From the NCBI GenBank assembly GCA_964444755.1, contig CAYUIF010000001.1:238402-302401 (forward strand): 64,000 nucleotides of DNA, written 5' to 3'. Positions 1 to 64,000 of this stretch are shown here, piece by piece. The DNA is from an uncultured Alphaproteobacteria bacterium. Its GTDB lineage: Bacteria; Electryoneota; RPQS01. The notes beneath the pieces are model-generated. The model saw only the letters and a list, made by a program, of their open reading frames with translations. It searched no databases and was not told the origin of the DNA. Within the stretch, counting starts at the first letter, position 1. Every line of letters begins with the position of its first letter. The position numbers were made by a program, and so were the translations under genes.

Positions 1-324
1 TTCGGCAAACCGCTCGCGCTGCACCGGATATTTTTCCATCAGCTTGAAAGTCCGCCGTAGAATAATATCGTCCGAATATAAAATCACCGGCTGCGGATAG
101 CGCAGCAGTTTGTCGGTCATCTTCCACGCCGCCGCCGGAGTCAGCGGCCGCTTGGCAAACCGCGCATCGGTAATCGCCGTGGCGAACTCCTGCAAGCTCT
201 GTTCGCACACGCACGCCACCCACAAACCTTTGACCGATTGTTCCAACAATTCGCTGGCTCGCTTGTGAAACGGCGAGGCGATATCCGCCGCGTAAATCAG
301 CACGCTCGTATCAATGCACTTCAT
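1..324 (-). CDS. PIN-domain toxin (VapC-like), partial; only the N-terminal ~107 aa are in the window
   Basis: Reverse-strand ATG at 322-324 gives MKCIDTSVLIYAADIASPFHKRASELLEQSVKGL..., typical of a PIN N-terminus (IDTSVLI acidic pocket). The ORF runs off the left edge. Its start overlaps the upstream antitoxin stop as ATGA. Confidence 0.7.
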   Translation of the reverse strand, partial: MKCIDTSVLIYAADIASPFHKRASELLEQSVKGLWVACVCEQSLQEFATAITDARFAKRPLTPAAAWKMTDKLLRYPQPVILYSDDIILRRTFKLMEKYPVQRERFAE

Positions 325-635
325 GGCCGCTCCTCGCGCAAGGCGGCGCGGTCGAAGGGTTCGATGAATCCGATGTGCGTAGCCAATTTCAGAAATTCCT
401 TCAGCCCGTTGCGCAGGCTCACCGACGCATCCTTGACGTTTTGCGTGCTGTCACGGCGCGTCTTTTGTTCCTGCTTGTAGAGCATGATCTCCGGACTCTG
501 GGCGGGAAACCGCCACAGTTTGCCGACCTTGATCGCCGACAAGCGCCCTTCGCGGGCCATTTTTTGGACGGTGGAAGAACTGACTTTGAGAAGTTTCGCC
601 ACCTCGGCGGTGGTGATGAATTCGCCTTGGACCAT
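321..635 (-). CDS. HTH (excisionase/MerR-like) DNA-binding antitoxin paired with the PIN toxin
   Basis: Internal start MVQGEFITTAEVAKLLKVSSSTVQKMAREGRLSAIKVGKLWRFP... is a helix-turn-helix of the excisionase family. It is translationally coupled (ATGA) to the downstream PIN gene. The longer ORF-track start at 785 is unlikely. Confidence 0.6.
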   Translation of the reverse strand: MVQGEFITTAEVAKLLKVSSSTVQKMAREGRLSAIKVGKLWRFPAQSPEIMLYKQEQKTRRDSTQNVKDASVSLRNGLKEFLKLATHIGFIEPFDRAALREERP

Positions 636-661
636 AGCGGGTAGTCCTCGGGTTCGGGTTG

Positions 662-1876
662 TTAGGCGGGGGCGGGGGTCTTGGCGGACAGTTTGGCTTG
701 AATGGCTTTGTAGCGCGTGTCCACCTCGGCCGCTTCGTCGAATTTTCCGGTATCGGTATAGAGATGGCCGAGTTCTTTTAAACACTCGGCAACATCGGGA
801 TGATCCGCGCCGCCGCTTTTTTCGAAAATCGCCGCCGCTTCCTTGTAGAGCGGTTCGGCTTCGGAATATTTCCCCGGCACGTTATAGATCGCCGCCAGTT
901 TCTGCATCGAACGCGCTACATCGGGATGTTCATTGCCCAGTCGTTCGCCGTCCAAGGCAATCGCCAGTCGGTAGAGTTCCGCGGCTTCGTCGTCTTTCGA
1001 AAGAAACCGGCACAAACAGGCTAACTTCTTGATGGATGCCGACGTTTCGGGTTTGTTTTTCCCCAGCGCCGTTTCCCGAATTTGTCTCGCCCGCCGCACC
1101 AGCGGCTCGGCTTGCGGGAACGCCTTGCGCGAGATTTCGAGATCGGCCAGCCACATTAAATCATCGGCCACGTGCGGATGATCGGCACCTAACGCCTTTT
1201 CGTGGATTTCTAATGCCTGCTTGCCGATGCGTTCTGCGTCCGTGAATTTACCCCGTGCTGCATGCAGATTCGCGTAGGAAATCAGCGCTTCCGCCATTTC
1301 GGGATGGTCTTTGCCCAGCGCTTTCTCCCGAATCGCCAACGCTCGCGAAAAGAACTGCTCGGCTTCGTTGTAGCGTTTTTGTTCGTGCTGAAGTTCCGCC
1401 AGTTTCACCAGCAATTCAGCGACGTCGGCATGCCACGAACCCAACGCCCGTTCCCGCATGCTCAGTGCCTTGGTTAAAACCAGTTCGGCTTGTCCGTACC
1501 GGTCAATCCCCCGATAGAATTCCACCAGCTTCAGCATCGAGTCCGCTACAAACGGGTGGGTGGCGCCCAAGGCGCGCTCCAGGATCATCAGCGCGCGCTT
1601 GAAATGCTTTTCGGCTTCGGTATAATCTTCCCGCGACCGATAAACTTCACCCAAATTATTCAGACTGGCGGCAATGCGCGGATCGTTTGCCGGAAAGTCG
1701 TGTTCAGCATAGGCCAGCGCCATTGAGAACAGACGATTAGCTTCCTTGAAGTCGCCTTCGTGAAACTTCTGTTGACCGGCTTCAGTGGCTTCCTGCCAGC
1801 GGGATTCGTCGCTCAAATGGCACCTCCTGTCATCATTTTCCGGATACGGAACAAATGTGGGCAAACCCTGTTCCAT
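662..1876 (-). CDS. Tetratricopeptide-repeat protein (TPR_10/TPR_12-like repeats)
   Basis: 404 aa with about nine repeats of ~42 aa matching A-x2-Y-x2-A-L-x-I-x-E-K-A-L-G-x-D-H-P-x-V-A (kinesin-light-chain-type TPR). Confidence 0.85.
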   Translation of the reverse strand: MEQGLPTFVPYPENDDRRCHLSDESRWQEATEAGQQKFHEGDFKEANRLFSMALAYAEHDFPANDPRIAASLNNLGEVYRSREDYTEAEKHFKRALMILERALGATHPFVADSMLKLVEFYRGIDRYGQAELVLTKALSMRERALGSWHADVAELLVKLAELQHEQKRYNEAEQFFSRALAIREKALGKDHPEMAEALISYANLHAARGKFTDAERIGKQALEIHEKALGADHPHVADDLMWLADLEISRKAFPQAEPLVRRARQIRETALGKNKPETSASIKKLACLCRFLSKDDEAAELYRLAIALDGERLGNEHPDVARSMQKLAAIYNVPGKYSEAEPLYKEAAAIFEKSGGADHPDVAECLKELGHLYTDTGKFDEAAEVDTRYKAIQAKLSAKTPAPA

Positions 1877-1938
1877 TAAATCCGGCTAATGATTACAGAA
1901 AGTTACGCTACGAACCCTCCATTTTTGCCGCGACGCTT

Positions 1939-2505
1939 TTACCTTCCGTATGTCCCCATAACTTGGGCTTCATCAAGGATGTGCCCCTTCATCGCATTCT
2001 CCAGTCCGGCCTTGTTTGCACTGGTCGGGAGTTCAAGGATGGTGTCGAGGGCATACAGTTTGAAGAAATAGCGGTGAGGTTTGCCGGGAGGTGGGCAGGG
2101 ACCACCGTATCCCGCTTTCGGCCAACTGTTCAATCCCTGATACATTCCACCCGGCAGCACGCTGTCGGCGGGCACGCCTTCCGGCAGTGTGGGGGCGCTG
2201 GGCGGGAGTCCCCATAGCACCCAATGAGTCCAGGTGCCCATCGGCGCGTCGGGATCGTCGCAAATCAACGCTAAACTTTTCGTTTGTTCCGGAATTCCCG
2301 TCCATGATAGCGGCGGGGAAAGATCCTGACCGTCGCATGTGTACTTCTTCGGGATTGTCGCTCCGTTCTCGAATGCGTTACTCTTAATCACCAAAGCCAT
2401 GCCGGTCGCCCCTTTCTCCTCCACGACTGAGGAGGGTTTCTCGGCCTTCTTGCAGCCTGCAAGTAAGACCAGAGCCAGCGCTGTCGTCAGTAAGAATCGG
2501 TGCAT
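1939..2505 (-). CDS. YbhB/YbcL (PEBP/Raf-kinase-inhibitor-like) family lipoprotein
   Basis: Lipoprotein signal MHRFLLTTALALVLLAGC. PEBP core motifs are present: YTCDGQDLSPPLSW, ICDDPDAP, GTWTHWVLWG, PPPG..HRYFFKLYALD. The start codon is ambiguous (2505, 2520 or 2541). Confidence 0.85.
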   Translation of the reverse strand: MHRFLLTTALALVLLAGCKKAEKPSSVVEEKGATGMALVIKSNAFENGATIPKKYTCDGQDLSPPLSWTGIPEQTKSLALICDDPDAPMGTWTHWVLWGLPPSAPTLPEGVPADSVLPGGMYQGLNSWPKAGYGGPCPPPGKPHRYFFKLYALDTILELPTSANKAGLENAMKGHILDEAQVMGTYGR

Positions 2506-2558
2506 AAGATATTGCCTCATCGAAGGAACAAAGATGGCCATTGTCGAATGGCCGTGGA

Positions 2559-3023
2559 TTAGCCGAGGATTTTTTTCAGGAGGGCGATCTGCCCGGCGTG
2601 ATAGAGATCGTGATGAATCACGCCGTTGAGCCGCACAAAGTGCGACAAGCCACCGCCCGCTGGAATTTCCTCATCCAAGCGTGGCGGGTCCAGCTTCACC
2701 ACCGCCTCGCGCAATTGGGCGTGTGCCGTTTTCAGCGTCTCGATCGCCGCCTTCCAAGACTGAGTATCGGTGTGAATCACCGGCGGAAAATTTTCTTCAT
2801 CGGTGGGAACTCGCTCGATTTTCTCGAGTCTCCAGCGCGCGACGTTCTTCCATGTTGCCATATGCAGCACCAGTTCCCAAATGCTGTGAATATGATCCAA
2901 CGGATGCGCCGCCGCTTCTTCAGACGGGATATCCTTGAGTACCTCCAGCACCGCCGGACCGTGCCAGGCCGGACCGGAGAACGCGCGATCCATCAAATCA
3001 ACGAGTCGTTCGGTTTCGGTCAT
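2559..3023 (-). CDS. DinB-family (DinB_2 four-helix-bundle, metal-dependent) protein
   Basis: 154 aa with the H..W.NV.RW...E...H....Y.HAGQI pattern typical of DinB/YfiT. There is a 4-nt overlap with the downstream gene. Confidence 0.75.
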   Translation of the reverse strand: MTETERLVDLMDRAFSGPAWHGPAVLEVLKDIPSEEAAAHPLDHIHSIWELVLHMATWKNVARWRLEKIERVPTDEENFPPVIHTDTQSWKAAIETLKTAHAQLREAVVKLDPPRLDEEIPAGGGLSHFVRLNGVIHHDLYHAGQIALLKKILG

Positions 3024-3910
3024 TTTTTCGGTTGCTTCGGCTCGTTTTTATTCATTTCACGAACTCGTTCGCGGGCTTTCGCCAAGGTCGGCACATTCCA
3101 TTGCTCGCGCTCGATATCGGTTACCGTCGTCGTGTCCATCGGTTCCAGCGTCCACTTCCCGTCGTCTCCCTTGCGGAATTGCGTGCCGTAGATTTGCGGT
3201 TGTCCGACACTCTGCAGATACCGATCCATCGCCGCTGCCGCCAGCCACCGTGCACTCCGATTGGTGGAATCCAGCTTCACCGCCATCAAGGATAACTCGC
3301 GCGCGCGCCGATAGGCTGCCGAATCCGCTCCGTGTTGAAAGATCAGCGCGGCGTTCAGATAATCCTCGGTAGCCTTCAATTCACCGTTGTCAGCCATCGC
3401 TTGAACACGGCTTAGCCGTTCGCGATCCTTCACGCTCACACTGTCCCAATTGATATCATCGAAATCGCCCTTGCGCGCCGCCTGATCTTCCTTCATCATG
3501 AAGAACAGCTCTTCATTCAAACCTTCCCGTTTCAGATAATCCCGCTGCGCGCCGGACATGTGTTCCACAACATCCGGCCAGCGGGCGTCGGTCGTTAAAA
3601 GTTCCAGATCGGGATCGTCTTTCAGGTGCTGCACGTTCGTAAAATCGTGCGCAATGGCTTCTTCCAGATAGAAGAACGCCGCGTTGGCGTCGCCCGCCAG
3701 CGCGAAACAGCAGGCGCAATTGTAATAGATGCCCGGAGTCTGGCGGCCTGCTTCGATGGCTTCCACGTAGAGCTTCGCGCAATCGTCATAGCGCTCGTCA
3801 TCGTAAGCGGCATTGGCTAACGTGGTCAGGCTGTCCAGCTCATGATCCGGGTGAGCGAAGGCAGCGGCTGCCAGCGCGAGAATGATTAGCAGGGAAAGCG
3901 ATAGTCGCAT
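3020..3910 (-). CDS. Secreted hypothetical protein with a TPR-like N-terminal region
   Basis: Signal peptide MRLSLSLLIILALAAAAFA. N-terminal helical repeats (YDDCAKLYVEAIEAG..., YYNCACCFALAGDANAAFFYLEEAI). No confident family match. Confidence 0.6.
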   Translation of the reverse strand: MRLSLSLLIILALAAAAFAHPDHELDSLTTLANAAYDDERYDDCAKLYVEAIEAGRQTPGIYYNCACCFALAGDANAAFFYLEEAIAHDFTNVQHLKDDPDLELLTTDARWPDVVEHMSGAQRDYLKREGLNEELFFMMKEDQAARKGDFDDINWDSVSVKDRERLSRVQAMADNGELKATEDYLNAALIFQHGADSAAYRRARELSLMAVKLDSTNRSARWLAAAAMDRYLQSVGQPQIYGTQFRKGDDGKWTLEPMDTTTVTDIEREQWNVPTLAKARERVREMNKNEPKQPKK

Positions 3911-3959
3911 GGGAGTGTCTTGTTTAATCGATCCGACTCCCATCTCCGGGAAGGGCACA

Positions 3960-4372
3960 TGACCCCTCCCGGGATGGGTTGTGGTTTGTCCGAGGTGCGA
4001 GCAAAGCAGGCGCGGCGCGCGGCTTTACGGGGAGTTGCGTGTCAACGTGGCTTTGCACGGACGGCGTCGGGTTTGGATTCGGATCGGACTATCCGTTCGC
4101 ACCGTTCCCGACGGCCTCTTACGCCGGAATCTATCGTTATCGCCGAGGCAGATCCCCGATCTGCCCGGAACGCACACCTATCGCCGTGCGCGGGTCCGTG
4201 ACCCGACTGGCGCTCTCTGTTATTCGCCGAGGAGGGTCCCCAGACCCTCCCGGAATCTTCATCGCCGAGGCACCCGTCCGCGGGTGCCCGGAACGTAATC
4301 GTTGTTCGCGGCGGCGAATCCCCAGATTCGCCCCACCGTGATTGGCCGGGGTGTCCGTACTCCGCGCGAAAT
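3960..4372. repeat. Cluster of REP/BIME-like palindromic elements
   Basis: Several units of the form TTCGCCGAG-[GC-rich hairpin]-CCGGAA(TC), e.g. ggcagatcccc/gatctgcc, ggcacccgtccgcgggtgcc, ggagggtccccagaccctcc. The same flanks and hairpins recur at more than 8 other intergenic sites in the window. Confidence 0.6.
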
Positions 4373-4373
4373 A

Positions 4374-5843
4374 TTACCGCTTCCCCCAATCATCGGCCAG
4401 AAGCTTCGCCTTGCGCCATGCCGAAAGATCGTTCATATTCAGCAGGCTGTTGATCTGTGCGGCGGTGGTCATGTTGGCGAGGGCTTTCTGATGTTCGCCC
4501 AGTTCCTTTTGCGCGAGAGCCAGTTTGTACAGCAAATCGGCGCGCTGGAGGTTGGCTTGCGACAGTTCCTCCGCCGCCTTATCGTACTGTTTCTTGGCTA
4601 AAGCCAGTCGCCCGTTCAATTCGTGCAACTGGCGCATCACGTCTACAGTTCCCGCCGCATTGGCTAACGACGCATAGGAATCAATTAAAGTTTTGGCTTT
4701 GGTCAGATCATCACGCTGCAGTGCGATCAAGGCCTCGCCGTACAACGCAGCCCGTTCGGTGGCCGCGATTTGCGTCGGCGCCAGCTTGGAACCTTCGACG
4801 ATTTCCACCGCCCGTTTGAAACTCACGATGGCATCTTCGTTATACTCGAACTGCCATTGCAGCATACCGATGGTGATGGCATTTCCCGCCAACTGCGCGA
4901 TGTCGTCGTTCTTGGCTGCGATCTCGCCGTTTGCCTGCAACTCTTTGAGCGCTGCGTCGTAATTCCCCTCGTCAAAGTAGGTCATCGCCATCCCGAAATG
5001 CGCGGTTTGCCGTTCGCCGTCGTTGCGCGCGCGAGCTAGTAATTCCTGCAATTCGCGGCGGGCCTCCTCATGCCGTCCCAAATAAACCAGCGGGCTGGCG
5101 AGATTGAAGCGCGAGGCGTTGAATGTTGAATCCACCTTCAGCGCTTCGCGGTAGCGCGTAATTGCTTCTTCAAACCGCCCCTCTTTGAGCAGCAGTTCGG
5201 CATAGGAATCATAGGGATTCGCATCCGTCGGATTCAGTTCGATATACTTGAGAAACGCTTGCTCTGCGCCCGGATAGTCGTTGAGATTCCGCCGCGCATA
5301 GCCCAGCATATTCCACGCGGGAATAAACGATGGGTTGATGTCCACCGCCCGCTGCAATTCCGCCGCCGCGCTGTCGTAGTATTGCCGTCCCCAATAGTAG
5401 ACCGCAAACGAATTATGCGCCCGTTCGTCGTCCGGGCATTTCGCAATCAGTTGCCCGAGTTTCTCTCGCTGCTTCGGAAAATCGGCCTGCGAAGCCGCTT
5501 CGTCGGCGCCAATCCACAGTCGTTCGCATTCCGAAGCGTGCTCCGCCGCGTCCGCCGCCAGCGCCAGACAATCCTGAAAATCTTTCGCGCTGGTTTGCGA
5601 GAACGCCAATCCCCGATACGCGAGTGCGAAGTTCGGATCCAACTTCACGGCTTGCTCGAAAAGTCCCCGCGAATCGAAAAACTTGAACCGGTCCTGCAAG
5701 TCCATCCCCTGCAAGTACAAGTGTCGCGCGTCCTCGGAAGCCGTCGTAATCGGAATCTTCCCGACCTCCCCTTCCGCGGCTATCAGCCCCACCGCTAATC
5801 CCCACACCCCCACCAACATCAAAACACCACCAAGGTACTTCAT
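4374..5843 (-). CDS. Secreted tetratricopeptide-repeat protein
   Basis: 489 aa. Signal peptide MKYLGGVLMLVGVWGLAVGLIAAEG. Multiple TPR units (AYRGLAF..., AWNMLGYA..., YDSYAELLLKEGRFEEAI...). Confidence 0.85.
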   Translation of the reverse strand: MKYLGGVLMLVGVWGLAVGLIAAEGEVGKIPITTASEDARHLYLQGMDLQDRFKFFDSRGLFEQAVKLDPNFALAYRGLAFSQTSAKDFQDCLALAADAAEHASECERLWIGADEAASQADFPKQREKLGQLIAKCPDDERAHNSFAVYYWGRQYYDSAAAELQRAVDINPSFIPAWNMLGYARRNLNDYPGAEQAFLKYIELNPTDANPYDSYAELLLKEGRFEEAITRYREALKVDSTFNASRFNLASPLVYLGRHEEARRELQELLARARNDGERQTAHFGMAMTYFDEGNYDAALKELQANGEIAAKNDDIAQLAGNAITIGMLQWQFEYNEDAIVSFKRAVEIVEGSKLAPTQIAATERAALYGEALIALQRDDLTKAKTLIDSYASLANAAGTVDVMRQLHELNGRLALAKKQYDKAAEELSQANLQRADLLYKLALAQKELGEHQKALANMTTAAQINSLLNMNDLSAWRKAKLLADDWGKR

Positions 5844-6007
5844 GGTCAGTCTCCTCTCGGTTGAACTGCCTATCCCTTAGCAAGTGCAGAGAAGAAAATC
5901 GATCTATCCTGCGAAGAAAGAATCCGAAATAATGACGGTCTCTGACAGCCTTGTCTCCGTCGCCCGGGGTGTCCTTGCACCACGTCACAAATCTATTTAA
6001 TTATCAA

Positions 6008-6036
6008 CGGCGCGGGGTGTTGCCACCCCGCGCCGC
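6008..6036 (-). terminator. GC-rich hairpin downstream of the aldehyde dehydrogenase gene
   Basis: ggcgcggggtg-ttgc-caccccgcgcc forms a perfect 11-bp stem, followed on the minus strand by AT-rich sequence. Confidence 0.4.
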
Positions 6037-6050
6037 TCTATATTATCCGC

Positions 6051-7610
6051 TTATTTTTTCTTCTTTAGTTCGTCCGTGTCAATCTGCGCTTTCTGCAGCG
6101 AGCCTGACCAGTCCACATAGCAGGTCTTGACCTCGGAGAAGAACTCGTAGGGACCCCAGCCGCCTTCGCGGTGGCCGTTGCCCGTGCCCTTCATGCCGCC
6201 GAACGGCAGATGGGCTTCCGCGCCGATGGTGGCGGAGTTGATGTAGGTGATGCCGGTCTCGATATCGCGGAAGGCGCGGAACGCCTTATTCACGTCCTGC
6301 GTGAATACCGCGCTCGATAACCCGTATTCGATGTCGTTGCCGACCTTCAGCGCTTCGTCGTAATTCTTGACCTTGATCACCGACACCACCGGCCCGAAAA
6401 TTTCTTCCTGGCTGATGCGCATTTTCGGCTTGCAGTCCGTGAAGATGGTCGGCTGAATGAAGTAGCCGTTCTTGTGCTCGGGCGTCGTCAGCCGCTTGCC
6501 GCCGTAGGCCAGCGTTGCCTTATCTTCCTTCTTCCCGATTTCGATGTATTCGAGGTCGGTGTTGAGTTGGCTTTCGGAAACCGCCGGTCCCATGGTGATG
6601 CCGGGATCGTTGCCATAGCCGACTTTCAGTTTCTTTGCCGCCTTGATGAACATCTCCACGAATTCGTCATGCACGCCCTCTTCCACGATCACGCGCGATG
6701 TGGCCGTGCAGCGTTGTCCGGTGGTGCCGAAGCCCGCCCATACGCAGGCGTCCACGGCCAACTCGAGATTGGCGTCGTTGAGAATGATCGTGCAGTTCTT
6801 GCCGCCCAACTCCATCGAGATGCGCTTCAGCATCGGTGCGGCCATTTCCATGATCTTGCGGCCGACGAAATTGGAACCCGTGAACGAAATCATTTTGGTG
6901 TCGGGATGCTGGACGATGGCGTTGCCCACCTTCGTGCCCGAACCGCACACCATGTTGATGACTTCCGGCGGAAAACCGGCGTCCAGAATCGCATTAACCA
7001 GATTCCACACCGACAGCGGCGTGATTTCGGCGGGTTTGATCACCACCGTATTGCCGCACATCAACGCCGGGAACGTCTTCCATGTGGGAATCGCCATCGG
7101 GAAATTCCACGGCGTCACGAGTCCGGCCACGCCCATCGGTAGGCGGACGGTCATATTGAACTTGCTGGGTAGTTCGCTGGGCACGGTCTTGCCGAACAGG
7201 CGGTAGCCTTCGCCGCTGGCGTAAAGGGCGGTGTCAATGCCTTCCTGCACGTCGCCGCGGGTTTCGAAGACCGGTTTGCCCATTTCCCGCGTCATATCGA
7301 ACGCGAATTGTTCCTTGCGCGCCTTCATGATGTCCACGAGCTTGAGGAACATCTGCGCGCGCTGCGGCGGCGGTACCAACCGCCACCATTCGTAGGCTTT
7401 CTTCGCCGACTTTACCGCGCGATCCACGTCTTCTTTCGTGCTGCGCGGAAAGGTTCCGATCAGATCATCCTTGTTCGCCGGATTGCGGTTTTCGGAAACT
7501 TCACCGCTGGACGAATCGCACCACTTGCCCGCAATGAAGTTCTGATATTTCTTGGTCTCGTGTTTGAATTTGTAGGTGGGTTTGATTGCCTTGGTCTTTT
7601 CTGGACTCAT
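6051..7610 (-). CDS. Aldehyde dehydrogenase family protein, 1-pyrroline-5-carboxylate/glutamate-semialdehyde dehydrogenase-like
   Basis: 519 aa. Catalytic Glu in ELGGKNCTII and Cys in GQRCTATSRVIV. NAD-binding FTGSNFVGRKI. Length and N-terminal extension resemble RocA/PruA-type P5CDH. It is divergent from a glutamate dehydrogenase gene. Confidence 0.85.
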   Translation of the reverse strand: MSPEKTKAIKPTYKFKHETKKYQNFIAGKWCDSSSGEVSENRNPANKDDLIGTFPRSTKEDVDRAVKSAKKAYEWWRLVPPPQRAQMFLKLVDIMKARKEQFAFDMTREMGKPVFETRGDVQEGIDTALYASGEGYRLFGKTVPSELPSKFNMTVRLPMGVAGLVTPWNFPMAIPTWKTFPALMCGNTVVIKPAEITPLSVWNLVNAILDAGFPPEVINMVCGSGTKVGNAIVQHPDTKMISFTGSNFVGRKIMEMAAPMLKRISMELGGKNCTIILNDANLELAVDACVWAGFGTTGQRCTATSRVIVEEGVHDEFVEMFIKAAKKLKVGYGNDPGITMGPAVSESQLNTDLEYIEIGKKEDKATLAYGGKRLTTPEHKNGYFIQPTIFTDCKPKMRISQEEIFGPVVSVIKVKNYDEALKVGNDIEYGLSSAVFTQDVNKAFRAFRDIETGITYINSATIGAEAHLPFGGMKGTGNGHREGGWGPYEFFSEVKTCYVDWSGSLQKAQIDTDELKKKK

Positions 7611-7870
7611 GGCCGGCTCCTCTGTGGGTTGGATGATCGGAATATAAGCACGGCGGGGGGAATGCCTTTGCTTCTATTTAGTGATTTCAACCTTCTAATT
7701 TAGGAAAATTCCCGAAAAGTATCAACCAATCCAATTTCCTGTAAGTCTATATAATGTAAACGTTTTTGTGAAAGCTTGTGAGACGATTCACGGGCTGTGT
7801 CGCCTCGAATGGCTGCTAATATGTTCTATCGCTATGGGTTGCAAGGATTCGAAATAAATTACGTCAGGGG

Positions 7871-7899
7871 TTGACTTTTCGACTATGTGACAATATCTT
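7871..7899 (+). promoter_or_regulatory. Candidate sigma-70 promoter for gdh
   Basis: TTGACT, then 17 nt, then TATCTT, about 45 nt upstream of the GDH start. AGGAGG RBS at 7937-7942. Confidence 0.3.
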
Positions 7900-7947
7900 G
7901 TTATTTATGTCACGATGATCGCAAACTTCAAGGTTCAAGGAGGTTGC

Positions 7948-9261
7948 ATGAAAGGAGCGGGATCGGGGAGCGGGAAAATAACGAATCCCAATGTTGCGGA
8001 GCCGAGCCCCGGCAGTCTGTTCGACCACGTTCTCTATCACTTCGATCGCGCCGCGGACCGGATCGGTATTGATCCCTATACGCGGAAGATCATGCGTACG
8101 ACCACGAATGAGATTCTCGTTCATTTCCCGGTGAAGATGGATGACGGTCGTATTGAAATCATGGCCGGCTACCGGTTTCAATACAACAATGTACAGGGAC
8201 CGTTCCAAGGCGGTATGCGCTATCATCCCCGGTTGGATCAGGATCTGGCCCGCGGACTGGCAGCCCTGGCCACGTGGCGCGCGGCCCTGGTTGGACTGCC
8301 CGCCGGTGGCGCGGAAGGCGGCCTCCAAATTGATCCGGCACGCTACACGCTGGGGGAACTTGAGCGCATTACTCGTCGCTTCACGTATGCGTTGGGTAAT
8401 GTGATCGGACCGGAATATGATATCCCTGCGCCCGACGTCAACACCAATTCGCAGATCATGGTGTGGATGCTCGACACGTATCTATCCACCCTGCAGCCGC
8501 TCGAACGGGCTCGCAATACCCATGTAGTCACCGGCAAACCGCTGGAATCGGGTGGTACGCAAGGCCGCGACAAAGCCACTGGACAGGGTTTGGTGTATCT
8601 GCTCAACGAATGGTCGCGCGATCGTCATTTCGCATTATACTCCGCGACTTATTCGTTGCAGGGCTTCGGCAACGTCGGCTCGTGGACCGCGCGGTTGTTG
8701 AAAGCGGAAGGTTGTCGGTTAATGGCCGTTGAAGATCATACCGGCGCGATCCGCAACAAGGACGGAATTGATCCCGACGAACTCTTTGCCTATGTCTCGT
8801 CCACCGGCGGTGTCAAGGGCTATCCTAAAGGCGAAGCCATTGATCACGAAGCCTTCCTGAAAACCAAAGCGGATATTTTTATCCCCGCCGCATTGGAAAA
8901 CCAAATCCACGGCGAAAATGCCGATCTGCTTAATGTGCGGGTGGTGGCGGAAGGCGCGAACGGTCCGTTGGCGCCGCTCGCGGATGCCAATTTCGAAAAA
9001 CGCGGTATTGATGTTCTCCCGGATATTCTCTCTAATTCCGGCGGTGTGATTGTCAGCTATTATGAATGGCTGCAAAACAAACGCAGTGAATATTGGGAAT
9101 TGGAGGAAGTGGATACAAAACTGCATAAGCGCATTGTGGATGCCTATGTAAAGGTTCGCGATACGGCCCGCAACCTCTCCGTTGATTGGAGGACTGCCGC
9201 TTACATCGTGGCCTTGCAACGAATGGCTACCGTTTACAAAGAACGTGGCATCTTCCCATGA
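7948..9261 (+). CDS. gdhA: Glutamate dehydrogenase (Glu/Leu/Phe/Val dehydrogenase family)
   Basis: Start MKGAG follows an AGGAGG RBS. Conserved GLPAGGAEGG, a Lys-containing GG.RYHP region and Rossmann LQGFGNVGSW. Confidence 0.9.
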   Translation: MKGAGSGSGKITNPNVAEPSPGSLFDHVLYHFDRAADRIGIDPYTRKIMRTTTNEILVHFPVKMDDGRIEIMAGYRFQYNNVQGPFQGGMRYHPRLDQDLARGLAALATWRAALVGLPAGGAEGGLQIDPARYTLGELERITRRFTYALGNVIGPEYDIPAPDVNTNSQIMVWMLDTYLSTLQPLERARNTHVVTGKPLESGGTQGRDKATGQGLVYLLNEWSRDRHFALYSATYSLQGFGNVGSWTARLLKAEGCRLMAVEDHTGAIRNKDGIDPDELFAYVSSTGGVKGYPKGEAIDHEAFLKTKADIFIPAALENQIHGENADLLNVRVVAEGANGPLAPLADANFEKRGIDVLPDILSNSGGVIVSYYEWLQNKRSEYWELEEVDTKLHKRIVDAYVKVRDTARNLSVDWRTAAYIVALQRMATVYKERGIFP

Positions 9262-9300
9262 TCTGATACTCACAAGTGCACAGTTGAAAAGGCATTAGGT

Positions 9301-9326
9301 AAACAGGCCGCATTGCGGCCTGTTTA
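9301..9326 (+). terminator. Hairpin terminator after gdh
   Basis: aaacaggccgca-t-tgcggcctgttt is a perfect 12-bp palindrome about 40 nt after the stop. Confidence 0.5.
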
Positions 9327-9623
9327 CATTAGTGCGAAAAAAGTTTCGCAGTTGTGTAACTATTCATCCTCGAATATTGTCGTAAACTTTGTTGAGTTTT
9401 CATGTGTAAAGACTTGTTTTCGTAACCTTGCTTTCGTAAATTCCCGTGTGAAGGTGGATTGGCGGTTAGCTGGCCATCTGATAAACAGCACTGTATGGGC
9501 ATGGGGCCCCATCGCAGGCCAGTGTCACGGGAAGGATTGCGGGCGCGTTCCTTTTCGGCTTGGCGATGTATGAGGCGGTGACAGCAACGGGGTTGAGAGT
9601 CCCCAGGTTGGAAAGGAACGGCT

Positions 9624-9914
9624 ATGGTGAACATTTATGCGGGTAATCTGGCTTGGGCAGTTACCGAGGAAGACCTTCGGGGCGTCTTCGAGGAATTCGG
9701 GGAAGTGGAACGGGTATCCGTCATCATGGATCGCTTAACCGGTCGCTCGCGCGGCTTCGGATTCGTCGAAATGCCGAATGTGACCGAGGCCAATGCGGCC
9801 ATTGCCGCGTTGCATGATCAGGATCTGAAGGGCCGCAAAATGCTTATTCGCGAAGCACGGCCGAAGAGTGAAATGGATCAGCGTCCCCGGCAGGCTCAGC
9901 AAGCCGGTGAATAG
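9624..9914 (+). CDS. RRM-domain RNA-binding protein
   Basis: RNP-2 IYAGNL and RNP-1 RGFGFVEM. 96 aa. Paralog of the 23390-23695 gene. Long (~360 nt) 5' leader. Confidence 0.9.
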   Translation: MVNIYAGNLAWAVTEEDLRGVFEEFGEVERVSVIMDRLTGRSRGFGFVEMPNVTEANAAIAALHDQDLKGRKMLIREARPKSEMDQRPRQAQQAGE

Positions 9915-9939
9915 TCTTCACCCACATGATTTAACAAAG

Positions 9940-10066
9940 CGCCGCATGGATTTTCCCATGCGGCGTTTTGTATCTGTATTCTGTAGGGGCACAGCGCGCT
10001 GTGCCCTTCTCTTCGCCGAGCGAGGTCGCCGACCTCGCCGGAATCATTCACTTTTTGTATCGGTTG
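9940..10066. repeat. REP-like palindromic elements
   Basis: tgtaggggcacagcgcgctgtgccc (GTAG + hairpin) and ttcgccgag-cgaggtcg-cc-gacctcg-ccggaatc. Confidence 0.55.
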
Positions 10067-10609
10067 CTACTTCCCCTCCACCTCGATTTCCACCCCCAGT
10101 GCATTCGCCAGCCGGTTGATGTAGTTGTAATAGGCTGCGATCTGTACCACCCGTAAAATCTCCAAATCATCCAATCCGCACACTCGCAAGTCTTCCACAT
10201 CCTGCCGCTTCATGGAATTGGGCAGTAGCGTGATCTTCCGCGCGAAATACACCAACCGCTGTAATCGCTTCGGTTGATCGTCCGGTTCTTCGCCGTCCGT
10301 TAAACACTGCACCAGATCCTCGCTGCCGCCGGCCTGTCGCAGCGCATCCGTGTGATGATGCAGACAGTAGTGGCACTCGTTGGCCACCGAAACCGCGACC
10401 GCAATCGCTTCCCGCTCCAATCGCGGCAAGCCCTCCGGCGAGTACATCGCCGCGAAGTACAGATCGCGACTCGCGCGCAGGCTGTCGGGATCGAGACTTT
10501 GCAGCGGATAGATATTCGCCACCCGTCCCCGCGCCCGCGCAATCTCGCGGTAAATCTCCGCCAGTTTGCCTTCCGCCTGTTCCGGATTGATCGTTTCGAT
10601 GTACGGCAT
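10067..10609 (-). CDS. Carboxymuconolactone decarboxylase / AhpD-like peroxidase-related protein
   Basis: CHYCLHHH (CxxC...H) AhpD-core motif. Start MPYIETINPEQAEGK. Confidence 0.75.
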   Translation of the reverse strand: MPYIETINPEQAEGKLAEIYREIARARGRVANIYPLQSLDPDSLRASRDLYFAAMYSPEGLPRLEREAIAVAVSVANECHYCLHHHTDALRQAGGSEDLVQCLTDGEEPDDQPKRLQRLVYFARKITLLPNSMKRQDVEDLRVCGLDDLEILRVVQIAAYYNYINRLANALGVEIEVEGK

Positions 10610-10635
10610 GTTTAATGAAAATTCATAACACAAAG

Positions 10636-10858
10636 GGTAGGGGGTTTAAGCAGCGCGGAATCCGCCCGTGTTCTTCCGTCGGGGCACAGCGTGCTATGCC
10701 CAAATCGCGGCGGCACGTGCTCCACGTGCCCCGCTAACCGCGCACTGCCATGTGGCGCCACAACAATCTTTTCGCCGAGCGACATCGCTGACCTCGCCGG
10801 AATCCATCATCGACGTGCGGGGTATCCTTACTCCGCACGCTCTTTGTGACGCGGTTTT
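10636..10858. repeat. REP/BIME-like palindromic element array
   Basis: ggggcacagcgtgctatgccc, ggcacgtgctccacgtgcc, ttcgccgag...ccggaatc, gtgcggggtatccttactccgcac. Confidence 0.55.
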
Positions 10859-10859
10859 T

Positions 10860-12224
10860 TTACACTACTCCCGCCCGTTGCCACAGCGCCGTCGCTTCGC
10901 GTTGGGCGTTCCGCTTTATGGCGATCTCATCGCCCTTGACCAACCGGCCGTCCTCCACTACGATTTCACCGTTGGTAATCACCGCCCTGGCTCGATGATC
11001 GAATCCGCAAAAGACCGGCGCCGCAATGGGATCGAATGCTCCGGCAAACGCCAGTTGATCCAAATCGAAAATCGCCACATCGGCGGCTTTTCCTTCCAGC
11101 AAGCGGCCCGCCTCGCAGAATCCTAAAACCCGGGCTGATCCCGCCGTCGCCAGATGAATCACTTTCCGCGCCGTCAGCGCGCGGTTGCCCCACACCGCCC
11201 GCCCTAACAGCATCGCTTGCCGGAGTTCGCCCAGCATATCGCTGCTGTCGTTGGACGCGCTGCCGTCTACGGCCAGTCCCACCGGCACACCCCGCGTAAT
11301 CATTTCGGGAATCCGCGCCGCGCCCGATCCCAACCGCATGTTGCTGGATGGGCAATGCGCCACTCCCGTTCCCCGCTTGGCCAGCTTGTCTAACTCGTCA
11401 TCGTTGAAATGAATGCCGTGCGCATACCAGATATCCGCGCCGATCCACCCCAAATCGTCCATGAATTGCAGCGGACGCACGCCGTATTTCGCGATGCAAT
11501 ACTCTTCTTCATCCTTCGTTTCCGCCAAATGCGTATGCAGTCGCACGTGATGTTTGCGCGCCAATTCCGCCGACTCCTTCAGCAAATGCGGCGTAACGTT
11601 GAACGGACTGCACGGCGCCAGATTCAACCGGCACATGGATAGGGGAGAGGGATCGTGATATTTGCGGATTAAGTCTTCGCTGCTCCTTAGAACATGATCG
11701 TCATCTTCCACCAGATCATCCGGCGGCAAGCCTCCGCCGGATTGTCCAAGGGTCATGGAACCCCGCGTCGCGCAGAACCGCATTCCCAGTTCGCGTGCCG
11801 CCTCGATCTCAATCCCGATCAAATCATCCGCCACACCTTGCGGGAACAAATAGTGATGATCGGAACTGGTTGTGCAGCCCGTGATCTGCAATTCGGCAAT
11901 CGCCAGCCGCGCCGCCGCGTGCAGCGTCTCCGGGCGCACGTGCCGCCACACTTGGTAATGATACACCAGCCATTCGAACAGCTTCTCGTCTTGTGCGCCC
12001 GGCAGGCAGCGCGTCATCGTCTGAAAGAAATGGTGATGCGTGTTGATCAATCCCGGCAGCACGACTTTGTTCGTACAATCCAACACGCGGGTTTCCGGGG
12101 ATGCCTTCAGACCGTGTCCGATCTCGGCAATCTGGTTTCCGGAGATGCGCAGATCAACATCTCGTTGTTCGGTCCCTTCACATTGAAACAGCGCATGAAT
12201 GTTTTTAAGTAGTAGATCAGCCAT
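10860..12224 (-). CDS. Amidohydrolase (TRZ/ATZ chlorohydrolase / 8-oxoguanine-deaminase / SsnA-like family)
   Basis: Metal-binding VVLPGLINTHHHFFQT. 454 aa from MADLLLKNIHALFQ. HxH...H...D architecture. Confidence 0.85.
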   Translation of the reverse strand: MADLLLKNIHALFQCEGTEQRDVDLRISGNQIAEIGHGLKASPETRVLDCTNKVVLPGLINTHHHFFQTMTRCLPGAQDEKLFEWLVYHYQVWRHVRPETLHAAARLAIAELQITGCTTSSDHHYLFPQGVADDLIGIEIEAARELGMRFCATRGSMTLGQSGGGLPPDDLVEDDDHVLRSSEDLIRKYHDPSPLSMCRLNLAPCSPFNVTPHLLKESAELARKHHVRLHTHLAETKDEEEYCIAKYGVRPLQFMDDLGWIGADIWYAHGIHFNDDELDKLAKRGTGVAHCPSSNMRLGSGAARIPEMITRGVPVGLAVDGSASNDSSDMLGELRQAMLLGRAVWGNRALTARKVIHLATAGSARVLGFCEAGRLLEGKAADVAIFDLDQLAFAGAFDPIAAPVFCGFDHRARAVITNGEIVVEDGRLVKGDEIAIKRNAQREATALWQRAGVV

Positions 12225-12660
12225 TTCACTTTCCGCTTGCGTGGTTAACACTCCAATATATGAAATTGAATGAAAGTCGCACGGTATTACCGTACTTAAA
12301 ACGAGAAATCGTAAAGGAGGCATGATATTGTACTAAATAGTCCATTAATGGGTCATGACTGTGCAGTTTCTAACACACTTCCAGACTTCTTCACTATTCA
12401 TATGTTAATCTGACAATTCCGAGATTATTTTTGGGGAATGCCATTCTTCTCAAATTACAAATATTTTAAACTTTTCATATTGAAGATATTGCTTCACCAT
12501 ATAAAGTCCTTATCTTTTTATTAGGTGTAAAGGAACAGGTTGGATTGATATTGTTCTAAATTTCACAAATAGAGTGCTGGTGTTCGTATTCTCAGGCATG
12601 CGTCCTCTCTGCATTGCGTATGCGAATACCGCGTATGTTCCTGACCAGGAGGAGAGATCA

Positions 12661-15600
12661 ATGAAACAATTCATGAGAGGGTTTTGTGGGGCGCTCTTGA
12701 CGATAATCATCGTCGGAGCGTCTTCGGTTTTTGCACAGTGTAACGCACATTTGCTTGCGGCACTCGATGAAAACAATCCCCTGTACGCCGGTCAACGGTT
12801 CGATGTTTCGGTCTGGACCGGCAGTCCGTACTGCCCGGCCAGTGGTCAGATCACGATTCGAACCGAACCGCCCGGTTCGGCGCTCATTGCGGGTAATCCG
12901 TTCTGGGTGGACAGTTTCTTCGATGTGTTTACTGAAGTCGAAACCGTGAAACCGCCGATCACACCGATCGTGCCGCCGGGCACCCCGTTTCAGATCATCA
13001 CCGAAGTGACCTTCGACGATCCGGTGTATCCGGCCTTGTGGTATGAAGAGATGGTGCAGGTTACTCCAATGAACCGTTTGGAGATCATTCATCCGCTGCC
13101 GTGCACCAGTAACGTACCCCCGGATTTGTTCTTGGGGTCGGGCAGTTGCTTCACGGTTTGTCATGGAGTGTACACGGTAGCATTGATCGGCGGTCCGATC
13201 AATTGTGAGCCGATTATTCACGTGACTCCCGGTTGCACAATGCCGCCGTGCGGACCGCAGCCGTGTATGCCGGGTTCGCCGGATTCCTACCGCTATGAGG
13301 TCTATCAATATGGCGGTCAATGGTACCTTGAGTTCGAGTATTCCAATCCCCTTGTGGAACCGGTTTGCTACTGCGTCAACTATGTGGGCAATTTGCCGCA
13401 TGCCGGCGAAACCTATGTATTAGGCGGATGGGAGAACGCGCGCCAGGATATGAATGTCTCGGTGTGGACCAACAACTTGATGGATCCCATCAGCGGGACA
13501 ATCGAGATCTTTTCCTATCCCGCCGGAGCCCAGTTTGAAGGTGGCGGTGGGGGCGGTGGTGGATATGTCGAATCCTTCTTCGATGTCTTCATGGAGCCGT
13601 GGACGGCCGATCCGCCGGTCGGTCCCGGTATCTTTACTCCCGGTCAGCAGTTCCAACTCATTGGCTACATCCACTATGATCCCCCCGGACTGAGCTATCC
13701 GCCGCAATGGGTAGTAGAGGATGTGGTTGTCACGCCCAATGGCGGATTACAACTGGTCAATCCGGGTTGTACCGGTCCGGTGATTATCCCGCCCCGGATT
13801 ACTCCGGGAGTCCCGGCTTGTCTGAATGTCTGTCACGATATCTATTACATTCCGCTGGATTGCGAGGCATCGTCTACGCCCGAAGTGCAAATCTTCTCCG
13901 GCTGTGATCTGACCACGCCCTGTGCCAGTACGTTCCCCTGCACGCCGGGCGCCATGACTGATTTCCGCTATGATGTTTATCGGGTGGGCGGAACGTGGAT
14001 TTTGGAATTCGAATACTCCAACGAGCAGATTCAACCGGTTTGCTATTGTGTGGATGTTTCGTGCCCGTCCACGCCTCGTCCCGTGGCCTATGGTTTAGGC
14101 GCGCTCAGCGAATGGCATCAAACCTTTGATGTTTCCGTGTGGGGGAGCAGTCCGCGAGTTCCCCTGAATGGAACAATCCACTATCGCTCCGACCCGCCGG
14201 GAGCCGCTTTAGACTGGCCGGTGGATAGTTTCTTCGATGTGTTCCTGGAACCGTTTACCTCGAAGGTTCCGGTCATGCCGGGCATCTTCATGCCCGGTGA
14301 GACGTTCCATCTGATTGCCGAGATTGATTTCTTTGGTCCCGGCAGCGATCCCTTCGATGGAATTATTTACGATGAGTGCGTGGTGGTTACTCCCACCGGA
14401 CAATTGGCGCTATGGGATCCCATTACCCCCTGCGGCGGTGACTACACGCCCGGCTCGATGAGTCCCGGACAATCCGAATGTTTCCGGGTTTGTCACCGGG
14501 TTTACGAAATTGTTTTGAATTATCTGCCCGGCGGCGGTCGTCCGGTGATCAGTGTGACGCCCGGCTGCCAAGGTCCGCCGTTCGATAATTGCGTGATGGA
14601 AGCTTGCGTTCCCGGCGGTCCTAACGACTTTGTCTATGATGTTTATCACAACGGAGTGGATTGGATTCTGCGTTTCGAGTATTCCAATCCTTATGTCGAA
14701 CCGGTCTGTTACTGCGTGACCTATGAAGGCAATGTGCCATTCGATTGTGAAACCCGCGAACTGGCCGCTCTCGATGAGATAGATTCGTTCTTCGATGTGT
14801 CACTCCGCACCTTCAGCCCCAGCGGTCAAACCTGTCCCGCTTCGGGAATGATTACTCTCTATTCTTATCCGGAGGGTGCGTATATCGGTCCGTACATCGA
14901 TTCCTTCTTCGATGTGTTCACCGAATGGTACACCGTAAAGGCGCCGGTCGGTCCGGGTACCTTTGGACCGGGTGAAGCCTTCCAGCTCATCGCCTATATT
15001 GATTACACCGAACCCGCCTATCCCGATCAATGGCTGACCGAGGAAGTGATGGTGAATTCTGCGGGTACGGGTCTCGTGATCAATGACACCGGTGGTGAAT
15101 GCACGGGCGATATCGTTCCGCCGGCCATGAACTTGGGGATGTCGGCCTGCTTCAAGGTCTGTCATCGCATCTACCATATTCCCATCATTGATGCGACTGA
15201 TCCCGCCAATCCGCCAACGGTCATCGTTACTCCCGGCTGTTTCGGTGAACCGCAGGATCATTGCCTGCCCGACCCGGAATGCACGCCCGGTCATCCCGAC
15301 TACTATCGTTACGATCTCATTTGGATGGGAGACCATTGGGAACTGGAGTTCGAATACTCCAACGAGAATGTCGAACCCGTCTGTTACTGTGTGACGGTCG
15401 AAGGAACCTCCCAACCCTGTGAGACGCACGCCTTGGTCGCGCTGGACAGCGACAATCAGTTGTTGAAGGTGAGCTTGATGTCGCGTGATCCGGGCGGGAC
15501 ACTGCCCTGCGAAGTTAGTGGAACGGTAAGGCTGCAATCGGTTCCATTCGGACTGTATTTCCAGACTCCAACTTGGCACTTCTTCGGAGTCGGTGAAGAA

Positions 15601-17004
15601 TGGGTTGCAGAAGCCACGCCGGTGGCGCGGGATGCGGGTGTTCCGGATAGCTTCTTCGATGTCTTCGTGGAAATTGATTTTGATGATCCCGCTCAACCGG
15701 ATATGATCGAAACCGAAAGTGTGATGGTTGATCCGGTTTCCGGCGGCTTGGTCATTAACGACGTGGGCGGCCAATGCCCGCCCGGCGCGATCTATGTTCC
15801 GGATACGTTGCACTACGGACAACCCGAATGCTTCAAGGTCTGTCACGATATCTATTACGTGTCGCTGGATATCCCCGGACCGCAAGTCATCCCGGTGGTT
15901 ATGGTGACGCCCGGCTGTGATCCTTCCGCCACCAATTGCAGCGATCCGGCCTGCACCCCCGGCGGCCCCTTCGACTATCGCTACGATGTGTTCAAAGTCG
16001 GCGGCTCGTGGATTCTCGAATTTGAATATTCCAACGAGGATATCGAACCGGTTTGTTACTGCGTTGAAGTCTCCGCGATCAATCCGGTTCCCTTCGAAGC
16101 GTATATGCTGGGAACGTTGAACGAAGTGGATCAGACCTTCGATATCACCTTATGGACCTCCCCCGGTGCGCCCCTCGCCGACGGCAGCTTGATCGTATAT
16201 GCCGATCCGATTTCCGCCAGTGTTATTCCGTTTACCGGAGTGGGAGCGGATTACGTGACGTGGCATGTGCCGGTCAGCACCGGTATGCTGCTGCCCGGAC
16301 AGGATTTTGAGCTGATCGCCCGCGTGCAATTCAACGATCCGGTCTTCGGCAGATGGGAGTATCACGAGACCGTGATGATTGATCCCACCGGCATCGTTAT
16401 CCCCTGGGATCCCATCACACCGTGCATCGGTGATCATGTTCCGGCGGTGATGGACGGCGGCACGTCCCGCTGCTTCATCGTCTGCCACAAGGTCTACGAT
16501 GTTCTGCTCAATATCTCGCCGCTGGTGACGCAGCCGTTGATTTCGGTCACCCCCGGCTGTTTCGGCGCGCCGTTGGATAGCTGCCCCGTAGTGGATTGCC
16601 GGCCCGGCGGTCCGCTGGATTACTGCTACCGCTTCTACTTCGATGGAATCTATTGGCATCTCCTCTTCGAGTATTCCAATATGTACCGTCAGCCCGTGTG
16701 CTACTGCGTCACGATTCTTTCACCGCCGCCGCCGTGCGATCCGGTGCCTGACCTGGTGATTCTCTGGCCGAATGTGGATACCGGGGCTCCGCTGCAGATT
16801 ACCTTCACCTGCCCGCAGGATGCGGAATACCTGATCTACAGCACCACCGATCCGAACAATCACGGCGATCCGCCCGGTCCGCTGTGGTCGCTGGATCACA
16901 CCGTCCTCGGTTTGGCCGGTCAGCAGATTACCTGGGTTCCGGTTCATGCCGATAATGCCTACTACCGCAATTATGTCGTGAAGGCGCGCTGCGGTCCGCA
17001 TTAA
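12661..17004 (+). CDS. Giant secreted cysteine-rich protein built from six tandem ~225-aa repeats (novel repeat family with a CX3CH motif)
   Basis: GGAGGAG RBS, then ATG at 12661. Signal peptide MKQFMRGFCGALLTIIIVGASSVFAQC. Six units each contain DSFFDVF, C-x3-CH (CFTVCH, CLNVCH, CFRVCH, CFKVCH twice, CFIVCH), VTPGC, C.PG.P.D.YRYDVY..G..W.LEFEYSN and EPVCYCV. There is a poly-Gly linker (GGGGGGGG) and no T9SS C-terminal domain. Confidence 0.85.
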   Translation: MKQFMRGFCGALLTIIIVGASSVFAQCNAHLLAALDENNPLYAGQRFDVSVWTGSPYCPASGQITIRTEPPGSALIAGNPFWVDSFFDVFTEVETVKPPITPIVPPGTPFQIITEVTFDDPVYPALWYEEMVQVTPMNRLEIIHPLPCTSNVPPDLFLGSGSCFTVCHGVYTVALIGGPINCEPIIHVTPGCTMPPCGPQPCMPGSPDSYRYEVYQYGGQWYLEFEYSNPLVEPVCYCVNYVGNLPHAGETYVLGGWENARQDMNVSVWTNNLMDPISGTIEIFSYPAGAQFEGGGGGGGGYVESFFDVFMEPWTADPPVGPGIFTPGQQFQLIGYIHYDPPGLSYPPQWVVEDVVVTPNGGLQLVNPGCTGPVIIPPRITPGVPACLNVCHDIYYIPLDCEASSTPEVQIFSGCDLTTPCASTFPCTPGAMTDFRYDVYRVGGTWILEFEYSNEQIQPVCYCVDVSCPSTPRPVAYGLGALSEWHQTFDVSVWGSSPRVPLNGTIHYRSDPPGAALDWPVDSFFDVFLEPFTSKVPVMPGIFMPGETFHLIAEIDFFGPGSDPFDGIIYDECVVVTPTGQLALWDPITPCGGDYTPGSMSPGQSECFRVCHRVYEIVLNYLPGGGRPVISVTPGCQGPPFDNCVMEACVPGGPNDFVYDVYHNGVDWILRFEYSNPYVEPVCYCVTYEGNVPFDCETRELAALDEIDSFFDVSLRTFSPSGQTCPASGMITLYSYPEGAYIGPYIDSFFDVFTEWYTVKAPVGPGTFGPGEAFQLIAYIDYTEPAYPDQWLTEEVMVNSAGTGLVINDTGGECTGDIVPPAMNLGMSACFKVCHRIYHIPIIDATDPANPPTVIVTPGCFGEPQDHCLPDPECTPGHPDYYRYDLIWMGDHWELEFEYSNENVEPVCYCVTVEGTSQPCETHALVALDSDNQLLKVSLMSRDPGGTLPCEVSGTVRLQSVPFGLYFQTPTWHFFGVGEEWVAEATPVARDAGVPDSFFDVFVEIDFDDPAQPDMIETESVMVDPVSGGLVINDVGGQCPPGAIYVPDTLHYGQPECFKVCHDIYYVSLDIPGPQVIPVVMVTPGCDPSATNCSDPACTPGGPFDYRYDVFKVGGSWILEFEYSNEDIEPVCYCVEVSAINPVPFEAYMLGTLNEVDQTFDITLWTSPGAPLADGSLIVYADPISASVIPFTGVGADYVTWHVPVSTGMLLPGQDFELIARVQFNDPVFGRWEYHETVMIDPTGIVIPWDPITPCIGDHVPAVMDGGTSRCFIVCHKVYDVLLNISPLVTQPLISVTPGCFGAPLDSCPVVDCRPGGPLDYCYRFYFDGIYWHLLFEYSNMYRQPVCYCVTILSPPPPCDPVPDLVILWPNVDTGAPLQITFTCPQDAEYLIYSTTDPNNHGDPPGPLWSLDHTVLGLAGQQITWVPVHADNAYYRNYVVKARCGPH
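12780..16740 (+). repeat. Six intragenic tandem repeat units (~660-680 nt each) inside the giant gene
   Basis: EFEYSN codons recur at about 13331, 14011, 14673, 15342, 16021 and 16670. Protein units share roughly 35-50% identity. Confidence 0.8.
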
Positions 17005-17030
17005 TCATCCTCAACGAACCTGAAACCATC

Positions 17031-17059
17031 GGCGGGACGCGATCATTCGCGTCCCGCCG
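17031..17059 (+). terminator. Terminator hairpin after the giant gene
   Basis: ggcgggacgcga-tcat-tcgcgtcccgcc (13-bp stem), then ttcttataaa. Confidence 0.6.
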
Positions 17060-17073
17060 TTCTTATAAACGAC

Positions 17074-17103
17074 GCGGGCTGTCGTCCGAAGACCGACAGC
17101 CCG
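17074..17103 (-). terminator. Terminator hairpin after the rhodanese gene (convergent)
   Basis: gcgggctgtcg-tccgaaga-cgacagcccgc is a perfect 11-bp stem. Confidence 0.5.
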
Positions 17104-17128
17104 CAGCCAGTGAGAGAAAAAGCGGTGA

Positions 17129-18151
17129 TTATCGAATCGCAATCGCGCCGGTTTCCACCGGATAAGTCGGTGTGAGATTCGTCCACACATTCGCGCCCAG
17201 AATTGCCGGATCATCGGTGATGGCGTTCACGCCCATCCGCATCGAATAAGCGTCATAACCCAGCGCGTTGAGATAAGCGTCCATCTGCATGGAGGTTTGA
17301 CCCGTGAAACAGTACACAACCACCGGACGATCGGTGGGAATGTACTTCAGATTCTCGGTAAGACCCAGCGATCCGGGCTGAAAGCGATAGGAACCGGGAA
17401 TATGTCCCGCATTGTAGTTGGCTTCCGGCCAGTAGCACAAGAGGAACCAGTCGTTGCTGGCGTCGCCGTCGTTCAGGTTGGTATAAACGTCCGCCGCGCT
17501 CTTCATCTTCCAGTTTACCGGGGAAGCCGTGAGCTGCTGGGAAATGCGGCTGACGAACATATCAATCGCGCTGCCGCTGGCGCTCGGATTCGGGAACGCG
17601 TATTCGGTGGTCAGCGGATGATTGGCTGTTTCCAACGTCTGTCCGCCGCGGGTCAGGGTGTACCAGCCGCCGCCCGCGCCGGTCTGGGCTGTATCGCTGG
17701 TCCATGAACAGAAGCCCCACTTGAGATTGTAGGCGTTGAGACCGACCAGGTTCAAGTAACTGGTGGCAAAACTGGCGGTTTGGCCCGTATAGCAGTAAAC
17801 CACGATCTTCTTATCCGTCGGCAGATCCGCGCGATAGTTCACTAAGTCTGCGGCATCCCAGTGATGCGCGCCGGGAATGTGACCGCGCACCGTATCATCC
17901 GCCAGCGAGCGAATGCTGATGATATAGGGTTGAGTTGCATCACCGTCGTTCATTTCCGTCCATAACACATCCGCGGTGATATTCTTGGTTGAACCGAGAA
18001 TACTGTCGCCCCAGGCTGCCATCGTTTGAAACGCAGTAGTAGCTGGCGGATTGTTGTTGTCGCTGCTGTCGTCATCATCGGAACAACCGATGAATACCGT
18101 TAAACTGGCCATGAGAATCATGGGGACCAGCCATTTCGCAAATGCCTTCAT
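17129..18151 (-). CDS. Lipoprotein with two rhodanese-like domains
   Basis: Lipobox LTVFIGC. Two rhodanese active-site-type loops, VVYCYTGQTASF and VVYCFTGQTSMQ, each preceded by HIPGA/HIPGS. Confidence 0.85.
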   Translation of the reverse strand: MKAFAKWLVPMILMASLTVFIGCSDDDDSSDNNNPPATTAFQTMAAWGDSILGSTKNITADVLWTEMNDGDATQPYIISIRSLADDTVRGHIPGAHHWDAADLVNYRADLPTDKKIVVYCYTGQTASFATSYLNLVGLNAYNLKWGFCSWTSDTAQTGAGGGWYTLTRGGQTLETANHPLTTEYAFPNPSASGSAIDMFVSRISQQLTASPVNWKMKSAADVYTNLNDGDASNDWFLLCYWPEANYNAGHIPGSYRFQPGSLGLTENLKYIPTDRPVVVYCFTGQTSMQMDAYLNALGYDAYSMRMGVNAITDDPAILGANVWTNLTPTYPVETGAIAIR

Positions 18152-18208
18152 GTACCTCTCCTTGAATGGGTGTTGTGTGTTGTTATTCGTGTATCGAATG
18201 ATTTCTAC

Positions 18209-19309
18209 TTACCAGGGCGGCGGTCCGTCGGGAACGATCACTCCCGCATTGGCTTGCCGCTCGTTCGCTGATGATAATTGATCCAAATCCACCTGCCGGA
18301 GGAAGAAACCTTCCGGAGTGTTGGGAGTCAGGTGGCAGGCTGCGTTGCAGCTCTGTCCGCCGCTGGTATCGGTCTGCGCCGTCCAGCGTACGATATTGTG
18401 CGGAGTTGCGTATTTGTACGTCGGCAACGATGCATAATTCGGACTGGCGATCCCCCACGGTGTGTACGTATTCTCGGATACCGGGATATGCCGCAGCACG
18501 ACATATTCGCCGGGGCGCTGATCGGGAATCGGATTCCGTCCGATCTTGAAATCTATCCACGATGGTTGCTGAATGCCGTCGCCCGCATGACACTCCGCGC
18601 AATTCTTGTAGGCTTGCGAGTGGCACACCTGACACTGTAAATCGTCGCCGTGAACGGTGTGATACGAATTGGCCGCCAGCGGACTGTGGCAGTCGCGGCA
18701 GCTCACCGGATCGTCCACGTCATAGCGGGTTGTGTACTCCGTTCCGTCGCCATGAATCTTCTGGCCGCTGTGACAGGCTTTGCAATGCATCGCATTGGGA
18801 ATGTAGTGGACGTCGGCGCGGTATCCGGCGTTTTCGCCGGTATATTCAGGACCGATGCGGCTGCCGTGACAAGCGATGCACTGGTTGGTCATATCCGGAG
18901 TGCGGCGGATGTTATGGCCTTGAATAAACCCTCCGCCCACCGACTTCGGACGGCTGATGTGGCATGATCCGCAGCTCGCATGGCACTTGTTGCATTCGGC
19001 GTTGTACGCCTCATAGGCGTGCGGATCGGAAGTCAAAGCCCGCCCCGTGCGTGCTTCGAAGAGCGTATGATACCCCTTCATGGTCGTATGCAGACTGTGC
19101 GATACGTTATTCGCGATCTCCTGATGGCACATCCCGCACTGGTTGACGGAGATCTCCGACGGATCGGCAATCATTCCGTCGTGCGCTTCTTCCTTCGTGA
19201 GTTGTCCGGCCCGTCCGCCGTGACAGATGCGGCATTCCAGTGCGTGGGCGCTGTTGCGGAACGCTTCATAACCGCTGCCTGTCAGAATTACTTTTTGCCA
19301 TCCCTCCAA
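18209..19309 (-). CDS. Multiheme c-type cytochrome (9 CxxCH + 1 CxxxCH), body segment without its own signal peptide
   Basis: CRICH, CGMCH, CNKCH, CGSCH, CIACH, CKACH, CRDCH, CQVCH, CAECH, CNAACH. Begins at a TTG, 18 nt downstream of and in frame with the 19328-19549 ORF. Confidence 0.8.
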   Translation of the reverse strand: MEGWQKVILTGSGYEAFRNSAHALECRICHGGRAGQLTKEEAHDGMIADPSEISVNQCGMCHQEIANNVSHSLHTTMKGYHTLFEARTGRALTSDPHAYEAYNAECNKCHASCGSCHISRPKSVGGGFIQGHNIRRTPDMTNQCIACHGSRIGPEYTGENAGYRADVHYIPNAMHCKACHSGQKIHGDGTEYTTRYDVDDPVSCRDCHSPLAANSYHTVHGDDLQCQVCHSQAYKNCAECHAGDGIQQPSWIDFKIGRNPIPDQRPGEYVVLRHIPVSENTYTPWGIASPNYASLPTYKYATPHNIVRWTAQTDTSGGQSCNAACHLTPNTPEGFFLRQVDLDQLSSANERQANAGVIVPDGPPPW

Positions 19310-19327
19310 CGGAGAGACTGAGCCGCC

Positions 19328-19549
19328 TCAGCCTTCGCCGCTGTCATCGCCGGAAGAGCCGGTATCCGGCAGCGCAACGGCTTTCAGCATGGTTTCGTTG
19401 GTATGGCAGCCGATGCAATCCGCGGTGTTGGCTTCTCCCGCGGGAGCGGCCGGATTATCCTCATCGCTGCATCCCCAAAAGGCGAAGGCGGCGAAGAGTA
19501 ATCCGATAGCAACCAGTACCCAAAACGTCATGGGTTTCATATCGTGCAA
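19328..19549 (-). CDS. Lipoprotein signal peptide + first heme-binding site (CIGCH); probable N-terminal part of the multiheme cytochrome, cut off by an in-frame TGA
   Basis: MKPMTFWVLVAIGLLFAAFAFWGC lipobox, then CIGCH. The TGA at 19328-19330 is in the same frame as the 366-aa cytochrome ORF. Confidence 0.55.
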   Translation of the reverse strand: MHDMKPMTFWVLVAIGLLFAAFAFWGCSDEDNPAAPAGEANTADCIGCHTNETMLKAVALPDTGSSGDDSGEG

Positions 19550-19727
19550 CCTCGTTTGTCCGAAGATGGATTGTTAATTGGGACTAAATTCACATGCCGG
19601 GGAACAACAATCAAATGAGTATCACATTAAGCCCTGATTCTGCATATATAATTTCATAAATAACAAAGATAAGATTGCAATTCTGGCAGACTCATTATGG
19701 TCGGCTTAGAGAATCTGACTCCCGTGA

Positions 19728-20168
19728 TTACTGTGCTCTCTGGTTCAGTATCTCGATGATCTGCGGAACCTGCGGATCTTCGGGAACCAGCTTCTGATAT
19801 TCCCGGAACAGTTCAATTGCGGTGCGGGCATCACAGTAGGATTCATAAATTCCCAGCACCAACACCCGGTTGGCCGGATCGTCGAAGCTGCGGTGTCCGT
19901 TGCCGATAAACGAAGCCAAATCCGGGCACGGACAATCCTCCGCCTTTGGATCGGTGTCCAGAATGATTGCGGGATTTTCGGTTAGTAGTTCGAAATAGAG
20001 GCGGTAGCCGTCCCGTAAGCGACCGGTTTCGATGTAGGCAATAATCAGTTTCTTGCGAGCCTTCAGATGTTCGGGATGAAGGCGAAGGTATTCTTCCAGG
20101 ATCGGCACCGCCCGCTCATAGCTGTGGGTCAGAAAAAAGTAATTGCCGATCATCTCCGAGATCGCCAT
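19728..20168 (-). CDS. Small TPR-like protein
   Basis: 146 aa from MAISEMIGNYFFLTHSYERAVPILEEYLRLHPEHLKARKKLIIAYIETGRLRDGYRLYFELL. Helical repeat character. Confidence 0.55.
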   Translation of the reverse strand: MAISEMIGNYFFLTHSYERAVPILEEYLRLHPEHLKARKKLIIAYIETGRLRDGYRLYFELLTENPAIILDTDPKAEDCPCPDLASFIGNGHRSFDDPANRVLVLGIYESYCDARTAIELFREYQKLVPEDPQVPQIIEILNQRAQ

Positions 20169-20248
20169 CGGACCTCCATGTCCAGTTGTTAAAAATGTAA
20201 CAAGCAACATTCAGACCATCTTGTAAAAATAATAACTTAACAAAAAAC

Positions 20249-20269
20249 GGTGAAACATAAAGTTTCACC
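20249..20269 (-). terminator. Rho-independent terminator of the sigma-54 activator gene
   Basis: ggtgaaac-ataaa-gtttcacc hairpin, followed on the minus strand by GTTTTTTGTT. Lies in a very AT-rich spacer. Confidence 0.55.
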
Positions 20270-20374
20270 GCCTGAGACATAGTGTCATTAAAACAATTTT
20301 TTCTTATAAAAAACAAAACTATAAATAATTTTTTAACAATTTGTTTCAGTTAACAAAAAATGAAACAGCTGTCA

Positions 20375-21688
20375 CTACTGTTCCATCTTATATTGCTTCA
20401 TCAACCGCCACAAAGTCGTTCGGCTGATTCCTAAAAGTTCGCAGGCTTTTTGTCGGTTCCAGTTAGTATCCCGCAATGCGCGAAGAACTCTCGCCTTTGC
20501 GGTTGATCCGCCCTGGTCATTGATCGAAATCACACTCTGGTTCTCCCTGACTTCAGGAGGCAAATGACCCAGTTGCACAGATCCGCCACGGGCTCGAATC
20601 ATGCTATACTCCAGAGCGTTCTCTAATTGCCGCACATTTCCCGGCCATTGGTAGCGTGCCAAGGCATCGTAACACTCATCGGTGAGCTGCGCTTTCGGGT
20701 AATTATTTTTGTTCTTCAGGCGGTTGAATAGACTCTCAACCAGTAACAATACATCATTTCCTCGTTTGCGCAGCGGCGGCAATTCCATGGGGACGGTTGA
20801 CAGACGGTAAAATAGATCCTCGCGAAACTTTCCCTCGGCGATGAGCTTTCGTAAATCCCGGTTGGTCGCGGCAATCACCCGGACATCCACTTTGATCGTC
20901 CGGCTCCCGCCCACCGGTTCGAACTCCCGCGATTGCAGCACTCGCAGCAGTTTAAGCTGAACGGCCGGAGACGCTTCCCCGATCTCATCTAAAAATATCG
21001 TTCCCCCGTCCGCCGTCTCGAACCGCCCCGCCCGGTCGGTGTAGGCTCCTGTGAATGCTCCCTTTACATGACCGAATAACTCGCTTTCCAGAAGATTTTC
21101 GGCAAAAACGGAGCAATTGACCTTCACATACGCCTTGTTCCGGCGGGGACTGCGGGCGACGATGGCATCCGCCGCCAATTCCTTCCCGGTTCCGCTTTCG
21201 CCCGTGATTAATACCGTGGTCTCCAACCCCGCCACTTGCTCGATCAGCTCGAAAACCTCCAGCACACTGCGATCTCGACCGATCATTCCTTCAAAATGAT
21301 CCTCGGCCGCCAGTTGACTACCCCGTTGCGCGCTATCCACTGGGCGAAACACCATGATTCCGCCGGTGGTCTCGCCGGTTTCATCTTTCAGTTCCGAAGA
21401 ATTGACCAGCACCTGAAGGGTTGCTCCATCCTTGCGGGTAATAGCCATCCGGGTATCCCGGAGTGGTTGGCCAAGTTCCAGGGCGCGAAATAACGGGCAC
21501 TCATCCTCACACCGGTCCGTCTTAAATACGCTCCGGCAGAATAACCCCGTTTCTGCCGACGTTGAGAAGCCCGTCAGGCGTTCGGCGGACGGGTTCATAT
21601 AGGTCAGCTTCCAGTTGCGGTCCACGATATAGACGCCTTCGTGAAGCGCATCCAATAGCGCATGAAGTGCGAAATCAGATAGGTCCAT
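20375..21688 (-). CDS. Sigma-54-dependent transcriptional activator with N-terminal PAS domain (NtrC family)
   Basis: PAS (YIVDRNWKLTYMNPSAERLTG). AAA+ Walker A GESGTGKE. GAFTGA sigma-54 contact motif. ESELFGH. C-terminal Fis-type HTH (ACELLGISRTTLWRLMK). Confidence 0.92.
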   Translation of the reverse strand: MDLSDFALHALLDALHEGVYIVDRNWKLTYMNPSAERLTGFSTSAETGLFCRSVFKTDRCEDECPLFRALELGQPLRDTRMAITRKDGATLQVLVNSSELKDETGETTGGIMVFRPVDSAQRGSQLAAEDHFEGMIGRDRSVLEVFELIEQVAGLETTVLITGESGTGKELAADAIVARSPRRNKAYVKVNCSVFAENLLESELFGHVKGAFTGAYTDRAGRFETADGGTIFLDEIGEASPAVQLKLLRVLQSREFEPVGGSRTIKVDVRVIAATNRDLRKLIAEGKFREDLFYRLSTVPMELPPLRKRGNDVLLLVESLFNRLKNKNNYPKAQLTDECYDALARYQWPGNVRQLENALEYSMIRARGGSVQLGHLPPEVRENQSVISINDQGGSTAKARVLRALRDTNWNRQKACELLGISRTTLWRLMKQYKMEQ

Positions 21689-21891
21689 AATTCTAATATA
21701 CAGGACGCTCCGGTGTTATGCAATCCGTGGGAGGCTCAAATCCGTTGGTTGATTTGAAAATCCGGCTGATTATTTCTGTTCGCATTCCAAATCGCGTTGA
21801 CTTCTAAGGGCACATTTGCTAAATTATTCACCTAAACTTCCATTGCTTGCATTATTCCCCCCGTTTACCGGCTCATATCGTGAGGTGCCCC

Positions 21892-23256
21892 ATGTCCAAG
21901 AAATGGTTTTGGCTTTTATTGATCATCCCCGCCCTGATCTTCTGGGGATGTCCCAAAGACGATGAAGAGGAAAACAACACTCCCCCGGTAGTCGAAGATA
22001 ACGCCAGCGGCAGCGTGACTTCCACCACCTCCGGCACAATTCAAACTCCCGCCGGCGCCCGCATCGTCGTTCCCGTCGGTGCCGTTCCGCAGACCGAAAG
22101 TGGTCAACCCGGTACGATGGTCTTCTCGATTGAGAAGAACAACAACATTCTGGTCACTCCGCCCACCGGTGAATCGGTGGTCTCGGATGTTTATCAGTTC
22201 GGTCCCGAAGGCTTCGTTTTTGCCCGCCCCGTCGAGGTCGCGATTCCCGTTCCCGGTGATACCGATCCCGGCCAGGTCAGCATCTGGCGGAAGAATCCCA
22301 CGACCGGTGTGGCGGAATTCTACGGCTCCGAATACGATCCGGCCACCCGTACGGTGAAAGCCCAAACCTACCAGCTTTCCCCGTGGTTCATCACTAACAA
22401 CAACCGCGTGGATGATGCCTCCGCCTGCATCCGTGTCAGCAACACCAGCCTATCAACCTGGCTGTATGTCTGCATTGAAGAGTACACCCTGGACTTCCCG
22501 GAGCAAGCCACGTGGCTGCCGGAAGGCGATGGGAACGGTTGCCTGTGGGCTCCCATCGGAACCATCGGTTGGGCTCATGAAGGCAACTGGTATGTCCCGC
22601 AGGGTGTTTACAAACTCTGCCTGCAGCGAGAAAACGAGCAACAGGATCGCTACGAACACATTTTTGTCGAGAACGTTCAAGCCACCGCTCCGTGGCACTA
22701 CAATGATCCCCGCTGTGCAAACGTTTCTTCCGGTGATTTCTTCCCCGCCGATACCGGACGTTGCGGCTGCATTCCCACCCCTACTACATCCGTGGGAACC
22801 GGCGACATTCAAGTCACGCTTACGTGGTATAACCAGCAATCCCTCGACCTCGATCTGTGGGTTATGGATCCCGATAGCGAATGGTGCTACTACGGCAACG
22901 GTCAGGCTCCCGGAACAACAACTTCCGGCGGTCAATTGGATCGTGATAATCTCTGCGGAAATTACGTCAACGGTCGTCCCGAGAATATCTATTGGACGCA
23001 AACCCCGCCCAATGGTCAATACGTCGTGGCGGTGGACTGGTTCTCCAGCTGCGGCAATGAGCTGGGTAATCAATCCTACAATGTCCGCACCGTAGTCGGC
23101 GGTACGACCCGCACGTTCAATATGGTGATCGAGCCCTATGCGAATATGCAGGAAGTCACGCGCTTCACGATCAGCGGCAACACAATCAATTTCCTGCCGC
23201 CGCGCAGCGATGTGGACTATTCCAAGCTGCCGCGTCCGAGCAAGACTCAGAACTAA
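21892..23256 (+). CDS. Lipoprotein of unknown function with C-terminal beta-sandwich (PPC/DUF2135-like LDLWVxDP) domain
   Basis: Signal and lipobox MSKKWFWLLLIIPALIFWGC. C-terminal DIQVTLTWYNQQSLDLDLWVMDPDSEW...NGQYVVAVDWF. Confidence 0.65.
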   Translation: MSKKWFWLLLIIPALIFWGCPKDDEEENNTPPVVEDNASGSVTSTTSGTIQTPAGARIVVPVGAVPQTESGQPGTMVFSIEKNNNILVTPPTGESVVSDVYQFGPEGFVFARPVEVAIPVPGDTDPGQVSIWRKNPTTGVAEFYGSEYDPATRTVKAQTYQLSPWFITNNNRVDDASACIRVSNTSLSTWLYVCIEEYTLDFPEQATWLPEGDGNGCLWAPIGTIGWAHEGNWYVPQGVYKLCLQRENEQQDRYEHIFVENVQATAPWHYNDPRCANVSSGDFFPADTGRCGCIPTPTTSVGTGDIQVTLTWYNQQSLDLDLWVMDPDSEWCYYGNGQAPGTTTSGGQLDRDNLCGNYVNGRPENIYWTQTPPNGQYVVAVDWFSSCGNELGNQSYNVRTVVGGTTRTFNMVIEPYANMQEVTRFTISGNTINFLPPRSDVDYSKLPRPSKTQN

Positions 23257-23292
23257 TCGTCGAGTGTTCTGACACTCGATTGGCGAACCACA

Positions 23293-23326
23293 AGACAGCC
23301 CCCGAACCATGCGGTTCGGGGGCTGT
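23293..23326 (+). terminator. Terminator hairpin after the lipoprotein gene
   Basis: acagcccccgaacc-atgc-ggttcgggggctgt, then tctt. Confidence 0.55.
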
Positions 23327-23344
23327 TCTTGGTCCATGAAAAAG

Positions 23345-23367
23345 CCGCCCGGCATCGCCGGGCGGCT
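23345..23367 (-). terminator. Terminator of the RRM gene (minus strand)
   Basis: gccgcccgg-catcg-ccgggcggc, followed on the minus strand by TTTTTCAT. Confidence 0.5.
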
Positions 23368-23389
23368 CTCGAATCTACTTCCGGTTGGC

Positions 23390-23695
23390 TTACCAGCGAT
23401 TACCGCCGCCGCCACCGCCGCCCCGCCGCTCGGTGCGACGCGGACGTTCGGACTGCGGACGCGCTTCGTTGACCAGAATGTTGCGGCCCTTCAGATCGGT
23501 TTCGTTCATCTTGGTGATGGCTTCACGAGCTTCCGCTTCGTTCGGCATTTCCACAAAACCAAAACCCTTGGAACGGCCGGTCATACGGTCGGTGATGACG
23601 CTGGCCCGATCCACGGCGCCGTGGGCTTCAAAAGCTGCACGAAGATCGTCTTCGGTCACGGTGTAAGGGAGATTCCCAACGTAGATGTTTACCAT
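23390..23695 (-). CDS. RRM-domain RNA-binding protein with Gly-rich tail
   Basis: MVNIYVGNLPYTVTEDDL... RNP-1 KGFGFVEM. RRGGGGGGGNRW C-terminus. The ORF-track start at 23866 is rejected in favour of the conserved MVNIY start. Confidence 0.9.
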   Translation of the reverse strand: MVNIYVGNLPYTVTEDDLRAAFEAHGAVDRASVITDRMTGRSKGFGFVEMPNEAEAREAITKMNETDLKGRNILVNEARPQSERPRRTERRGGGGGGGNRW

Positions 23696-23982
23696 GATTT
23701 GATCCTTTCCGGACTTGGGGATGGTGCCCCGAACTTTGCCACCTTTACCATCGCATAGCCGAAAGGGACTCGAAACATCTACCTCCCCACGTGACAGGGC
23801 CTGCGAGAGGGTCCCCATGGACCCCACCTTTACAATGTCAATTAACAGAGCACAATGAGTGCCCATACAGACAGCGACAATATACCGAACAAAATGTTGA
23901 ATCGCAAGTGAAAAGTGAGCTTAAAATACTCTATTTGATGAGTAATTATGCAACACGTTTCATGCAAACTATATGGTGTCGG

Positions 23983-24957
23983 CTATTTAAGAAGTACTAC
24001 CGGTTGTGATAGAGTTCTTTTCGGACTCGTAAGTCGCACATAATACATGCCCGACGAAAGTTGACTTCCCTCAATCTGAACTCTATGAAAACCAGAACTC
24101 AACGGACCCTTTGTCAAAGTCTGGACACGCCTGCCCAAAAGATCATAAAGTGCCACATCCATCACCATCGGCGAGGACAACGTGAACGAAATCGTGGCCG
24201 TGCTGTTGAAGGGATTCGGGTAGACCTCGCTTAATGCGAACTCCTCTCCGATGGCCGCGCGAGGCTCGTCGGTCCACGAGGTCGCTTCGAGAGTGATGTC
24301 TATTCCCTCGGGGAAATTCGATTCCTGTACGACGATGGCGGTGGGAGTGCCGCCGCCGTAGACGCCGCGCGGTTCGCCGGGATCCCATGCGAAGTTGCCG
24401 TCGAGATCCATGAAGGCATAAGCATAGAAGGTGGCGAAGCTGTCCACCAGCGCGACGTAATCGCCGTTGCCGGTATTGTTGAAGAGCAGGCTGCCGCCGT
24501 GGGGGAGGTCGAGAAAATCGGGAGTGTAATAGGCGAACAGCAGGGTGGTTCCGGTGCCCGCGCCGCTATAGCTGATGGTTCCCGAAAAGCCGCCTTGATT
24601 GGGCGGATGGAGTTCGATGTTCACGCCGGTGGTATCGGAAATCAACTCGAAGACCTGCGGGATATCGCCGCCGTAGAAACCGCGCGGTTCGTCCAGATCG
24701 GGAGTGATGCTGGTATTCAGATCCTGATAGGCAAACAGCACATAGCCGCCTTCATCCAAACCCGAAAAACCGTAGGTGTTGATGAACGGAATGGCGATGG
24801 TGATGTAGAAGGTATCGAGGGTAGTGGGCACGGCAAACACATAGCGCAGCGGCAAGCCCGTTCCGCCGGTGATAGTGCCGGAGATGGAATAGGCTTGGGC
24901 AGTACCCGCCCATAGAATGAGGCACAACAAACAGATCGCGAATAATCGGCTCTTCAT
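23983..24957 (-). CDS. T9SS (Por) C-terminal sorting-domain secreted protein
   Basis: Signal MKSRLFAICLLCLILWAGTAQA. C-terminal VYPNPFNSTATISFTLSSPMVMDVALYDLLGRRVQTL...GMYYVRL...VVLLK matches the TIGR04183-type domain. Confidence 0.8.
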   Translation of the reverse strand: MKSRLFAICLLCLILWAGTAQAYSISGTITGGTGLPLRYVFAVPTTLDTFYITIAIPFINTYGFSGLDEGGYVLFAYQDLNTSITPDLDEPRGFYGGDIPQVFELISDTTGVNIELHPPNQGGFSGTISYSGAGTGTTLLFAYYTPDFLDLPHGGSLLFNNTGNGDYVALVDSFATFYAYAFMDLDGNFAWDPGEPRGVYGGGTPTAIVVQESNFPEGIDITLEATSWTDEPRAAIGEEFALSEVYPNPFNSTATISFTLSSPMVMDVALYDLLGRRVQTLTKGPLSSGFHRVQIEGSQLSSGMYYVRLTSPKRTLSQPVVLLK

Positions 24958-25139
24958 AAGAACTCCCGTCGGCATAAGTGGCGATGACCCAGTGTACGAA
25001 GATTTCCGCGCATTTTCAAATTCTACTTACGTTACACAATTCATGCCGAAATCCGGCGGTCCGCTCAATAAATTTAAGGCGATAGGTGGAGTGGCATGGA
25101 AATATTTTTTTGCCGAACGAACTACCTAAGAACAGAGAA

Positions 25140-25260
25140 AAACTGAAAATCTGAAATACCGAAACGCCGAAATTCGAACTATAGTTGATTTCTCAAGAGG
25201 GGCAATCCAGCCATAAAAGATATGAACATTTGTTCAGATTGTCAAGAGGAAGGTGAAGAA
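25140..25260. promoter_or_regulatory. Duplicated intergenic module containing a GAAC-N4-GTTC (Cheo/LexA-like) palindrome
   Basis: ctgaaaatctgaaata ... aagatatGAACatttGTTCagattgtcaagagga. A near-identical module lies at 61345-61445. Confidence 0.45.
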
Positions 25261-25289
25261 ACGATAAGCGATGAACCGGATTTGTAGCG

Positions 25290-25546
25290 CCCAGCTTGCT
25301 GGGCTTTGTTTCGCCGAGTGGGGTTTGTTTCCCCCTGCTTCAGCGGGGGGATGAAAGGGGGGCGTATTCCGGGCACAGCACGCAGTGCCCCTACGGAAAA
25401 GAACGGGCGGGTACGCTTGCACTTTACCCGCCCCTACGGAAGACGGCCATAATGAATTATGGCCCTACAAAACGCAAGATGTTACAATCGGTAGGGGTCG
25501 TTCGAGAACGACCCGCGGGCGGTTCGCGAACCGCCCCTACAGCACG
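25290..25546. repeat. Composite REP/BIME-like element
   Basis: ttcgccgag...; gggcacagcacgcagtgcccctac; ggccataatgaattatggccctaca; cgcgaaccgcccctacagcacgtt. This block is about 80% identical to 51215-51480. Confidence 0.6.
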
Positions 25547-25843
25547 TTACTTGAGCAGCACCATCTTCCTTATCTGTGACCGCTCCCCCGCCTGCACCCG
25601 TGCGATATACACTCCCGACGGCAACTCACTTGCGTCAAACACCTGCCGATGCTCTCCGGCATTCAGCCGCCCGAGGTTTTCTTCATAGATGGTTTGGCCG
25701 AGAACGTTGTAAACACTCACCATCACCAGCACCGAGTGTGGAAGAGTGAAGGATAGAGTTGTCGTAGGATTGAAGGGATTGGGATAAACCAAAAGATTGA
25801 AGGATGAGGGATAAGGAATGAACGGATCATCTACACCGACCCG
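25547..25843 (-). pseudogene. Detached T9SS C-terminal sorting domain, separated from the upstream FG-GAP gene by an in-frame TAG
   Basis: Continues in frame after the TAG at 25844-25846 as RVGVDDPFIPYPSSFNLLVYPNPFNPTTTLSFTLPHS...MVLLK. The 51589-53967 paralog has the homologous DPFIPQSSSF..YPNPFNP join intact. Confidence 0.6.
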
Positions 25844-27061
25844 CTAGCTTGTATCTCCGGCCACGACGATACATCGTCCGCGCCAGCCTTCCGTGTCCAG
25901 ATCATCCCACGCTCCGATGGCGAAATCATCAATCCCGTCTCCGTTCACATCCCCCAAGCCCGCCGCTGTCTGAAGACTGACGAGATTCTGCCAACCCCGA
26001 CCATAAATCGTCCACGCCGGTTGAGAGTTAAGCGCCGACTGTCCGAGATACAGCGACAGAACGCCCCACCATGATCCGGGACAATAGCTCCGGATTAACG
26101 CCATGTCCTTGAAACCATCTGCATTTATGTCCCCTAAGCTTGCAACCACTTCCGCACCGGACCCACAAGGGTAGGACAATTGGACATCTGCAACGGAATG
26201 AAGAACGGAACCACCCAAATGAACATCTGCACCACCTTGATATGTATAGATCAGCTCGTCGCAACGGTTTGCATTTAGGTCATTGACAATCCCTTCCGGA
26301 AATATCCGCATGTTCGGCCATGTATAAGCCGGAATTGTGTCGGGATATGTGTTTCCGAGGAAAATGTAAGTCGTGTTTGACATCAAGGTCGCACTCACCC
26401 AATCGCTATATCCGTCATCATTCAAATCGCCGTAGGATTGGGGGAGTGCTTGGTAGGAATTCCCCGATGGGCTGGTTCGACTCCAATCCGGTATCCAATC
26501 AATTATATTGTTGCCATAGAAAATGTCAATATAATCAGGGATTGTATGATACCAGAAAAGATCGGATTGTTCGTCGCCATTGAAATCACCCACGGTTCCG
26601 AAATAGTCGTTTCGTCCAATTAGTAGGCTGTATTCCGGAATCGTATCCGCGGCATTGCCACCCCAGAAGACATCAACTATGCAGTAATCAAAACTTTCCG
26701 ACCGGCGTTTCGTGAACCAATCCACATACCCATCCCCATTCACATCGTTCAGAATCCCCGCCATTCCCCAGCCCCACAGATTGGACGGACCGAAGATCGT
26801 CATGTAAGGAATGTTGGAGGGTGGATTGCCGCCGTGAAAGAACTCAACATATGGCCACTGATTCCCCACAACAATCCGGTTTCCCCCCGCCGCTACCGCC
26901 CAATCATCGAATCCGTCATCGTTCTGATCGCCCAGCGGAAGGATCTCGTAGCCGTATAGCGAGCTATCCTGTAATCCACTCCGATCCCAGATCACCTCCG
27001 GCGACCACGGCTGGGCAAGCAGGGAAGATGCGAGGAACAGGATAATGAAGAGAGGTTTCAT
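25844..27061 (-). CDS. Secreted FG-GAP/VCBS-repeat protein (truncated before its T9SS C-terminal domain)
   Basis: Signal MKPLFIILFLASSLLAQP. Repeated D.N.DG..D calcium-binding FG-GAP-type loops (DQNDDGFDDW, DVNGDGYVDW, DLNDDGYSDW, DINADGFKDM, DVNGDGIDDF). Confidence 0.75.
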   Translation of the reverse strand: MKPLFIILFLASSLLAQPWSPEVIWDRSGLQDSSLYGYEILPLGDQNDDGFDDWAVAAGGNRIVVGNQWPYVEFFHGGNPPSNIPYMTIFGPSNLWGWGMAGILNDVNGDGYVDWFTKRRSESFDYCIVDVFWGGNAADTIPEYSLLIGRNDYFGTVGDFNGDEQSDLFWYHTIPDYIDIFYGNNIIDWIPDWSRTSPSGNSYQALPQSYGDLNDDGYSDWVSATLMSNTTYIFLGNTYPDTIPAYTWPNMRIFPEGIVNDLNANRCDELIYTYQGGADVHLGGSVLHSVADVQLSYPCGSGAEVVASLGDINADGFKDMALIRSYCPGSWWGVLSLYLGQSALNSQPAWTIYGRGWQNLVSLQTAAGLGDVNGDGIDDFAIGAWDDLDTEGWRGRCIVVAGDTS

Positions 27062-27560
27062 GGTACGGTCTTTAGTAGGCGGTTAGCCGGGCAGGTTGAG
27101 AACCTGCCGCGGCGAGGTCGTTGCGAGAAGATTCCGGGCAGATCAGGGGATCTGCCTCGGCGAAGACGGGCACGGCATGCCGTGCCCCTACGGAAGACGG
27201 CCATAATAAATTATGGCCCTACAAGACGGACGCGATGAATCGGCCCCTACAGGACGATGCGTTGCAGTTGTTCCGGCGGGGTAGAAAACCCCGCTCGGCG
27301 AATACATGGGCACAGCACGCTGTGCCCCTACGAAAACAAAGATTCCGGCCAGGTTGCGGTCTGCGACCTTAACCACGGCTCGGCAAGATCGTTACGTGAA
27401 GATTCCGGGCAGATCAGGGGATCTGCCTCGGCGAAGACGGGCACGGCATGCCGTGCCCCTACCGCGTGTGCGATTCCGGCAGGGGTAGGGACCCCGCTCG
27501 GTGAATACGCGTGCAATGGTGCAATATGCAGGGCTTTACAAGGAAAGGCAATTGAATCCC
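27062..27560. repeat. REP/BIME-like element array
   Basis: gattccgggcagatcaggggatctgcctcggcgaa (twice); gggcacggcatgccgtgcccctac (twice); ggccataataaattatggccctaca; ttccggcggggtagaaaaccccgctcggcgaa; gggcacagcacgctgtgcccctac. Confidence 0.65.
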
Positions 27561-27722
27561 GTATAGCATCCGTTACAGCAACTTAAAGTATTGATTATGT
27601 TGCAATCAGCTTGACTTCCCTGAAAATTTGGGGTATATTAACCATGTGCTATAGTTAATCGGCTAAGCCGTTTGAATAGGCTAAAAAGCCGATGAAACAA
27701 CGATGCTAAGGTACTGATTATT

Positions 27723-28544
27723 GTGAGCAAATTTTCTTACATACGTCTCGCGGTCATGAGCCTGATTGTCATTGGAAGTTTCTGGTTCATGGACCATATC
27801 AGCCAGCCTCGTGGTTGTCCTCCCCCAGCTTTCTCTGCCTCCACGGATATTCGCTCCACCGATAATGCCCCGCAATCTTTGTTCTCCGATTCCCTGCCCC
27901 CGGTGGATGTCACGTCGCTCCCGTTTGTCGCTCAGGACAATACCTGTTTAAGCAGCCTGCAGGCGGATTTATCGGCCTGTACCGGATTGTTGTCCGGTGG
28001 CGAAGCCCGCGAGTATCGAATTACTTTAACCAAAGATAACTATACACTCATCATTGAAGCCGAACCCGGCGATCTGCAATTCGATATCAGTTTGGCGGTG
28101 TTCGATAAGCAGAGCCAATGTCTGGCGGGTGTGGATATGGAAGGGGAAGGCGGAATCGAACGAACGGAACTCGCGCATCTTGCGGCAGGACAATACAAAC
28201 TGGTGGTGGGCGGCTATCGCGATAACTGCGGGCTTTATCAATTAACCATTCGCGAAGATCGGCCGCCCGCCACGGAAATCGTGAGCAGCGCCGTCACCGT
28301 CGGACCCAACGGCACGAGCGTTCGCTGGACCAGCTTTGCCGAAGTCGGTTTAGCCCACTACAATCTGTACCGCATCACCGATAGCGAACGCAAGCGCGTG
28401 GCGACTTACCGCAGTCACGGCAGCCCGGCGGACTTCGCCGATTACCGGTTCTTCGACCGCAGCTACACCGCCAATATCCGCTACGAACTGGAAGCAGTCG
28501 CCCGCGACGGCCGCACCACCCTCCGCGAACTGAAGGTCGGCTGA
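27723..28544 (+). CDS. Membrane-anchored hypothetical protein with PPC-like beta-sandwich domain
   Basis: N-terminal TM helix LAVMSLIVIGSFWF. YRITLTKDNYTLIIEAEPGDLQFDISLAVFD...GQYKLVVGGYRDNCGLYQLTI resembles a pre-peptidase C-terminal domain. Confidence 0.6.
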   Translation: MSKFSYIRLAVMSLIVIGSFWFMDHISQPRGCPPPAFSASTDIRSTDNAPQSLFSDSLPPVDVTSLPFVAQDNTCLSSLQADLSACTGLLSGGEAREYRITLTKDNYTLIIEAEPGDLQFDISLAVFDKQSQCLAGVDMEGEGGIERTELAHLAAGQYKLVVGGYRDNCGLYQLTIREDRPPATEIVSSAVTVGPNGTSVRWTSFAEVGLAHYNLYRITDSERKRVATYRSHGSPADFADYRFFDRSYTANIRYELEAVARDGRTTLRELKVG

Positions 28545-28567
28545 TTTTGTATGACAGACCATTAATT

Positions 28568-28594
28568 GAAGACGCACAACGGTGCGTCTTTTTT
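28568..28594 (+). terminator. Rho-independent terminator
   Basis: gacgcac-aacg-gtgcgtc, then TTTTTT. Confidence 0.7.
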
Positions 28595-28707
28595 ATGGCT
28601 TAAATTGACCAAACCGCCGGAATTGGTCTTCCCTTCTTTGTGCGTTGTTTTTACAGACATAATTTCTTACATTAAAGCACTTGCGTTCACAATTGGCAGG
28701 GAACTCT

Positions 28708-29103
28708 ATGACAGACCTTGACTTGGTAGCCGCCGCGTGGCAAGCGCGGGAACAGGCCGCCGCCCCCTACTCCAACTATCGCGTCGGCGCCGCCTTACTG
28801 ACCGAAGCGGGCACCCTTTATTCGGGAGCCAACGTGGAATCGTCGAGCTACGGCCTTTCGGTCTGCGCCGAACGCGTCGCGCTGTTTAAAGCGATCTCCG
28901 AAGGCGAAAAAAGTCCCTTCGTTAAGATTGCCATCGCCGCCGAAGGCCGGTTCACTCCCGTTCCCTGCGGCGCGTGCCGGCAATTGCTGGCCGACTACGC
29001 TCCCGCGGTCGAGGTTTTATTGTCGGGCCGACCCGGCGAGTTCGAACGGATTCCGTTATCTGAAATCTTTCCGCGACCCTTCTCCTCCGCATTTTTGAAA
29101 TAG
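28708..29103 (+). CDS. cdd: Cytidine deaminase
   Basis: CAER zinc-ligand motif and PCGACRQ. 131 aa. Confidence 0.88.
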   Translation: MTDLDLVAAAWQAREQAAAPYSNYRVGAALLTEAGTLYSGANVESSSYGLSVCAERVALFKAISEGEKSPFVKIAIAAEGRFTPVPCGACRQLLADYAPAVEVLLSGRPGEFERIPLSEIFPRPFSSAFLK

Positions 29104-29110
29104 GACGACT

Positions 29111-29782
29111 ATGCCAACCTCGACCTATTCGCCTCCGGCCAACGCCGGACGCAGCAGCCGCCGGGCGGGATCACACCTCATCGGGATTTGCGGCGGTTCG
29201 GGTTCCGGTAAAACCTTGGTCGCGCGTTCGGTGGAAGCCGCCCTCGGACCGGGCAACGTGCTGCTCATGGAGCAGGACAGCTATTATCGCGATCTCGCCC
29301 ACATTCCGCTCGAAGAACGCCACCATGTGAACTTCGACCATCCCGCCGCCTTCGACAACGATCTGCTGATTCTCCACCTCCACGAACTTCTGGCCGGGCG
29401 CTCGGTGGAGATGCCCGAATACGATTACACCCAGCACACCCGCTCGCAGAACGTGCAGGAGATTCAGCCGCGCATGGTGATTCTGCTGGACGGCATTCTG
29501 GTCTTCGAGGATGCCCGCCTGCGCGATTTAATGGATATTCGCGTGTACGTGGATACCGACGCCGACATCCGGCTGGCGCGCCGTATCCGCCGCGATATTT
29601 CCGAGCGCGGCCGCAATTTGCAGGCGGTGCTGGAACAGTACGAAAAGCAAGTGCGGCCCATGCACGAGCAGTTCGTGGAACCGTTCAAGCGCTACGCCGA
29701 TATCATTATTCCGCAGGGCGGCATGAATTCCGTAGCGGTGGACATGCTGGTAACGAAGGTTAAGGATATTCTCAAGCGATAA
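29111..29782 (+). CDS. udk: Uridine kinase
   Basis: P-loop IGICGGSGSGKT. Conserved DxYY, LLDGIL and ARRIRRD motifs. Confidence 0.9.
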   Translation: MPTSTYSPPANAGRSSRRAGSHLIGICGGSGSGKTLVARSVEAALGPGNVLLMEQDSYYRDLAHIPLEERHHVNFDHPAAFDNDLLILHLHELLAGRSVEMPEYDYTQHTRSQNVQEIQPRMVILLDGILVFEDARLRDLMDIRVYVDTDADIRLARRIRRDISERGRNLQAVLEQYEKQVRPMHEQFVEPFKRYADIIIPQGGMNSVAVDMLVTKVKDILKR

Positions 29783-29811
29783 GGCTTTGCCGATCGCAAC
29801 CGGGATTAAAC

Positions 29812-30144
29812 ATGACTCAAAAAATCGAATCCATCGAACCCCGCATTCCCATCAACCGGGAACAAATCAAGGCCTTCTGTGAGAGGTGGAAGATCACCGA
29901 ATTCTCGCTGTTCGGCAGCGTACTCACCGACGATTTCGGCCCGGACAGCGACGTGGATGTGCTGGTGACGTTCGAGACGCCCGCCCTGTGGTCGTTGCGA
30001 GATTTGGATCGCATGGAAGATGACTTGAGTATGATTCTCGGCCGACGGGTGGATCTCTCGACGCGCTTAAGCGTAGAGCATATGTCCAATCCCATTCGAC
30101 GGAGTTCCATTTTGCGTGGATCGCGAGTCATCTATGCGTCGTGA
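29812..30144 (+). CDS. Minimal nucleotidyltransferase (MntA-type antitoxin)
   Basis: GS-x10-DxD motif FGSVLTDDFGPDSDVDVLV. 110 aa. Overlaps the downstream HEPN gene. Confidence 0.8.
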   Translation: MTQKIESIEPRIPINREQIKAFCERWKITEFSLFGSVLTDDFGPDSDVDVLVTFETPALWSLRDLDRMEDDLSMILGRRVDLSTRLSVEHMSNPIRRSSILRGSRVIYAS

Positions 30145-30478
30145 GAAAGAATATCTGCACGACATATATCTCGCGGCGAACGACATTTTGGACACCGTAG
30201 GTGGACTGCAATTCGAGACGTTTGCGGAGAATCGCATCCTTCAGCATGCAGTCAAGGATTGCCTGTCCGAGATCGGCGAAGCCAGCAAGAAGCTGTCAGC
30301 GGAATTCAAGCGACAGCATCCGCTTGTTCCGTGGGAAGAGTTGGTATCTCGGCGAAATCGGCTTGCACATGAGTATTTCCGCATGGATTTGGGTGAAATG
30401 TGGCACGTTGTCGAGAACATCATCCCCGGACTGATCGAGTATCTCGGACCGTTGGTTCCGCCCGAAGAATCCCTCTAA
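30134..30478 (+). CDS. HepT-type HEPN (DUF86) toxin
   Basis: R-x4-HxY motif RNRLAHEY. About 114 aa. Translationally overlapped with the NTase gene. Confidence 0.8.
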   Translation: MRREKEYLHDIYLAANDILDTVGGLQFETFAENRILQHAVKDCLSEIGEASKKLSAEFKRQHPLVPWEELVSRRNRLAHEYFRMDLGEMWHVVENIIPGLIEYLGPLVPPEESL

Positions 30479-30507
30479 TCGGTTTTCTTAACTGAACGGA
30501 ATTTGCG

Positions 30508-30846
30508 ATGTTCTATCAGGCTAATTCCGCACATTTCACGGAACTCGTTCCGGGCGTGAAACTGAAAACGCTGGTGCATGGCGAGCACACGCTGCTTACC
30601 GAAGTCCGGTTCGTTAAAGGCGCGGTGGTGCCGGTGCATAAGCATCCGCAGGAACAGACCGGCTGTTTGATCAAGGGCGCGCTGCGATTCACGGTGGACG
30701 GCGAGATCATCGAAGCCCGCCCCGGCGACAGTTGGAACCTGCCCGCGAACGTTCCCCACGGCGCGGAAGCGCTGGAAGAATCGGTGGTCATCGAAGTCTT
30801 TGCGCCGCCCCGCGAAGATTATTTGGCCCTCGCTCATCATCCATAA
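30508..30846 (+). CDS. Cupin-domain protein
   Basis: Cupin-2 motifs VPVHKHPQEQ and GDSWNLPANVPHG. Confidence 0.75.
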   Translation: MFYQANSAHFTELVPGVKLKTLVHGEHTLLTEVRFVKGAVVPVHKHPQEQTGCLIKGALRFTVDGEIIEARPGDSWNLPANVPHGAEALEESVVIEVFAPPREDYLALAHHP

Positions 30847-30867
30847 GTTTGTTCACGGAGTATTCAA

Positions 30868-31548
30868 ATGCGCGGACAAACCCTGATCGGTTGTGCTGTC
30901 CTCTTGAGTTTACTCCTTGCGGTTTCATCGGCACATGCGATACCGCGCGCGCCGGTGCGGCTGATGCTGGCAGGACTCTACATGGAACCCAACGGTCCCG
31001 ATGCACAGGACTACGGCACCGGGCATTACGGCATTAGCGCGAGTTTGATTGTGCCGGTTTCGCAGAAGCTTCACTGGCTGGCGGGAGTGGCGGGGGCGGA
31101 TTTCGTATCGCTGCTCGATAAAACCAAAGACCTGCGCGATTCCGAGACCGGACTGCGCGTCGAGCAAGTGACCAGTCAAACCTACTTCCGCTTGTTTCTG
31201 GGCGGGCAGATCGGCGGACATGCGCGGGGCTTTTTGCGGCCGCACGCGGGCTTTAACGTGGCGCTCATCGTGTACGGCTATTCCACCGATGTGGTCGTGC
31301 CCGACGATTACAACACCGAGCAGGAAATCCGCCAGAACCTGGAATCCGAACATCATGTCACGGTGGGGCAGGACATTAATATCGGTATGGACTTCCGGCT
31401 GTCGCGGCGCATGGATGTTGATCTCGGCTTGCGCTATCTGAAAAGTCTCGGCGTGGAACAAAATATGGGCCGCGATCTCGTCACCGTCTATCCCGAATAC
31501 GCCCAGGTCTATCTTGGTGTCGGCTTCTCGTTCGGAACGACGGAATAA
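30868..31548 (+). CDS. Outer-membrane beta-barrel protein (OmpW/porin-like)
   Basis: Signal MRGQTLIGCAVLLSLLLAVSSAHA. Alternating amphipathic beta-strand pattern and aromatic girdle residues. Confidence 0.6.
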   Translation: MRGQTLIGCAVLLSLLLAVSSAHAIPRAPVRLMLAGLYMEPNGPDAQDYGTGHYGISASLIVPVSQKLHWLAGVAGADFVSLLDKTKDLRDSETGLRVEQVTSQTYFRLFLGGQIGGHARGFLRPHAGFNVALIVYGYSTDVVVPDDYNTEQEIRQNLESEHHVTVGQDINIGMDFRLSRRMDVDLGLRYLKSLGVEQNMGRDLVTVYPEYAQVYLGVGFSFGTTE

Positions 31549-31648
31549 TGACAAGGCACAGTATGCTGACCCATACTTTGATTGTTAATCTCTAATTCAT
31601 ATCCTTTCCCGTTTCTGATTTCTCATTTCCAATTTCTCATTGGTTGAA

Positions 31649-32254
31649 ATGCATCCTTCCCCTCGCAATACCGGCTGGATTGAAGTGATTTGCGGGCCGA
31701 TGTTCTCGGGCAAGACCGAAGAACTGATCCGCCGGCTCGTGCGCGCGCAAATCGCCAAGCAGCGCGTGGAAATCTTCAAGCCGCAAATTGACCAGCGCTA
31801 CGCCAAAACCGAAATCGTCAGCCATTCGCGGATGATCATTCCCTCGCAATTGGTGGACTCGCCGTGGGAAATATTGGAACTCGCGCGCGAGGCCGACGTG
31901 GTGGGCGTGGACGAAGCGCAGTTTCTCGGCCTCGACCTCGTGCCCGTGGTGCAGCAACTGGCCGATGCGGGCAAGCGCGTGATCTGCGCGGGACTTGACA
32001 CCGACTATCGCGGTCTGCCCTTCGAACCCGTACCGCAGCTCTTGTGCATCGCCGAGTATATTGATAAGACATTAGCCATTTGCGTGCGCTGCGGCAATCC
32101 CGCCAAGCACACCCAGCGCATCGTGGATTCCTCCGAGCGCATTCTGGTCGGCGAATACGACGCCTACGAGCCGCGCTGCCGCAAATGCTTCGTCCCCCCG
32201 CAGCCCGCCCCGCCCAGTGCAGAACAACTTGCACTTACTATGAAGAAACGATAA
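31649..32254 (+). CDS. tdk: Thymidine kinase
   Basis: GWIEVICGPMFSGKT P-loop, VVGVDEAQF, and a C-terminal CxxC...CxxC zinc ribbon (CVRCG...CRKC). The ATG at 31649 is preferred over the TTG at 31640. Confidence 0.9.
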   Translation: MHPSPRNTGWIEVICGPMFSGKTEELIRRLVRAQIAKQRVEIFKPQIDQRYAKTEIVSHSRMIIPSQLVDSPWEILELAREADVVGVDEAQFLGLDLVPVVQQLADAGKRVICAGLDTDYRGLPFEPVPQLLCIAEYIDKTLAICVRCGNPAKHTQRIVDSSERILVGEYDAYEPRCRKCFVPPQPAPPSAEQLALTMKKR

Positions 32255-32257
32255 GCG

Positions 32258-32599
32258 ATGACCAAAGAAGTTCAACAGTATTTCAAAGCAGTGCCCGCCG
32301 AACGCAAGCCGCTGATCACTCGATTGCGCGATCTGATTTTGGAGCTGTATCCCGATGCCGAAGAACTGTTGTGGTACAAAATGCCGACCTATCGCGCGAA
32401 GTCGGGCTGGGTAAGTTTAGCCAACCAAAAGCACTATGTCTCGCTCTATACCTGCAGTGAAACGTACATCGCGGACTTTAAAGCCAAGCATCCGCAAATC
32501 AAAACCGGCAAAGCTTGCATTAATTTCCGCGATAGCGATCCGGTTCCGGCGGCGGCGCTCAAAAAAGTAATCAAGCTGGCAATGGAAAGCAAAAAGTAG
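32258..32599 (+). CDS. DUF1801 (YdhG-like) domain protein
   Basis: 113 aa with the ...KPLITRLRDLILELYPDAEEL..YKMPTY... pattern typical of DUF1801. Confidence 0.65.
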   Translation: MTKEVQQYFKAVPAERKPLITRLRDLILELYPDAEELLWYKMPTYRAKSGWVSLANQKHYVSLYTCSETYIADFKAKHPQIKTGKACINFRDSDPVPAAALKKVIKLAMESKK

Positions 32600-32638
32600 G
32601 CTTCATCCCTCATCCTTCATCTTTCATCCTTTGCTATT

Positions 32639-33889
32639 ATGGATCGTCTTCAGTCTTTCGTCGGCATTCCCGTTCTGGTTCTCATCGCGTGGCTGGTGTT
32701 TTCCACCGACCGCAAGAATTTCCCGTGGCGGACCGTGCTGTGGGGACTCGGCCTGCAATTCAGCTTTGCGATTCTGATTCTGTGGACGCCGTGGGGCCGT
32801 GCCGCGTTCGAATGGCTCGGGCATATCGTCACCGTCTTTCTCGGTTTTTCCAAAGAGGGCGCGAGCTTTCTGTTCGGCAATATCGTGGACGAAAAGTATC
32901 AGGAAACCTTCGGCTTCCAGTTCGCGTTCGCGATTCTGCCCACGATCATCTTCGTCGGCAGCGCGATGGCCATCGGTTATCACCTCGGCATCATGCAGCG
33001 CATCGTGCGCGGCGTGGCGTGGATCATGTCCAAGACGATGGGTACGTCCGGGGCGGAGTCGCTTTCCTGCGCGGCCAATATCTTCGTCGGTCAGACTGAA
33101 GCACCGTTGGTCGTGCGTCCGTTCATTGACACGCTCACCCGCAGCGAATTGATGGCGGTGATGGCGGGCGGCTTTGCGTCTATCGCGGGCGGTGTGATGG
33201 CGGGCTACATCATGCTCGGCATTCCCGCCAAGCATCTGCTGGCCGCTTCGGTGATGTCCGCTCCGGCCGCCTTAATGTTCGCGAAGATCATGGTTCCCGA
33301 ACACGGCCAGCCACTCACCGCCGGAAAAGTGGAAATGCCCGTCATGGAGCGCAACAGCAACGTGATTGACGCGGCGGCGGCGGGCGCGCGCGACGGCTTG
33401 AAGCTGGCGGTGAACGTTGGCGCGATGCTGCTGGCCTTCATTGCGATCATCGCGCTCATCAATGCGGTGCTGTCGTGGATTCACGGCGTATTCTTCGATT
33501 GGGGCTTCAGCTATTTCCCATCCAGTTTGCGCGATATTTTTTCGGTGATCTTCGCACCCCTCGCGTTTGTCGTCGGTGTGCCCTTTGGTGAACTCAAAGA
33601 CTTCGGTTATTTAATCGGCACGCAGATTTCGATCAACGAATTCGTGGCTTATATCGAACTGTCCAAAATGATTCAGTCCGGCGCGATTTCCGAGCGCACG
33701 ATTACGCTGGCGTCCTATGCGCTGTGCGCGTTCGCGAATTTTTCATCTATCGCCATTCAGATCGGCGGCATTTCCGGTCTGGCGCCGCAGCGGCGGCAGG
33801 AACTCGCGCAACTGGGCTTGCGCGCGATGTTCTGCGGCAACCTGGCCAGCCTCCAAACCGCCACCATTGCCGGAATGCTCATTCGATAA
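32639..33889 (+). CDS. nupC: NupC/NupG-family concentrative nucleoside transporter
   Basis: 416 aa polytopic membrane protein with CNT-family motifs (GIMQRIV, FVGQTEAPL, GGFASIAGGVM). Confidence 0.9.
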   Translation: MDRLQSFVGIPVLVLIAWLVFSTDRKNFPWRTVLWGLGLQFSFAILILWTPWGRAAFEWLGHIVTVFLGFSKEGASFLFGNIVDEKYQETFGFQFAFAILPTIIFVGSAMAIGYHLGIMQRIVRGVAWIMSKTMGTSGAESLSCAANIFVGQTEAPLVVRPFIDTLTRSELMAVMAGGFASIAGGVMAGYIMLGIPAKHLLAASVMSAPAALMFAKIMVPEHGQPLTAGKVEMPVMERNSNVIDAAAAGARDGLKLAVNVGAMLLAFIAIIALINAVLSWIHGVFFDWGFSYFPSSLRDIFSVIFAPLAFVVGVPFGELKDFGYLIGTQISINEFVAYIELSKMIQSGAISERTITLASYALCAFANFSSIAIQIGGISGLAPQRRQELAQLGLRAMFCGNLASLQTATIAGMLIR

Positions 33890-33892
33890 AAC

Positions 33893-34702
33893 ATGTCCAC
33901 CATTGATCTTCAACCCATTATTGCCAAGCTGCCCGGTCCCGCCGACGTCGGATTGATCCTGGGTTCCGGCTTGGGCGCGTTTGCCGATACGCTGGAACAT
34001 GCGCAGTCGGTGAGCACCCGCGATCTGCCCGGCTATCCGCAAAGCACGGTGGCGGGACACGCCGGTCGCATCGTCATCGGCAACATCGGACCGACCCGCA
34101 TTGTCGCGTTTCAAGGCCGCGTGCACATTTACGAGGGCTATCCGCCGGAAGTGGTTGTCACGCCGGTGCGCGTTGCCCATGCGCTGGGTGCGAGGATTCT
34201 GGTGGTCACGAACGCCTCCGGCGCGTTTACCAAGCGCTTTTCCCCCGGCGATCTGCTGCTCATTGACGATCACATCAATCTGCAATTCCGCAATCCGCTG
34301 CGCACACACTGGAACGACGGCGTGCGCTGTCCCGATACGAGCTTCTTTTACGATCAGGACTTGTGCGCGCTGGCCGAACGGGTGGCGCTGGCCGAACGCA
34401 TTCCGCTGAAGCGCGGCACGCTGTGCAGCCTGACCGGACCTACCTACGAAACTCCCGCCGAATCCAAAATGCTCGCGCGGATCGGCGCGGATGCGGGCTG
34501 CATGTCCACCGTGCCCGAAGCGATCATGGCGGCGGCGCTCGGTTTGCGCGTGCTGGGCATCTCCTGCGTGACCAATTGGGCGGCGGGTGTGGGCGACAGC
34601 GTCCTCGATCACGACGACGTACAGCGTGTCGCCGCCGAAACCGGCGGCAAGTTCGCGCAGCTATTGAAAGCAATTCTCCTCCAACTGAAGGATGAACTAT
34701 AG
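33893..34702 (+). CDS. punA: Purine nucleoside phosphorylase (PNP/MTAP family I)
   Basis: LILGSGLG, GHAGRIVIG, VTNASGA and TYETPAE motifs. Confidence 0.9.
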   Translation: MSTIDLQPIIAKLPGPADVGLILGSGLGAFADTLEHAQSVSTRDLPGYPQSTVAGHAGRIVIGNIGPTRIVAFQGRVHIYEGYPPEVVVTPVRVAHALGARILVVTNASGAFTKRFSPGDLLLIDDHINLQFRNPLRTHWNDGVRCPDTSFFYDQDLCALAERVALAERIPLKRGTLCSLTGPTYETPAESKMLARIGADAGCMSTVPEAIMAAALGLRVLGISCVTNWAAGVGDSVLDHDDVQRVAAETGGKFAQLLKAILLQLKDEL

Positions 34703-34762
34703 ATCGTTTCGATTCGATTTAATTCCGTAGCGCAATTCCGATTCGCCCGAAGGAATACACCG

Positions 34763-36502
34763 ATGCAAACCCTCCGCCTCATCCTTCATCCGTTTATCTT
34801 CGTCTTCTTTCTTGTCTGCTCCGTCTCGGCGGAGCAGCTTTATGACGTCGGCGATTGGACCTCCTATCGCGACTTTCGCTTCGCGCGCGCGGTGGACGTC
34901 AGCTCCCATGACGTGTTCGTGGCCACGTCCGGCGGGATTCTGCAATATCAACTGCTTCGGCAGCAATGGTATGATCCCATCGTCATCGGCTACGGATTTA
35001 GCGAGTGGGTGCCGCTGAACGATCCGATTCTGCTGCTCATTGACGAGACTACGAACTTCCTGTGGCTGGCCACCCGCGACGAACTGCTGCAATACGATAT
35101 CATCGGCGAGCGCTGGCGGCGTGTTGAGCGGCACTTGTGGGGACCCGCTGAACGCGTGGTGAATATCGGCGTGGGCGGCAACAGTATCTATATCGAGACC
35201 GTGCCCGATGCATTTTATCCCGATTTCTTTCCGCCGGATTCGCCACTGCCCAATGATCGCTGGCAAGCCCACGTCACCCGTTATAAAGGCCTGCGCAACG
35301 TCGGAAGTTTTATGCAAGATGTTGATCCGGACGAACCGCCCGACGTTCGCTGGCGGGGCTTGCGGTCGAAGGTTCCCTTACAGCGCGAAGATCTTTACGG
35401 CATGCTGGGCATGCCGCCGGTGGGCTTTCCGTCATTTCTGATGCCCTCCGGCTGGGTGGTGTATCCCAACGGCACGGTCTTGGATCCCTACTTGCGCACC
35501 TTCCCGCTCACCGATTGGATCACGGATAGCTACGGCCGCTTGTGGGCTACGTATTGGGGCGGTGGCGTGCTGATCGGCGATTTGCGGATGGGCACCGCCG
35601 AATTTTACGCAGCCGGTCCGGCGGGAAATGATATTCGCACGGTTTATGTTGATAAAAATGCCGTTTGGACGGGCGGCAACAACACCGGCGACCGCCGCGG
35701 TATTTCCCGCGCCTCCCGCAATCTGATCACGTGGCAATTCTTTGAGCGGCGGGATAACATCCGCCTTCAATCCACGGATGTGTTCGATATCCTGGCTTTC
35801 GACGGTTCGACATGGATTGCAACCGAAGAAGGACTTCTGGAGTATCAAAAGAGTAAGGATTGGCGGCAGTTCACGGTTAAAGAAAATTTCTTCAGCGATC
35901 AGATCCGTGCGCTGGCCGCCACCGATTCGGAATTATGGGTCGGAACTACGCGCGGTTTGTACGTGATTAAAGGCAGCAGCCGCGAAGTGTGGCGGATCGA
36001 AAATCCGGGAATCGAACTGGCGGGTGTGAACGATTTGGCTGTCTGCGTTGATACGGTATATGTGGCCACAGCGCAAGGACTTTTCAAAGGCAGCATTCCT
36101 GATCGTCAATTCAGCTTTTGGGCAATGCCGGGCGGATTCTTGAATGCCTCCGTTCCCGAAATTTCCGTGCAGGGCTCGGAAGTCTGGTTGGTTACCGCCG
36201 AAGGGGTGTTGTGCTATGATCAGAATACCGGCAAAGCGAAAAGCTGGCGAGCCGATCCATGGCTAAACAGCGCACAGCCGACCTGTATTGGGGTCGCGGG
36301 TAAATTCGTGTGGGTGGGCACGAGGAATAACGGGTTTTATCGCCACAATCGTATGACCGGCGAATGGATTCAGTACACAACCAACGACGGCCTGCTCGAT
36401 AATCGCGTGCAAACCATTCGCCGCGACGGCGATGATTTGCTCATTGGCACTCCGTCGGGACTGACGCGCTTCTATTGGAATCGTCCGGATCGCACCAAAT
36501 GA
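34763..36502 (+). CDS. Secreted protein with two-component-regulator-propeller (Reg_prop) beta-propeller repeats
   Basis: Signal MQTLRLILHPFIFVFFLVCSVSA. Repeated ...W.GT..GL... blades (LWLATRDELLQY, LWVGTTRGLYV, VWVGTRNNGFYRHN, LLIGTPSGLTRF). Confidence 0.7.
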   Translation: MQTLRLILHPFIFVFFLVCSVSAEQLYDVGDWTSYRDFRFARAVDVSSHDVFVATSGGILQYQLLRQQWYDPIVIGYGFSEWVPLNDPILLLIDETTNFLWLATRDELLQYDIIGERWRRVERHLWGPAERVVNIGVGGNSIYIETVPDAFYPDFFPPDSPLPNDRWQAHVTRYKGLRNVGSFMQDVDPDEPPDVRWRGLRSKVPLQREDLYGMLGMPPVGFPSFLMPSGWVVYPNGTVLDPYLRTFPLTDWITDSYGRLWATYWGGGVLIGDLRMGTAEFYAAGPAGNDIRTVYVDKNAVWTGGNNTGDRRGISRASRNLITWQFFERRDNIRLQSTDVFDILAFDGSTWIATEEGLLEYQKSKDWRQFTVKENFFSDQIRALAATDSELWVGTTRGLYVIKGSSREVWRIENPGIELAGVNDLAVCVDTVYVATAQGLFKGSIPDRQFSFWAMPGGFLNASVPEISVQGSEVWLVTAEGVLCYDQNTGKAKSWRADPWLNSAQPTCIGVAGKFVWVGTRNNGFYRHNRMTGEWIQYTTNDGLLDNRVQTIRRDGDDLLIGTPSGLTRFYWNRPDRTK

Positions 36503-37083
36503 GCGAGGTTGTCGTCACCGAATCACCACGGCTGATTCTGCGGCACATGACCGCCGATGATACCGAAAATCTCTACGGGATTCTCTCCGATCCCATCGCG
36601 ATGACGTTTTATCCCAAAGTCTATACGTGGGAAGAAACCGTCGGTTGGATCGAACGAATTTTAGAGCGCTACCATAAGCACGGACATTGTTTCTACGCTT
36701 GCGTGCGCAAGGATACCGGACAATTCAGCGGGATATGCGGGCATTTGTTTCAGGAAGATTTCGGTCACGGGCGGGATGAATGGGAAATCGGTTATCTTTT
36801 TCTGAGAAGTGATTGGAATCAGGGCTTTGCCTCGGAAGCGGCGCAGCGCTGCCGCGATTATTGGTTCGAGAATAATTTGGGGGAGCGGTTGGTTTCGTTT
36901 TGCGATACCGGCAATCTCGCCTCCCGCCGCGTGGCCGAAAAGAACGGCATGATTCTCGAGCAAATGATCCCCCGTGAAAAAAGTAAACACGGCGGCGAAT
37001 ATTGCGTGTATGCCATTCACCGCGACCGCTGGCAGGAATTGCGCAAAAGTGGCAGCCTCCCGGCCCAATCGCCGCATTACTGA
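36499..37083 (+). CDS. GNAT-family N-acetyltransferase (RimJ/RimL-like)
   Basis: LILRHMTADD...; acetyl-CoA-binding region QGFASEAAQR; ATGA overlap with the upstream gene. Confidence 0.8.
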   Translation: MSEVVVTESPRLILRHMTADDTENLYGILSDPIAMTFYPKVYTWEETVGWIERILERYHKHGHCFYACVRKDTGQFSGICGHLFQEDFGHGRDEWEIGYLFLRSDWNQGFASEAAQRCRDYWFENNLGERLVSFCDTGNLASRRVAEKNGMILEQMIPREKSKHGGEYCVYAIHRDRWQELRKSGSLPAQSPHY

Positions 37084-37247
37084 ACATCGCTTGCGTTTAT
37101 GCCCGGAAATAGCCCAGAGTTTTGTGTTTTCTATCTCTGTCCACGAACGATAAACAAATCGTAATGAAAGTCTCACTTGCGATATAACAATGGGAGTAGT
37201 ATCTTACCAGCGTATGGTAATGACTTGATGCTAAGGATTTATTGATC

Positions 37248-37772
37248 ATGAATACTTGTCAAGCCTGTGGAATCCGCCCCGCCGTGGTGGAATTCGTGCA
37301 AGTGACCGGCGCTGAACGCCGCGAATTATCGTTGTGCCGCGAATGCGCGCTGTCCATCGGTATGCGGTCGCAGGTCGAAGCGTTTCAACGGCTTTCGCAG
37401 TTGCTGCTGCACCATAGCCCGTTGACCGAAGTCACCGAAGAAATGCGCGCCTCGCTGGCTGTCACCTGTACACATTGCCAGATGGCGTTTGAGCAGTTTG
37501 TCAAAACCGGCTTGTTGGGCTGTCCGCATTGTTATGAAGAATTCCACGATTTGCTCAAGCCTGTGCTGCGGCGGATGCACGGCGTGACCCGCCTTACCGA
37601 CGAAGCGTCTGAACATAGCATAAAACCGATTCGATCCCGCGAACCGATTATCGCTGAGGCTCGTTCGTCCGACGAACAGCGCGCGCAACTGGAAATGGAG
37701 TTGAATCTCGCGCTTCTGGAAGAGGATTACGAACGCGCGGCCAGCCTGCGTGATCGCTTGAAGAAGCTCTGA
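37248..37772 (+). CDS. mcsA: McsA-like protein (zinc fingers + UVR domain), activator of protein-arginine kinase
   Basis: Two CxxC...CxxC pairs (CQACG..CRECA; CTHCQ..CPHCY) and a C-terminal UvrB/C motif RAQLEMELNLALLEEDYERAASLRDRL. Confidence 0.75.
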   Translation: MNTCQACGIRPAVVEFVQVTGAERRELSLCRECALSIGMRSQVEAFQRLSQLLLHHSPLTEVTEEMRASLAVTCTHCQMAFEQFVKTGLLGCPHCYEEFHDLLKPVLRRMHGVTRLTDEASEHSIKPIRSREPIIAEARSSDEQRAQLEMELNLALLEEDYERAASLRDRLKKL

Positions 37773-37931
37773 CGCGGCGCGGGGTGGGAACAATCATGAT
37801 CCCTCCCGCGTTGCCTAAAAGCTGTTGATGCGATCAGCGCAGTCAATGATCAATACCGAATTCGCGGGTCTCTACGGCCCGCGAATCTATACTCAGGATA
37901 TTCTTCACGAACCTTTAGCGAGAAATTCTCC

Positions 37932-39014
37932 ATGCCGGAACGTCCTGCTAACTCCCCCTTAATTTTGCTTTCCGAATATCCTGCTTGGGCCAAAGCGGGC
38001 GGCGACGAGTCGGCGGTGGTGCTCAGCACGCGTGTACGCATCGCGCGCAATATCAAGGGCGAAGTTTTTCCGGGACGCATGGATACCGAAGGCCGGATTC
38101 GTGTGATGCGCACCGCCTCGCGCGTGATCGCTGCGCTGCCCGAAGCCGAAGACGGCGTATTCTATTCGCTGGCCGCGTTGACTCCCGTCGAGCTAGCCGT
38201 GCTCATCGAACGGCGCGCGATTTCGCCGCAGCTCGCGCGGGATGAGCATCCGCGCGGCGTGTTCGCGTGGAAAGATTTGGATCGCGCGATTATGATCTGC
38301 GAGGAAGACCATGTGCGCGTGACCGACATCGTGCCCGGCTTGGCGCCGCGCCAGGCGTGGGAAAACGTCATGCCCGTGGTTGAAAATCTCGAACAGCATT
38401 TCGAATTCGTGAAGGACGATTCCCTCGGCTACTTGACCGCTTGTCCGGCCAATATCGGGGCGGCGGTGCGGACCTCGCTGTTTTGTCATTTGCCCGCCTT
38501 GGTCGCCACCGGCGGCATGGAATCGCTGGCCTCTCATGTGTCTGATGCCGGGTTTACAATTCGCGGATTTTGGGGGGAAGGGTCGGAGGTTTTAGGCAAC
38601 ACGTTTCAATTTACCGACGGTCCCGGTCTTTCACACAATGTGCAAGATATGCTCGCTCGGATAGATATTCTTGGTCAGGAAATCATGGAACGCGAGGCGA
38701 TTGCCCGCATTGAATTGCAGAGTCAGCGCCCCGCCTTGCTCAAGGACAAAATTGCCCGAGCGGTGGCTATTTTGCAGTCTTGTCGGGCCTTATCCGGCGG
38801 CGAGACCATGGCCTTAATTTCCACCATTCGGTTGGGATTGGATATTGGATTCATTGAAGGGCTAAAACGCGAAACTATTTCAATGTTAACATTTGATTTA
38901 GGGCGCGGTCATTTGAAGTGGCGGGGCTACGATAACGGCATTCCCGATGGCCGATTAGTGGAACGGGCGAACCGGGCCCGTGCGGTCTTTGCCGAGGCCC
39001 GATTTGTGGGATAG
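37932..39014 (+). CDS. mcsB: Protein-arginine kinase (ATP:guanido phosphotransferase family)
   Basis: Phosphagen-kinase active-site motif CPANIGAAVR. 360 aa. Lies between mcsA and clpC. Confidence 0.85.
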   Translation: MPERPANSPLILLSEYPAWAKAGGDESAVVLSTRVRIARNIKGEVFPGRMDTEGRIRVMRTASRVIAALPEAEDGVFYSLAALTPVELAVLIERRAISPQLARDEHPRGVFAWKDLDRAIMICEEDHVRVTDIVPGLAPRQAWENVMPVVENLEQHFEFVKDDSLGYLTACPANIGAAVRTSLFCHLPALVATGGMESLASHVSDAGFTIRGFWGEGSEVLGNTFQFTDGPGLSHNVQDMLARIDILGQEIMEREAIARIELQSQRPALLKDKIARAVAILQSCRALSGGETMALISTIRLGLDIGFIEGLKRETISMLTFDLGRGHLKWRGYDNGIPDGRLVERANRARAVFAEARFVG

Positions 39015-39212
39015 TTTGTGGATAAATGATCTATAATTAGCGGCAAAGTTTTTGCTCATAGTAACGATTGATGCGAACCGGTCCGGGAGCAATGAGGGCG
39101 GGCCGGTTCGCAAAATGGCCGGCTTGCTTCTCTGATTCGACCTTCTTACATTAAGTTTTAGACGGCCACGCAACTTAAACCAACTCGGCTGTTCTACTCC
39201 TTCGAGGTTACG

Positions 39213-41678
39213 ATGCAAAACAAGTTTTCGCTACGTGTTCAGCAAGTGATTCAGTATTCGCGTGAGGAAGCCCTGCGGCTCGGCCACGATTTCATCGGCA
39301 CCGAGCATTTGTTGTTGGGAATTATTCGGCTGGGGGACGGCTTGGCCGTGCAGATTCTCCACAATCTGGGCTGTGATCTCGAAGAGATTCGGGAATCCGT
39401 GGAAGAGATGGTGGATACCTCCAAGGGCACCATGAAAATCGGCAACATTCCGTTTACCAAACGGGCCGAAAAAGTGCTCAAGGTTTCGTATATCGAAGGC
39501 CGCAACTATTCTTCCGACATCATCGGCACCGAGCATTTGTTGCTGGCGCTGCTGAAGGAAGAAGACAGCATGGCCGCTCAGGTGCTGCACGGATTCAATG
39601 TCACCTACGATGCGGTAAAGGGCGAACTCGACAATCTGCTGCGCGGCAGCGGACAAGCCCAGCCTTCGGCGCCGGCGGAAAAATCCAAGACTCCCAATCT
39701 CGATCATTTCTCCCGCGATCTGACCAAACTGGCGCGCGATAATCAACTCGATCCGATCATCGGCCGCGAAAACGAAATCGAGCGCGTGGCGCAGATTCTT
39801 TCGCGCCGTAAAAAGAATAACCCGGTGCTGCTGGGCGAACCCGGCGTCGGCAAGACAGCGATTGCCGAAGGACTCGCGCTGCGCATCGTCCAGCAAAAAG
39901 TCTCACCCGTGCTCTATGGCAAGCGCGTGGTAGCCCTCGATCTGGGTTCCATCGTGGCGGGCACCAAATACCGCGGTCAGTTCGAAGAGCGCATTAAGGC
40001 GATTATGACCGAAATCGAGAAGAGTCCCAATATCATTCTCTTCCTCGACGAGCTGCATACCATCGTCGGCGCGGGCAGCGCGTCCGGCAGTCTCGATGCG
40101 TCCAATATGTTCAAGCCCGCGTTGGCGCGCGGCGAGTTGCAATGCATCGGCGCGACCACGCTGAAGGAATACCGCCAGTCCATCGAAAAGGACGGCGCGC
40201 TGGAACGCCGTTTCCAGAAAGTCATGGTGGATCCGCCGTCGGTGGACGATACCATTGCGATTCTGAAGGGACTGCGCGAAAAATACGAAGAGCATCACGG
40301 CGTCAAATATTCCGATGAAGCCATCGAACTTTCGGTGCAGTTGGCCGAGCGCTACATTACCGACCGCTTCCTGCCCGATAAGGCCATTGACGTGATGGAC
40401 GAAACCGGCTCCTGTGTGCGGATTTCCCACATCGTAATTCCCGAAAAGGTCGTGGAAATCGAAAAGGAAATCGAAGCCGTCCGCCGCGAAAAAGAAGATC
40501 TGGTCAAGCGGCAGGAATACGAAAAAGCCGCCATGCTCCGCGACAAGAAGATGAAGCTTGAAGCGATGCTCAAGGAAGAGAAGGACAAGTGGGAGAAATC
40601 CGAAACCCGTCCCGCTCTGCAAGTGTCGCTGGATGATATCGCCGGCACTGTGGCGCGCATGACCGGTATTCCCGTGCAGCGCGTTGCTTCCGGAGAAGGT
40701 GAACGGCTGCTGCATATCAAGGACGAACTGTCCAGCCGCATCGTCGGTCAGGATGAAGCGTTGGACGTCATCGCCCGCAGTCTGCGCCGCGCCCGCAGCG
40801 GATTGAAGAGCCACGCGCGGCCCATCGGCAGCTTCATGTTCCTCGGCCCCACGGGTGTCGGCAAGACCGAACTCGCGTTGGCTCTCGCCGAGTATTTGTT
40901 CAACGATCCCGGCGCGCTCATTCGCATTGACATGAGCGAATACATGGAGAAGTTCAACGTCTCGCGGCTCATCGGTTCGCCGCCCGGCTATGTGGGTTAC
41001 GATGAAGGCGGCCAGCTTACCGAGCGCGTGCGTCGCAAACCCTACAGCGTCGTGTTGTTCGACGAAATCGAGAAAGCCCATCCCGATGTGTTCAACATCC
41101 TGCTGCAAGTGCTGGATGCGGGCGAACTCACCGACGGCACCGGGCAGAAGGTGGACTTCCGCAATACGATTCTGATCATGACCTCCAACCTCGGCACGCG
41201 CGAAGCGGCCAAGAGCATGGAGTTCGGTTTCGCGGGCGCAAAGACCGTCAGCTTCGACAAACTGCAGGGCAAGATGCTGGAAGAAGTCAAGATCATGTTC
41301 CGTCCCGAATTCCTGAATCGCTTGGACGAGATGGTGGTCTTCCGCATGCTCGAACGCGAATCCATTGACAAGATTCTTACGCTTTACATGGACGACGTCA
41401 ACCACCGCCTCAGCGATCGGCACTTGAAGATCGTCCTCAATCAAAAAGCCCGCGATCTCATCATTGACAAGGGCTATAAGCCGGAAGTGGGCGCGCGGCT
41501 GCTGCGCCGCACGGTGGAACGGGTGCTCGAAGATCCGCTGGCTGAAGAGCTGTTGAAGGGTCGCTTCACAGACGGCTCGACGGTATCGGTTAACGTCAAG
41601 GACGAGCAACTGACCTTCCGCGAGCAGCGCGAAAAAGTTCCCGAAAACGCCGCCGAGACCACCGCCCAGAGCGACTGA
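39213..41678 (+). CDS. clpC: ATP-dependent Clp protease ATP-binding subunit ClpC (class III)
   Basis: Two Clp_N repeats. Two AAA+ modules (GEPGVGKT; GPTGVGKT). UVR-like middle domain. 821 aa. Confidence 0.93.
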
Positions 41679-41695
41679 TTTCCTGCCAATTCCAC

Positions 41696-41726
41696 GGGGC
41701 GGATTAATAATCCGCCCCGTTTTTTC
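41696..41726 (+). terminator. Rho-independent terminator after clpC
   Basis: ggggcggatt-aataa-tccgcccc, then GTTTTTT. Confidence 0.7.
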
Positions 41727-41771
41727 TCGCTACAAAATATTCTATTCACATCCGCCTAACGGGAGGCTGTT

Positions 41772-44081
41772 ATGAAAACGCTCCTAAGTTTCATTCTTAT
41801 GTGCTGTTTTGTAGGAGCAGCCATCGCAACTTCTGTTTTGGAGTGGTACCGTTTGTTGCCCAGTCTTGGTGAAGCAAGTAGTGTAGTATGTTTGTCCGAT
41901 GGTGGATTTGTGGTTGTTGGAAATGGCGTAATCATGCGATTGACTTCGCGGGGGGACACATTATGGTCTCAATCCTTCAGCAGTCCAAGCGGAGGATGGG
42001 CCGTCAATCATAAAGTCATTTTTGACTCTGATTCAAACTTAGTCGTTGCAGGTGAATGGTATAATGCAGGAATTAGAGCCTTTATTCGTAAGCTTTCATT
42101 ATCAAGCGACCTGATCTGGTGCCATGAATATATTCTTACAGAGTATACGGGTTTCAATGATATTAAGAATACTCCCGGAGGCGGTTTTGTTGCGGTAGGA
42201 AAGTATCTTTATATAAATGGATTCATCGCTCGCTTGGATGAGCAGGGTGACACCCTGTGGACAAGAATTATTCCCAACGAATTCATTCCCAGTGGAGTGA
42301 TTGTATCACCGGATTCTGCCTATCTCATTTCTGGCTATACATCAAATCCGGACTATCCAATTTTTGCCAGATACAGTCTTGAAGGAAATCAAGATTGGAT
42401 CAGGTATTGCGGAGGTATGGGAAGATCAGCCACGATCTTGCTGGAAAATTCTCAATTGCTAATCGGTTTCGGAACAGCAAGTTATTCTGATTACAGTGGA
42501 CAACCGCGATGGTCCTCCATGAGTACGGATAATGGATTAGCCTGCACAGCGGGAGTAGTACCTTCTCCTACCAGCCACATTAGCGATGCCATGCCGATTT
42601 CAAATGGATATCTGTTAGCGGGATGGACTGGTTATAGCACGTATGATCACTTGGGCTATATTCTGAAAGTAGATAGTTTCGATCCATCACGAGTAGTCTG
42701 GACGACCACAATACATACCGGAACATCGTACAATCGTGAATGGTCACAATTTAATGGAATTGCATCAACTCTTGATGGGGGATTTGTTGCCGTTGGACGA
42801 GGTACAGGAGGAACACATCAGGACTGGTTAATTGCGAAATACTGCCCCGAAGATGCTCCAGCTGGCGGATTCACTATTATCCACCCCGGACCACCCGATT
42901 GGGGCTTCTCGCTTGGTTGGTTAGGTGGAGAGTTAGATACAATCGCCTTTACGAATATTAGTGACGGCGCCTATGGCGATGTTACGGGTTCGGCTGCGGC
43001 CGACTGGCATATTCTGAATAATGGAGACGGTAATGACGGGGATTCGATCATCTTCGTTGCATCCCAACCTTTCGGCGGTTGGGAAGTGGATACGTTTTGG
43101 ATCAGGAATATGCAAGACAACCACTGCACGATTTCCTATATTGCGGAATGTCCCAAAGGAATTATTGGTTTGGATAATGGAGGACACGTTGAGATTCTCG
43201 CTGAAGGACTATATCACTCCGGTTTTGCAGTTGTCCGTGATACGGCTGCCGTACGGAAAATCATCTTTTCGCAATTTCCCACTGGTACAACCGGCAGAAT
43301 AACTGGTGTGGCATCGCTGACTTGGGAAATGATGTCAAATGGCGATGGAAACAATGGCGATTCGGTAATCTTCTTTACTGGCGTTCCGCTTTTGACCGGT
43401 TCAGTGGATACCTTTTGGCTTGATAGACCTGAAGGCAGCGGAATCGCAGATTGGTCCATCGGTTGCAACTCCGGAACAGCGCGGGTATTTACGGGCATCG
43501 TAGATTCGGTGCGATTTGCGGGACAGTACTTGGCGAATGGCATTTCTCTTTCGCTTACGACATACAATGAATCATATCTTTCTTGCTTCCGTGTTTTTGG
43601 CAAGCACACAACAAGTGCACCGTGGGTTGAGATTGGCGTTATTCCTGCCACGAATGACTCTGGTCCTAACCACTATTTGCTCAATGGTGGAGTCCGCGGG
43701 ATTGGATTCCAATTCATGGTTATAGCTGAGGATTCATTTGGTGTCCAGCGAGAGTATGATGATCAAGTTCTGATTGTCGGTCAAAATGTGCCGACTGATA
43801 TGAAGAATATATATCTGTCAACTGAGTTTAAACTCTCTTCCTTCCCCAACCCCTTCAACCCATCCACTACCATTTCGTTTTCGCTTCCCAAATCCGCAAT
43901 CACCCGCTTAACGGTCTATGATCTCTTAGGCCGTGAAGTGGCGGTATTGACAGATCATTTGTTAGAAGCGGGCGAACATAATCTGCAATTCGATGGTTCT
44001 GATTTACCCTCCGGTCTCTACTTCGCCCGTCTGCAATCCGGAGATTTCGTTACGACTCAGAAGCTCTTATTGGTGAAATAA
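41772..44081 (+). CDS. T9SS-sorted beta-propeller-repeat protein (769 aa)
   Basis: Signal MKTLLSFILMCCFVGAAIA. Repeated DGGF.V.G / GDTLW blades. C-terminal FPNPFNPSTTISFSLPKSAITRLTVYDLLGREVAVL...LLLVK. Confidence 0.8.
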   Translation: MKTLLSFILMCCFVGAAIATSVLEWYRLLPSLGEASSVVCLSDGGFVVVGNGVIMRLTSRGDTLWSQSFSSPSGGWAVNHKVIFDSDSNLVVAGEWYNAGIRAFIRKLSLSSDLIWCHEYILTEYTGFNDIKNTPGGGFVAVGKYLYINGFIARLDEQGDTLWTRIIPNEFIPSGVIVSPDSAYLISGYTSNPDYPIFARYSLEGNQDWIRYCGGMGRSATILLENSQLLIGFGTASYSDYSGQPRWSSMSTDNGLACTAGVVPSPTSHISDAMPISNGYLLAGWTGYSTYDHLGYILKVDSFDPSRVVWTTTIHTGTSYNREWSQFNGIASTLDGGFVAVGRGTGGTHQDWLIAKYCPEDAPAGGFTIIHPGPPDWGFSLGWLGGELDTIAFTNISDGAYGDVTGSAAADWHILNNGDGNDGDSIIFVASQPFGGWEVDTFWIRNMQDNHCTISYIAECPKGIIGLDNGGHVEILAEGLYHSGFAVVRDTAAVRKIIFSQFPTGTTGRITGVASLTWEMMSNGDGNNGDSVIFFTGVPLLTGSVDTFWLDRPEGSGIADWSIGCNSGTARVFTGIVDSVRFAGQYLANGISLSLTTYNESYLSCFRVFGKHTTSAPWVEIGVIPATNDSGPNHYLLNGGVRGIGFQFMVIAEDSFGVQREYDDQVLIVGQNVPTDMKNIYLSTEFKLSSFPNPFNPSTTISFSLPKSAITRLTVYDLLGREVAVLTDHLLEAGEHNLQFDGSDLPSGLYFARLQSGDFVTTQKLLLVK

Positions 44082-44225
44082 TCCGCCGTGGTCGGTCTCC
44101 CGACCGGCCATGGCCCATCGTCATTATTCTTCAGGAGGTTCTCATGAAATCGGCAACTGTGACCTGTCTCCTGTTCTTATCCGTATCCCTTTCTTTTTCG
44201 CAACCCCCCGATACCCTGTGGATGC
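43840..44225 (+). repeat. Cassette junction: conserved C-terminal-domain coding block + intergenic RBS + conserved signal-peptide coding block
   Basis: The ~240-nt C-terminal-domain coding segment recurs at 45327-45568, 46752-46992 and 48050-48291 (about 80-90% nt identity). The RBS/signal-peptide block (ttcaggaggttct.atgaaatcggcaactgtgacctgtctcctg...) recurs at 45583-45680. Confidence 0.75.
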
Positions 44226-45568
44226 GCACCTATTACGCTGATATGGGAGGCAATGCGAACGCACTGTGTCTCACCCAAGACGGCGGTTATGCTGTAGCCG
44301 GTATCTGCTGCTTTGCTGGCTACCACAACTTCTTCTTTGGTGGTTTTGTTAATAAACTGGATCATTCCGGCCAGACGGAATGGACATGGAGTATTTTAGG
44401 CAGTGCGCTCGCCAACAGCTGCTGGGCGAATGACGTGATTTCGACGGCAGACGGCGGTGTGGTGGCCTGCGGCAGTGGCAACTACTGGGGAGGCGGTCTC
44501 GGCCAAGGTCCGGAAATGTACCTCTGGGTAGTGCGATTAAATGCCCAGGGAGATACCCTATGGTTTTACGAGCAAACGGAAAGTAATACTGATTGGTATG
44601 GCGGCGGTCGGGCGATTGCGACCGCGCCCGACGGATTCCTCATTGCCGGATCATATTTTACGTCGCTGACAAAGCTGGACACCGCTGGGAACCTGCTCTG
44701 GCAGCGCAATTGGGGCATGTCGCTAAAGGATATCACACCGACTCCCGATGGGAATTTCGTGTGTGTCGGATCGTATGATACCAGCGCATCCCGCTGCCTG
44801 ATCGTTAAAGTCACTCCCGACGGCGATACGCTGTGGACGCGCGATTGTAATACGGGATGGGATGAACAGGTGCGTGCGGTGACCACCACCTTTGGCGGCG
44901 GACTGGCCATCTGCGGAACGGGTAACTATCCACCTATCGGCGTTGATACCTTCTTGGGGATCTTGGATAGCAGCGGCAATTATCTGGTACGACGGGCTTA
45001 TGAACACGAGCATTCTTATGCCATAGATCTCTGCCAACTCGCCGATTCGGGATTCATCCTGGTGGGCGGAATTACACCGACCTACCCTAATCCGAGGCAG
45101 ACCTTTGTCGTTCGCACGGCACCGAATGCCGATGCGATGTGGACCAAGCTGTGGGATGAGACTTTTGAAAACTTTGCCAACTCCGTCGTACAGGATACCG
45201 ACAGCGGCTTTGTCTTGGTCGGCAAATGGGGAAATGATTACTGGTATATCTCCAAACTGGAATACGATCTGGTGGATATAGATGAGTCGCCGACCGCTCG
45301 CATTCCCGAGTCGTTTTCCTTGATGGCTTTTCCCAATCCCTTCAATCCGTCTACTACAATTTCCTTTTCGCTTCCGAAAAGCGCTCAAACCCGCTTAACG
45401 GTCTATGATCTCTTAGGCCGCGAAGTGGCGATACTGAGCGACGGAATGCTGGAAGTGGGCGAACACCAAATGCAATTCGATGGTTCAGCCTTGCCTTCCG
45501 GTCTCTACTTCGCTCGCTTGCAATCCGGAGATTTCGTTACGACTCAGAAGCTCTTATTGGTGAAATAA
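44144..45568 (+). CDS. T9SS-sorted beta-propeller-repeat protein (474 aa), paralog
   Basis: Signal MKSATVTCLLFLSVSLSFSQPPDTLW is identical to that of the next gene. Repeated DGGY / GDTLW blades. T9SS C-terminal domain. Confidence 0.8.
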   Translation: MKSATVTCLLFLSVSLSFSQPPDTLWMRTYYADMGGNANALCLTQDGGYAVAGICCFAGYHNFFFGGFVNKLDHSGQTEWTWSILGSALANSCWANDVISTADGGVVACGSGNYWGGGLGQGPEMYLWVVRLNAQGDTLWFYEQTESNTDWYGGGRAIATAPDGFLIAGSYFTSLTKLDTAGNLLWQRNWGMSLKDITPTPDGNFVCVGSYDTSASRCLIVKVTPDGDTLWTRDCNTGWDEQVRAVTTTFGGGLAICGTGNYPPIGVDTFLGILDSSGNYLVRRAYEHEHSYAIDLCQLADSGFILVGGITPTYPNPRQTFVVRTAPNADAMWTKLWDETFENFANSVVQDTDSGFVLVGKWGNDYWYISKLEYDLVDIDESPTARIPESFSLMAFPNPFNPSTTISFSLPKSAQTRLTVYDLLGREVAILSDGMLEVGEHQMQFDGSALPSGLYFARLQSGDFVTTQKLLLVK

Positions 45569-45597
45569 TCCGCCTTTATCGCTCTTCAGGAGGTTCT

Positions 45598-46992
45598 ATG
45601 AAATCGGCAACTGTGACCTGTCTCCTGTTGTTATCCGTATCCCTTTCTTTCTCCCAACCCCCCGATACTCTCTGGACACGGCACTTTTCTCCACTTTGGC
45701 CAGACGCCGGTGGTCTGCGCAGTGTTCATGCGCTGCCCGATGGCGGTTTTATGGCGGTAGGACATTGCTGCTATAATCTGTACCACTTCTTCTATAATGC
45801 TGCATATGTCGGACGGTATGATTCAGAGGGAAATGCCGTCTGGGAGAATCATTATTGGGGAACCAGCGGCTCAACTCTCGGAATTGGAGCAATCGCCTTC
45901 GATGTTTGGCCATTGCCCGAGAGCGGGTGCATTGTGGCGGCGGGGATCGGAGCAGGTTGGCCATGGCTTCCAGCCACAGTCATGCGTGTAAATGAGGGAG
46001 GTACTATTGAATGGGCATTTTCGAGCACTACATATGGCATAACTGAAATGCGCGCGGTCAGTATGACTACTGAAAATGTAGTGGCCGCCGTTGCCAGTGA
46101 TTCAGGAACAGTCTTTCGTTTCAGTCTCGATGGTGATACATTATCGAGGACCGACCTGTATCCTGCCGACCTGTTCGCGACGCTTCCCACACCCGACGGC
46201 GGATTTGTGGTGGCGGGGAGCGATACCTTTCCCATCCGTTATGCGTTCTATCTGGCTAAGTTTGACGCCCACGGCGATACGATGTGGACGCGGCGGCATT
46301 CGGTATCCACCTTGGGCGGCGGCGCGTATGCCCTGTGCCATGCCCCGAATGGCGGATTCATGCTGGCGGGCACGGCGCTCATGCCCGATACCACGCTGCC
46401 GGAATTTGCCGCCGTGGTGATGGTGGATTCCACCGGCCAATTATTGAGCCAGCATATCTATGGAGACATTCCACCCGTAATCGCGGCGGATCGCTGCGCG
46501 GAAGGCGGCTACATCCTGCTCGCCGACCGGCTCCTGCGCATTAACGATGAGGGCGATACCTTGTGGACACGCACCCTGCCCTGCAACGATTGCTTCTACA
46601 GTGTCATCCAAACCGCCGATAGCGGCTATCTCGTGGCCGGGCAGATTACGGTTGATCTAAGACAAAAAGCGTATTTAGCGAAGTACACACGGGAAGGTTT
46701 ACCCGTCACGGATCATCCAGCTGCTCTGCCTGCTGAATTCCGACTGATAGCCTATCCGAATCCGTTTAATCCATTAACCACGATTGCATTTTCGCTTCCT
46801 AAATCCGCACTCACCCGCTTGACGGTCTATGACCTCTTAGGTCGTGAAGTGGCGGTGCTGACGGATCAAATGCTCGAAGCGGGCGAGCATCTTGTTTCGT
46901 TTGACGGCACAGCCCTGCCATCGGGACTATATTTTGCTCGACTGAGAAGCGGCGAGTTTACTGCCACGAGAAAACTTTTGCTTGTAAAATAA
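45598..46992 (+). CDS. T9SS-sorted beta-propeller-repeat protein (464 aa), paralog
   Basis: Same signal peptide. Divergent middle region. C-terminal domain ...AYPNPFNPLTTIAFSLPKSALTRLTVYDLLGREVAVL...LLLVK. Confidence 0.8.
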   Translation: MKSATVTCLLLLSVSLSFSQPPDTLWTRHFSPLWPDAGGLRSVHALPDGGFMAVGHCCYNLYHFFYNAAYVGRYDSEGNAVWENHYWGTSGSTLGIGAIAFDVWPLPESGCIVAAGIGAGWPWLPATVMRVNEGGTIEWAFSSTTYGITEMRAVSMTTENVVAAVASDSGTVFRFSLDGDTLSRTDLYPADLFATLPTPDGGFVVAGSDTFPIRYAFYLAKFDAHGDTMWTRRHSVSTLGGGAYALCHAPNGGFMLAGTALMPDTTLPEFAAVVMVDSTGQLLSQHIYGDIPPVIAADRCAEGGYILLADRLLRINDEGDTLWTRTLPCNDCFYSVIQTADSGYLVAGQITVDLRQKAYLAKYTREGLPVTDHPAALPAEFRLIAYPNPFNPLTTIAFSLPKSALTRLTVYDLLGREVAVLTDQMLEAGEHLVSFDGTALPSGLYFARLRSGEFTATRKLLLVK

Positions 46993-47043
46993 CCATAATT
47001 GAATTACATTCTATGTTGAACTACACCTTTGTCGGGAGGGACA

Positions 47044-48291
47044 ATGAGAATCATTCTGCGCGCCGCATTAATCCTGTTTTTGTCGGTCACGGCGGTTAAG
47101 GTTTATGGATCTGTAGAACTGGAGACGTTTCGAATATGGGGGATGGAGAACAGTCTTTCCGTAGGATGGAGTACCAGCTCCGAAACCGCTAATGCCTTTA
47201 TAGAATTGTGGAGAGCGGAAACAGAGTCGGGTCCTTATGTTCTAATAAGCATTGAACAAGGACATGGTACGACAACCAATACGAGTAGTTACTGGCACTA
47301 CAACTCGGGACTCTTGCCGAATCAGCGATATTTCCATTATTTGATCGCCGTTGATACCGCCGGATACCGCGAGATTGTCAGCGATACGGTATCCGAGCGA
47401 ACTGCTCCGATAAAAATTAATGGGATACCGGGCTATCCGAAATGTCCCACGGGATATCGGGTTTCGTGGACGGTTCATTATGAATATGATATTCTGGACT
47501 ACTCGCTTCGTCGTGGACCATACGGTGGATGCAATACTGATATTGCCGTCATCCCGTCACAGGGTAATACGGACTCGATTCGTACGTATTACTATACCGA
47601 TCTCGATGCGCCCTTGCGCGTGAGCACTTACTGCATCGTCGCTCGTCGTATGGACTCCACGACTTATGCACCGCTCTTCTTCTATATTCCAGAGGAACCG
47701 GTAGCTATAGCAAGCTTGGATTCCTTTGCCGTCACACCAGCATCTTCGAATGTCGAAATATTCTGGCGAACAAATTATGAAAGCTGGCTGCGCTGTTACG
47801 AAGTTCAGCGGCGACGTACGAGCGATTCCAGCTATACCGTAGTCGCGGAATTGCAGGGTGCAGGATATTATGCCTACGATCGCAGTTACACGGTGGTTGA
47901 TACAACTCTCACCGCTGGTGGCACATACAATTATCTGGTCGGCTATACGGATGCCTACGAGGTCTTTCGCGTGTTGTGCGATTCTACGGTGGAGGTAGTG
48001 CTTTCCGGTGCGGAGTATGAGCCGCTGGCACAATCGTTTGCTCTGTCCGCTTTCCCCAATCCGTTTAATCCAACGACCACAATTTCGTTTTCACTTCCAA
48101 AATCCGCCCTTACTCACTTGATAATCTACGATCTCTTAGGCCGTGAAGTGGCGATATTGACGGATGGCATGCTCGAAGCGGGGGAGCATCGCTTTTCGTT
48201 TGACGGCTCTGATCTACCGTCGGGATTGTACTTTGCTCGACTGAGAAGCGGTGAGTTGACTGCCACGCATAAACTCCTATTAGTGAAATAG
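47044..48291 (+). CDS. T9SS-sorted protein with FN3/Ig-like body (415 aa)
   Basis: GGGAGGG RBS. Signal MRIILRAALILFLSVTAVKVYG. Same-family C-terminal domain ...FPNPFNPTTTISFSLPKSALTHLIIYDLLGREVAIL...LLLVK. Confidence 0.75.
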   Translation: MRIILRAALILFLSVTAVKVYGSVELETFRIWGMENSLSVGWSTSSETANAFIELWRAETESGPYVLISIEQGHGTTTNTSSYWHYNSGLLPNQRYFHYLIAVDTAGYREIVSDTVSERTAPIKINGIPGYPKCPTGYRVSWTVHYEYDILDYSLRRGPYGGCNTDIAVIPSQGNTDSIRTYYYTDLDAPLRVSTYCIVARRMDSTTYAPLFFYIPEEPVAIASLDSFAVTPASSNVEIFWRTNYESWLRCYEVQRRRTSDSSYTVVAELQGAGYYAYDRSYTVVDTTLTAGGTYNYLVGYTDAYEVFRVLCDSTVEVVLSGAEYEPLAQSFALSAFPNPFNPTTTISFSLPKSALTHLIIYDLLGREVAILTDGMLEAGEHRFSFDGSDLPSGLYFARLRSGELTATHKLLLVK

Positions 48292-48519
48292 TCCTTGTAC
48301 CCGGTGGTGACTCTCCAGAGTCACCCCGATACTTGAAACACAACCGCAACAAATATACATGAGGCACCGGGGTCAATCCCCGGTGCCTTTGCTTGGAAAA
48401 GCATTGTCCTCCGGTTTGCCTATCGGTGATTCCCTCCGTATATTTAAAGTCTATCCTTTAAGTGCCGAACCGATTTCGACCCGATGAAGTGAATTTGCGC
48501 GGGTAATGGGAGTCAGCGA

Positions 48520-50919
48520 GTGCGATTTTTCGCGGTAAGCCTTGTTATTGTTCTATTTTGCATGGGTCTGGCCGATGCGGGAACCCTCACGCCCGGTCTA
48601 ACCGATGCCTACTCGCGGGCTGCCGATTCCGAGTTGCTGCCCGTTCTGATCACGCTGGCCGATTCCGCCTCCGCCTCCCGAATGGCCGAGCAATTGGCCG
48701 CTGAAGGTCTGCCGCTGGCGCAGATTCATCAGCGGGTCATGGATGCTCTGACCTCCCAAGCCGCCGCTCGGCCAGCGGAACTGCTCCGGCTGCTGGAAAC
48801 CATGACCAGCAATGGCCAAGCCCGGGCGGTTCGACCGTTCTGGCTTGCCAATGTTATTGCCGCCGAGCTGACGCATTCCGCCGCCGAGACCTTAGTCGAA
48901 CAAACCGGCATCGAAGAAATCGGACTCGATGAAACCGTCACGCTGCAGCGCAATCAACCGCTGCTGTCCGACGGCGGCGCGCAAAGCCTGAGCGCCATCG
49001 GCGCGCTGGATGTGTGGCTGAAGGGCACGCGCGGCGATGGCCGTATTGTGTGCGTGATCGGCGACGGTCTTGCTTCAACTCATCCGGCTCTCAAAAATAA
49101 CTGGCGCGGTAAAACGGCCCCGGCGAGCGAATGCTGGTATGATAAAAACGGCGGCCCTCCCGCCTCCTGCGGCAGCGAGAGTAGTTATCTGCTGGGTCTG
49201 CTGTGCGGCGCGCCCGCTGGGAATAATCCCGCCACCGGAGTTGCGCCCGCCGCTAATTGGATCGCCGCTAATATTTTCTGCGCGGGAACCGCCCGGCTTT
49301 CCGATGTGCTCGCCGCTTATCAGTGGGCGGCCGATCCCGATGGCAACTCCGCTACCGTGAATGACGTGCCCGATGCGATTTTAAGTCCGTGGCAAGTGAA
49401 TGGCGATTGCTTAGGCGCGGAGCCATCGCATGTATGGCAATTCGTTGCCAATCTTGAAGCGCTGGGACCGTTGCCGGTCTTTGCCGCCGGATCACTGCAC
49501 GCTCCGGCTTCGCTTCCGCAATGTTTTACCATCGGCAATCTTGACATCCGCGGCGGCCAGTCCATGCCCGAAGCCTCGGCTCCGCAAGGTCCGTCGCCCT
49601 GCGATCCGCGCATCACCAAGCCCGATCTTTCCGCCCCCGGCGCCGCCGTGCATACCACCGGTGAAACCGGCTACGTGGATGTGACCGGCGCGCCCGCCGC
49701 CGCCGCTTACGTCGCGGGCGCTGTCGCGCTGATCCGGCAGACCAATCCGCAGCTTTCCGCCACGGCCATAAAAAATCTGCTGACCGCTTCCGCTAAAGAT
49801 CTCGGCACTCCCGGTGCCGATAACCGCTTTGGCAGCGGCTTGCTGGATATTTCCAAAGCGGTGGAAATGGCGGTCTCCCGCGAGAATACCGGCAGCGTGC
49901 AGGTGACTGTGAAGTGTGACGGCAAGCCGCTCTCCGGCGCGCGCGTGGTGTTGTCAGGAAGTGGCGGTACTTTCAGTGCAAATACCGATAACGGAGTTGC
50001 GCTTCTGAATCGTATCCCCGCTGGCGAAAGCTATACCATCACCGTGGGCCGCTTTGGCTATACGGTGGATGCGCCCGCCGAACCCGTTGTTGTGAACAAA
50101 GGCGAAACCGCGCGCGTCACCGCCGCGTTGGAACCGTCATACGCTGATAATGCCGAATTCGATCAAGGCTGGAGTTTGGGAATTGCGGGAGACAACGCCA
50201 CCAGCGGGCAATGGCTGCGGGCGATTCCGGTGGGTTCGAAAGTCACAGGCCGGCCCGTGCAGCCCGAGATGGATGCCGATCCCGACGGGAAGTACTGCTT
50301 CGTGACGGGCAATGCCGACTCTCGCGATGCCGAAGCCAGTCAGGCGGATGTGGACGGCGGTCGCACCACCCTGCAATCGCCGCAGTTTGATCTGCGCGAT
50401 GTCGAAGCGCCGGAACTCTCTTTCAGCTACTGGTACAGCAACAACCAAGGCACGAATCCCGGCGAAGATGCATTCCGCGTGCAAATTTCTTCCGATGGCG
50501 GCGCGACATGGACGGACTTACTCACGACGACGCAATCCACCACCGGCTGGACGACACAAAAATACTCGCTGGACAGTTACGTCACCGCCACCGAGCGCAT
50601 GAAATTGCGGTTCATCGCCGAAGACCGCGAGCCGGGATCGCTCGTGGAAGCGGCGGTGGATGCGATTCGCATCGTCGGCACCCCCTCCGCACCCGAAGCG
50701 CCGCAGGATCTCACGCTGGACGTGCAATTCAATCAAGTCATTCTCCGCTGGCACAGTTCCAAGGGCGCGACCGCCTATCGCGTGTATCTTTCCGGTAATG
50801 CCGACAAGGTGGTGGATCCTGCCAATCTCTATGCCACTGTTTCCGATACGACCCTGCTGGTTCCCATGAGCGATATCCCCTACGTGCAGTTCTATTTCCA
50901 AGTGACTGCCGTTCGATAG
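48520..50919 (+). CDS. Subtilisin (S8)-like secreted protein with apparently degenerate catalytic triad + Ig-like + FN3 domains
   Basis: GTG start. Signal MRFFAVSLVIVLFCMGLADA. S8 scaffold recognisable (VCVIGDGLASTHPAL corresponds to VIDTGxxxxHPDL; VTGAPAAAAYVAGAVAL corresponds to GTSMAAPHVAG), but the Asp, His and Ser positions are not conserved. C-terminal FN3-like domain (YRVYLSG). Confidence 0.7.
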   Translation: MRFFAVSLVIVLFCMGLADAGTLTPGLTDAYSRAADSELLPVLITLADSASASRMAEQLAAEGLPLAQIHQRVMDALTSQAAARPAELLRLLETMTSNGQARAVRPFWLANVIAAELTHSAAETLVEQTGIEEIGLDETVTLQRNQPLLSDGGAQSLSAIGALDVWLKGTRGDGRIVCVIGDGLASTHPALKNNWRGKTAPASECWYDKNGGPPASCGSESSYLLGLLCGAPAGNNPATGVAPAANWIAANIFCAGTARLSDVLAAYQWAADPDGNSATVNDVPDAILSPWQVNGDCLGAEPSHVWQFVANLEALGPLPVFAAGSLHAPASLPQCFTIGNLDIRGGQSMPEASAPQGPSPCDPRITKPDLSAPGAAVHTTGETGYVDVTGAPAAAAYVAGAVALIRQTNPQLSATAIKNLLTASAKDLGTPGADNRFGSGLLDISKAVEMAVSRENTGSVQVTVKCDGKPLSGARVVLSGSGGTFSANTDNGVALLNRIPAGESYTITVGRFGYTVDAPAEPVVVNKGETARVTAALEPSYADNAEFDQGWSLGIAGDNATSGQWLRAIPVGSKVTGRPVQPEMDADPDGKYCFVTGNADSRDAEASQADVDGGRTTLQSPQFDLRDVEAPELSFSYWYSNNQGTNPGEDAFRVQISSDGGATWTDLLTTTQSTTGWTTQKYSLDSYVTATERMKLRFIAEDREPGSLVEAAVDAIRIVGTPSAPEAPQDLTLDVQFNQVILRWHSSKGATAYRVYLSGNADKVVDPANLYATVSDTTLLVPMSDIPYVQFYFQVTAVR

Positions 50920-50944
50920 ATTTCTGATTCACAGAATGTAATTC

Positions 50945-50978
50945 GGGCGACTCTTCGGAGTCGCCCGTTTTTTTTCGC
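50945..50978 (+). terminator. Rho-independent terminator
   Basis: gggcgactc-ttcg-gagtcgccc, then GTTTTTTTT. Confidence 0.7.
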
Positions 50979-50979
50979 C

Positions 50980-51480
50980 GATGCACCCGTCCGCGGGTGC
51001 CCGGAACTTTCGGAATTCGCCGCGGCAGGCTCTCAGCCTGCCCGGCTAACCAGCACAATCGTTGGTCATCCTGAACGCCGTGAAGGATCTCGCTTACGCC
51101 ACCGTGGCGGGTGTGTCACCCGCCCGGTAATATGCGGGTCTCCCTCCGTTTACGGGGGGACGGAAGGGGGGATTCGCCGAGGCAGATCCCCTGATCTGCC
51201 CGGAATCTTGTAGCGCCCCGCTTGCTGGGCTTTATTCGCCGAGTAGAGTTTGTTTCCCCCTACTTTAGTGGGGGGATAAAAGGGGGGTGCATTCCGGGCA
51301 CAACCCGCTGTGCCCCTACCGAAGACGGCCATAATGAAGTATGGCCCTACAAAGTGCGGGAATTTTACATCTGGGAGGGGTCGTTCGCGAACCGCCCCTA
51401 CAGCACGTTGCATCGCAGTAATGATCGCCGCGGCAGGTTCTTAACCTGCCCGGCTCACCGCGAATAATCGTTTGTCATCC
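50980..51480. repeat. REP/BIME-like element array
   Basis: ttttcgccgatgcacccgtccgcgggtgcccggaac; cgcggcaggctctcagcctgcccggct; ttcgccgaggcagatcccctgatctgcccggaatc; gggcacaacccgctgtgcccctac; ggccataatgaagtatggccctaca; cgcgaaccgcccctacagcacgtt. Confidence 0.65.
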
Positions 51481-51553
51481 TGAACGCAGTGAAGGATCTC
51501 TCTTCGATGTTAGGGATTCTTCAGCCTGCTGACGCAGACTTCAGAATGACACT
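51473..51553. mobile_element. MITE-like ~80-bp element with ~12-bp terminal inverted repeats
   Basis: TGTCATCCTGAAcgcagtgaaggatctctcttcgatgttagggattcttcagcctgctgacgcagacTTCAGAATGACA. A second full copy lies at 54081-54160 and a partial copy at 51064-51100. Confidence 0.45.
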
Positions 51554-51588
51554 CTCTTGTGAAGGCTTTTAAGTTTTAAGTTTTAAGT

Positions 51589-53967
51589 TTATTTCAAGAG
51601 CACTATCTTCCGCACTTGCGACCGCTCCCCCGCTTGCACTCGGGACAGATATACTCCCGATGGTAGTTCGCTTGCATCGAACAGATGCCGATGTTCTCCC
51701 GCGTTCAACCGCCCGAGGTTTTCTTCATATACGGTTTGGCCGAGGACGTTGTAAACGCTCACGGTTACTGGTGCCGAGTGCGGCAACGTGAAGGATAGTG
51801 TTGCAGTAGGATTAAACGGATTGGGGTAAGTGGAAAGAGTGAAGGATGAGGATTGAGGGATGAAGGGATCTCTCGCAGATTGGGATGACAAATCCATTCG
51901 CAATAAGAAACCGGTAGAAGGTTGCGGGAACATGGCATTAGAAGTGATCGGAAACTCATTGGAGAATGTGTGTCCGGCTAACCAAATAGCACCGGGATGG
52001 TCATATACCAAGGCATCCGTCCATTCGTCGTATTCTCCACCGATATACGTGCAGTATTCCAACGCTGTAAAATCGGAAGACAACCGACAGAGAAACAAAT
52101 CTTCGCCGTTCTCTTCACCGGGGTGAAGTGTACTGTCATAGGCATCGGGAGTTACGGGTAAATCGCCGCTATGGGTAATCCCAGGAATCAGAATCGACAC
52201 CGCAGATTCCACATAGGCATTATTCCAAATATCATAATCACTACCGCCGAAAAATGTCCCCCGCAGAGGAGTATTCGGCAATTGAAAATCCAAGATGAAT
52301 CCATCATAAAATGAAGGTGGTCCGGGATTCAATCCCCCCGGTGGCATCGGGAAGTTGGGATTATTCGTATAGCCGATTAGCAATAACCGGTCGTCCCCTT
52401 GCACAATGATTTGGCAAAGATAGTCGTTTTCATATCCGCTATGGGGCGCGCCCAAATAGGATGCATATTCGACACTATTACTATTCAAATCCACTCGCGC
52501 GAAATACCCCGAATACCGCCCCGTTGTCTCGGAGATGAATGCATCGGGAGTGGTTGGCAATCCTCCTGCACCATTATAGTCTAATAACACAATCCACAGA
52601 TATCCCGGCGATAGAACCACAAGATCCATGGGAAACCATCTTCCACCCAAAATCGGACTGTAAAAGGTCGAATAGACTAATGCCCCAGTTGTGTCAAAGA
52701 TTGCTAAAAATGTGCATTCAATACCTACGAACTCGCCCCACATCGCACCGGGAGTAACGGGAAAGTCTGAGGATTGTGTCCTCCCAGAAATATAGAATCG
52801 CCCCAGTGAATCTACCTCACAGTCGGATAAGGATTCATCATCCACACCTCCCAAATAGGTGCAGAACAGCAGACTATCTCCGTGTGATGTCAAATGAATC
52901 ACACCAAGTTCACTGGAAGCATTTACTGTATCAAATGCGTCCGGCGATAGCGGCCAACCGGATGAAGCATTACTTGCGATATATATGGAATTATCAGTAA
53001 GCGTTCGAACTTTACCGTAAAATCCGCTACCTCCCGAGATATAGGTTGAAAAGATCAGGGAATCGGCATTCGGTGAGAATTTCATCAGGAAACCACCGCC
53101 AGTGCCGGTCTCCTGAAACGCGCCGGGAGTTGTGGGAAAGTTTGCGCGCCAAGTATCTCCATGAATCAATTTATTGCCAAGACCGTCCTTTGTCATATCA
53201 AAGACTTCATCGCGAATTGACCCGGCAATGTACGTACTATACACCAGCGGATCAATCACCAGTTCTGCACTGCGGTTGTACTCCTCACATATCAGACCAT
53301 AACGATTGTTTCCCAACAGCCGATACTGCACCCGAATGCTGGCTTGCCTGCGGCTTTCGATCTGAAAAGCGAACGGGGCCTTTTCGTAAAGATCGCCCAC
53401 GGACGTGACCAAAACCAGCTTGCCCTCGCCATCCATCCGCAACGGCTCATCCAAGCCCTCATACTGAACCACGATTCGGCTGACATCGGCACCCGGCTTG
53501 ACATGAAAAAACGTTTCCACGCCGCGCGGATCGGCCTTATATTCCACATCAATCCCCGGCCACACCTCCTTGGCAATCACTCTGCCGTAGTTAGGCACCC
53601 GGCTCTTCCACTGGCTTTGGTCTCTTCCCTTGAAATAGTTGCTGTAGCTGGTGAGCCTGTCCTCCGGCACCAGTTCGTACTGTTCATTACACCCCACTAA
53701 CCTCACCATCACCGCATGCCCGCGCACCGTCCGCGCCGTATCTTGAGGCACGTATCTTTCGGCTTCATCCCTCATCCTTCGTCCTTCATCCTTTGCTGTC
53801 ACGGCAATCGTCATCCCCGTCCCGGTCAGAAAATAGCTCGCGTTCCCTACGTCACACCGATAGGCAAACTCCCCCTCCCACTGACCCTGATTCGGCTCGA
53901 AGTGGAAGGGAGCGGGGAGCGCGAAAGCGACGGAAACGAAAAGAAGAGTGAGGAAGAAAGGTTTCAT
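51589..53967 (-). CDS. T9SS-sorted beta-propeller (SBBP-like repeat) protein (792 aa)
   Basis: Signal MKPFFLTLLFVSVAFALPAP. C-terminal YPNPFNPTATLSFTLPHSAPVTVSVYNVLGQTVYEENLGRLNAGEHRHLFDASELPSGVYLSRVQAGERSQVRKIVLLK is nearly identical to the detached C-terminal domain at 25547-25792. Confidence 0.8.
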   Translation of the reverse strand: MKPFFLTLLFVSVAFALPAPFHFEPNQGQWEGEFAYRCDVGNASYFLTGTGMTIAVTAKDEGRRMRDEAERYVPQDTARTVRGHAVMVRLVGCNEQYELVPEDRLTSYSNYFKGRDQSQWKSRVPNYGRVIAKEVWPGIDVEYKADPRGVETFFHVKPGADVSRIVVQYEGLDEPLRMDGEGKLVLVTSVGDLYEKAPFAFQIESRRQASIRVQYRLLGNNRYGLICEEYNRSAELVIDPLVYSTYIAGSIRDEVFDMTKDGLGNKLIHGDTWRANFPTTPGAFQETGTGGGFLMKFSPNADSLIFSTYISGGSGFYGKVRTLTDNSIYIASNASSGWPLSPDAFDTVNASSELGVIHLTSHGDSLLFCTYLGGVDDESLSDCEVDSLGRFYISGRTQSSDFPVTPGAMWGEFVGIECTFLAIFDTTGALVYSTFYSPILGGRWFPMDLVVLSPGYLWIVLLDYNGAGGLPTTPDAFISETTGRYSGYFARVDLNSNSVEYASYLGAPHSGYENDYLCQIIVQGDDRLLLIGYTNNPNFPMPPGGLNPGPPSFYDGFILDFQLPNTPLRGTFFGGSDYDIWNNAYVESAVSILIPGITHSGDLPVTPDAYDSTLHPGEENGEDLFLCRLSSDFTALEYCTYIGGEYDEWTDALVYDHPGAIWLAGHTFSNEFPITSNAMFPQPSTGFLLRMDLSSQSARDPFIPQSSSFTLSTYPNPFNPTATLSFTLPHSAPVTVSVYNVLGQTVYEENLGRLNAGEHRHLFDASELPSGVYLSRVQAGERSQVRKIVLLK

Positions 53968-54328
53968 GGTACGGTCTTTAGTAAGCAGTTAGCCGGGCAG
54001 GTTGAGAACCTGCCGCGGCGATGTCGTTGCGATGCGGTTCTTCCGGCGGGGTAGAAAACCCCGCTCGGCGAACACACGAGTGTCATCCTGAACGTAGTGA
54101 AGGATCTCTCTTCGATGCAAGGGATTCTGGACGCCCGCTGACGCGGTATCCAGAATGACACATTAATGTCACGTTCCGGGCACCCGGGGACGGGTGCCGC
54201 GGCGAAGACGGGCACGGCATGCCGTGCCCCTACCAAACGGACGGTACAACCCCCCTTTAATCCCCCCGCTGAAGCAGGGGGAAATATATACACGGGCGGG
54301 TGACACACCCGCCACGGTGATGATAGGT
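53968..54328. repeat. REP/BIME-like array including a MITE-like copy (54081-54160)
   Basis: The first ~60 nt after the gene start are nearly identical to 27062-27120 (shared upstream block). ttccggcggggtagaaaaccccgctcggcgaa; gggcacggcatgccgtgcccctac; ccccccgctgaagcaggggg. Confidence 0.6.
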
Positions 54329-55507
54329 TTACTCCGGCTGCAGCACTAACTCCACCGCGTATTCCTGTGTGGCGGCGATATCCAGTGTGCTGTCGGCAAT
54401 CTGATATCCGTTCTTGATGGCTACCACCGTCAGCCGCGTGAGGATCAGCGTGCCCTGATCCGCGCCGTCCGCGCTGCGCAAACGAATGGTCTGCCCCGCC
54501 GCCGCATCGAAGGTATATGTTCCTTCGCTGCCGGACAGCGCAAACTCCTCCATCCCTCGCAGCGTGTTATAATCGTACACATTTCGCAGCAGTGTGTGTT
54601 CATTGCTGTAGGTTCCCGCTGTGTAATGCACGGTGTATAGTCCGTTGGGGCGATCGCCCAAGTTCAGCTTGAGCTGCTGCCCGCCCGAGCCGTAGACACT
54701 GTCCAGGAGGGTTTCGCTGTAGCGGTTGTTGGGCCAGCGCAGGGTGATTTTGCTTTGCGCCACGTCCTGCAACCCGAACCGGATCGTCACCGAATCCGCC
54801 GCCGGATTGGGATAACTTTGTTCCAGATTCCACGATGGAATCACCGGCGCGCCGTCACAGGGCGTGCAGGTGAACACCAGTTCGCGTTCGCTGGGACCGG
54901 CCGGCACGTCCACGACCTGACTGGTCCACAATACGTTGCCGTCCGCACAATAAATGCGCGCATAGAACCGGTTGGGGGTCAGGACGTCGCCGACTGTCGT
55001 AAAGAACAGATTGGCCATAAACTGCCCTTCCCCTAATCCGATGGTCGGACCATTGATCGGCATTTCAATGAAGTTGACAGTACCAGCCGGGCTGCCTTCA
55101 CAATTCGGCGGATTATCGCAGAGCGGCGGCGGTGGGTCTTCATTATCCACCCCGTCCCCGTCCCGATCCCAAAACAGCTTGATGATCACGCCTTCGGGGA
55201 GCGACGTCGAACCGCCGCATTCGGTGGTGAGAGTCTGACTGTCATTGTAGAATAACACCGAGGATGGCGTCATGGGATGCGCCTGCTCGGTGGTCGTCGT
55301 TCCCACGGGATAAATGATGTGCAGAAATACATCCGAAACCGGAGTTCCGGCGGCATCGCGCACCGTTCCCGTCAGGCGGGCATAGCCCGCCGGAACATCG
55401 GGTCCGTCACCGGGTCCGGTAGGACTCTTCTCCTCCTTCTTGCAGGACAGCAGCAGACTCGAGATCGTCAGCACACCAATCAGCAGTCGCAAATGATGTC
55501 GTACCAT
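54329..55507 (-). CDS. Lipoprotein of unknown function (CarbopepD_reg-like N-terminal domain, Asp-rich calcium-binding-like segment)
   Basis: Lipobox LLSCKK. ARLTGTVRDAAGTPVSDVFLHIIYP. DRDGDGVDNEDPPPP. Confidence 0.65.
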   Translation of the reverse strand: MVRHHLRLLIGVLTISSLLLSCKKEEKSPTGPGDGPDVPAGYARLTGTVRDAAGTPVSDVFLHIIYPVGTTTTEQAHPMTPSSVLFYNDSQTLTTECGGSTSLPEGVIIKLFWDRDGDGVDNEDPPPPLCDNPPNCEGSPAGTVNFIEMPINGPTIGLGEGQFMANLFFTTVGDVLTPNRFYARIYCADGNVLWTSQVVDVPAGPSERELVFTCTPCDGAPVIPSWNLEQSYPNPAADSVTIRFGLQDVAQSKITLRWPNNRYSETLLDSVYGSGGQQLKLNLGDRPNGLYTVHYTAGTYSNEHTLLRNVYDYNTLRGMEEFALSGSEGTYTFDAAAGQTIRLRSADGADQGTLILTRLTVVAIKNGYQIADSTLDIAATQEYAVELVLQPE

Positions 55508-55772
55508 TGGGCAAACCTTATCGTATTCATTAGAGGCAAGTGTTCTTGTAAGGTACGAACCCCCTCTCGAAAAAACAAGTTATCTGTCGTACAATCCAAG
55601 CCTTACTCCCATGTACTGATTTTCCGCAGATTTCCTCACTGCTTTGCGGAATTGCCAAAAACTTAACATATTAATTGACGGTTTAGTCTAAGCCTTTGTA
55701 GGTCTGTAAGTAAAATATGGACTTACAGGCAAGTTCGATGCTCAGCGCATTCAACTCCCAACGGAGGATTTC

Positions 55773-56327
55773 ATGGGTGCTTTTCTGATACTTTTAGCGA
55801 TTATTGTCGTGATTGTCGTTTGGATCGTCGGCATCTATAACGGACTGGTCGGTCTGCGCAATCAGGTTCGTAATGCGTGGGCGCAGATTGACGTGCAGCT
55901 TAAGCGGCGGCGCGATCTGATTCCCAATCTGGTGGAAGTGGTCAAGGACTATATGTCCTACGAACAGGAAACGCTCACCAAGGTCGTGGAAGCGCGCAGC
56001 AAAGCCATCAGCGCGCAGGGCGTCGTCGCCACCGCCGAAGCCGAAAATCAATTGACCGGCGCGCTGAAATCGCTGTTTGCGGTGATGGAAAACTACCCGA
56101 CGCTCAAGGCCAACGAAAATGTGGCCAAACTTCAGGAAGAGTTGACGTCCACCGAAAACAAAATCGCCTTCGCGCGGCAATACTATAACGATTCGGTCAT
56201 GCGCATGAACAACAAGACCGAGATGTTCCCGTCCAATGTCATCGCGGGCATGTTCAACTTCAAGCGTGAAGACTATTATCCCGTGCCCGAAGAGGAGAAG
56301 GAAGCGATTAAGGTGGATTTGCGGTAG
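55773..56327 (+). CDS. lemA: LemA-family protein
   Basis: N-terminal TM helix + LemA core (GLVGLRNQVRNAWAQIDVQLKRRRDLIPNLVEVVK...). Confidence 0.9.
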   Translation: MGAFLILLAIIVVIVVWIVGIYNGLVGLRNQVRNAWAQIDVQLKRRRDLIPNLVEVVKDYMSYEQETLTKVVEARSKAISAQGVVATAEAENQLTGALKSLFAVMENYPTLKANENVAKLQEELTSTENKIAFARQYYNDSVMRMNNKTEMFPSNVIAGMFNFKREDYYPVPEEEKEAIKVDLR

Positions 56328-56333
56328 CGAATC

Positions 56334-57272
56334 ATGCTGGCCGTAGAATCTACATCGAGCCTTCGACCGCGCCGCGATTTCGCCGCCGATATCGCCGCCA
56401 ATAAAAACAAGTCCGCCATTCTGCTCATTTTATTGGGAGCGATTCTGGTATTGCTGGGCGCGGGCTTCGGCGCGTATATCGGTTCCGTCGAGTTGGGCGT
56501 GATCGGCGGATTGCTCATTGCGCTCATCGTCGGCTTGGTGGCATACTTCGACGGCGCGCGCACGATTCTCGATTTAAGCGGCGCGCGCAAGGCCGATCCC
56601 CAGCGCGATCAAGTCGTGATCAACGTGGTGGATGAAATGCGCATCGCCGGGGGACTGCCAATGCCGGAAGTGTACGTGATCGAAACCGACGCGCTCAACG
56701 CCTTCGCTACGGGCCGCGATCCGCAGCACGCGGTGGTGGCGGTGACGACCGGACTGGTGAATAAACTGAACCGCGAAGAGCTGCAAGGCGTGGTCGGCCA
56801 CGAAATGAGCCACATCCGCACGTTCGATATTCGCTATATGATGCTGGTGGCGGCGCTGGTGGGGGCGATCGTGCTGCTCTCCGACGGCATGCTACGCGGC
56901 GGACGCTTCTTCGGCGGACGGCGCAGCCGCGGCGGTGGTGGCGGCAATGCGATCTTTTTGATTCTTGCTTTAGTCTTAGCCATCATCGCGCCGCTGTTTG
57001 CCGCGCTCTTGCAGATGGCCATCTCCCGCAAACGCGAGTTCATGGCCGATGCGGGCGGCGTGGAACTGACGCGCAATCCGCTGGCGCTGGCCAGCGCCCT
57101 CGAAAAAATCGATCATCACCTGATCGCCGATCCGCTGCCGGGCGCCAATCGCGGCACGCAGCATCTGTATATCGCCAATCCGCTGCACCGCTTCAAATGG
57201 AACGCCTCCGCGCTGATGAGCACGCATCCGCCGATGGAAGAGCGCATCGCCCGGCTGCGCGCCATGGGCTAA
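56334..57272 (+). CDS. htpX: M48-family zinc metalloprotease (HtpX-like)
   Basis: HEXXH (VVGHEMSHI). Four TM segments. C-terminal HPPMEERIARL. Confidence 0.88.
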   Translation: MLAVESTSSLRPRRDFAADIAANKNKSAILLILLGAILVLLGAGFGAYIGSVELGVIGGLLIALIVGLVAYFDGARTILDLSGARKADPQRDQVVINVVDEMRIAGGLPMPEVYVIETDALNAFATGRDPQHAVVAVTTGLVNKLNREELQGVVGHEMSHIRTFDIRYMMLVAALVGAIVLLSDGMLRGGRFFGGRRSRGGGGGNAIFLILALVLAIIAPLFAALLQMAISRKREFMADAGGVELTRNPLALASALEKIDHHLIADPLPGANRGTQHLYIANPLHRFKWNASALMSTHPPMEERIARLRAMG

Positions 57273-57293
57273 AACACGATTCGGAACTCTGAG

Positions 57294-57743
57294 ATGTTCA
57301 CACCCTCCGATCCCTTCCTGGCTGCCGCACTGGAAGAAGCGCGGTTGGGTTTGGCCGAGGGCGGTATCCCCATCGGCTCGGTGATCGTGCACAACGGCCG
57401 GATCATCGGGCGCGGCCACAACCGCCGCGTGCAGCAGGGCAGCGCGATCCTGCATGGCGAAATGGATGCGCTGGAAAACGCCGGTCGGCAACCCGCGCGT
57501 GTCTATCGCGAGTGCACGCTCTACACCACCCTCTCCCCGTGCTCCATGTGCAGCGGGGCGATTCTGCTCTACGGCATACCTCGCGTCGTCATCGGCGAAA
57601 GCGTAAACTTCATGGGCGAGGAAGACTGGCTGCGCTCGCGCGGCGTGCAGATAGAAGTCGTGAACGATCCCGCCTGCATCGAACTCATGGCCGACTTCAT
57701 CCGCACCCACCCCGACCTCTGGAACGAAGATATCGGGGAATGA
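57294..57743 (+). CDS. CMP/dCMP-type nucleoside deaminase (TadA/GuaD/CodA-small-like)
   Basis: HGEMDAL (H-x-E zinc motif) and SPCSMCSGAI (PC..C). 149 aa. Confidence 0.8.
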   Translation: MFTPSDPFLAAALEEARLGLAEGGIPIGSVIVHNGRIIGRGHNRRVQQGSAILHGEMDALENAGRQPARVYRECTLYTTLSPCSMCSGAILLYGIPRVVIGESVNFMGEEDWLRSRGVQIEVVNDPACIELMADFIRTHPDLWNEDIGE

Positions 57744-57779
57744 TCTGCGCTGTGGCGGGTCCATGACCCGACCGGCGAA

Positions 57780-58637
57780 ATGCGGGATGCAACGGGACGG
57801 AGCCCGTTACCTAATTTGTCTTCGACCTTCAATCCTGAAGCAATGCTGATTATCTCAGAACCAATCCGTCAAACGATTTTGCGGAGGTTGGACACAATCG
57901 AGAGCGAGCACTCGATCCGCATTCTATATGCCGTGGAAACCGGAAGCCGAGCCTGGGATTTCGCTTCGCTGAACAGTGACTACGACGTGCGATTTATTTA
58001 TGCTAACACGCGGGACTGGTATCTGACACTCAAGGAAGGACACGATGTCCTTGAAACGCCCATTGTGGACGATCTGGACATTCAGGGATGGGATATTCGC
58101 AAGGCATTGCGCCTATTTGCGAAATCCAATCCTCCTTTGAACGAGTGGCTGGTATCGCCGCATATTTATCTTGAGAACGGAATCTTCGCGCCGCGCCTTC
58201 GTCAACTGACGAGCGAATATTACTCTCCCAAGAGTGCAGCCTATCACTATCTGCACATGGCTCAGCATGAATATCGCAGCGACTTCTACAAAGGTCCTGA
58301 AGTTATTCTGAAAAAATACTTATACATCGTGCGTCCGTTGCTCAATATTCTGTGGATCCGCGACCGCCAAACCGTGCCGCCGATTTCGATGATCGAGGTG
58401 ATGAACGGAGCGGAAATGCCGGATGATGCCCAGGCGGCTGTTCTCTCGATTGTGGAGAAGAAACGGGCGGGACTGGAACTCGGCAAAGGCAGCAAGATTC
58501 CGGTGCTGGATCGGTATTTGGAAGCGCTCTTCATTCAAGCGGAAGTATTCTGTGCCGGAGCGCAAGCGCGTAAAATCGGCACCCAGGCTTTAGACCAACT
58601 GTTTCGTGAAGTGCTTAACGAAACCGGGCGTGAATAG
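57780..58637 (+). CDS. Pol-beta-superfamily nucleotidyltransferase (COG3541-like)
   Basis: GSRAWDFASLNSDYDVRFIY (GS...DxD). 285 aa. An alternative start at 57843 is possible. Confidence 0.65.
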   Translation: MRDATGRSPLPNLSSTFNPEAMLIISEPIRQTILRRLDTIESEHSIRILYAVETGSRAWDFASLNSDYDVRFIYANTRDWYLTLKEGHDVLETPIVDDLDIQGWDIRKALRLFAKSNPPLNEWLVSPHIYLENGIFAPRLRQLTSEYYSPKSAAYHYLHMAQHEYRSDFYKGPEVILKKYLYIVRPLLNILWIRDRQTVPPISMIEVMNGAEMPDDAQAAVLSIVEKKRAGLELGKGSKIPVLDRYLEALFIQAEVFCAGAQARKIGTQALDQLFREVLNETGRE

Positions 58638-58742
58638 TATTGATTCGCCAAGCGCGGGCACGGCGTGCCGTGCCCCTGCCGATAGGTTCGATTGATTTAC
58701 GTTTTCTGATTTCTCGTTTCTCATTTCAAATTTCTTTTGCCC

Positions 58743-60719
58743 ATGTCTCAAACACTCGTTGAAAAAATCGCCCAGCGGTTCGCCGTGGGCTTGGAAGCGG
58801 ATCACGTCGTGCGGTCGGGGGATTATCTTTCGATCCGCCCCGCCCACGTGATGACCCATGACAACACCGGCGCGGTGCTCTCCAAATTCAAGAGTATCGG
58901 CGCGCAGAAGGCTGCTCATCCCCGCCAGCCGGTTTTCACCCTCGATCACAATGTGCAGGATCGCACGCCGGAGAATTTGGCCAAGTATGCCAAGATCGAA
59001 GCCTTCGCCCGCGATCATGGCATTGACTTCTATCCCGCCGGACGCGGTATCGGCCACCAGATCATGATCGAAGAAGGCTACGCGTGGCCGGGCACGATGG
59101 TCGTCGCCTCCGACAGCCAATCCAACATGTACGGCGGGATCGGCTGCCTCGGCACGCCGGTGGTGCGCACCGACGCGGCGGCGATTTGGGCCACGGGCCG
59201 CACATGGTGGCAAGTGCCGCCCATTGCCAAGGTCGAACTGCGCGGCAAACTCCGTCCCGGCGTGTCCGGCAAGGACGTGATCATCACGCTGTGCGGACTG
59301 TTCAACCATGATGAAGTGCTCAACCACGCGGTGGAATTCACCGGCGACGGCGTGGCGGCGCTTTCCATCAGCGAGCGGCTGGCCATCGCCAATATGTCCA
59401 CCGAATGGGGCGCGCTGGCGGGCGTTTTTCCGGTGGACGAAATCACGCGGGCGTGGCTGGCGCTGCGCGCCCAGCAGGTGGCCGCACGCGGACTCGCGGG
59501 CGTGCCTTCCGATGCCGATGCGCAAGACGGAGTGCATCCGCGCATGAACGGTGAGCGCATCCGGCAAACGTGCGAGCATCCCATCGCCGCCGACCGCGAT
59601 GCGCAATATGCCATCGAACTGGAATTGGATTTGAATACGGTGGAGCCGTATGTATCCGGTCCCGATACCGTGAAGAAGATGGAAGCCGTGGCCGCGCTGC
59701 GCGCGAAGCAAGTTCCCGTGCACAAAGCTTATCTGCTCTCATGCGTGAACGGCCGCGTGGAAGACTTGGCCGAAGCGGCAACGATACTCAAATCCAAGAA
59801 GATCGCACCGGGTGTGAAGTTCTATCTGGCGGCGGCATCCAGCGACGTGCAGGCGGAAAGCGAGCGGCGCGGCGATTGGCAAGTGCTGGTGGATGCCGGG
59901 GCGATCGTGCTGCCGCCCGGCTGCGGTGCGTGCATCGGCTTGGGAGAAGGTATTCTCGACGACGGCGAAGTGGGTATCTCAGCCACCAATCGCAATTTCA
60001 AAGGTCGCATGGGTTCACGCAGCGCGCAAGCCTATCTGGCGTCTCCGGCGGTGGTCGCGGCATCGGCCATCGCCGGTTATATTGATCTGCCGGATGCAAA
60101 TCCCGCATCGCAAAACGGTCCGCAGGGGCGAGTGACCAAGCGCGCTAGCGCGGCGGCGGCGACCGGCGAGACCACGATTATTCCCGGTTTCCCGGCGATC
60201 ATCGAAGGCGAACTGATCTTCTGCCATCAGGATAATCTCAACACCGACGGCATCTATCCCGGCAAATATACCTACGTTGACGACATGACTCCCGATCAGC
60301 AGGCGGCGGTGGTGATGGAGAATTACGATCCCGAGTTCCGCACGCTGGCCAAGCCGGGGGATATTCTGGCGGGCGGATTCAATTTCGGAACGGGCAGTAG
60401 CCGCGAGCAAGCCGCCACCGCTCTGAAATACTTCGGCATTCCGTTGGTGTTGGCGGGATCGTTCAGCGAAACCTACAAGCGCAACGCGATCAACAACGGT
60501 TTCATCGTGATCGAAGTGCCCGAACTGTCCCGGAAACTGAAGGAACAATTCGGCAGCGCAAAACCGACCGTGCGGACGGCGATTCATGCGAAGCTGGACT
60601 TCCGCCGTTCCGAGTTGGAAGCGGGCGGCCAGCGCTACGCATTGGCTCCGCTGGGCGTGGCGGCGCAGGAGTTGGTGCTGTCGGGCGGACTGGAAAACTG
60701 GGTGAAAGAGCGGCTGTAA
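58743..60719 (+). CDS. Aconitase-family hydro-lyase, fused large+small subunit (3-isopropylmalate dehydratase / homoaconitase-like)
   Basis: LeuC-like N-terminus (MSQTLVEKIAQRF...VMTHDNTG). Fe-S Cys ligands (SCVNGR; GCGACIG). C-terminal LeuD-like swivel domain. 658 aa. Confidence 0.85.
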   Translation: MSQTLVEKIAQRFAVGLEADHVVRSGDYLSIRPAHVMTHDNTGAVLSKFKSIGAQKAAHPRQPVFTLDHNVQDRTPENLAKYAKIEAFARDHGIDFYPAGRGIGHQIMIEEGYAWPGTMVVASDSQSNMYGGIGCLGTPVVRTDAAAIWATGRTWWQVPPIAKVELRGKLRPGVSGKDVIITLCGLFNHDEVLNHAVEFTGDGVAALSISERLAIANMSTEWGALAGVFPVDEITRAWLALRAQQVAARGLAGVPSDADAQDGVHPRMNGERIRQTCEHPIAADRDAQYAIELELDLNTVEPYVSGPDTVKKMEAVAALRAKQVPVHKAYLLSCVNGRVEDLAEAATILKSKKIAPGVKFYLAAASSDVQAESERRGDWQVLVDAGAIVLPPGCGACIGLGEGILDDGEVGISATNRNFKGRMGSRSAQAYLASPAVVAASAIAGYIDLPDANPASQNGPQGRVTKRASAAAATGETTIIPGFPAIIEGELIFCHQDNLNTDGIYPGKYTYVDDMTPDQQAAVVMENYDPEFRTLAKPGDILAGGFNFGTGSSREQAATALKYFGIPLVLAGSFSETYKRNAINNGFIVIEVPELSRKLKEQFGSAKPTVRTAIHAKLDFRRSELEAGGQRYALAPLGVAAQELVLSGGLENWVKERL

Positions 60720-60741
60720 ATAGTATCGTATTAGTTGCGGG

Positions 60742-60771
60742 AAACGGGCACGGCTTGCGCCGTGCCCGTTT
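60742..60771. terminator. Bidirectional hairpin between convergent genes
   Basis: aaacgggcacggc-ttgc-gccgtgcccgttt (13-bp stem). The stem sequence is also related to the REP family. Confidence 0.5.
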
Positions 60772-60801
60772 GGTGTGGACCATACCATCCCGCCGAACCG
60801 G

Positions 60802-61266
60802 TTATTCGAAGTCGTAGATAAAGGCCGGAGCGATACCCATGAGCCGCAGATAAACCGTCAGTTGACCGCGGTGATGAATAATCTCATCGCCGACAAAACT
60901 GAGGAGCTGCCAGCCGGGGAAATCCATACCCCACGCGTTGATGACGGCGGCGATTTGCGCATCGTTCAGTTTGTGGAACGTGGCGAAGCCGGTTTCGACT
61001 TGCGCATCCATCCACTTCAGCAGTTCGGCCTTGTCGGTGAACTTAGGCTCGACATCCTTGGACGGATCCTGCTTGCCCTCCATGACCATTTGCGGAGCGA
61101 GTACGACATACTGATGCATGTGCACGCACAGTTCGCCGACGGAACGGACTTCGGGAGTGGGGCGGAAATCCAGTTTGTCGGCGGGAATGAGTTCCACTTG
61201 TTTGCGGGCATTCTTGAAAATCATTCGCAGATAGCCCCAATAGGCTTCTAAATCGGCCTTGTTCAT
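60802..61266 (-). CDS. DinB-family (DinB_2) protein
   Basis: 154 aa with the H...H..V........EIIHHRGQL pattern. A Cheo-like box lies about 143 nt upstream. Confidence 0.8.
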   Translation of the reverse strand: MNKADLEAYWGYLRMIFKNARKQVELIPADKLDFRPTPEVRSVGELCVHMHQYVVLAPQMVMEGKQDPSKDVEPKFTDKAELLKWMDAQVETGFATFHKLNDAQIAAVINAWGMDFPGWQLLSFVGDEIIHHRGQLTVYLRLMGIAPAFIYDFE

Positions 61267-61344
61267 GAGCGGATCCTTAAGTTGATGTTGGTATCAGGAA
61301 AGCGGAAATGTTTTTTGACCAAACGAACTGCGGAAGAGTAGGAA

Positions 61345-61445
61345 AATTCTGAAAATCTGAAATAATAAAAGGCTGAAAAAGGCAAGTGCACAAGGACAGA
61401 ACAAGATATGAACATTTGTTCAATTTGTCAAGGGAAATAATCAGG
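61345..61445. promoter_or_regulatory. Second copy of the intergenic module with GAAC-N4-GTTC palindrome, upstream of the DinB-family gene
   Basis: ttctgaaaatctgaaata ... aagatatGAACatttGTTCaatttgtcaaggga; palindrome at 61409-61422. Confidence 0.45.
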
Positions 61446-61499
61446 TTTGAGGAAAGATACTAAAGGCTAATTGCAGGATTATTAAGAGGGGGCACAAGA

Positions 61500-61600
61500 A
61501 TGAGGAGGATTGCAAGGGAAAGACGGGCGGTTCGCGAGCCGCCCATAAAGGAAAGGGCACAGCACGCTGTGCCCCTACGGAAGAAATATTTGATGATTGC
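61500..61600. repeat. REP-like elements
   Basis: gggcggttcgcgagccgccc; gggcacagcacgctgtgcccctacggaag. Confidence 0.55.
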
Positions 61601-61602
61601 GG

Positions 61603-62463
61603 TTAACGTTGTCGCTGCTGATTAATCATCTCAAGAACCTCTTGGCGTTCTCGTTGATAATTTTCCAATTGGAACTGCCGTTCTGTTGGACCCGAATCAT
61701 ATGAGAAAACCGTTATTCGACCATTGGCCTCAAAATCCAAATCCATCAAGTGCAAAGCGTCTTCGTACCGATTAGCACGTTTAGCGGATATGATTGCCCA
61801 GCCAAGACCTTCTGGATTTTGCCACCCTAATGCAACTAAAGAATCAGCTATTTCAACAGCTTTATCATAGTCGCCTTTGAAGTATGCTTCCTTAACAAAT
61901 GAAGCTTGGGTGATTTGTTTTGTTTTCTCGTCGCATGGTGCGATAAATTGCATGGGATAGATGAATATCAATTGTCCCGTTGCCGGGGAATCATAAGTTA
62001 CCCTAAGGGATATTAGCTGACCTGCATACTGTTCAGGAATCGACATAACAAACTTATAACAGACTCCATCAATTCTCTGACGTTCGGATATCTCATTATT
62101 TGCCTGGGCAATGCTGTCCCACTCTTTATCCTTGAATTCGATCATCCGTGATAACTCAAGGAGTTCAAGTAGAACATTATCCGGCACGAATTGCTTATCG
62201 TTAGTGTGCCCGGCTTCAATGGTGATCTCCGGCGGCCATTCTTTGTTTAAAGACGTATAGTATGGTGTTGATAGTCCGAATACGCGGACGCGAATCCCTT
62301 CCCGTCCACCCACTATACAGCCAGGAGGATTGCATTCCCAACCGCTATCATATCCTATTGAGAGCACATCTAATTTGTACGTTGTACTTCCATAAGAAGT
62401 GGTAGCGAGGTATCCTTGAAATATGCACGTGACAACAATCATCACATTAACAAGCCAGCGCAT
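61603..62463 (-). CDS. Hypothetical secreted protein encoded in an AT-rich (~42% GC) island
   Basis: Start MRWLVNVMIVVTCIFQGYLATTSYG (signal-like). No recognisable family. GC content is far below the window average. Flanked on both sides by REP arrays. Confidence 0.55.
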   Translation of the reverse strand: MRWLVNVMIVVTCIFQGYLATTSYGSTTYKLDVLSIGYDSGWECNPPGCIVGGREGIRVRVFGLSTPYYTSLNKEWPPEITIEAGHTNDKQFVPDNVLLELLELSRMIEFKDKEWDSIAQANNEISERQRIDGVCYKFVMSIPEQYAGQLISLRVTYDSPATGQLIFIYPMQFIAPCDEKTKQITQASFVKEAYFKGDYDKAVEIADSLVALGWQNPEGLGWAIISAKRANRYEDALHLMDLDFEANGRITVFSYDSGPTERQFQLENYQRERQEVLEMINQQRQR

Positions 62464-62504
62464 TGGATATCTCCTTAACTCAACGAACTTATGATAGCGA
62501 AAAA

Positions 62505-62750
62505 CGGGCGCACACATGGGTGCACCCCTACAGAACACGGCCATAATGAATTATGGCCCTGCTACTACAGACGGCCTCCGGCCGTCTGATGGATCCAACG
62601 GGCGCGATGAATCGGCCCCTACGGGATGCCGGGCGGGTGGCACACCCGCCACGGCAAAGATTCCGGCGGAGCGGAGACGCTCCGCTCGGCGAATCCCCCC
62701 CTACCCCCCCGCTGAAGCAGGGGGAAAAGATTCCGGGAAAGACAATCGTG
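62505..62750. repeat. REP/BIME-like array
   Basis: cacggccataatgaattatggccctgctac; gggcgggtggcacacccgccacggc; ttccggcggagcggagacgctccgctcggcgaa; ccccccgctgaagcaggggg. Confidence 0.6.
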
Positions 62751-63890
62751 TTACTTCACCAGAACCATTTTCTGAGTGGCGGTAAAACCGGAGGCATTCA
62801 AACGGCAGAGATAAACTCCGCTGGACAGCGACGAACCATCGAAGCGGACGGTATGCAGGCCGGGAGTCAAGCGATTATCGAGCAAGGTGGTCACCAATTG
62901 TCCGGCGATGTTATAGACGTTAACGGTCACATGTTCCGATTGTGGAACATAAAACGAAAGCTGCGTGGTCGGATTGAAGGGATTGGGATAAGCGGGATGA
63001 ATTTCAAATCGTGGCGTTGCGGCGGGATATCCTTGCGGCTCAGTGCTTTCCGGCAACAGCGAGAATATCGTCATGACTCCCAGATGGTCGGACGCACAGT
63101 GTGATCCATCATAAGTACTGTCCATAACCACGCGCGAGCTGTCCGCTTGAAGTCGGCCGAGGCTGCGTCGAAAAATATAGTCAATGCGCGAGGTGGGAGC
63201 CTCTGCCGGGACCGTAAATCCATCTTGCCCCGGATTCACTTCGGCAAAGGTGTCGTAGTAGATGGTATCGGTGGCGGATTCCACCAGCAGCCGAATAGGA
63301 TCCGAGTTGGGCTGTGAATTGAAGTCCCCGCCCAATACTGCTCCAACCGATGGATAAGCCTGTTCGATCTCGTTTATGTACGGCAGGATTTCCTGTACCT
63401 GCTGATAGGCCGCGTCGCCACTGAGATGCGTCGAGAAGGCATTGACGATCCCCAGCGGTGTGTCCACGCGGTTCCATGCGACTTTTCGAGGAAAGTCACC
63501 ACGCGGGAGTGATCGTGCCCCTTCCGCCAGAACCGGATATTTGGTGACGAATCCCACTCCTTCCGCAAATTGCTCCCAGCCGATATGAGTCTGAACAAAG
63601 TAATAGTGGTACTCGATTCCGAAGTGGTCACTCAGCCCCTCCGCCAGCGTGCGGGCCATATTATCTTCGCCGCCCCCGTTCAATGTCTGATTGATCTCCT
63701 GCAGGCAAATGATGTCCGGATCCAGCAGCTCAAAGAATTGAATCATGAAAAACAGCCGTACGGACCAGTTGCTATTCGGCCGCATCCCTTGCATGTTGTA
63801 CGTAATGACCTTCAGGGATTCTTGTGCAAAACCCGCCGGGCAGCACAAACTAAATAACGAAACGTAAAGAAATGCACAGTACCATTTCAT
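62751..63890 (-). CDS. Endonuclease/exonuclease/phosphatase (EEP) family protein with T9SS C-terminal sorting domain
   Basis: Signal MKWYCAFLYVSLFSLCCPAGFAQ. EEP motifs (VITYNMQG, ICLQEIN, GGDFN, SDHLGV). C-terminal YPNPFNPTTQLSFYVPQSEHVTVNVYNIAGQLV...LVK. Confidence 0.85.
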   Translation of the reverse strand: MKWYCAFLYVSLFSLCCPAGFAQESLKVITYNMQGMRPNSNWSVRLFFMIQFFELLDPDIICLQEINQTLNGGGEDNMARTLAEGLSDHFGIEYHYYFVQTHIGWEQFAEGVGFVTKYPVLAEGARSLPRGDFPRKVAWNRVDTPLGIVNAFSTHLSGDAAYQQVQEILPYINEIEQAYPSVGAVLGGDFNSQPNSDPIRLLVESATDTIYYDTFAEVNPGQDGFTVPAEAPTSRIDYIFRRSLGRLQADSSRVVMDSTYDGSHCASDHLGVMTIFSLLPESTEPQGYPAATPRFEIHPAYPNPFNPTTQLSFYVPQSEHVTVNVYNIAGQLVTTLLDNRLTPGLHTVRFDGSSLSSGVYLCRLNASGFTATQKMVLVK

Positions 63891-63935
63891 CGCAGATCCT
63901 GATCGATACATCATAAGACCTCCCGGATCCACCAT

Positions 63936-64000
63936 TATTCTTTAACGATACCTGCTTCCTGCAGCGCGTCGAAGACATCCCTTTTCAGAAACAATTGCGG
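63936..64000 (-). CDS. 3' end of an unidentified gene running off the right edge
   Basis: Reverse-strand reading ...PQLFLKRDVFDALQEAGIVKE, then a stop at 63936-63938. Confidence 0.3.

Follow-up and report, generated by a model that had tools for sequence, protein, structure and literature searches.

BIME-like mosaic arrays of GTAG-footed REP hairpins, probably cognate to subclass 2.4 RAYT transposases, in a 64-kb stretch of bacterial DNA

Introduction

The described elements that come closest to those considered here are the REPs that accompany TnpA_REP transposases of subclass 2.4 (PMC6006769), the equivalent of RAYT group 4 of Bertels et al. 2017 (PMC5581495). Members of the subclass are scattered patchily among phyla, Cyanobacteria and Bacteroidetes included. 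The hairpins of its REPs stand on a foot of three G-C pairs, 'double foot' versions exist, and the tnpA_REP gene can itself contain such a REP in frame (PMC6006769). Under subclass 2.4, the supplementary REP table of Quentin et al. 2018 gives GTAGGGGCACAGCGCGCTGTGCCCCTAC from Chloroflexus aggregans, GTAGGGGCACGGCATTGCCGTGCCC from Calothrix, GTAGGGGCACGGCGTGCCGTGCCC and GTAGGGGCGCGATTCATCGCGCCC, and the same table also holds GTAGGGGCACAGCGCGCTGTGCCC and GTAGGGGCACGGC...GCCGTGCCC (PMC6006769). On a broader scale, Di Nocera et al. 2013 described a super-family of GTAG-tagged REPs that extends across several phyla (PMC3733652).

Here we analyse a 64,000-nucleotide stretch of DNA (hereafter the window), in which an earlier note had flagged positions 27062-27560 as part of an abundant family of REP/BIME-like palindromes. 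We conclude, with a probability of roughly 0.8, that the array in this interval is one of at least 10 BIME-like mosaic REP arrays in which the GTAG hairpins are cognate to the subclass 2.4/group 4 clade of RAYTs.

Results

Read directly from 26900 to 27700, the DNA that separates a gene on the minus strand (ATG at 27061) from one on the plus strand starting at 27723 is dense with short palindromes, which make up an array from 27085 to 27505 with its units on the minus strand. The array opens with a Bb unit (27085-27116; CTCGCCGCG-GCAGGTTCTCAACCTGC-CCGGCT) 24 nt upstream of the ATG of a T9SS-cargo gene (25549-27061); this leader and its Bb unit are repeated at 53991-54022, before gene 51589-53967. 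Next come a Ba unit (27132-27164; TTCGCCGAG-GCAGATCCCCTGATCTGC-CCGGAA), a bulged hairpin with a CCG/CGG base, an A bulge and an 8-bp stem, and an A1 REP (27168-27191; GTAG-GGGCACGGC-ATG-GCCGTGCCC), which is canonically GTAG-footed and of the RAYT subclass 2.4 type. These are followed by an A2 REP (27199-27222; GTAG-GGCCATAAT-TTA-ATTATGGCC) and an A5 REP (27228-27250; GTAGGGGCCGATTCATCGCGTCC), the latter a decayed version of the published REP GTAGGGGCGCGATTCATCGCGCCC. Further along lie another Ba unit (27271-27302), whose hairpin CGGGGT-TTTCT-ACCCCG has an identical copy at 54041-54072, a second A1 REP (27308-27331; GTAG-GGGCACAGC-GTG-GCTGTGCCC), a segment, read directly, in which B-like flanks TTGCCGAG...CCGGAATC surround a longer core of 30 nt (27341-27387), a Ba unit followed by an A1 REP (27403-27462), and finally a slightly decayed Ba unit (27474-27505; TTCACCGAG-CGGGGTCCCTACCCCTG-CCGGAA). 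A stretch of 82 nt is directly repeated (27110-27191 versus 27381-27462, 95% identical), its second copy taking in the Ba and A1 units at 27403-27462, and the pattern GGGCACRGC-nnn-GCYGTGCCCCTAC is present three times in the flagged region. TRF found no tandem array in this region. Given the irregular spacing, the empty TRF result and the weak GC-skew signal, we rejected a CRISPR-like array, a tandem repeat and an origin of replication where the strands switch near 27.5 kb.

A unit-level parse of the entire window yields 10 intergenic mosaic arrays with about 20 GTAG-footed hairpins (A), about 21 GTAG-less B units, four poly-C hairpins (C) and three copies of a palindromic module of about 85 nt (D). 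The arrays account for about 4% of the window and sit in 10 of its 37 intergenic gaps of at least 40 bp; all units are extragenic, the intergenic share of the window being 17%. Among the A hairpins, A1 (GGGCACRGC) has 10 copies and A2 (GGCCATAAT) four, the remainder being A3, A3b, A4 and A5. The B units are bulged hairpins of the general form TTCGCCGAG-hairpin-CCGGAATC and variants of it: 13 are Ba, that is (T/A)TCGCCGAG-hairpin-CCGGAA(T)C, which can also be given as TTCGCCGAG-hairpin-CCGGAA(T)C, five are Bb (TCGCCGCG...CCGGCT) and three are Bc (CCGTG...CCGG). Arrays mix units of the types A1-A5, Ba/Bb/Bc, C and D, and certain linkers, GTCTTC among them, are found repeatedly. The earlier note had distinguished four unit types, and all four are present, no more than about 25 nt from where it had placed them, with one loose placement; for the third type we find 13 Ba copies, but the copy assigned to 4195 is merely a degenerate one.

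On the plus strand, array 1 (4139-4293) consists of three Ba units with the tops GCAGATC, GAGGGTC and GCACCCG, plus a degenerate unit near 4180-4215; array 2 (9983-10043) is an A1 REP followed by a Ba unit; and array 3 (10678-10802) has an A1 REP of the GTCG variant and a Ba unit with about 70 nt between them. This intervening DNA holds a Bb-like unit between the A1 REP and its usual Ba partner, and array 3 looks like a nested insertion. Array 4 (25296-25540, minus strand) is composed of a C module, A1, A4 (GTAGGGGCGGGTA...), A2, A3b (on the plus strand) and A3. Array 6 (50974-51560) comprises Ba, Bb, D, Bc, Ba, C, A1, A2, a fused A3b/A3 hairpin, Bb and D, and array 7 (53991-54319) comprises Bb, Ba, D, Bb, A1, C and Bc. 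A lone A1 REP of the GCAG variant stands in a B-type 5' flank, TTCGCCAAG (58644-58679, minus strand), another A1 REP is accompanied by an untagged A3-type hairpin, GGGCGGCTCGCGAACCGCCC (61525-61578, minus strand), and array 10 (62539-62724) contains A2 (GCAG variant), A5, Bc, Ba and C.

When pattern counts are compared with dinucleotide shuffles, all four unit types are found far above chance. With at most one mismatch, GTAGGGGCACRGC has 10 matches where 0.10 are expected: 9983, 10678 (GTCG variant), 25371-25394, 27168-27191, 27308-27331, 27439-27462, 51296-51319, 54210-54233, 58656-58679 (GCAG variant) and 61555-61578. For GTAGGGCCATAAT there are four true copies (25445-25468, 27199-27222, 51327-51350 and 62539-62562), and for CCCCCCGCTGAAGCAGGGGG three exact copies and one diverged copy, against 0.01 expected. 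The foot GTAGGGSC matches 16 times (2.0 expected) and is followed by a hairpin in every case; GTCG and GCAG foot variants account for three copies. Representative units are predicted to form stable single-stranded DNA hairpins (z-scores -4 to -6.5). A-type stems measure 8-10 bp, with single-stranded DNA folding energies of -7 to -10 kcal/mol (z -4.5 to -6.5), and every one of them opens with GGG or GGC and closes with CCC or GCC, which amounts to three G-C pairs at the foot. Fifteen of the 16 GTAGGGSC feet lie on the minus strand, a bias that, counted per site, is 7 of 9 and not significant. Inside an array, units are mostly arranged head-to-tail, the alternating inversion typical of E. coli BIMEs being absent, and no inverted A-A pairs (the REPIN layout) occur in the window.

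To what family do these hairpins belong? The published Chloroflexus aggregans REP GTAGGGGCACAGCGCGCTGTGCCCCTAC is letter-identical to window positions 9983-10006, the hairpin of GTAGGGGCACGGCGTGCCGTGCCC is that at 58656-58679, in GTAGGGGCGCGATTCATCGCGCCC the A5 units of the window have their intact counterpart, and the form GTAGGGGCAC(A/G)GC...GC(C/T)GTGCCC agrees letter for letter with cognate REPs of TnpA_REP subclass 2.4 published from Chloroflexus and Calothrix. This letter identity identifies the A-type elements as an already described REP family. The earlier description of the elements as REP/BIME-like, with the GTAG foot as a hallmark of RAYT, is supported. Judged by sequence, then, the GTAG units of the window are REP/BIME-like elements of a known family and do not constitute a new one.

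The same REP is widely dispersed. A search with GTAGGGGCACRGCNNNGCYGTGCCC, restricted to one genome per species, finds the same 25-mer at no fewer than 120 loci from about nine phyla; the matches listed include Nostocales and other Cyanobacteriota, Chloroflexota, Acidobacteriota, Planctomycetota, Latescibacterota, Desulfobacterota, Dormibacterota and Fraserbacteria. On their 3' side, a large number of the copies from other phyla have CTAC as well. In metagenomes, the lineage-specific junction GCYGTGCCCGTCTTCGCCGMG matches 74 loci, one of which (L183) contains the REP; the other 73 we dismissed as chance coding matches in GC-rich DNA. A scan of viral contigs returned just five loci, so that phages are not an obvious carrier of the REP.

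Among the matches listed, four of the 120 loci chosen solely for their REP (L080, L068, L021 and L115) have a RAYT of the subclass-2.4 clade within 8 kb, where 0.19 would be expected by chance (Poisson p = 5e-5). At one of these, from Nostoc (L080), the REP occurs on both sides of the RAYT gene; at another (L068) it lies within the gene. RAYT genes from Kapaibacterium, Thermodesulforhabdaceae, KSB1 and Chlorobi also carry the REP in frame, and the DNA of four such genes holds the palindrome GTAGGGGCACGGCATGCCGTGCCC, either exactly or with compensating changes. Translated in frame, GTAGGGGCACGGCATGCCGTGCCC gives the peptide VGARHAVP, which is present in 60 of 219 RAYT homologues among the matches listed, 10-20 residues past the HUH motif. 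Homology searches with the RAYT proteins of our loci retrieve thousands of relatives, carrying the JGI name 'REP element-mobilizing transposase RayT'; named hosts among the matches listed are KSB1, Chlorobi, Kapaibacteria, Pirellulaceae, Nitrospira, Meiothermus and Bipolaricaulota, at 55-70% identity, and none of the 120 matches listed for each of two homology searches is named Calditrichota. The best family match of the clade is the NCBIfam model for REP-associated tyrosine transposases, with scores below the equivalog cut-off, and its only match in the PDB is E. coli TnpA_REP (4ER8).

The proposed tie between the GTAG hairpin and RAYT is thus borne out in other genomes, where the hairpin flanks or sits inside RAYT genes of the subclass-2.4 clade. 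The window itself had been said to contain no RAYT gene, and a search with a profile built from the 219 RAYTs agrees: the best open reading frame of the 64 kb scores E = 4. We therefore infer, rather than observe, a cognate transposase in this organism. Note that some genomes (L198-L203) have a RAYT of this clade with an internal REP, yet no expansion of REPs nearby, which indicates that the presence of a RAYT gene alone does not drive proliferation. A RAYT-like gene beside the REP in an acidobacteriotal locus (L032) was rejected as cognate: it is flanked by a different hairpin, with GTAC.

A separate observation concerns Type I restriction-modification operons, where RAYTs of the subclass-2.4 clade are repeatedly found to separate hsdS from hsdR.

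The glutamate dehydrogenase (GDH) encoded in the window is 100% identical to an NCBI protein from a Calditrichota MAG. A contig from a sister strain (L121, GCA_049322395.1, 4.7 kb), 97.8% identical to the window over 4 kb, ends within the Ba unit of array 2, at window position 10021, exactly where the B hairpin begins; a short-read assembly would break at such a hairpin if it were a genome-wide repeat. The next relatives (L122 and L123, GDH 75% identical) have a different GTAGGGGC hairpin and no array at the corresponding place. Inside the window, 25296-25540 and 51210-51405 are paralogous over about 200 nt, and the two arrays concerned (4 and 6) differ by one whole GTAG unit and by the fusion of two similar hairpins. 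These differences, together with the Bb-like unit inside array 3, point to the gain or loss of single units, to duplicated segments and to similar hairpins that recombine with one another.

Some of the copies are due to segmental duplication, as the 82-nt repeat and arrays 4 and 6 attest. Might the units have spread solely in this way, by local segmental duplication and gene conversion and with no transposition at all? Besides the two duplications just named, one inside the flagged array and one between distant arrays, the two T9SS genes that share a 5' leader and a Bb unit would fit such a history. However, the ten sites are spread over 58 kb and differ in unit combinations and flanks, 58656 and 61555 mark isolated single units, about nine phyla have identical REPs, which are also found beside RAYT genes, and the sister-strain contig stops inside a unit, as it would at a genome-wide repeat. 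We consider purely local spread highly improbable, and the earlier view that the elements do not stem from one local duplication holds: it agrees with the dispersal of the sites, the contig break inside an array and the presence of the same REP in many phyla. Transposition of REPs, overlain by duplication of arrays, is the reading that we retain for the GTAG units.

The GTAG-less units are a different matter. The earlier note had grouped the palindromes as one family of REP/BIME-like elements; this is right for the GTAG hairpins, but the TTCGCCGAG/CCGGAATC, poly-C and D units lack GTAG and form separate, lineage-specific families. Sixteen distinct B units align in register and fold with a CCG/CGG base, a 1-nt bulge and eight further pairs, 97% of positions being paired. 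The base is conserved and the top variable, with perfect Watson-Crick compensation: both sides have changed in 7 of 11 pairs, one side only in none, and no G-U pair occurs among 176 stem cells. Two-sided change and the lack of G-U pairs suggest that B is a palindrome at the level of DNA, the same on both strands, and not an RNA fold. At least eight hairpin tops can be told apart, and each is found again at distant arrays, which suggests that B variants multiply as sub-families. For example, the top GCAGATC-CCCT-GATCTGC occurs at 27132, 27403 and 51173, and CGGGGT-TTTCT-ACCCCG at 27271 and 54041, and the homologous gene leaders that begin at 27062 and at 53965 have different Ba tops between the same flanks. 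In 986 kb of loci from other REP-bearing genomes we found no B, C or D units; the B architecture is absent from the published REP table (PMC6006769), and B units have no CGTC tag, their flanks being TTCGCCGAG and CCGGAATC. We treat B, C and D as lineage-specific co-residents of the arrays, separate in family from the GTAG REPs.

Such separateness raises the question of whether B units are moved by an enzyme other than a subclass-2.4 RAYT, for example a RAYT of the Bacteroidota-type subclass 2.6 or a TnpA of IS200/IS605, in which case the arrays would be joint graveyards of two or more element systems. Units without GTAG, with a conserved base (CCG-N-G/CCGG with a 1-nt bulge) that differs from that of the A units, would be expected under this scenario; 15 of the 21 B units have no neighbouring A1, the 986 kb from other genomes with A REPs contain no B units, and subclass 2.6 RAYTs of Bacteroidetes are bordered by secondary structures of an atypical kind (PMC6006769). 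Against it, 6 of the 10 A1 REPs have a B unit 3-5 nt downstream in the same orientation, which suggests coupling, and no second transposase was seen. A separate enzyme for B units strikes us as conceivable but doubtful.

A further possibility is that selection maintains the hairpins for a function in RNA, whether as terminators, as mRNA stabilisers or as leader structures of T9SS-cargo genes, and that they are not mobile DNA. All units are extragenic, the Bb hairpin lies 24-28 nt upstream of two T9SS gene starts, and REPs of other bacteria have secondary RNA roles such as termination and mRNA stabilisation (PMC3733652). There is also a terminator-like case at 60742-60771, AAAC-GGGCACGGC-TTGC-GCCGTGCCC-GTTT, an A1 stem without GTAG between convergent genes. 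Several observations argue against this model as a general explanation. Units lie both along and against the direction of transcription, the majority lack a T tract (terminator-like sites number 3, with 3.5 expected), and G-U pairs, as described above, are missing from the stems. A search of Rfam, moreover, gave no match to the units either at gathering scores or at E <= 1. Finally, several genes that flank arrays are indeed T9SS cargo with a Por_Secre_tail domain, but the preference for such genes claimed earlier does not reach significance: arrays occupy 5 of 11 T9SS-adjacent gaps and 5 of 26 others (Fisher p = 0.11). We regard selection for RNA function in place of mobility as quite improbable. 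A primary RNA role is unlikely, whereas a secondary, co-opted one is possible, the candidate being the GGGCACGGC hairpin at 60742-60771, which may be an exapted bidirectional terminator.

Discussion

The reading we favour, that of BIME-like mosaic REP arrays cognate to the subclass 2.4/group 4 RAYT clade, suggests the following course of events. A single-copy RAYT encoded elsewhere in the genome would bind the hairpin when folded in single-stranded DNA and, with the 5' GTAG as a guide, would cut and rejoin the DNA beside it, so that units of 25-35 nt would be copied in trans. New units would tend to land beside existing ones, giving rise to head-to-tail arrays, and the duplication of segments, along with recombination of one hairpin with a similar one, would then reshuffle whole arrays. 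The GTAG-less B units, with their CCG-N-G...CCGG base and variable 8-bp top, would be a second, lineage-specific palindrome family that shares the arrays.

A bolder joint reading, which we put forward only tentatively, has two parts. The first is that the B hairpins represent a new class of REP, in which a bulged CCG-N-G/CCGG base carries swappable 8-bp tops, at least eight variants of which multiply at distant sites, either by hijacking the RAYT or by using another enzyme. The second concerns the occurrence of an identical 20-nt palindrome in about ten phyla: it might be explained if the RAYT clade carries its own REP in frame, travels with Type I restriction-modification operons as a passenger lodged between hsdS and hsdR, and seeds a new REP population after each transfer. 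Neither the lineage-specific hairpins without GTAG nor the hsdS-RAYT-hsdR gene order, both of which we regard as leads, alters the basic reading of the locus.

Three consequences follow. The documented REP/RAYT family is extended to Calditrichota. Dense and well-preserved mixed arrays of this kind will break short-read assemblies and yield spurious open reading frames. And an exact REP sequence is common to very distant phyla together with a transposase clade, which makes it useful for automatic repeat annotation and for the study of how REP/RAYT systems move between lineages.

How do the arrays compare with known systems? Miniature derivatives of IS200/IS605 elements (PATEs/MITEs) have subterminal hairpins recognised in single-stranded DNA by a Y1 HUH enzyme, and the units of the window may, by analogy, be recognised in the same manner; unlike PATEs and MITEs, however, they are only 25-35 nt long and lack a cargo region set between a defined left end and a defined right end. 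The analogy with REPINs (Bertels and Rainey 2011, PMC3116915) lies in non-autonomous elements that are thought to be copied by a single-copy RAYT, as the window units might be. A REPIN is an inverted pair of REPs that makes one long hairpin; the window has none, but the acidobacteriotal locus L032 has such pairs made of the same REP. E. coli BIMEs, which go with RayT/TnpA_REP (4ER8), resemble the arrays more closely in that both are intergenic mosaics of several hairpin types joined by short conserved linkers, with GTAG as a guide. The BIMEs, though, belong to subclass 2.2 and consist of Y and Z REPs that take turns in inverted orientation, whereas the window has one main orientation and half of its units are without GTAG.

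Closest of all are the subclass 2.4/group 4 REPs (PMC6006769, PMC5581495), with which the A units share a 5' GTAG at the foot of the hairpin, three G-C pairs first in the stem, a stem of 8-10 bp and a loop of 2-4 nt. They depart from the published cases in host, Calditrichota not being among those reported for the family (PMC6006769, PMC5581495), and, in contrast to the 'double foot' REPs of the subclass, the window copies are single-footed and stand in mixed head-to-tail arrays with no RAYT in the window. With the wider GTAG super-family (PMC3733652) the units have in common that they are extragenic stem-loops of 20-40 nt with an unpaired terminal GTAG, that they are clustered, that they fall into sub-families with complementary changes in the stem, and that several families can be combined in one genome. 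The survey of that super-family placed GTAG REPs in Proteobacteria, Cyanobacteria, Chloroflexi and PVC; the REPs that it found in Bacteroidetes and Chlorobi were all of the CGTC type (PMC3733652). Head-to-tail dimers, finally, are reported as rare in the super-family (PMC3733652) but are the dominant arrangement in the window.

RAYT genes that carry their own REP

Among the 219 RAYT (TnpA_REP transposase) homologues listed (proteins P0121-P0339), 60 encode their own REP in frame, where it is read as the peptide VGARHAVP and lies 10-20 residues past the HUH motif. At the DNA level, the in-frame REP is found within the RAYT genes of four loci from other genomes (L198, 10271-10350; L199, 616-645; L200, 9063-9090; L201, 1510-1552), and the internal REP of the KSB1 RAYT is a compensated variant, GGGCGCGGC...GCCGCGCCC. 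Further REPs were absent within 10 kb in these genomes. REP families could be seeded by the REP copy built into the gene following horizontal transfer.

An Acidobacteriota MAG (L032, 6720-6910 and 7200-8000) carries the same GGGCACGGC REP as the window, arranged in inverted, REPIN-like pairs with a spacing of ~165 nt. A different RAYT-like gene lies near these pairs, and its flanking hairpin, GTAC-CGCTGGCCTCCGGCC, is unrelated to the GGGCACGGC REP.

RAYT genes in restriction-modification operons

In Thermodesulforhabdaceae, KSB1, Chlorobi and Meiothermus (L199, 340-978; L200, 8769-9425; L201, 1222-1827; L203, 6001-6597), RAYT genes whose clade is the cognate of the window's REP (subclass 2.4/group 4) are part of Type I restriction-modification operons. 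The gene order is hsdS-RAYT-hsdR, and the stop codon of one gene often overlaps the start codon of the next. Two others have restriction-modification or defence neighbourhoods, and the set also includes the RAYT genes at L198 10001-10681 and L202 6001-6666. No PADLOC model covers these RAYT genes, and no report of them turned up in a quick search of the literature. The Nostoc copies (L080 and L021) share synteny and lie outside restriction-modification operons.

Genes and palindromic modules of the window

Two different T9SS-cargo genes of the window have near-identical 5' leaders (27062-27130 and 53965-54030), a likeness that takes in the first codons (ATGAAACC). Both leaders contain the GTAG-less bulged hairpin Bb, 24-28 nt 5' of the ATG. 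The hairpin that comes next in the upstream direction is not the same in both. An in-frame TAG in a T9SS-cargo gene (25844-25846, minus strand) splits the FG-GAP part (25844-27061) from the Por_Secre_tail domain (25549-25843). This stop may mark the gene as a pseudogene, stem from an assembly error or be read through. The longest ORF at 61603-62544 (minus strand) starts within the A2 REP at 62539-62562 (MAVFCRGAPMCAP...); its annotated N-terminus is probably a spurious, REP-encoded extension.

A terminator hairpin at 6006-6037 is common to the window and the sister strain (L121), with 97.8% identity from 6006 onward. Upstream of it the sister strain has another gene, encoding a membrane protein (window 5844-6005 versus L121 1-669), which is a gene-content difference between strains without REP association.

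The arrays also contain three copies of a palindromic D module of ~85 nt (51065-51091, 51474-51560 and 54082-54160), bounded by GTGTCATCCTGAACGyAGTGAAGGATCTC at the 5' end and CAGAATGACAC at the 3' end. Its fold prediction is weak (z = -1.5), and a comparison with Rfam returned no match. A motif akin to the D module, with a hairpin inserted in it, occurs at position 6677 of a Planctomycetota locus (L077).

Follow-up and report, generated by a model that had tools for sequence, protein, structure and literature searches.

Paired GTC-tagged hairpins in intergenic repeat arrays as probable gene-less members of an Ssn-associated repeat family

The locus and its repeat copies

The DNA considered here, referred to as the window, is the whole 64-kb stretch that was analysed, which comes from a Calditrichota MAG. 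Within it, a minus-strand gene of 792 amino acids with a T9SS sorting domain (51589-53967) is bracketed by two copies of a short repeated element. Copy a (51473..51553, plus strand, 81 nt) lies 36 nt downstream of the stop codon of this gene, and copy b (54081..54161, plus strand, 81 nt) lies about 114 nt upstream of its start codon, in the intergenic DNA between two co-directional minus-strand genes. Both are complete head-to-head dimers, each comprising a left arm, a spacer and an inverted right arm, with the tags of the arms facing outward. A solo short arm (51064..51091, plus strand) brings the number of arms in the window to five. Searches of the 64-kb window with nhmmer, all filters off, recovered no further copies; more arms are present in related Calditrichota contigs (L263 and L264). 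The intergenic DNA around the copies is crowded with other hairpin repeats, GTAG-tagged REPs among them, of which the window holds 17 hairpins, some adjoining the element.

A preliminary description of this DNA had reported a short, non-coding, repeated element with inverted ends, set within REP arrays, and this general picture stands. The two copies are about 85% identical, as had been claimed, with 70 of 82 aligned columns matching and the end of copy b placed at 54161. The terminal sequences were also correctly read, the element running from TGTCATCCTGAACG to TTCAGAATGACAC, except that copy b ends in TCCAGAATGACAC. The terminal inverted repeats of roughly 12 bp that had been proposed prove to be no more than the outermost stretches of two inverted hairpin arms, each 26-40 nt long. 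Likewise, the feature at 51064-51100 that had been taken for a truncated copy is a complete solo arm, with the sequence GTCATCCTGAACGCCGTGAAGGATCTC at 51065-51091.

The similarity between the copies could be a matter of chance, or a by-product of local segmental duplication with no wider significance. This would fit the presence of only two full copies and one arm in 64 kb, all of them confined to 3.1 kb. However, the window holds three instances of the 27-mer that the copies share at their 5' ends, where 100 shuffles predict 0.00, and the unlike flanks of the copies show that they are not parts of a single larger segmental duplication. Hundreds of independent copies are present in unrelated genomes, and the probability of such an origin is negligible. 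The preliminary description had named as the contrary case that only these copies might exist, inside segmental duplications; what is found instead is many independent copies in unrelated contexts.

Comparison with a related Calditrichota genome (GCA_049322395.1) provides two informative loci, L262 and L264. At L262, the upstream array and the 5' UTR are as in the window, and about 142 nt are missing: a stretch of 11 nt, copy b, 8 nt, and a further hairpin module. At L264, the extra hairpin module is present and copy b is missing. No clean single-element insertion was seen at these orthologous arrays, the indel that takes in copy b being the one of about 142 nt. Copy a is kept at the orthologous site downstream of the gene (L264 5432-5512, 78 of 80 positions identical) and looks conserved in place rather than mobile. 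When the window is compared with L264, identity reaches about 95% or more in the neighbouring hairpin modules, against about 50% in the 17-nt linker beside copy a and 45-91% per 100 nt in the 792-aa gene. The difference between modules and linker, together with the presence and absence of modules, indicates that modules are maintained or homogenised as units and that arrays gain or lose them.

Arm anatomy and hairpin fold

All arms are variations on one plan, in which an unpaired (T/C)GTC tag is followed by a 5-bp closing stem, tandem G.A pairs, and an inner mini-hairpin. The inner part is either a 2-bp stem with a 3-nt GNA loop or a longer hairpin, with inserts of up to about 50 nt. In all five window arms, GTC stands directly before a stem that begins with A-T. 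The short arms share the design GTC-ATCCT-GA-ACGnAGT-GA-AGGAT. The left (short) arm of copy a (51473..51500, plus strand) has a T-GTC tag, the body ATCCT-GA-ACGCAGT-GA-AGGAT, and a CTC tail, and fits the GA-type definition. Its counterpart in copy b (54081..54108, plus strand) has the same tag and tail around ATCCT-GA-ACGTAGT-GA-AGGAT, and the solo arm carries a G-GTC tag, ATCCT-GA-ACGCCGT-GA-AGGAT, and CTC.

The right arms, on the minus strand, are longer. That of copy a (51513..51551) reads T-GTC, ATTCT-GA-[AGTCTGC-GTCA-GCAGGCT]-GA-AGAAT, with a CCC tail; its inner hairpin has a 7-bp stem and a 4-nt loop, and it too is a GA-type arm. That of copy b (54121..54160) is a variant, T-GTC, ATTCTGGA-[.CCGC-GTCA-GCGG..]-TCCAGAAT, in which the closing stem is 8 bp long and Watson-Crick pairs take the place of the G.A pairs, and it falls outside the strict GA-type definition. 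The inner stems of the two long arms differ in a compensatory manner, CTGC/GCAG in copy a corresponding to CCGC/GCGG in copy b. Between the arms of copy a lies a 12-nt spacer, TCTTCGATGTTA (51501..51512), which is near-identical to TCTTCGATGCAA in copy b.

Support for the fold comes from a pairing test that avoids circularity, using sequences that match the unpaired anchors only (GTCA-N4-GA-N7-GA-N4-T, n = 89). The two N4 segments are fully complementary in 78 of these 89 matches, against 0.35 expected, and at least six different stems are represented. In a formal count, 95.7% of positions are paired and six of seven pairs show changes on both sides; the first closing-stem pair is A-T in 89/89. 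Compensatory cells number 83, compared with 18 +/- 3.5 in shuffles, none of 500 of which reached the observed value, and pairing drops to 20-52% in all slid registers. In unconstrained 3' arms, the middle pair of the closing stem is T-A in 43, C-G in 41, G-C in 3, and unpaired in 2; long-range pairing with the other arm would instead give a C.A mismatch in 45/89. The two positions left free in the viral scan, an R/Y pair, are G..C in 58 cases, A..T in 9, G..T in 3, and A..C in 0. Inner stems likewise show compensatory changes or symmetric lengthening. Covariation strongly supports the arm-local fold, and the arm-local hairpin is under selection.

Thermodynamic predictions agree for the long arms. 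Taken alone as single-stranded DNA, the long arm of copy a is predicted to adopt exactly the designed shape (-7.2 kcal/mol, z -2.9), and that of copy b folds at -11.1 kcal/mol (z -4.6). The short arm has no predicted stability (z +0.5) by nearest-neighbour DNA parameters, which give no credit to G.A tandems or GNA triloops. The DNA heptamer d(GCGAAGC) is a classic hyperstable mini-hairpin. For the whole element, the minimum-energy fold is a foldback rather than two separate hairpins.

Distribution of the family and its link to an Ssn-type nuclease

Repeats of this design are carried by diverse bacterial taxa. The exact 26-nt window arm is present in more than 120 GTDB species genomes among the matches listed, belonging to at least ten phyla, including Nitrospirota, Bacillota, Bacteroidota, Patescibacteria, Chloroflexota, Pseudomonadota, Acidobacteriota, Omnitrophota, and Verrucomicrobiota. 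Isolates are among these genomes, for example Nitrolancea hollandica and Legionella bononiensis. A degenerate version of the 26-nt arm was detected in 61 viral contigs. The calculated chance expectation for a pattern with 25 specified bases is about 0.001 matches in 1.2e12 positions. A literature search with the DNA and peptide strings of the repeat returned no match.

A canonical element consists of a 5' arm and an inverted 3' arm separated by a spacer of 10-90 nt. A partner lies within 150 nt for about 43% of arms, and some 57% of 5' arms are solo by this measure. Loci selected for their arms yielded 85 distinct dimers of the head-to-head kind; their median length is 75 nt, which makes the window copies typical. 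Organisation of this kind, with a tag and hairpin, head-to-head dimers and solo units, and mosaic arrays, resembles that of REPs and REPINs. Over 170 dimer ends, position -1 of the tag is T in 85% and C in 10%; the G found there in the window's solo arm is unusual for the family.

The surroundings of the arms were surveyed for signs of transposition. Direct repeats of 2-8 nt at offsets 0-4 around the 85 dimers occur at counts at or below the permutation null. Clustering of neighbouring ORFs at 181 arm-bearing loci revealed no recurrent protein family or transposase, Y1 transposases included; such clusters as arose could be traced to related phage contigs or to translations of the repeat itself. 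Scans of the viral collection found no empty sites among phage relatives.

In four loci (L130, L179, L064, and L095), an ORF of about 90 amino acids lies between a 5' arm and a 3' arm. This arm-flanked ORF encodes a GIY-YIG domain by Pfam and consists of that single domain. The association was also approached from the protein side, using 80 metagenomic loci chosen solely for encoding relatives of the arm-flanked ORF. These loci contain 240 arms (GTCA-N4-GA-(3-55)-GA-N4'-T) in 253 kb, compared with 0-2 in shuffles. A plus-strand arm occurs within 200 nt upstream of the nuclease gene in 46/75 loci, a minus-strand arm within 200 nt downstream in 51/76, and the two together in 37 loci, the typical order being arm, gene, arm. 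Counting any arm within 300 nt of the gene, 66/80 loci are arm-bearing. The 64-kb window itself contains no ssn gene (best E 0.87).

Closing stems at the nuclease loci vary and include ATTCT, ATCCT, ACCCT, ATGCT, ATTCC, ACTCT, ATCTC, and others, while GTCA and TGAC are constant. Nuclease sequence and closing stem do not co-vary (0.659 vs 0.655, a difference reached by 662 of 2000 permutations), and the two arms around one gene have the same stem in only 18 of 37 cases. Since the stem sequence is not tracked by the nuclease and is often not shared by the two arms, what is recognised would seem to be shape plus tag rather than stem sequence. In many loci, the TGA stop codon of the nuclease gene is the TGA of the terminal AGAATGACA.

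Judged by its sequence, the arm-linked nuclease is a homologue of Neisseria SsnA. Its consensus matches a single locus of N. gonorrhoeae (50.6% identity, E 3e-20), and this locus, ssnA, is flanked by canonical NTS repeats. A search of NCBIfam with the nuclease gave no named subfamily, and a sequence search of the PDB gave no solved relative. Further homologues occur in Novosphingobium and Planktothrix. The one on Novosphingobium pNL2 has head-to-head flanks of CGTC-GCCCCGTG-CTTGA-CACGGGGC. A Planktothrix plasmid carries another, WP_083616022.1 of P. agardhii, with 82% identity; its gene has an MmeI R-M gene on one side and DISARM drmA on the other, and the head-to-head heterodimers around it are of the GA type and resemble those of the window.

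These observations bear on the original suggestion that the element is a non-autonomous MITE. In the classical sense, this would be an internally deleted derivative of an IS. A DDE-type transposase, acting in trans, would recognise its terminal inverted repeats, mobilise it, and leave target-site duplications. The element does share several properties with MITEs such as Correia/NEMIS of Neisseria: it is small, non-coding, and multi-copy, it has inverted ends, and a longer form with the same ends carries a gene. That such a gene-carrying counterpart exists elsewhere was correctly anticipated, and the notion of a widely dispersed, gene-less derivative of a gene-bearing unit can be retained. The classical transposon mechanism cannot. 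Two of the checks that had been proposed, for target-site duplications and for a cognate IS with matching terminal inverted repeats, both gave negative results: no duplication of 2-8 nt is present at any offset in 85 independent dimers, no recurrent transposase family lies beside the 181 arm-bearing loci, and no IS or DDE transposase with matching ends was found. The one gene found between matching arms is the single-domain GIY-YIG nuclease of about 90 amino acids. Moreover, the supposed inverted repeats are covarying hairpins, with ends defined by structure and tag, and many arms, about 57% of the 5' ones, occur alone. A classical MITE is consequently a highly improbable description of this element.

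The GTAG-tagged REPs that share the arrays raise another possibility, namely that the element is a REPIN: a doublet of REPs whose mobility depends on a RAYT, an IS200/IS605-like Y1 transposase. REPINs and their RAYTs (Bertels and Rainey 2011, PMC3116915), and the enterobacterial BIMEs, have much in common with the present family: two inverted tagged hairpins with a spacer, singlets as remnants, intergenic mosaic arrays, a small single-copy nuclease gene flanked by repeats, and no target-site duplications. The proximity of GTAG-tagged hairpins to the element in the window points the same way. However, the tag is (T/C)GTC and not GTAG, there is no recurrent Y1 transposase near the arms, and the gene between the GTAG arrays of the window is not a RAYT. 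CGTC-tagged REPs are reported never to flank RAYT genes (Di Nocera, De Gregorio and Rocco 2013, BMC Genomics, PMC3733652). A different enzyme family, Ssn, is demonstrably flanked by these arms. A GTAG tag and HUH/Y1 enzyme in REPINs correspond to a GTC tag and GIY-YIG enzyme here. REPINs are also mostly lineage-restricted and vertically inherited, in contrast to the cross-phylum and phage-borne GA-type arms. Mobilisation by a RAYT is very unlikely.

A third alternative places the main function of the element in RNA. As a structure in the 3' UTR or the intergenic region, it would stabilise the ends of mRNA, act in termination or attenuation, or bind protein, and the link to the nuclease would be incidental at this locus. 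Copy a begins to look like such an element from its position just past a stop codon and its conservation, at 78 of 80 positions and along with the upstream 3' UTR, in the related genome. Both strands, taken as RNA, fold better than shuffles (z -2.4 to -2.9), and in E. coli, REPs stabilise upstream mRNA. Against this, no relevant Rfam family was detected for the window and canonical copies at gathering or permissive thresholds, no T-tract follows the element, and neither a terminator nor a promoter is predicted at either copy. Members of the family are found in every context and orientation, phage genomes included. Single mismatches show no clear excess of G.U (G.T) over A.C, whether taken as the mark of a transcribed strand or as a sign of single-strand folding (12 vs 9, p 0.66). 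An invariant unpaired GTC tag, together with the arm-gene-arm arrangement, speaks for recognition of the DNA itself. A primary role in RNA is unlikely, and a secondary effect of copy a on mRNA is possible and would be compatible with the explanation through Ssn and its hairpins.

Relation to known repeats and a possible mechanism

Each copy in the window is likely a gene-less, non-autonomous head-to-head heterodimer of (T/C)GTC-tagged hairpins, belonging to an Ssn-associated repeat family. Because it is a hairpin pair of the kind that flanks Ssn genes, it is best regarded as a gene-less member of a repeat-nuclease system described only recently, and not as the remnant of a classical transposon. 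The family that flanks Ssn genes is that of the 'Ssn-related motifs' (SRMs), which is part of the superfamily of CGTC/TGTC-tagged REPs.

The nuclease side of this system is known from Neisseria. SsnA is a 94-aa single-domain GIY-YIG protein (cd10448), and it and its homologues bind GTC-tagged hairpin repeats (NTS, 'Ssn-related motifs') only as single-stranded DNA and cleave on their upstream side (Chenal et al. 2025, Nat Commun, PMC11893778). On NTS-type hairpins, cleavage by the SsnA family is specific for single-stranded DNA, strand-specific, and tag-dependent, being governed by the 3 nt before the palindrome (PMC11893778). In vitro binding and cleavage by a cognate Ssn, on ssDNA and not on dsDNA or RNA, concern NTS-type repeats of Neisseria and Wolbachia only (PMC11893778). 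Motifs lie near Ssn homologues in 71% of cases and on both sides in 42%, and the arrangement NTS-ssnA-NTS was likened to an IS by Chenal et al. (PMC11893778). In the literature, SsnA is an ssDNA nuclease and not a demonstrated transposase (PMC11893778).

GA-type arms share several features with SRM/NTS repeats. Both are oriented hairpin repeats in which a palindrome beginning with A-T is preceded immediately, on its 5' side, by an unpaired HGTC tag, both flank single-domain GIY-YIG genes of about 90 amino acids on either side, and both have many gene-less copies in intergenic clusters. As SRMs do, the arms constitute inverted repeats of 20-50 nt that form hairpins, as seen from covariation and from the long arms folding alone, and across the family they flank Ssn genes. 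They differ in construction, since the NTS stem is continuous over about 8-9 bp, whereas the GA-type arm has a 5-bp stem, tandem G.A/A.G, an inner stem of 2 bp or longer, and a GNA loop. They also differ in that near-identical GA-type arms recur in viral contigs and across many phyla. The SRM search string as published, HGTCWYN(0-2)YYVSBRHN(0-5)WNVSBRGN(0-2)RNCYNB, matches the canonical NTS, but it matches no window arm, nor the canonical GA-type arm or the Novosphingobium hairpins, and is present near only 2/80 nuclease loci. GA-type arms thus fall outside the operational SRM definition of that paper.

A similar relationship holds with the CGTC/TGTC-tagged REPs, a superfamily that takes in dRS3 of Neisseria and RPE-4 and RPE-6 of Rickettsia (PMC3733652). 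Their stems start with A-T, they are mostly head-to-head dimers, with tail-to-tail and head-to-tail forms being rare, and they "seem lacking a dedicated transposase" (PMC3733652). The likeness to GA-type arms extends to the unpaired tag at one end, the A-T stem start, the short 3' tail, the predominance of head-to-head dimers (often heterodimers), the lack of an associated transposase, and the occurrence of copies in Bacteroidetes/Chlorobi-group genomes and Proteobacteria. GA-type arms depart from them in lacking the continuous stem of 8-9 bp with a loop of 4-5 nt, and in having a CTC or CCC tail instead of CCA.

A mechanism can be sketched on this basis. When the DNA is single-stranded, as in replication, transformation, or phage and conjugative intermediates, each arm would form a tagged stem-loop within its own strand. 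The hairpin could then be bound in trans by an Ssn nuclease whose gene lies elsewhere in the genome, and the source genome presumably has such a cognate enzyme. By analogy with NTS-type hairpins, GA-type arms would be cut in the same way, with the bound Ssn making a nick on that strand, a few nucleotides to the 5' side of the GTC tag. At the nicks, modules within the intergenic mosaic arrays might be copied, shuffled, or deleted through repair, template switching, or recombination, and copies would spread via Ssn-nicked sites. The two tags of a dimer are on opposite strands, and an IS200/IS605-like excision from one strand is therefore not applicable in its simple form.

A broader proposal is put forward tentatively, as a possibility on the doubtful side of even. 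The GA-type arm, with its TGTC tag, 5-bp stem, tandem G.A pairs, and GCGnAGC-like mini-hairpin, might represent an undescribed specificity class of Ssn hairpins missed by the published SRM search, and the gene-less dimers might be mobile non-autonomous elements, spread in trans by a GIY-YIG ssDNA nuclease, horizontally across phyla, phages, plasmids, and defence islands. Near-identical 26-mers from more than ten phyla, as well as from phages and plasmids, would then reflect this spread. If this is true, the trans-propagated dimers would be a GIY-YIG counterpart of the REPIN/RAYT system and, unlike REPINs, would spread horizontally.

The present findings extend the 2025 discovery of Ssn and SRMs to a hairpin design invisible to the published string, and to phyla such as Calditrichota. 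The loci described here also offer natural material for studying the spread of GTC-tagged REPs and the roles of Ssn outside Neisseria, in the form of a site that carries the element in one genome but not in a relative, a copy conserved in place, and units with the order arm, gene, arm. There is a practical aspect as well. Recognising the repeat as an Ssn-associated hairpin would tidy countless metagenome annotations, in which spurious small ORFs are the translated repeat, visible as the peptides VILSEAKDL, CHPERSEGS, and LRFAQDD.

Ssn genes and the hairpin arms

In many metagenomic loci, genes for Ssn homologues (GIY-YIG nucleases of about 90 amino acids) end within the GTC-tagged hairpin arm on their 3' side. 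The TGA stop codon of the gene is the TGA of the arm's terminal ...AG(A/G)ATGACA (L184-L186, L205, L206, L209, L214, L224, L233, L236, L244 and L253), and the end of the open reading frame is therefore encoded within the repeat. This overlap may represent a coupling of gene and repeat; alternatively, the way in which the unit is delimited may account for it. An Ssn homologue also occurs together with several GA-type hairpin dimers (head-to-head pairs of arms) on plasmid p1 of Planktothrix agardhii (NZ_LR882964.1, 18256-19716). On one side of gene and dimers lies a type IIL MmeI restriction-modification gene, on the other the DISARM gene drmA, and this homologue is thus located within a defence island.

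The arm is open in four of its six reading frames. The resulting peptides, VILSEAKDL, (C)HPERSEGS, RSFASLRMT and ILRFAQDD, are found in spurious or over-extended open reading frames. The observation applies to translations of the arm in any locus; L062, L097 and L002 serve as examples. The open frames probably give rise to mis-annotated small proteins in metagenomes.

Sequence adjoining the arms

Many copies carry an additional partial TGTCATCCTGAA located 8-12 nt beyond the arm, which creates a nested outer stem, while in other copies the terminal ...GAATGACA segment is repeated in tandem, for instance as four copies of GACACAGACGAAT in L167 and as three copies of a 33-nt unit in L209. One or other arrangement is present in genome loci L109, L167, L177, L099, L103 and L139, and in metagenome loci L209 and L247. 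These outer partial copies and tandem segments hint that slippage, or recurrent cycles of nicking and repair, take place at the tag. In Calditrichota, three arms have the same outside flank, AATCGTT(T/G), immediately 5' of the tag (51051-51064 and 51460-51472 in the window, and approximately 196-205 in the related locus L263). Consequently, the repeated unit may extend about 8 nt past the arm in these bacteria.

Other repeats in the window

The two intergenic regions also contain a repeat of the form TTCGCCG-N-GGCAGG/GCACCC, loop, complement, CGG (50974-51007, 51017-51050, 51176-51205, 51424-51461, 53985-54022 and 54173-54206). Its stem is about 10 bp with a single bulged base, and it occurs in both orientations and in both regions. 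The minus-strand copy at 54176-54210 happens to fit the published search string for Ssn-related motifs (PMC11893778), because it starts with CGTC. Another family in the same arrays comprises C-run/G-run hairpin modules, TTTCCCCCTACTTTAGTGGGGGGATAAAAGGGGGG and relatives (51253-51288, 54249-54284 and also 51137-51175), whose orientation is inverted between the two regions.

A short tandem repeat of AAACTTA/AAAACTT, with about three units (51562-51590), lies immediately past the stop codon of the minus-strand 792-aa gene (51589-53967). The orthologous 3' UTR in the related Calditrichota locus L264 differs from that of the window by one additional 7-nt unit.

The window further contains 17 perfect hairpins with a GTAG tag of the classical REP type, among them GTAGGGGCACGGCATGCCGTGCCC and GTAGGGCCATAATTCATTATGGCC, at 9983-10006, 25284-25540, 27168-27462, 51296-51350, 54210-54233 and 61555-61578. 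They cluster in intergenic arrays, and identical sequences are present in related Calditrichota contigs (L262 and L264). No RAYT gene was found within the window. The gene flanked by the two largest GTAG arrays (25844-27061) encodes a secreted repeat protein.

Follow-up and report, generated by a model that had tools for sequence, protein, structure and literature searches.

The founding member of the DinB family is dinB of Bacillus subtilis. This gene carries a LexA site and counts among the canonical SOS genes (PMC4338110). Genes of the DinB/YfiT group are damage-induced in Deinococcus too, where induction does not proceed via LexA (PMC4338110). The motif recognized by LexA in Firmicutes and Actinobacteria is GAAC-N4-GTTC, with variants in Chloroflexi and Cyanobacteria (PMC4951493). 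LexA of Verrucomicrobia binds an inverted motif, TGTTC-N4-GAACA, and its sites often occur in tandem, the second one being degenerate (PMC4951493). The SOS regulators of Bacteroidetes bind GGA-N5-TCC or CTAA-N5-TTAG (PMC8565304), and the SOS regulator of Balneolaeota binds a direct repeat (PMC7739468). For Calditrichota/KSB1, no LexA motif has been described in the literature.

The window, i.e. the whole stretch of 64,000 nucleotides that was analyzed, contains two exact occurrences of the palindrome TGAACATTTGTTCA, at 25223-25236 and 61409-61422. Both are intergenic. With up to two mismatches, matches are found at these two places alone (four matches on both strands versus 0.36 expected), and none of 100 shuffled sequences reaches four matches. 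The core GAAC-N4-GTTC is present five times, versus 1.06 expected, and the other three sites (15340, 54872 and 61672) are located within coding ORFs. Weaker boxes with up to two mismatches to TGAAC-N4-GTTCA amount to 30 sites in the window versus ~27 expected; none is notable apart from the two palindromes and one weak site (see below).

The palindrome at 61409-61422 is followed on the minus strand by a gene for a 154-aa protein (60802-61266). Pfam assigns this protein to DinB (PF05163, 4e-14) and DinB_2 (PF12867). Its 90%-identity protein cluster includes an entry labelled 'Calditrichota bacterium', and further relatives carry the label 'candidate division KSB1'. The palindrome at 25223-25236 precedes an unrelated gene on the same strand (23983-24957), which encodes a Por_Secre_tail protein of 324 aa with a signal peptide and a T9SS C-terminal sorting domain. 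Beyond the T9SS tail no family was found for this protein. It belongs to a ~325-aa family that is well conserved across Calditrichota/KSB1; the closest orthologue (P0193) is at 98%, and another (P0209) is encoded in a relative, MAG CAYORN01. The distance from the palindrome to the ATG is 143 nt for the DinB-family gene (ATG 61266) and 266 nt for the secreted-protein gene (ATG 24957).

Both palindromes are part of a common module of ~135-155 nt, as revealed by a minus-strand alignment of the two regions. The copies, termed module A (DinB-family gene) and module B (secreted-protein gene), are 36 kb apart and share three conserved blocks. Block 1, CTTGACAAnnTGAACAAATGTTCATATCTT, contains the palindrome and is identical at 28 of 30 positions. 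Block 2, TATTTCAGATTTTCAG, is identical at all 16 positions (61349-61364 in module A, 25143-25158 in module B; minus strand). Block 3 has the consensus AGTTCGTTYGGnnAAAAAAnATTTCC with 22 of 26 identical positions, a value reached by none of 2000 shuffles. It corresponds to AGTTCGTTTGGTCAAAAAACATTTCC in module A (61304-61329, minus strand), where it ends 38 nt before the ATG, and to AGTTCGTTCGGCAAAAAAATATTTCC in module B (25098-25123, minus strand). Beyond modules A and B, blocks 2 and 3 have no further occurrence in the 64-kb window. Compared to module A, module B has ~20 extra nucleotides between blocks 1 and 2. This insert harbors a weak second box, CGAACTATAGTTGA (25175-25188), with two mismatches to TGAAC-N4-GTTCA; it lies 48 bp from the main box and is not significant by itself.

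The original prediction had placed the palindromes at exactly these positions, 143 nt from the DinB-family gene in the case of module A, and all of this is confirmed, as is the assignment of the gene product to the DinB family. A conserved module of ~100 bp including CTGAAAATCTGAAATA had also been proposed. The module is real and contains this sequence, which is the reverse complement of block 2, but it is larger than described and consists of three blocks.

On the minus strand, i.e. the strand of both downstream genes, block 1 has the form of a sigma-70-type promoter, TTGACA-N17-TATCTT. The promoter scan shows agreement with the consensus at 10 of 12 positions and a 17-nt spacer in both copies. 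The -35 hexamer TTGACA is located at 61426-61431 in module A and at 25240-25245 in module B, and the -10 hexamer TATCTT at 61403-61408 and 25217-25222, respectively. The palindrome, which reads TGAACAAATGTTCA on this strand, covers 14 of the 17 bases in the spacer and directly adjoins the -10 hexamer. Its center is near position -20. This exact place within the spacer on the gene strand was missed in the earlier description of the site. A similar promoter, TTGACT-N17-TATCTT, precedes the glutamate dehydrogenase gene of the window, and similar hexamers are found before other window genes. Thus, the organism appears to use classical -35/-10 promoters. The distance from the -10 hexamer to the ATG is 136 nt in module A and 259 nt in module B; copy B is therefore much farther from its own gene.

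For a footprint of the promoter region, the DNA around DinB orthologues from other Calditrichota/KSB1 assemblies was compared. Apart from one close relative, the orthologues that share the promoter design have a protein identity of 64-76%. The close relative (L174) belongs to the same 90% cluster and has the same aconitase synteny. Its promoter is the same as that of the window, TTGACA / AAT-TGAACAAATGTTCA / TATCTT, and a 37-nt stretch around block 1 is identical. From block 3 to the ATG a single base differs. The ~60 nt between blocks 1 and 3, on the other hand, have diverged, block 2 included.

The promoter is also found in more distant orthologues. At 76% DinB identity (L178) it reads TTGACT / TTT-TGAACAATTGTTCA / TATATT, with CTCTTGACT as the -35 region, and at 64% identity (L173) TTGACA / TT-TGAACTTTTGTTCA-G / TATATT. 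In L179/L180 (68%) the promoter geometry is retained with a degenerate box, TGCACCTATGTTTA. The -35 hexamer thus is TTGAC(A/T) in L178, L173 and L179, and TATATT or TATTTT occupies the place of the -10 hexamer in the orthologues. In two orthologue lineages, L170/L172 and L176/L177, no box was found upstream of dinB. Therefore, the proposed control is not universal.

A further site was found in a reference-genome scan (L096). It belongs to a relative, MAG CAYORN01, in which the dinB-aconitase synteny is kept, and reads TTGACA / AAC-GGAACAAATGTTCA / TATATT with the upstream part CTCTTGACAAAC. A second, degenerate box is present upstream of the -35 hexamer. The downstream gene encodes an unrelated protein of 215 aa, for which no family match was obtained, and adjoins a Type ISP methylase gene. 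The MAG carries an Alphaproteobacteria label, which we judge to be wrong.

Among the five distinct good sites, the arms of the palindrome deviate from the consensus at 1 of 50 positions. The central four bases vary (AAAT, AATT or TTTT), the flanks vary as well, and the box shifts by one base relative to the hexamers. The core GAAC-N4-GTTC is present in the promoters of L173, L178 and L096 too. The consensus across the lineage is TGAAC-N4-GTTCA inside TTGAC(A/T)-N17-TATNTT. Promoter spacers are not normally conserved in sequence. Conserved arms with a free center and free flanks within a spacer are therefore the signature of a protein-binding site, and its predicted position near -20 would make it an operator for a repressor. 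The palindrome had been proposed as a regulatory site; its position in the promoter spacer and its retention in DinB-family orthologues with changed surroundings support this proposal and argue against a chance match. It is a functional-looking, conserved operator of the repressor type, and we infer both repressor binding and the start of transcription from these sequence patterns.

The arrangement suggests the following mechanism. Block 1 would be a sigma-70-type promoter with the 14-bp palindrome TGAAC-N4-GTTCA as the operator of a dimeric repressor, which would be encoded elsewhere in the genome. The bound repressor would block RNA polymerase from the promoter. A signal that inactivates the repressor would then allow transcription of the downstream gene with a long, unstructured, U/C-rich leader (~250 nt in the case of the secreted-protein gene). 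The promoter-operator is presumably native to the DinB-family gene of the Calditrichota/KSB1 lineage. Together with most of the leader, including block 3, it would have been duplicated upstream of the gene for the T9SS-secreted protein, which would thereby have come under the same control. Taken as a whole, this explanation, i.e. a repressor-operated dinB promoter that was copied with its leader before a secreted-protein gene, is probably correct.

A LexA-type, DNA-damage-responsive protein is our best single guess for the repressor, ahead of an ArsR/SmtB sensor, a DUF134 protein or another helix-turn-helix repressor, and this assignment is tentative. The comparison set was obtained by scanning reference genomes with TTGACA-N4-GAACA-N2-TGTTC-N-TAT, which gave at least 119 loci. 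Among the matches listed, nearly all are from Firmicutes, Chloroflexi, Dormibacterota and Actinomycetota. The genes behind the listed sites include lexA, Y-family polymerases, Pol III alpha and radical-SAM/HhH repair proteins. Since lexA, polymerase and repair genes follow these sites, SOS promoters genuinely and commonly carry a Cheo box within the spacer of TTGACA-N17-TATnnT. The SOS-regulated founding gene of B. subtilis had been invoked as a precedent for the DinB-family gene, and this parallel is real, given the LexA site and the canonical SOS status of that gene (PMC4338110).

Several observations are less favorable to LexA. The bases flanking the core are T...A in the window sites, in L173 and in L178, whereas the listed comparison promoters have C/A...G/T in 98 of 119 cases and T...A in 2 of 119. 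None of the three gene families behind the box (DinB, T9SS protein and 215-aa protein) has a core SOS function. Neither the 64-kb window nor ~40 kb of DNA from relatives contains an S24/LexA gene, and among the best 120 of 7980 matches to a 7-sequence LexA profile none is from Calditrichota/KSB1. The reading is further weakened because the SOS regulators of neighboring FCB phyla bind unrelated motifs. Hence an SOS role is plausible, though unproven, and the case for it is less strong than the sequence alone implied. It is possible, albeit doubtful, that LexA of Calditrichota/KSB1, unlike its counterparts in Bacteroidetes and Balneolaeota, still recognizes a Gram-positive-like TGAAC-N4-GTTCA, that SOS control of dinB is shared with Bacillus and that a duplicated SOS promoter has recruited a T9SS protein.

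A second scan was performed on metagenome contigs with the 18-mer TGAACAAATGTTCATATC. Its matches place the identical 14-mer before arsR-family genes, before DUF134 genes and between glnA- and gltB-like genes. Because the same 14-mer marks ArsR/SmtB and DUF134 contexts, the palindrome is not diagnostic of LexA.

The operator might accordingly be bound by a metal or redox sensor of the ArsR/SmtB type. Metal binding or oxidation, and not DNA damage, would then de-repress both the gene for the DinB-family metalloprotein and the secreted-protein gene. TGAACA-N2-TGTTCA is the core of published 12-2-12 operators such as AATACCTGAACA-GA-TGTTCAAGTATT (PMC8790569), and the T...A flanks suit this family better than they suit LexA boxes. 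In several metagenome contigs (L137, L140, L151, L154 and L169) the exact 14-mer precedes arsR-family genes (Pfam HTH_5) with Cys-rich peptides, and in L123 the arrangement is divergent. The outer arms of the 12-2-12 operators are missing at the window sites, however, where the left outer six bases (ACAAAT or ACAATC) agree with the complement of the right outer six (AAGATA) at 2-3 of 6 positions. In L173 the sixth base of one half-site is altered (TGAACT) while TGAAC/GTTCA is retained. Furthermore, the site in the arsR contigs is located downstream of the -10 hexamer and not in the spacer. A phmmer search with two ArsR queries found no arsR-family gene in the window or in the relatives' loci, and both lack a metal-efflux gene. 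Pfam annotation of the window genes likewise shows no arsR-family or metal-resistance gene. An ArsR/SmtB sensor is thus an unlikely regulator of the two genes.

Short AT-centered palindromes serve many repressor families, and a DUF134 (UPF0251) protein or some other helix-turn-helix repressor would be a further candidate. The palindrome precedes DUF134 genes (PF02001) in at least four unrelated lineages (L084, L156/L167, L163 and L166) and is found in divergent arrangement in L136/L139. The promoter of L084, TTGACATTATGAACATATGTTCATATAAT, has the exact geometry of the module. Nevertheless, this link is a co-occurrence in other phyla, with a similarity that stems in part from the 18-mer query itself. 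Neither the window nor the relatives' loci contain a DUF134 gene, and we know of no targets of DUF134 proteins. A regulator of this kind is improbable as well. With the outer 12-2-12 arms missing and no arsR or DUF134 gene nearby, neither of these two families is favored.

As regards the origin of copy B, blocks 1 and 3 were ancestrally part of the dinB promoter and leader, and since both occur in copy B, a duplication from dinB is the simplest history. In L181, a relative in which the secreted-protein gene has a 63% orthologue and its RRM + ZU5 synteny is kept, this gene follows an unrelated gene at a distance of 38 nt, and neither module nor box is present upstream. This is the sole orthologue of the gene that was examined. 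As it lacks the module, copy B is best explained by a duplication of the promoter and leader of dinB that is specific to the lineage of the window, and we infer the direction and age of this event from the one orthologue and the dinB promoters.

A small dispersed repeat had been put forward as the alternative to a regulatory module. In that case, the module would be a dispersed or mobile, MITE- or REP-like element that has no regulatory role, and the palindrome and hexamers would be incidental. The two copies do precede unrelated genes, their similarity extends ~100 nt past the palindrome, and both adjoin clustered REP-like hairpins that are rich in GC and abundant in this genome. However, there are only two copies in 64 kb and none in JGI metagenome contigs or viral contigs. 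A single viral-contig match, from a T4-like phage, was judged to be due to chance. The module has neither terminal inverted repeats nor convincing target duplications, and short repeats are at chance level. Copy A is flanked by 13-nt direct repeats that agree at 11 of 13 positions. Chance alone would give ~0.5 such pairs, and L174 does not retain the repeats. Moreover, distant relatives without blocks 2 and 3 have block 1 at the orthologous position before dinB, which disfavors a recent mobile insertion. What stands of the proposal is that the dinB promoter and leader seem to have been duplicated to give copy B; nothing points to a mobile element in multiple copies, and we consider a repeat of this kind very improbable.

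In the predicted leader, blocks 2 and 3 differ in their conservation. Block 2 matches at 13 of 16 positions in L174, i.e. it is poorly conserved, and is absent from more distant orthologues. It is a U/C-rich repeat of a kind (family D17) that is found just upstream of other window genes. Block 3, on the other hand, matches at 25 of 26 positions in L174 and at 19 of 26 in L178, and its distance to the ATG is the same (38-39 nt). None of 2000 shuffles reaches these values. Given its conservation in L178 with unchanged spacing to the ATG, block 3 has long been part of the dinB leader of this sub-clade. Two other assignments of block 3 were rejected. As a CtsR heptad (GGTCAAA) it lacks a tandem repeat, and no CtsR box exists anywhere in the window; as a sigma-54 or Bacteroidetes-type (-33/-7) promoter its spacing, inspected by eye, does not fit.

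The leader RNA is unstructured. Its predicted folds are less stable than those of shuffled sequences, with z-scores of +2.09 (module A), +0.49 (module B) and +1.2 and +1.7 (blocks 2-3 alone). No Rfam family covers either module in permissive scans of both regions or in a gathering-threshold scan of the whole window; the permissive scans gave two sub-threshold matches, both outside the modules. No terminator-like site was found after block 3 in either copy or between the module A promoter and the ATG. That the module encodes a riboswitch, an attenuator or a small RNA, starting in block 1 and ending past block 3, is hardly credible, as the low stability, the missing Rfam match and terminator and the lack of a leader peptide ORF in either copy outweigh the location of blocks 2 and 3 in the predicted transcribed leader, the fixed distance of block 3 from the dinB start codon and the other promoter-like sites between module B and its gene, which would permit a separate transcript.

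The preferred reading, a repressor-operated dinB promoter of which one copy was placed before a secreted-protein gene, describes a conventional repressor-operator arrangement, an ordinary element in a little-studied phylum, and leaves the current understanding of such systems unchanged. To our knowledge, transcriptional regulation has not been described in Calditrichota/KSB1, whose members are widespread and nearly all uncultured. An operator with a clear consensus provides a handle for defining a regulon in these genomes, and would likely expose the regulator itself through autoregulation. Should LexA prove to be the regulator, a gap in the evolution of SOS boxes in the FCB superphylum would be closed. 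The duplication of promoter and leader would be a natural example of the recruitment of a gene into an existing regulon.

Of the known systems, the Cheo box of LexA/DinR from B. subtilis, other Firmicutes, Actinobacteria and Chloroflexi shares the GAAC-N4-GTTC core and the AT-rich center with the window sites. As in Cheo-type SOS promoters, the box overlaps the promoter, and its register in the spacer is the same as in the listed sites from Firmicutes and Chloroflexi. A DinB-family gene is located downstream of the box, as in B. subtilis (PMC4338110). The flanks differ from the Cheo consensus, which is C/A...G/T (CGAAC...GTTCG or AGAAC...GTTCT) instead of T...A, and unlike in Cheo-box regulons the other genes behind the box encode a T9SS cargo protein and the 215-aa protein.

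The Verrucomicrobia LexA motif, likewise a 14-bp palindrome, has the same five-base half-sites as the window sites, separated by 4 bp. The tandem sites of this phylum resemble the degenerate second box at L096 and perhaps that of module B. The half-sites are reversed, however (TGAAC...GTTCA in Calditrichota/KSB1), and a dimer would contact the DNA differently. Operators of the SmtB/ArsR type (SmtB, ZiaR, AztR and AzuR) have the core TGAnnA-N2-TnnTCA, which is present in the window copies (PMC8790569). They differ in their outer arms, in the adjoining arsR or metal-resistance gene and in the position of the site, which is in the spacer here rather than past the -10 hexamer.

With regard to the duplication, 'mobile promoters', i.e. 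homologous promoter regions before non-homologous genes in one genome, have reportedly been described by Matus-Garcia and co-workers. The two modules differ from these in that two copies are known, no signature of mobility is present and the leader was copied with the promoter. As in promoter duplications and 'mobile promoters', ~135 nt of promoter and leader are common to two unrelated genes, and one copy is at the ancestral position before dinB whereas the other is lineage-specific.

The palindrome TGAACA-N2-TGTTCA is found in the promoters of DUF134/UPF0251 (PF02001) genes from several unrelated lineages. The DUF134 gene lies downstream of the palindrome in the loci L084, L156, L163, L166 and L167 and is divergent in L136 and L139. 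Some of these promoters are of the Bacteroidetes type, and there the palindrome adjoins the -7 box TATCTTTG. The palindrome is a candidate autoregulatory operator of the DUF134 genes, a family for which we know of no assigned function.

A complete 12-2-12 form of the 14-mer, ATATATGAACAAATGTTCATAT, is present in five low-GC metagenome contigs (L137, L140, L151, L154 and L169). In each, the 12-2-12 site comes directly after a -10 element and precedes an ORF for a Cys-rich peptide (MCGCSSKKCNCCC...) and then an arsR-family gene, an order that resembles a metallothionein-like/ArsR unit. Furthermore, the minus strand of L031, a Sulfurimonadaceae MAG, carries five TGAACA-N2-TGTTCA-like boxes in ~180 nt, located ~150 nt upstream of and just downstream of position 4824. 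Directly after this cluster comes a sequence resembling RNase P RNA.

The contig that carries the DinB-family gene of module A also holds a second one (2559-3023, minus strand; 48% identity to the first). Both the box and the module are absent from this second gene, which shares an overlap with the end of the gene preceding it.

The RNA-binding (RRM) protein gene (23390-23695, minus strand) is preceded by a GC-rich 5' leader of ~150 nt (23696-23845, minus strand). The leader is ~85% identical to its counterpart in the L181 genome (L181 positions 2575-2718), whereas the adjacent protein is only 63% identical and the DNA beyond the leader on the upstream side is not alignable between the two. 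An Rfam family for this leader was not found, and its folding energy is not superior to that of shuffled sequences. The leader may be autoregulatory. The promoter of the gene, TTGCGA-ttcaacattttgttcgg-TATATT, is located at 23867-23895 (minus strand). Its spacer contains a look-alike of the box, AACAttttGTTC, which is probably not a genuine site, as one arm is mismatched and the spacing is wrong.

The loci L096 and L170 (contigs CAYORN010000002 and CAYORN010000005, respectively) belong to the MAG GCA_964406405.1, which is labelled 'uncultured Alphaproteobacteria'. This label is probably wrong: DinB, the synteny with aconitase, the family of T9SS proteins and the type of promoter are all features that the MAG has in common with Calditrichota/KSB1.

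Families of GC-rich, REP-like hairpin repeats (for example GGGCACAGCACGCTGTGCCCCTACGGAA, with at least nine copies) cluster intergenically in the window at 25280-25540, 27110-27520, 51235-51350, 54040-54240, 61523-61582, 62507-62670 and elsewhere. Modules A and B each lie directly downstream of such a cluster, and some of the hairpins obtained terminator scores. A 1476-aa ORF (12574-17004) is made of six ~670-nt repeats. Separately, four or five tandem paralogous genes (41772-50919) have a conserved ~257-nt 3' segment in common. The repeat families D1, D3 and D9 cover this ORF and the tandem paralogues.

At 37242-41678, a McsA-like gene (UVR motif) and a McsB-like gene (ATP:guanido phosphotransferase) are followed by an 821-aa ORF lacking annotation (39213-41678), which we take to be ClpC-like. 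No CtsR heptad repeat is present in the whole window. The McsA/McsB/ClpC gene arrangement is typical of Firmicutes, and this Firmicutes-type order of McsA-like gene, McsB-like gene and ORF is found here in a Calditrichota genome.
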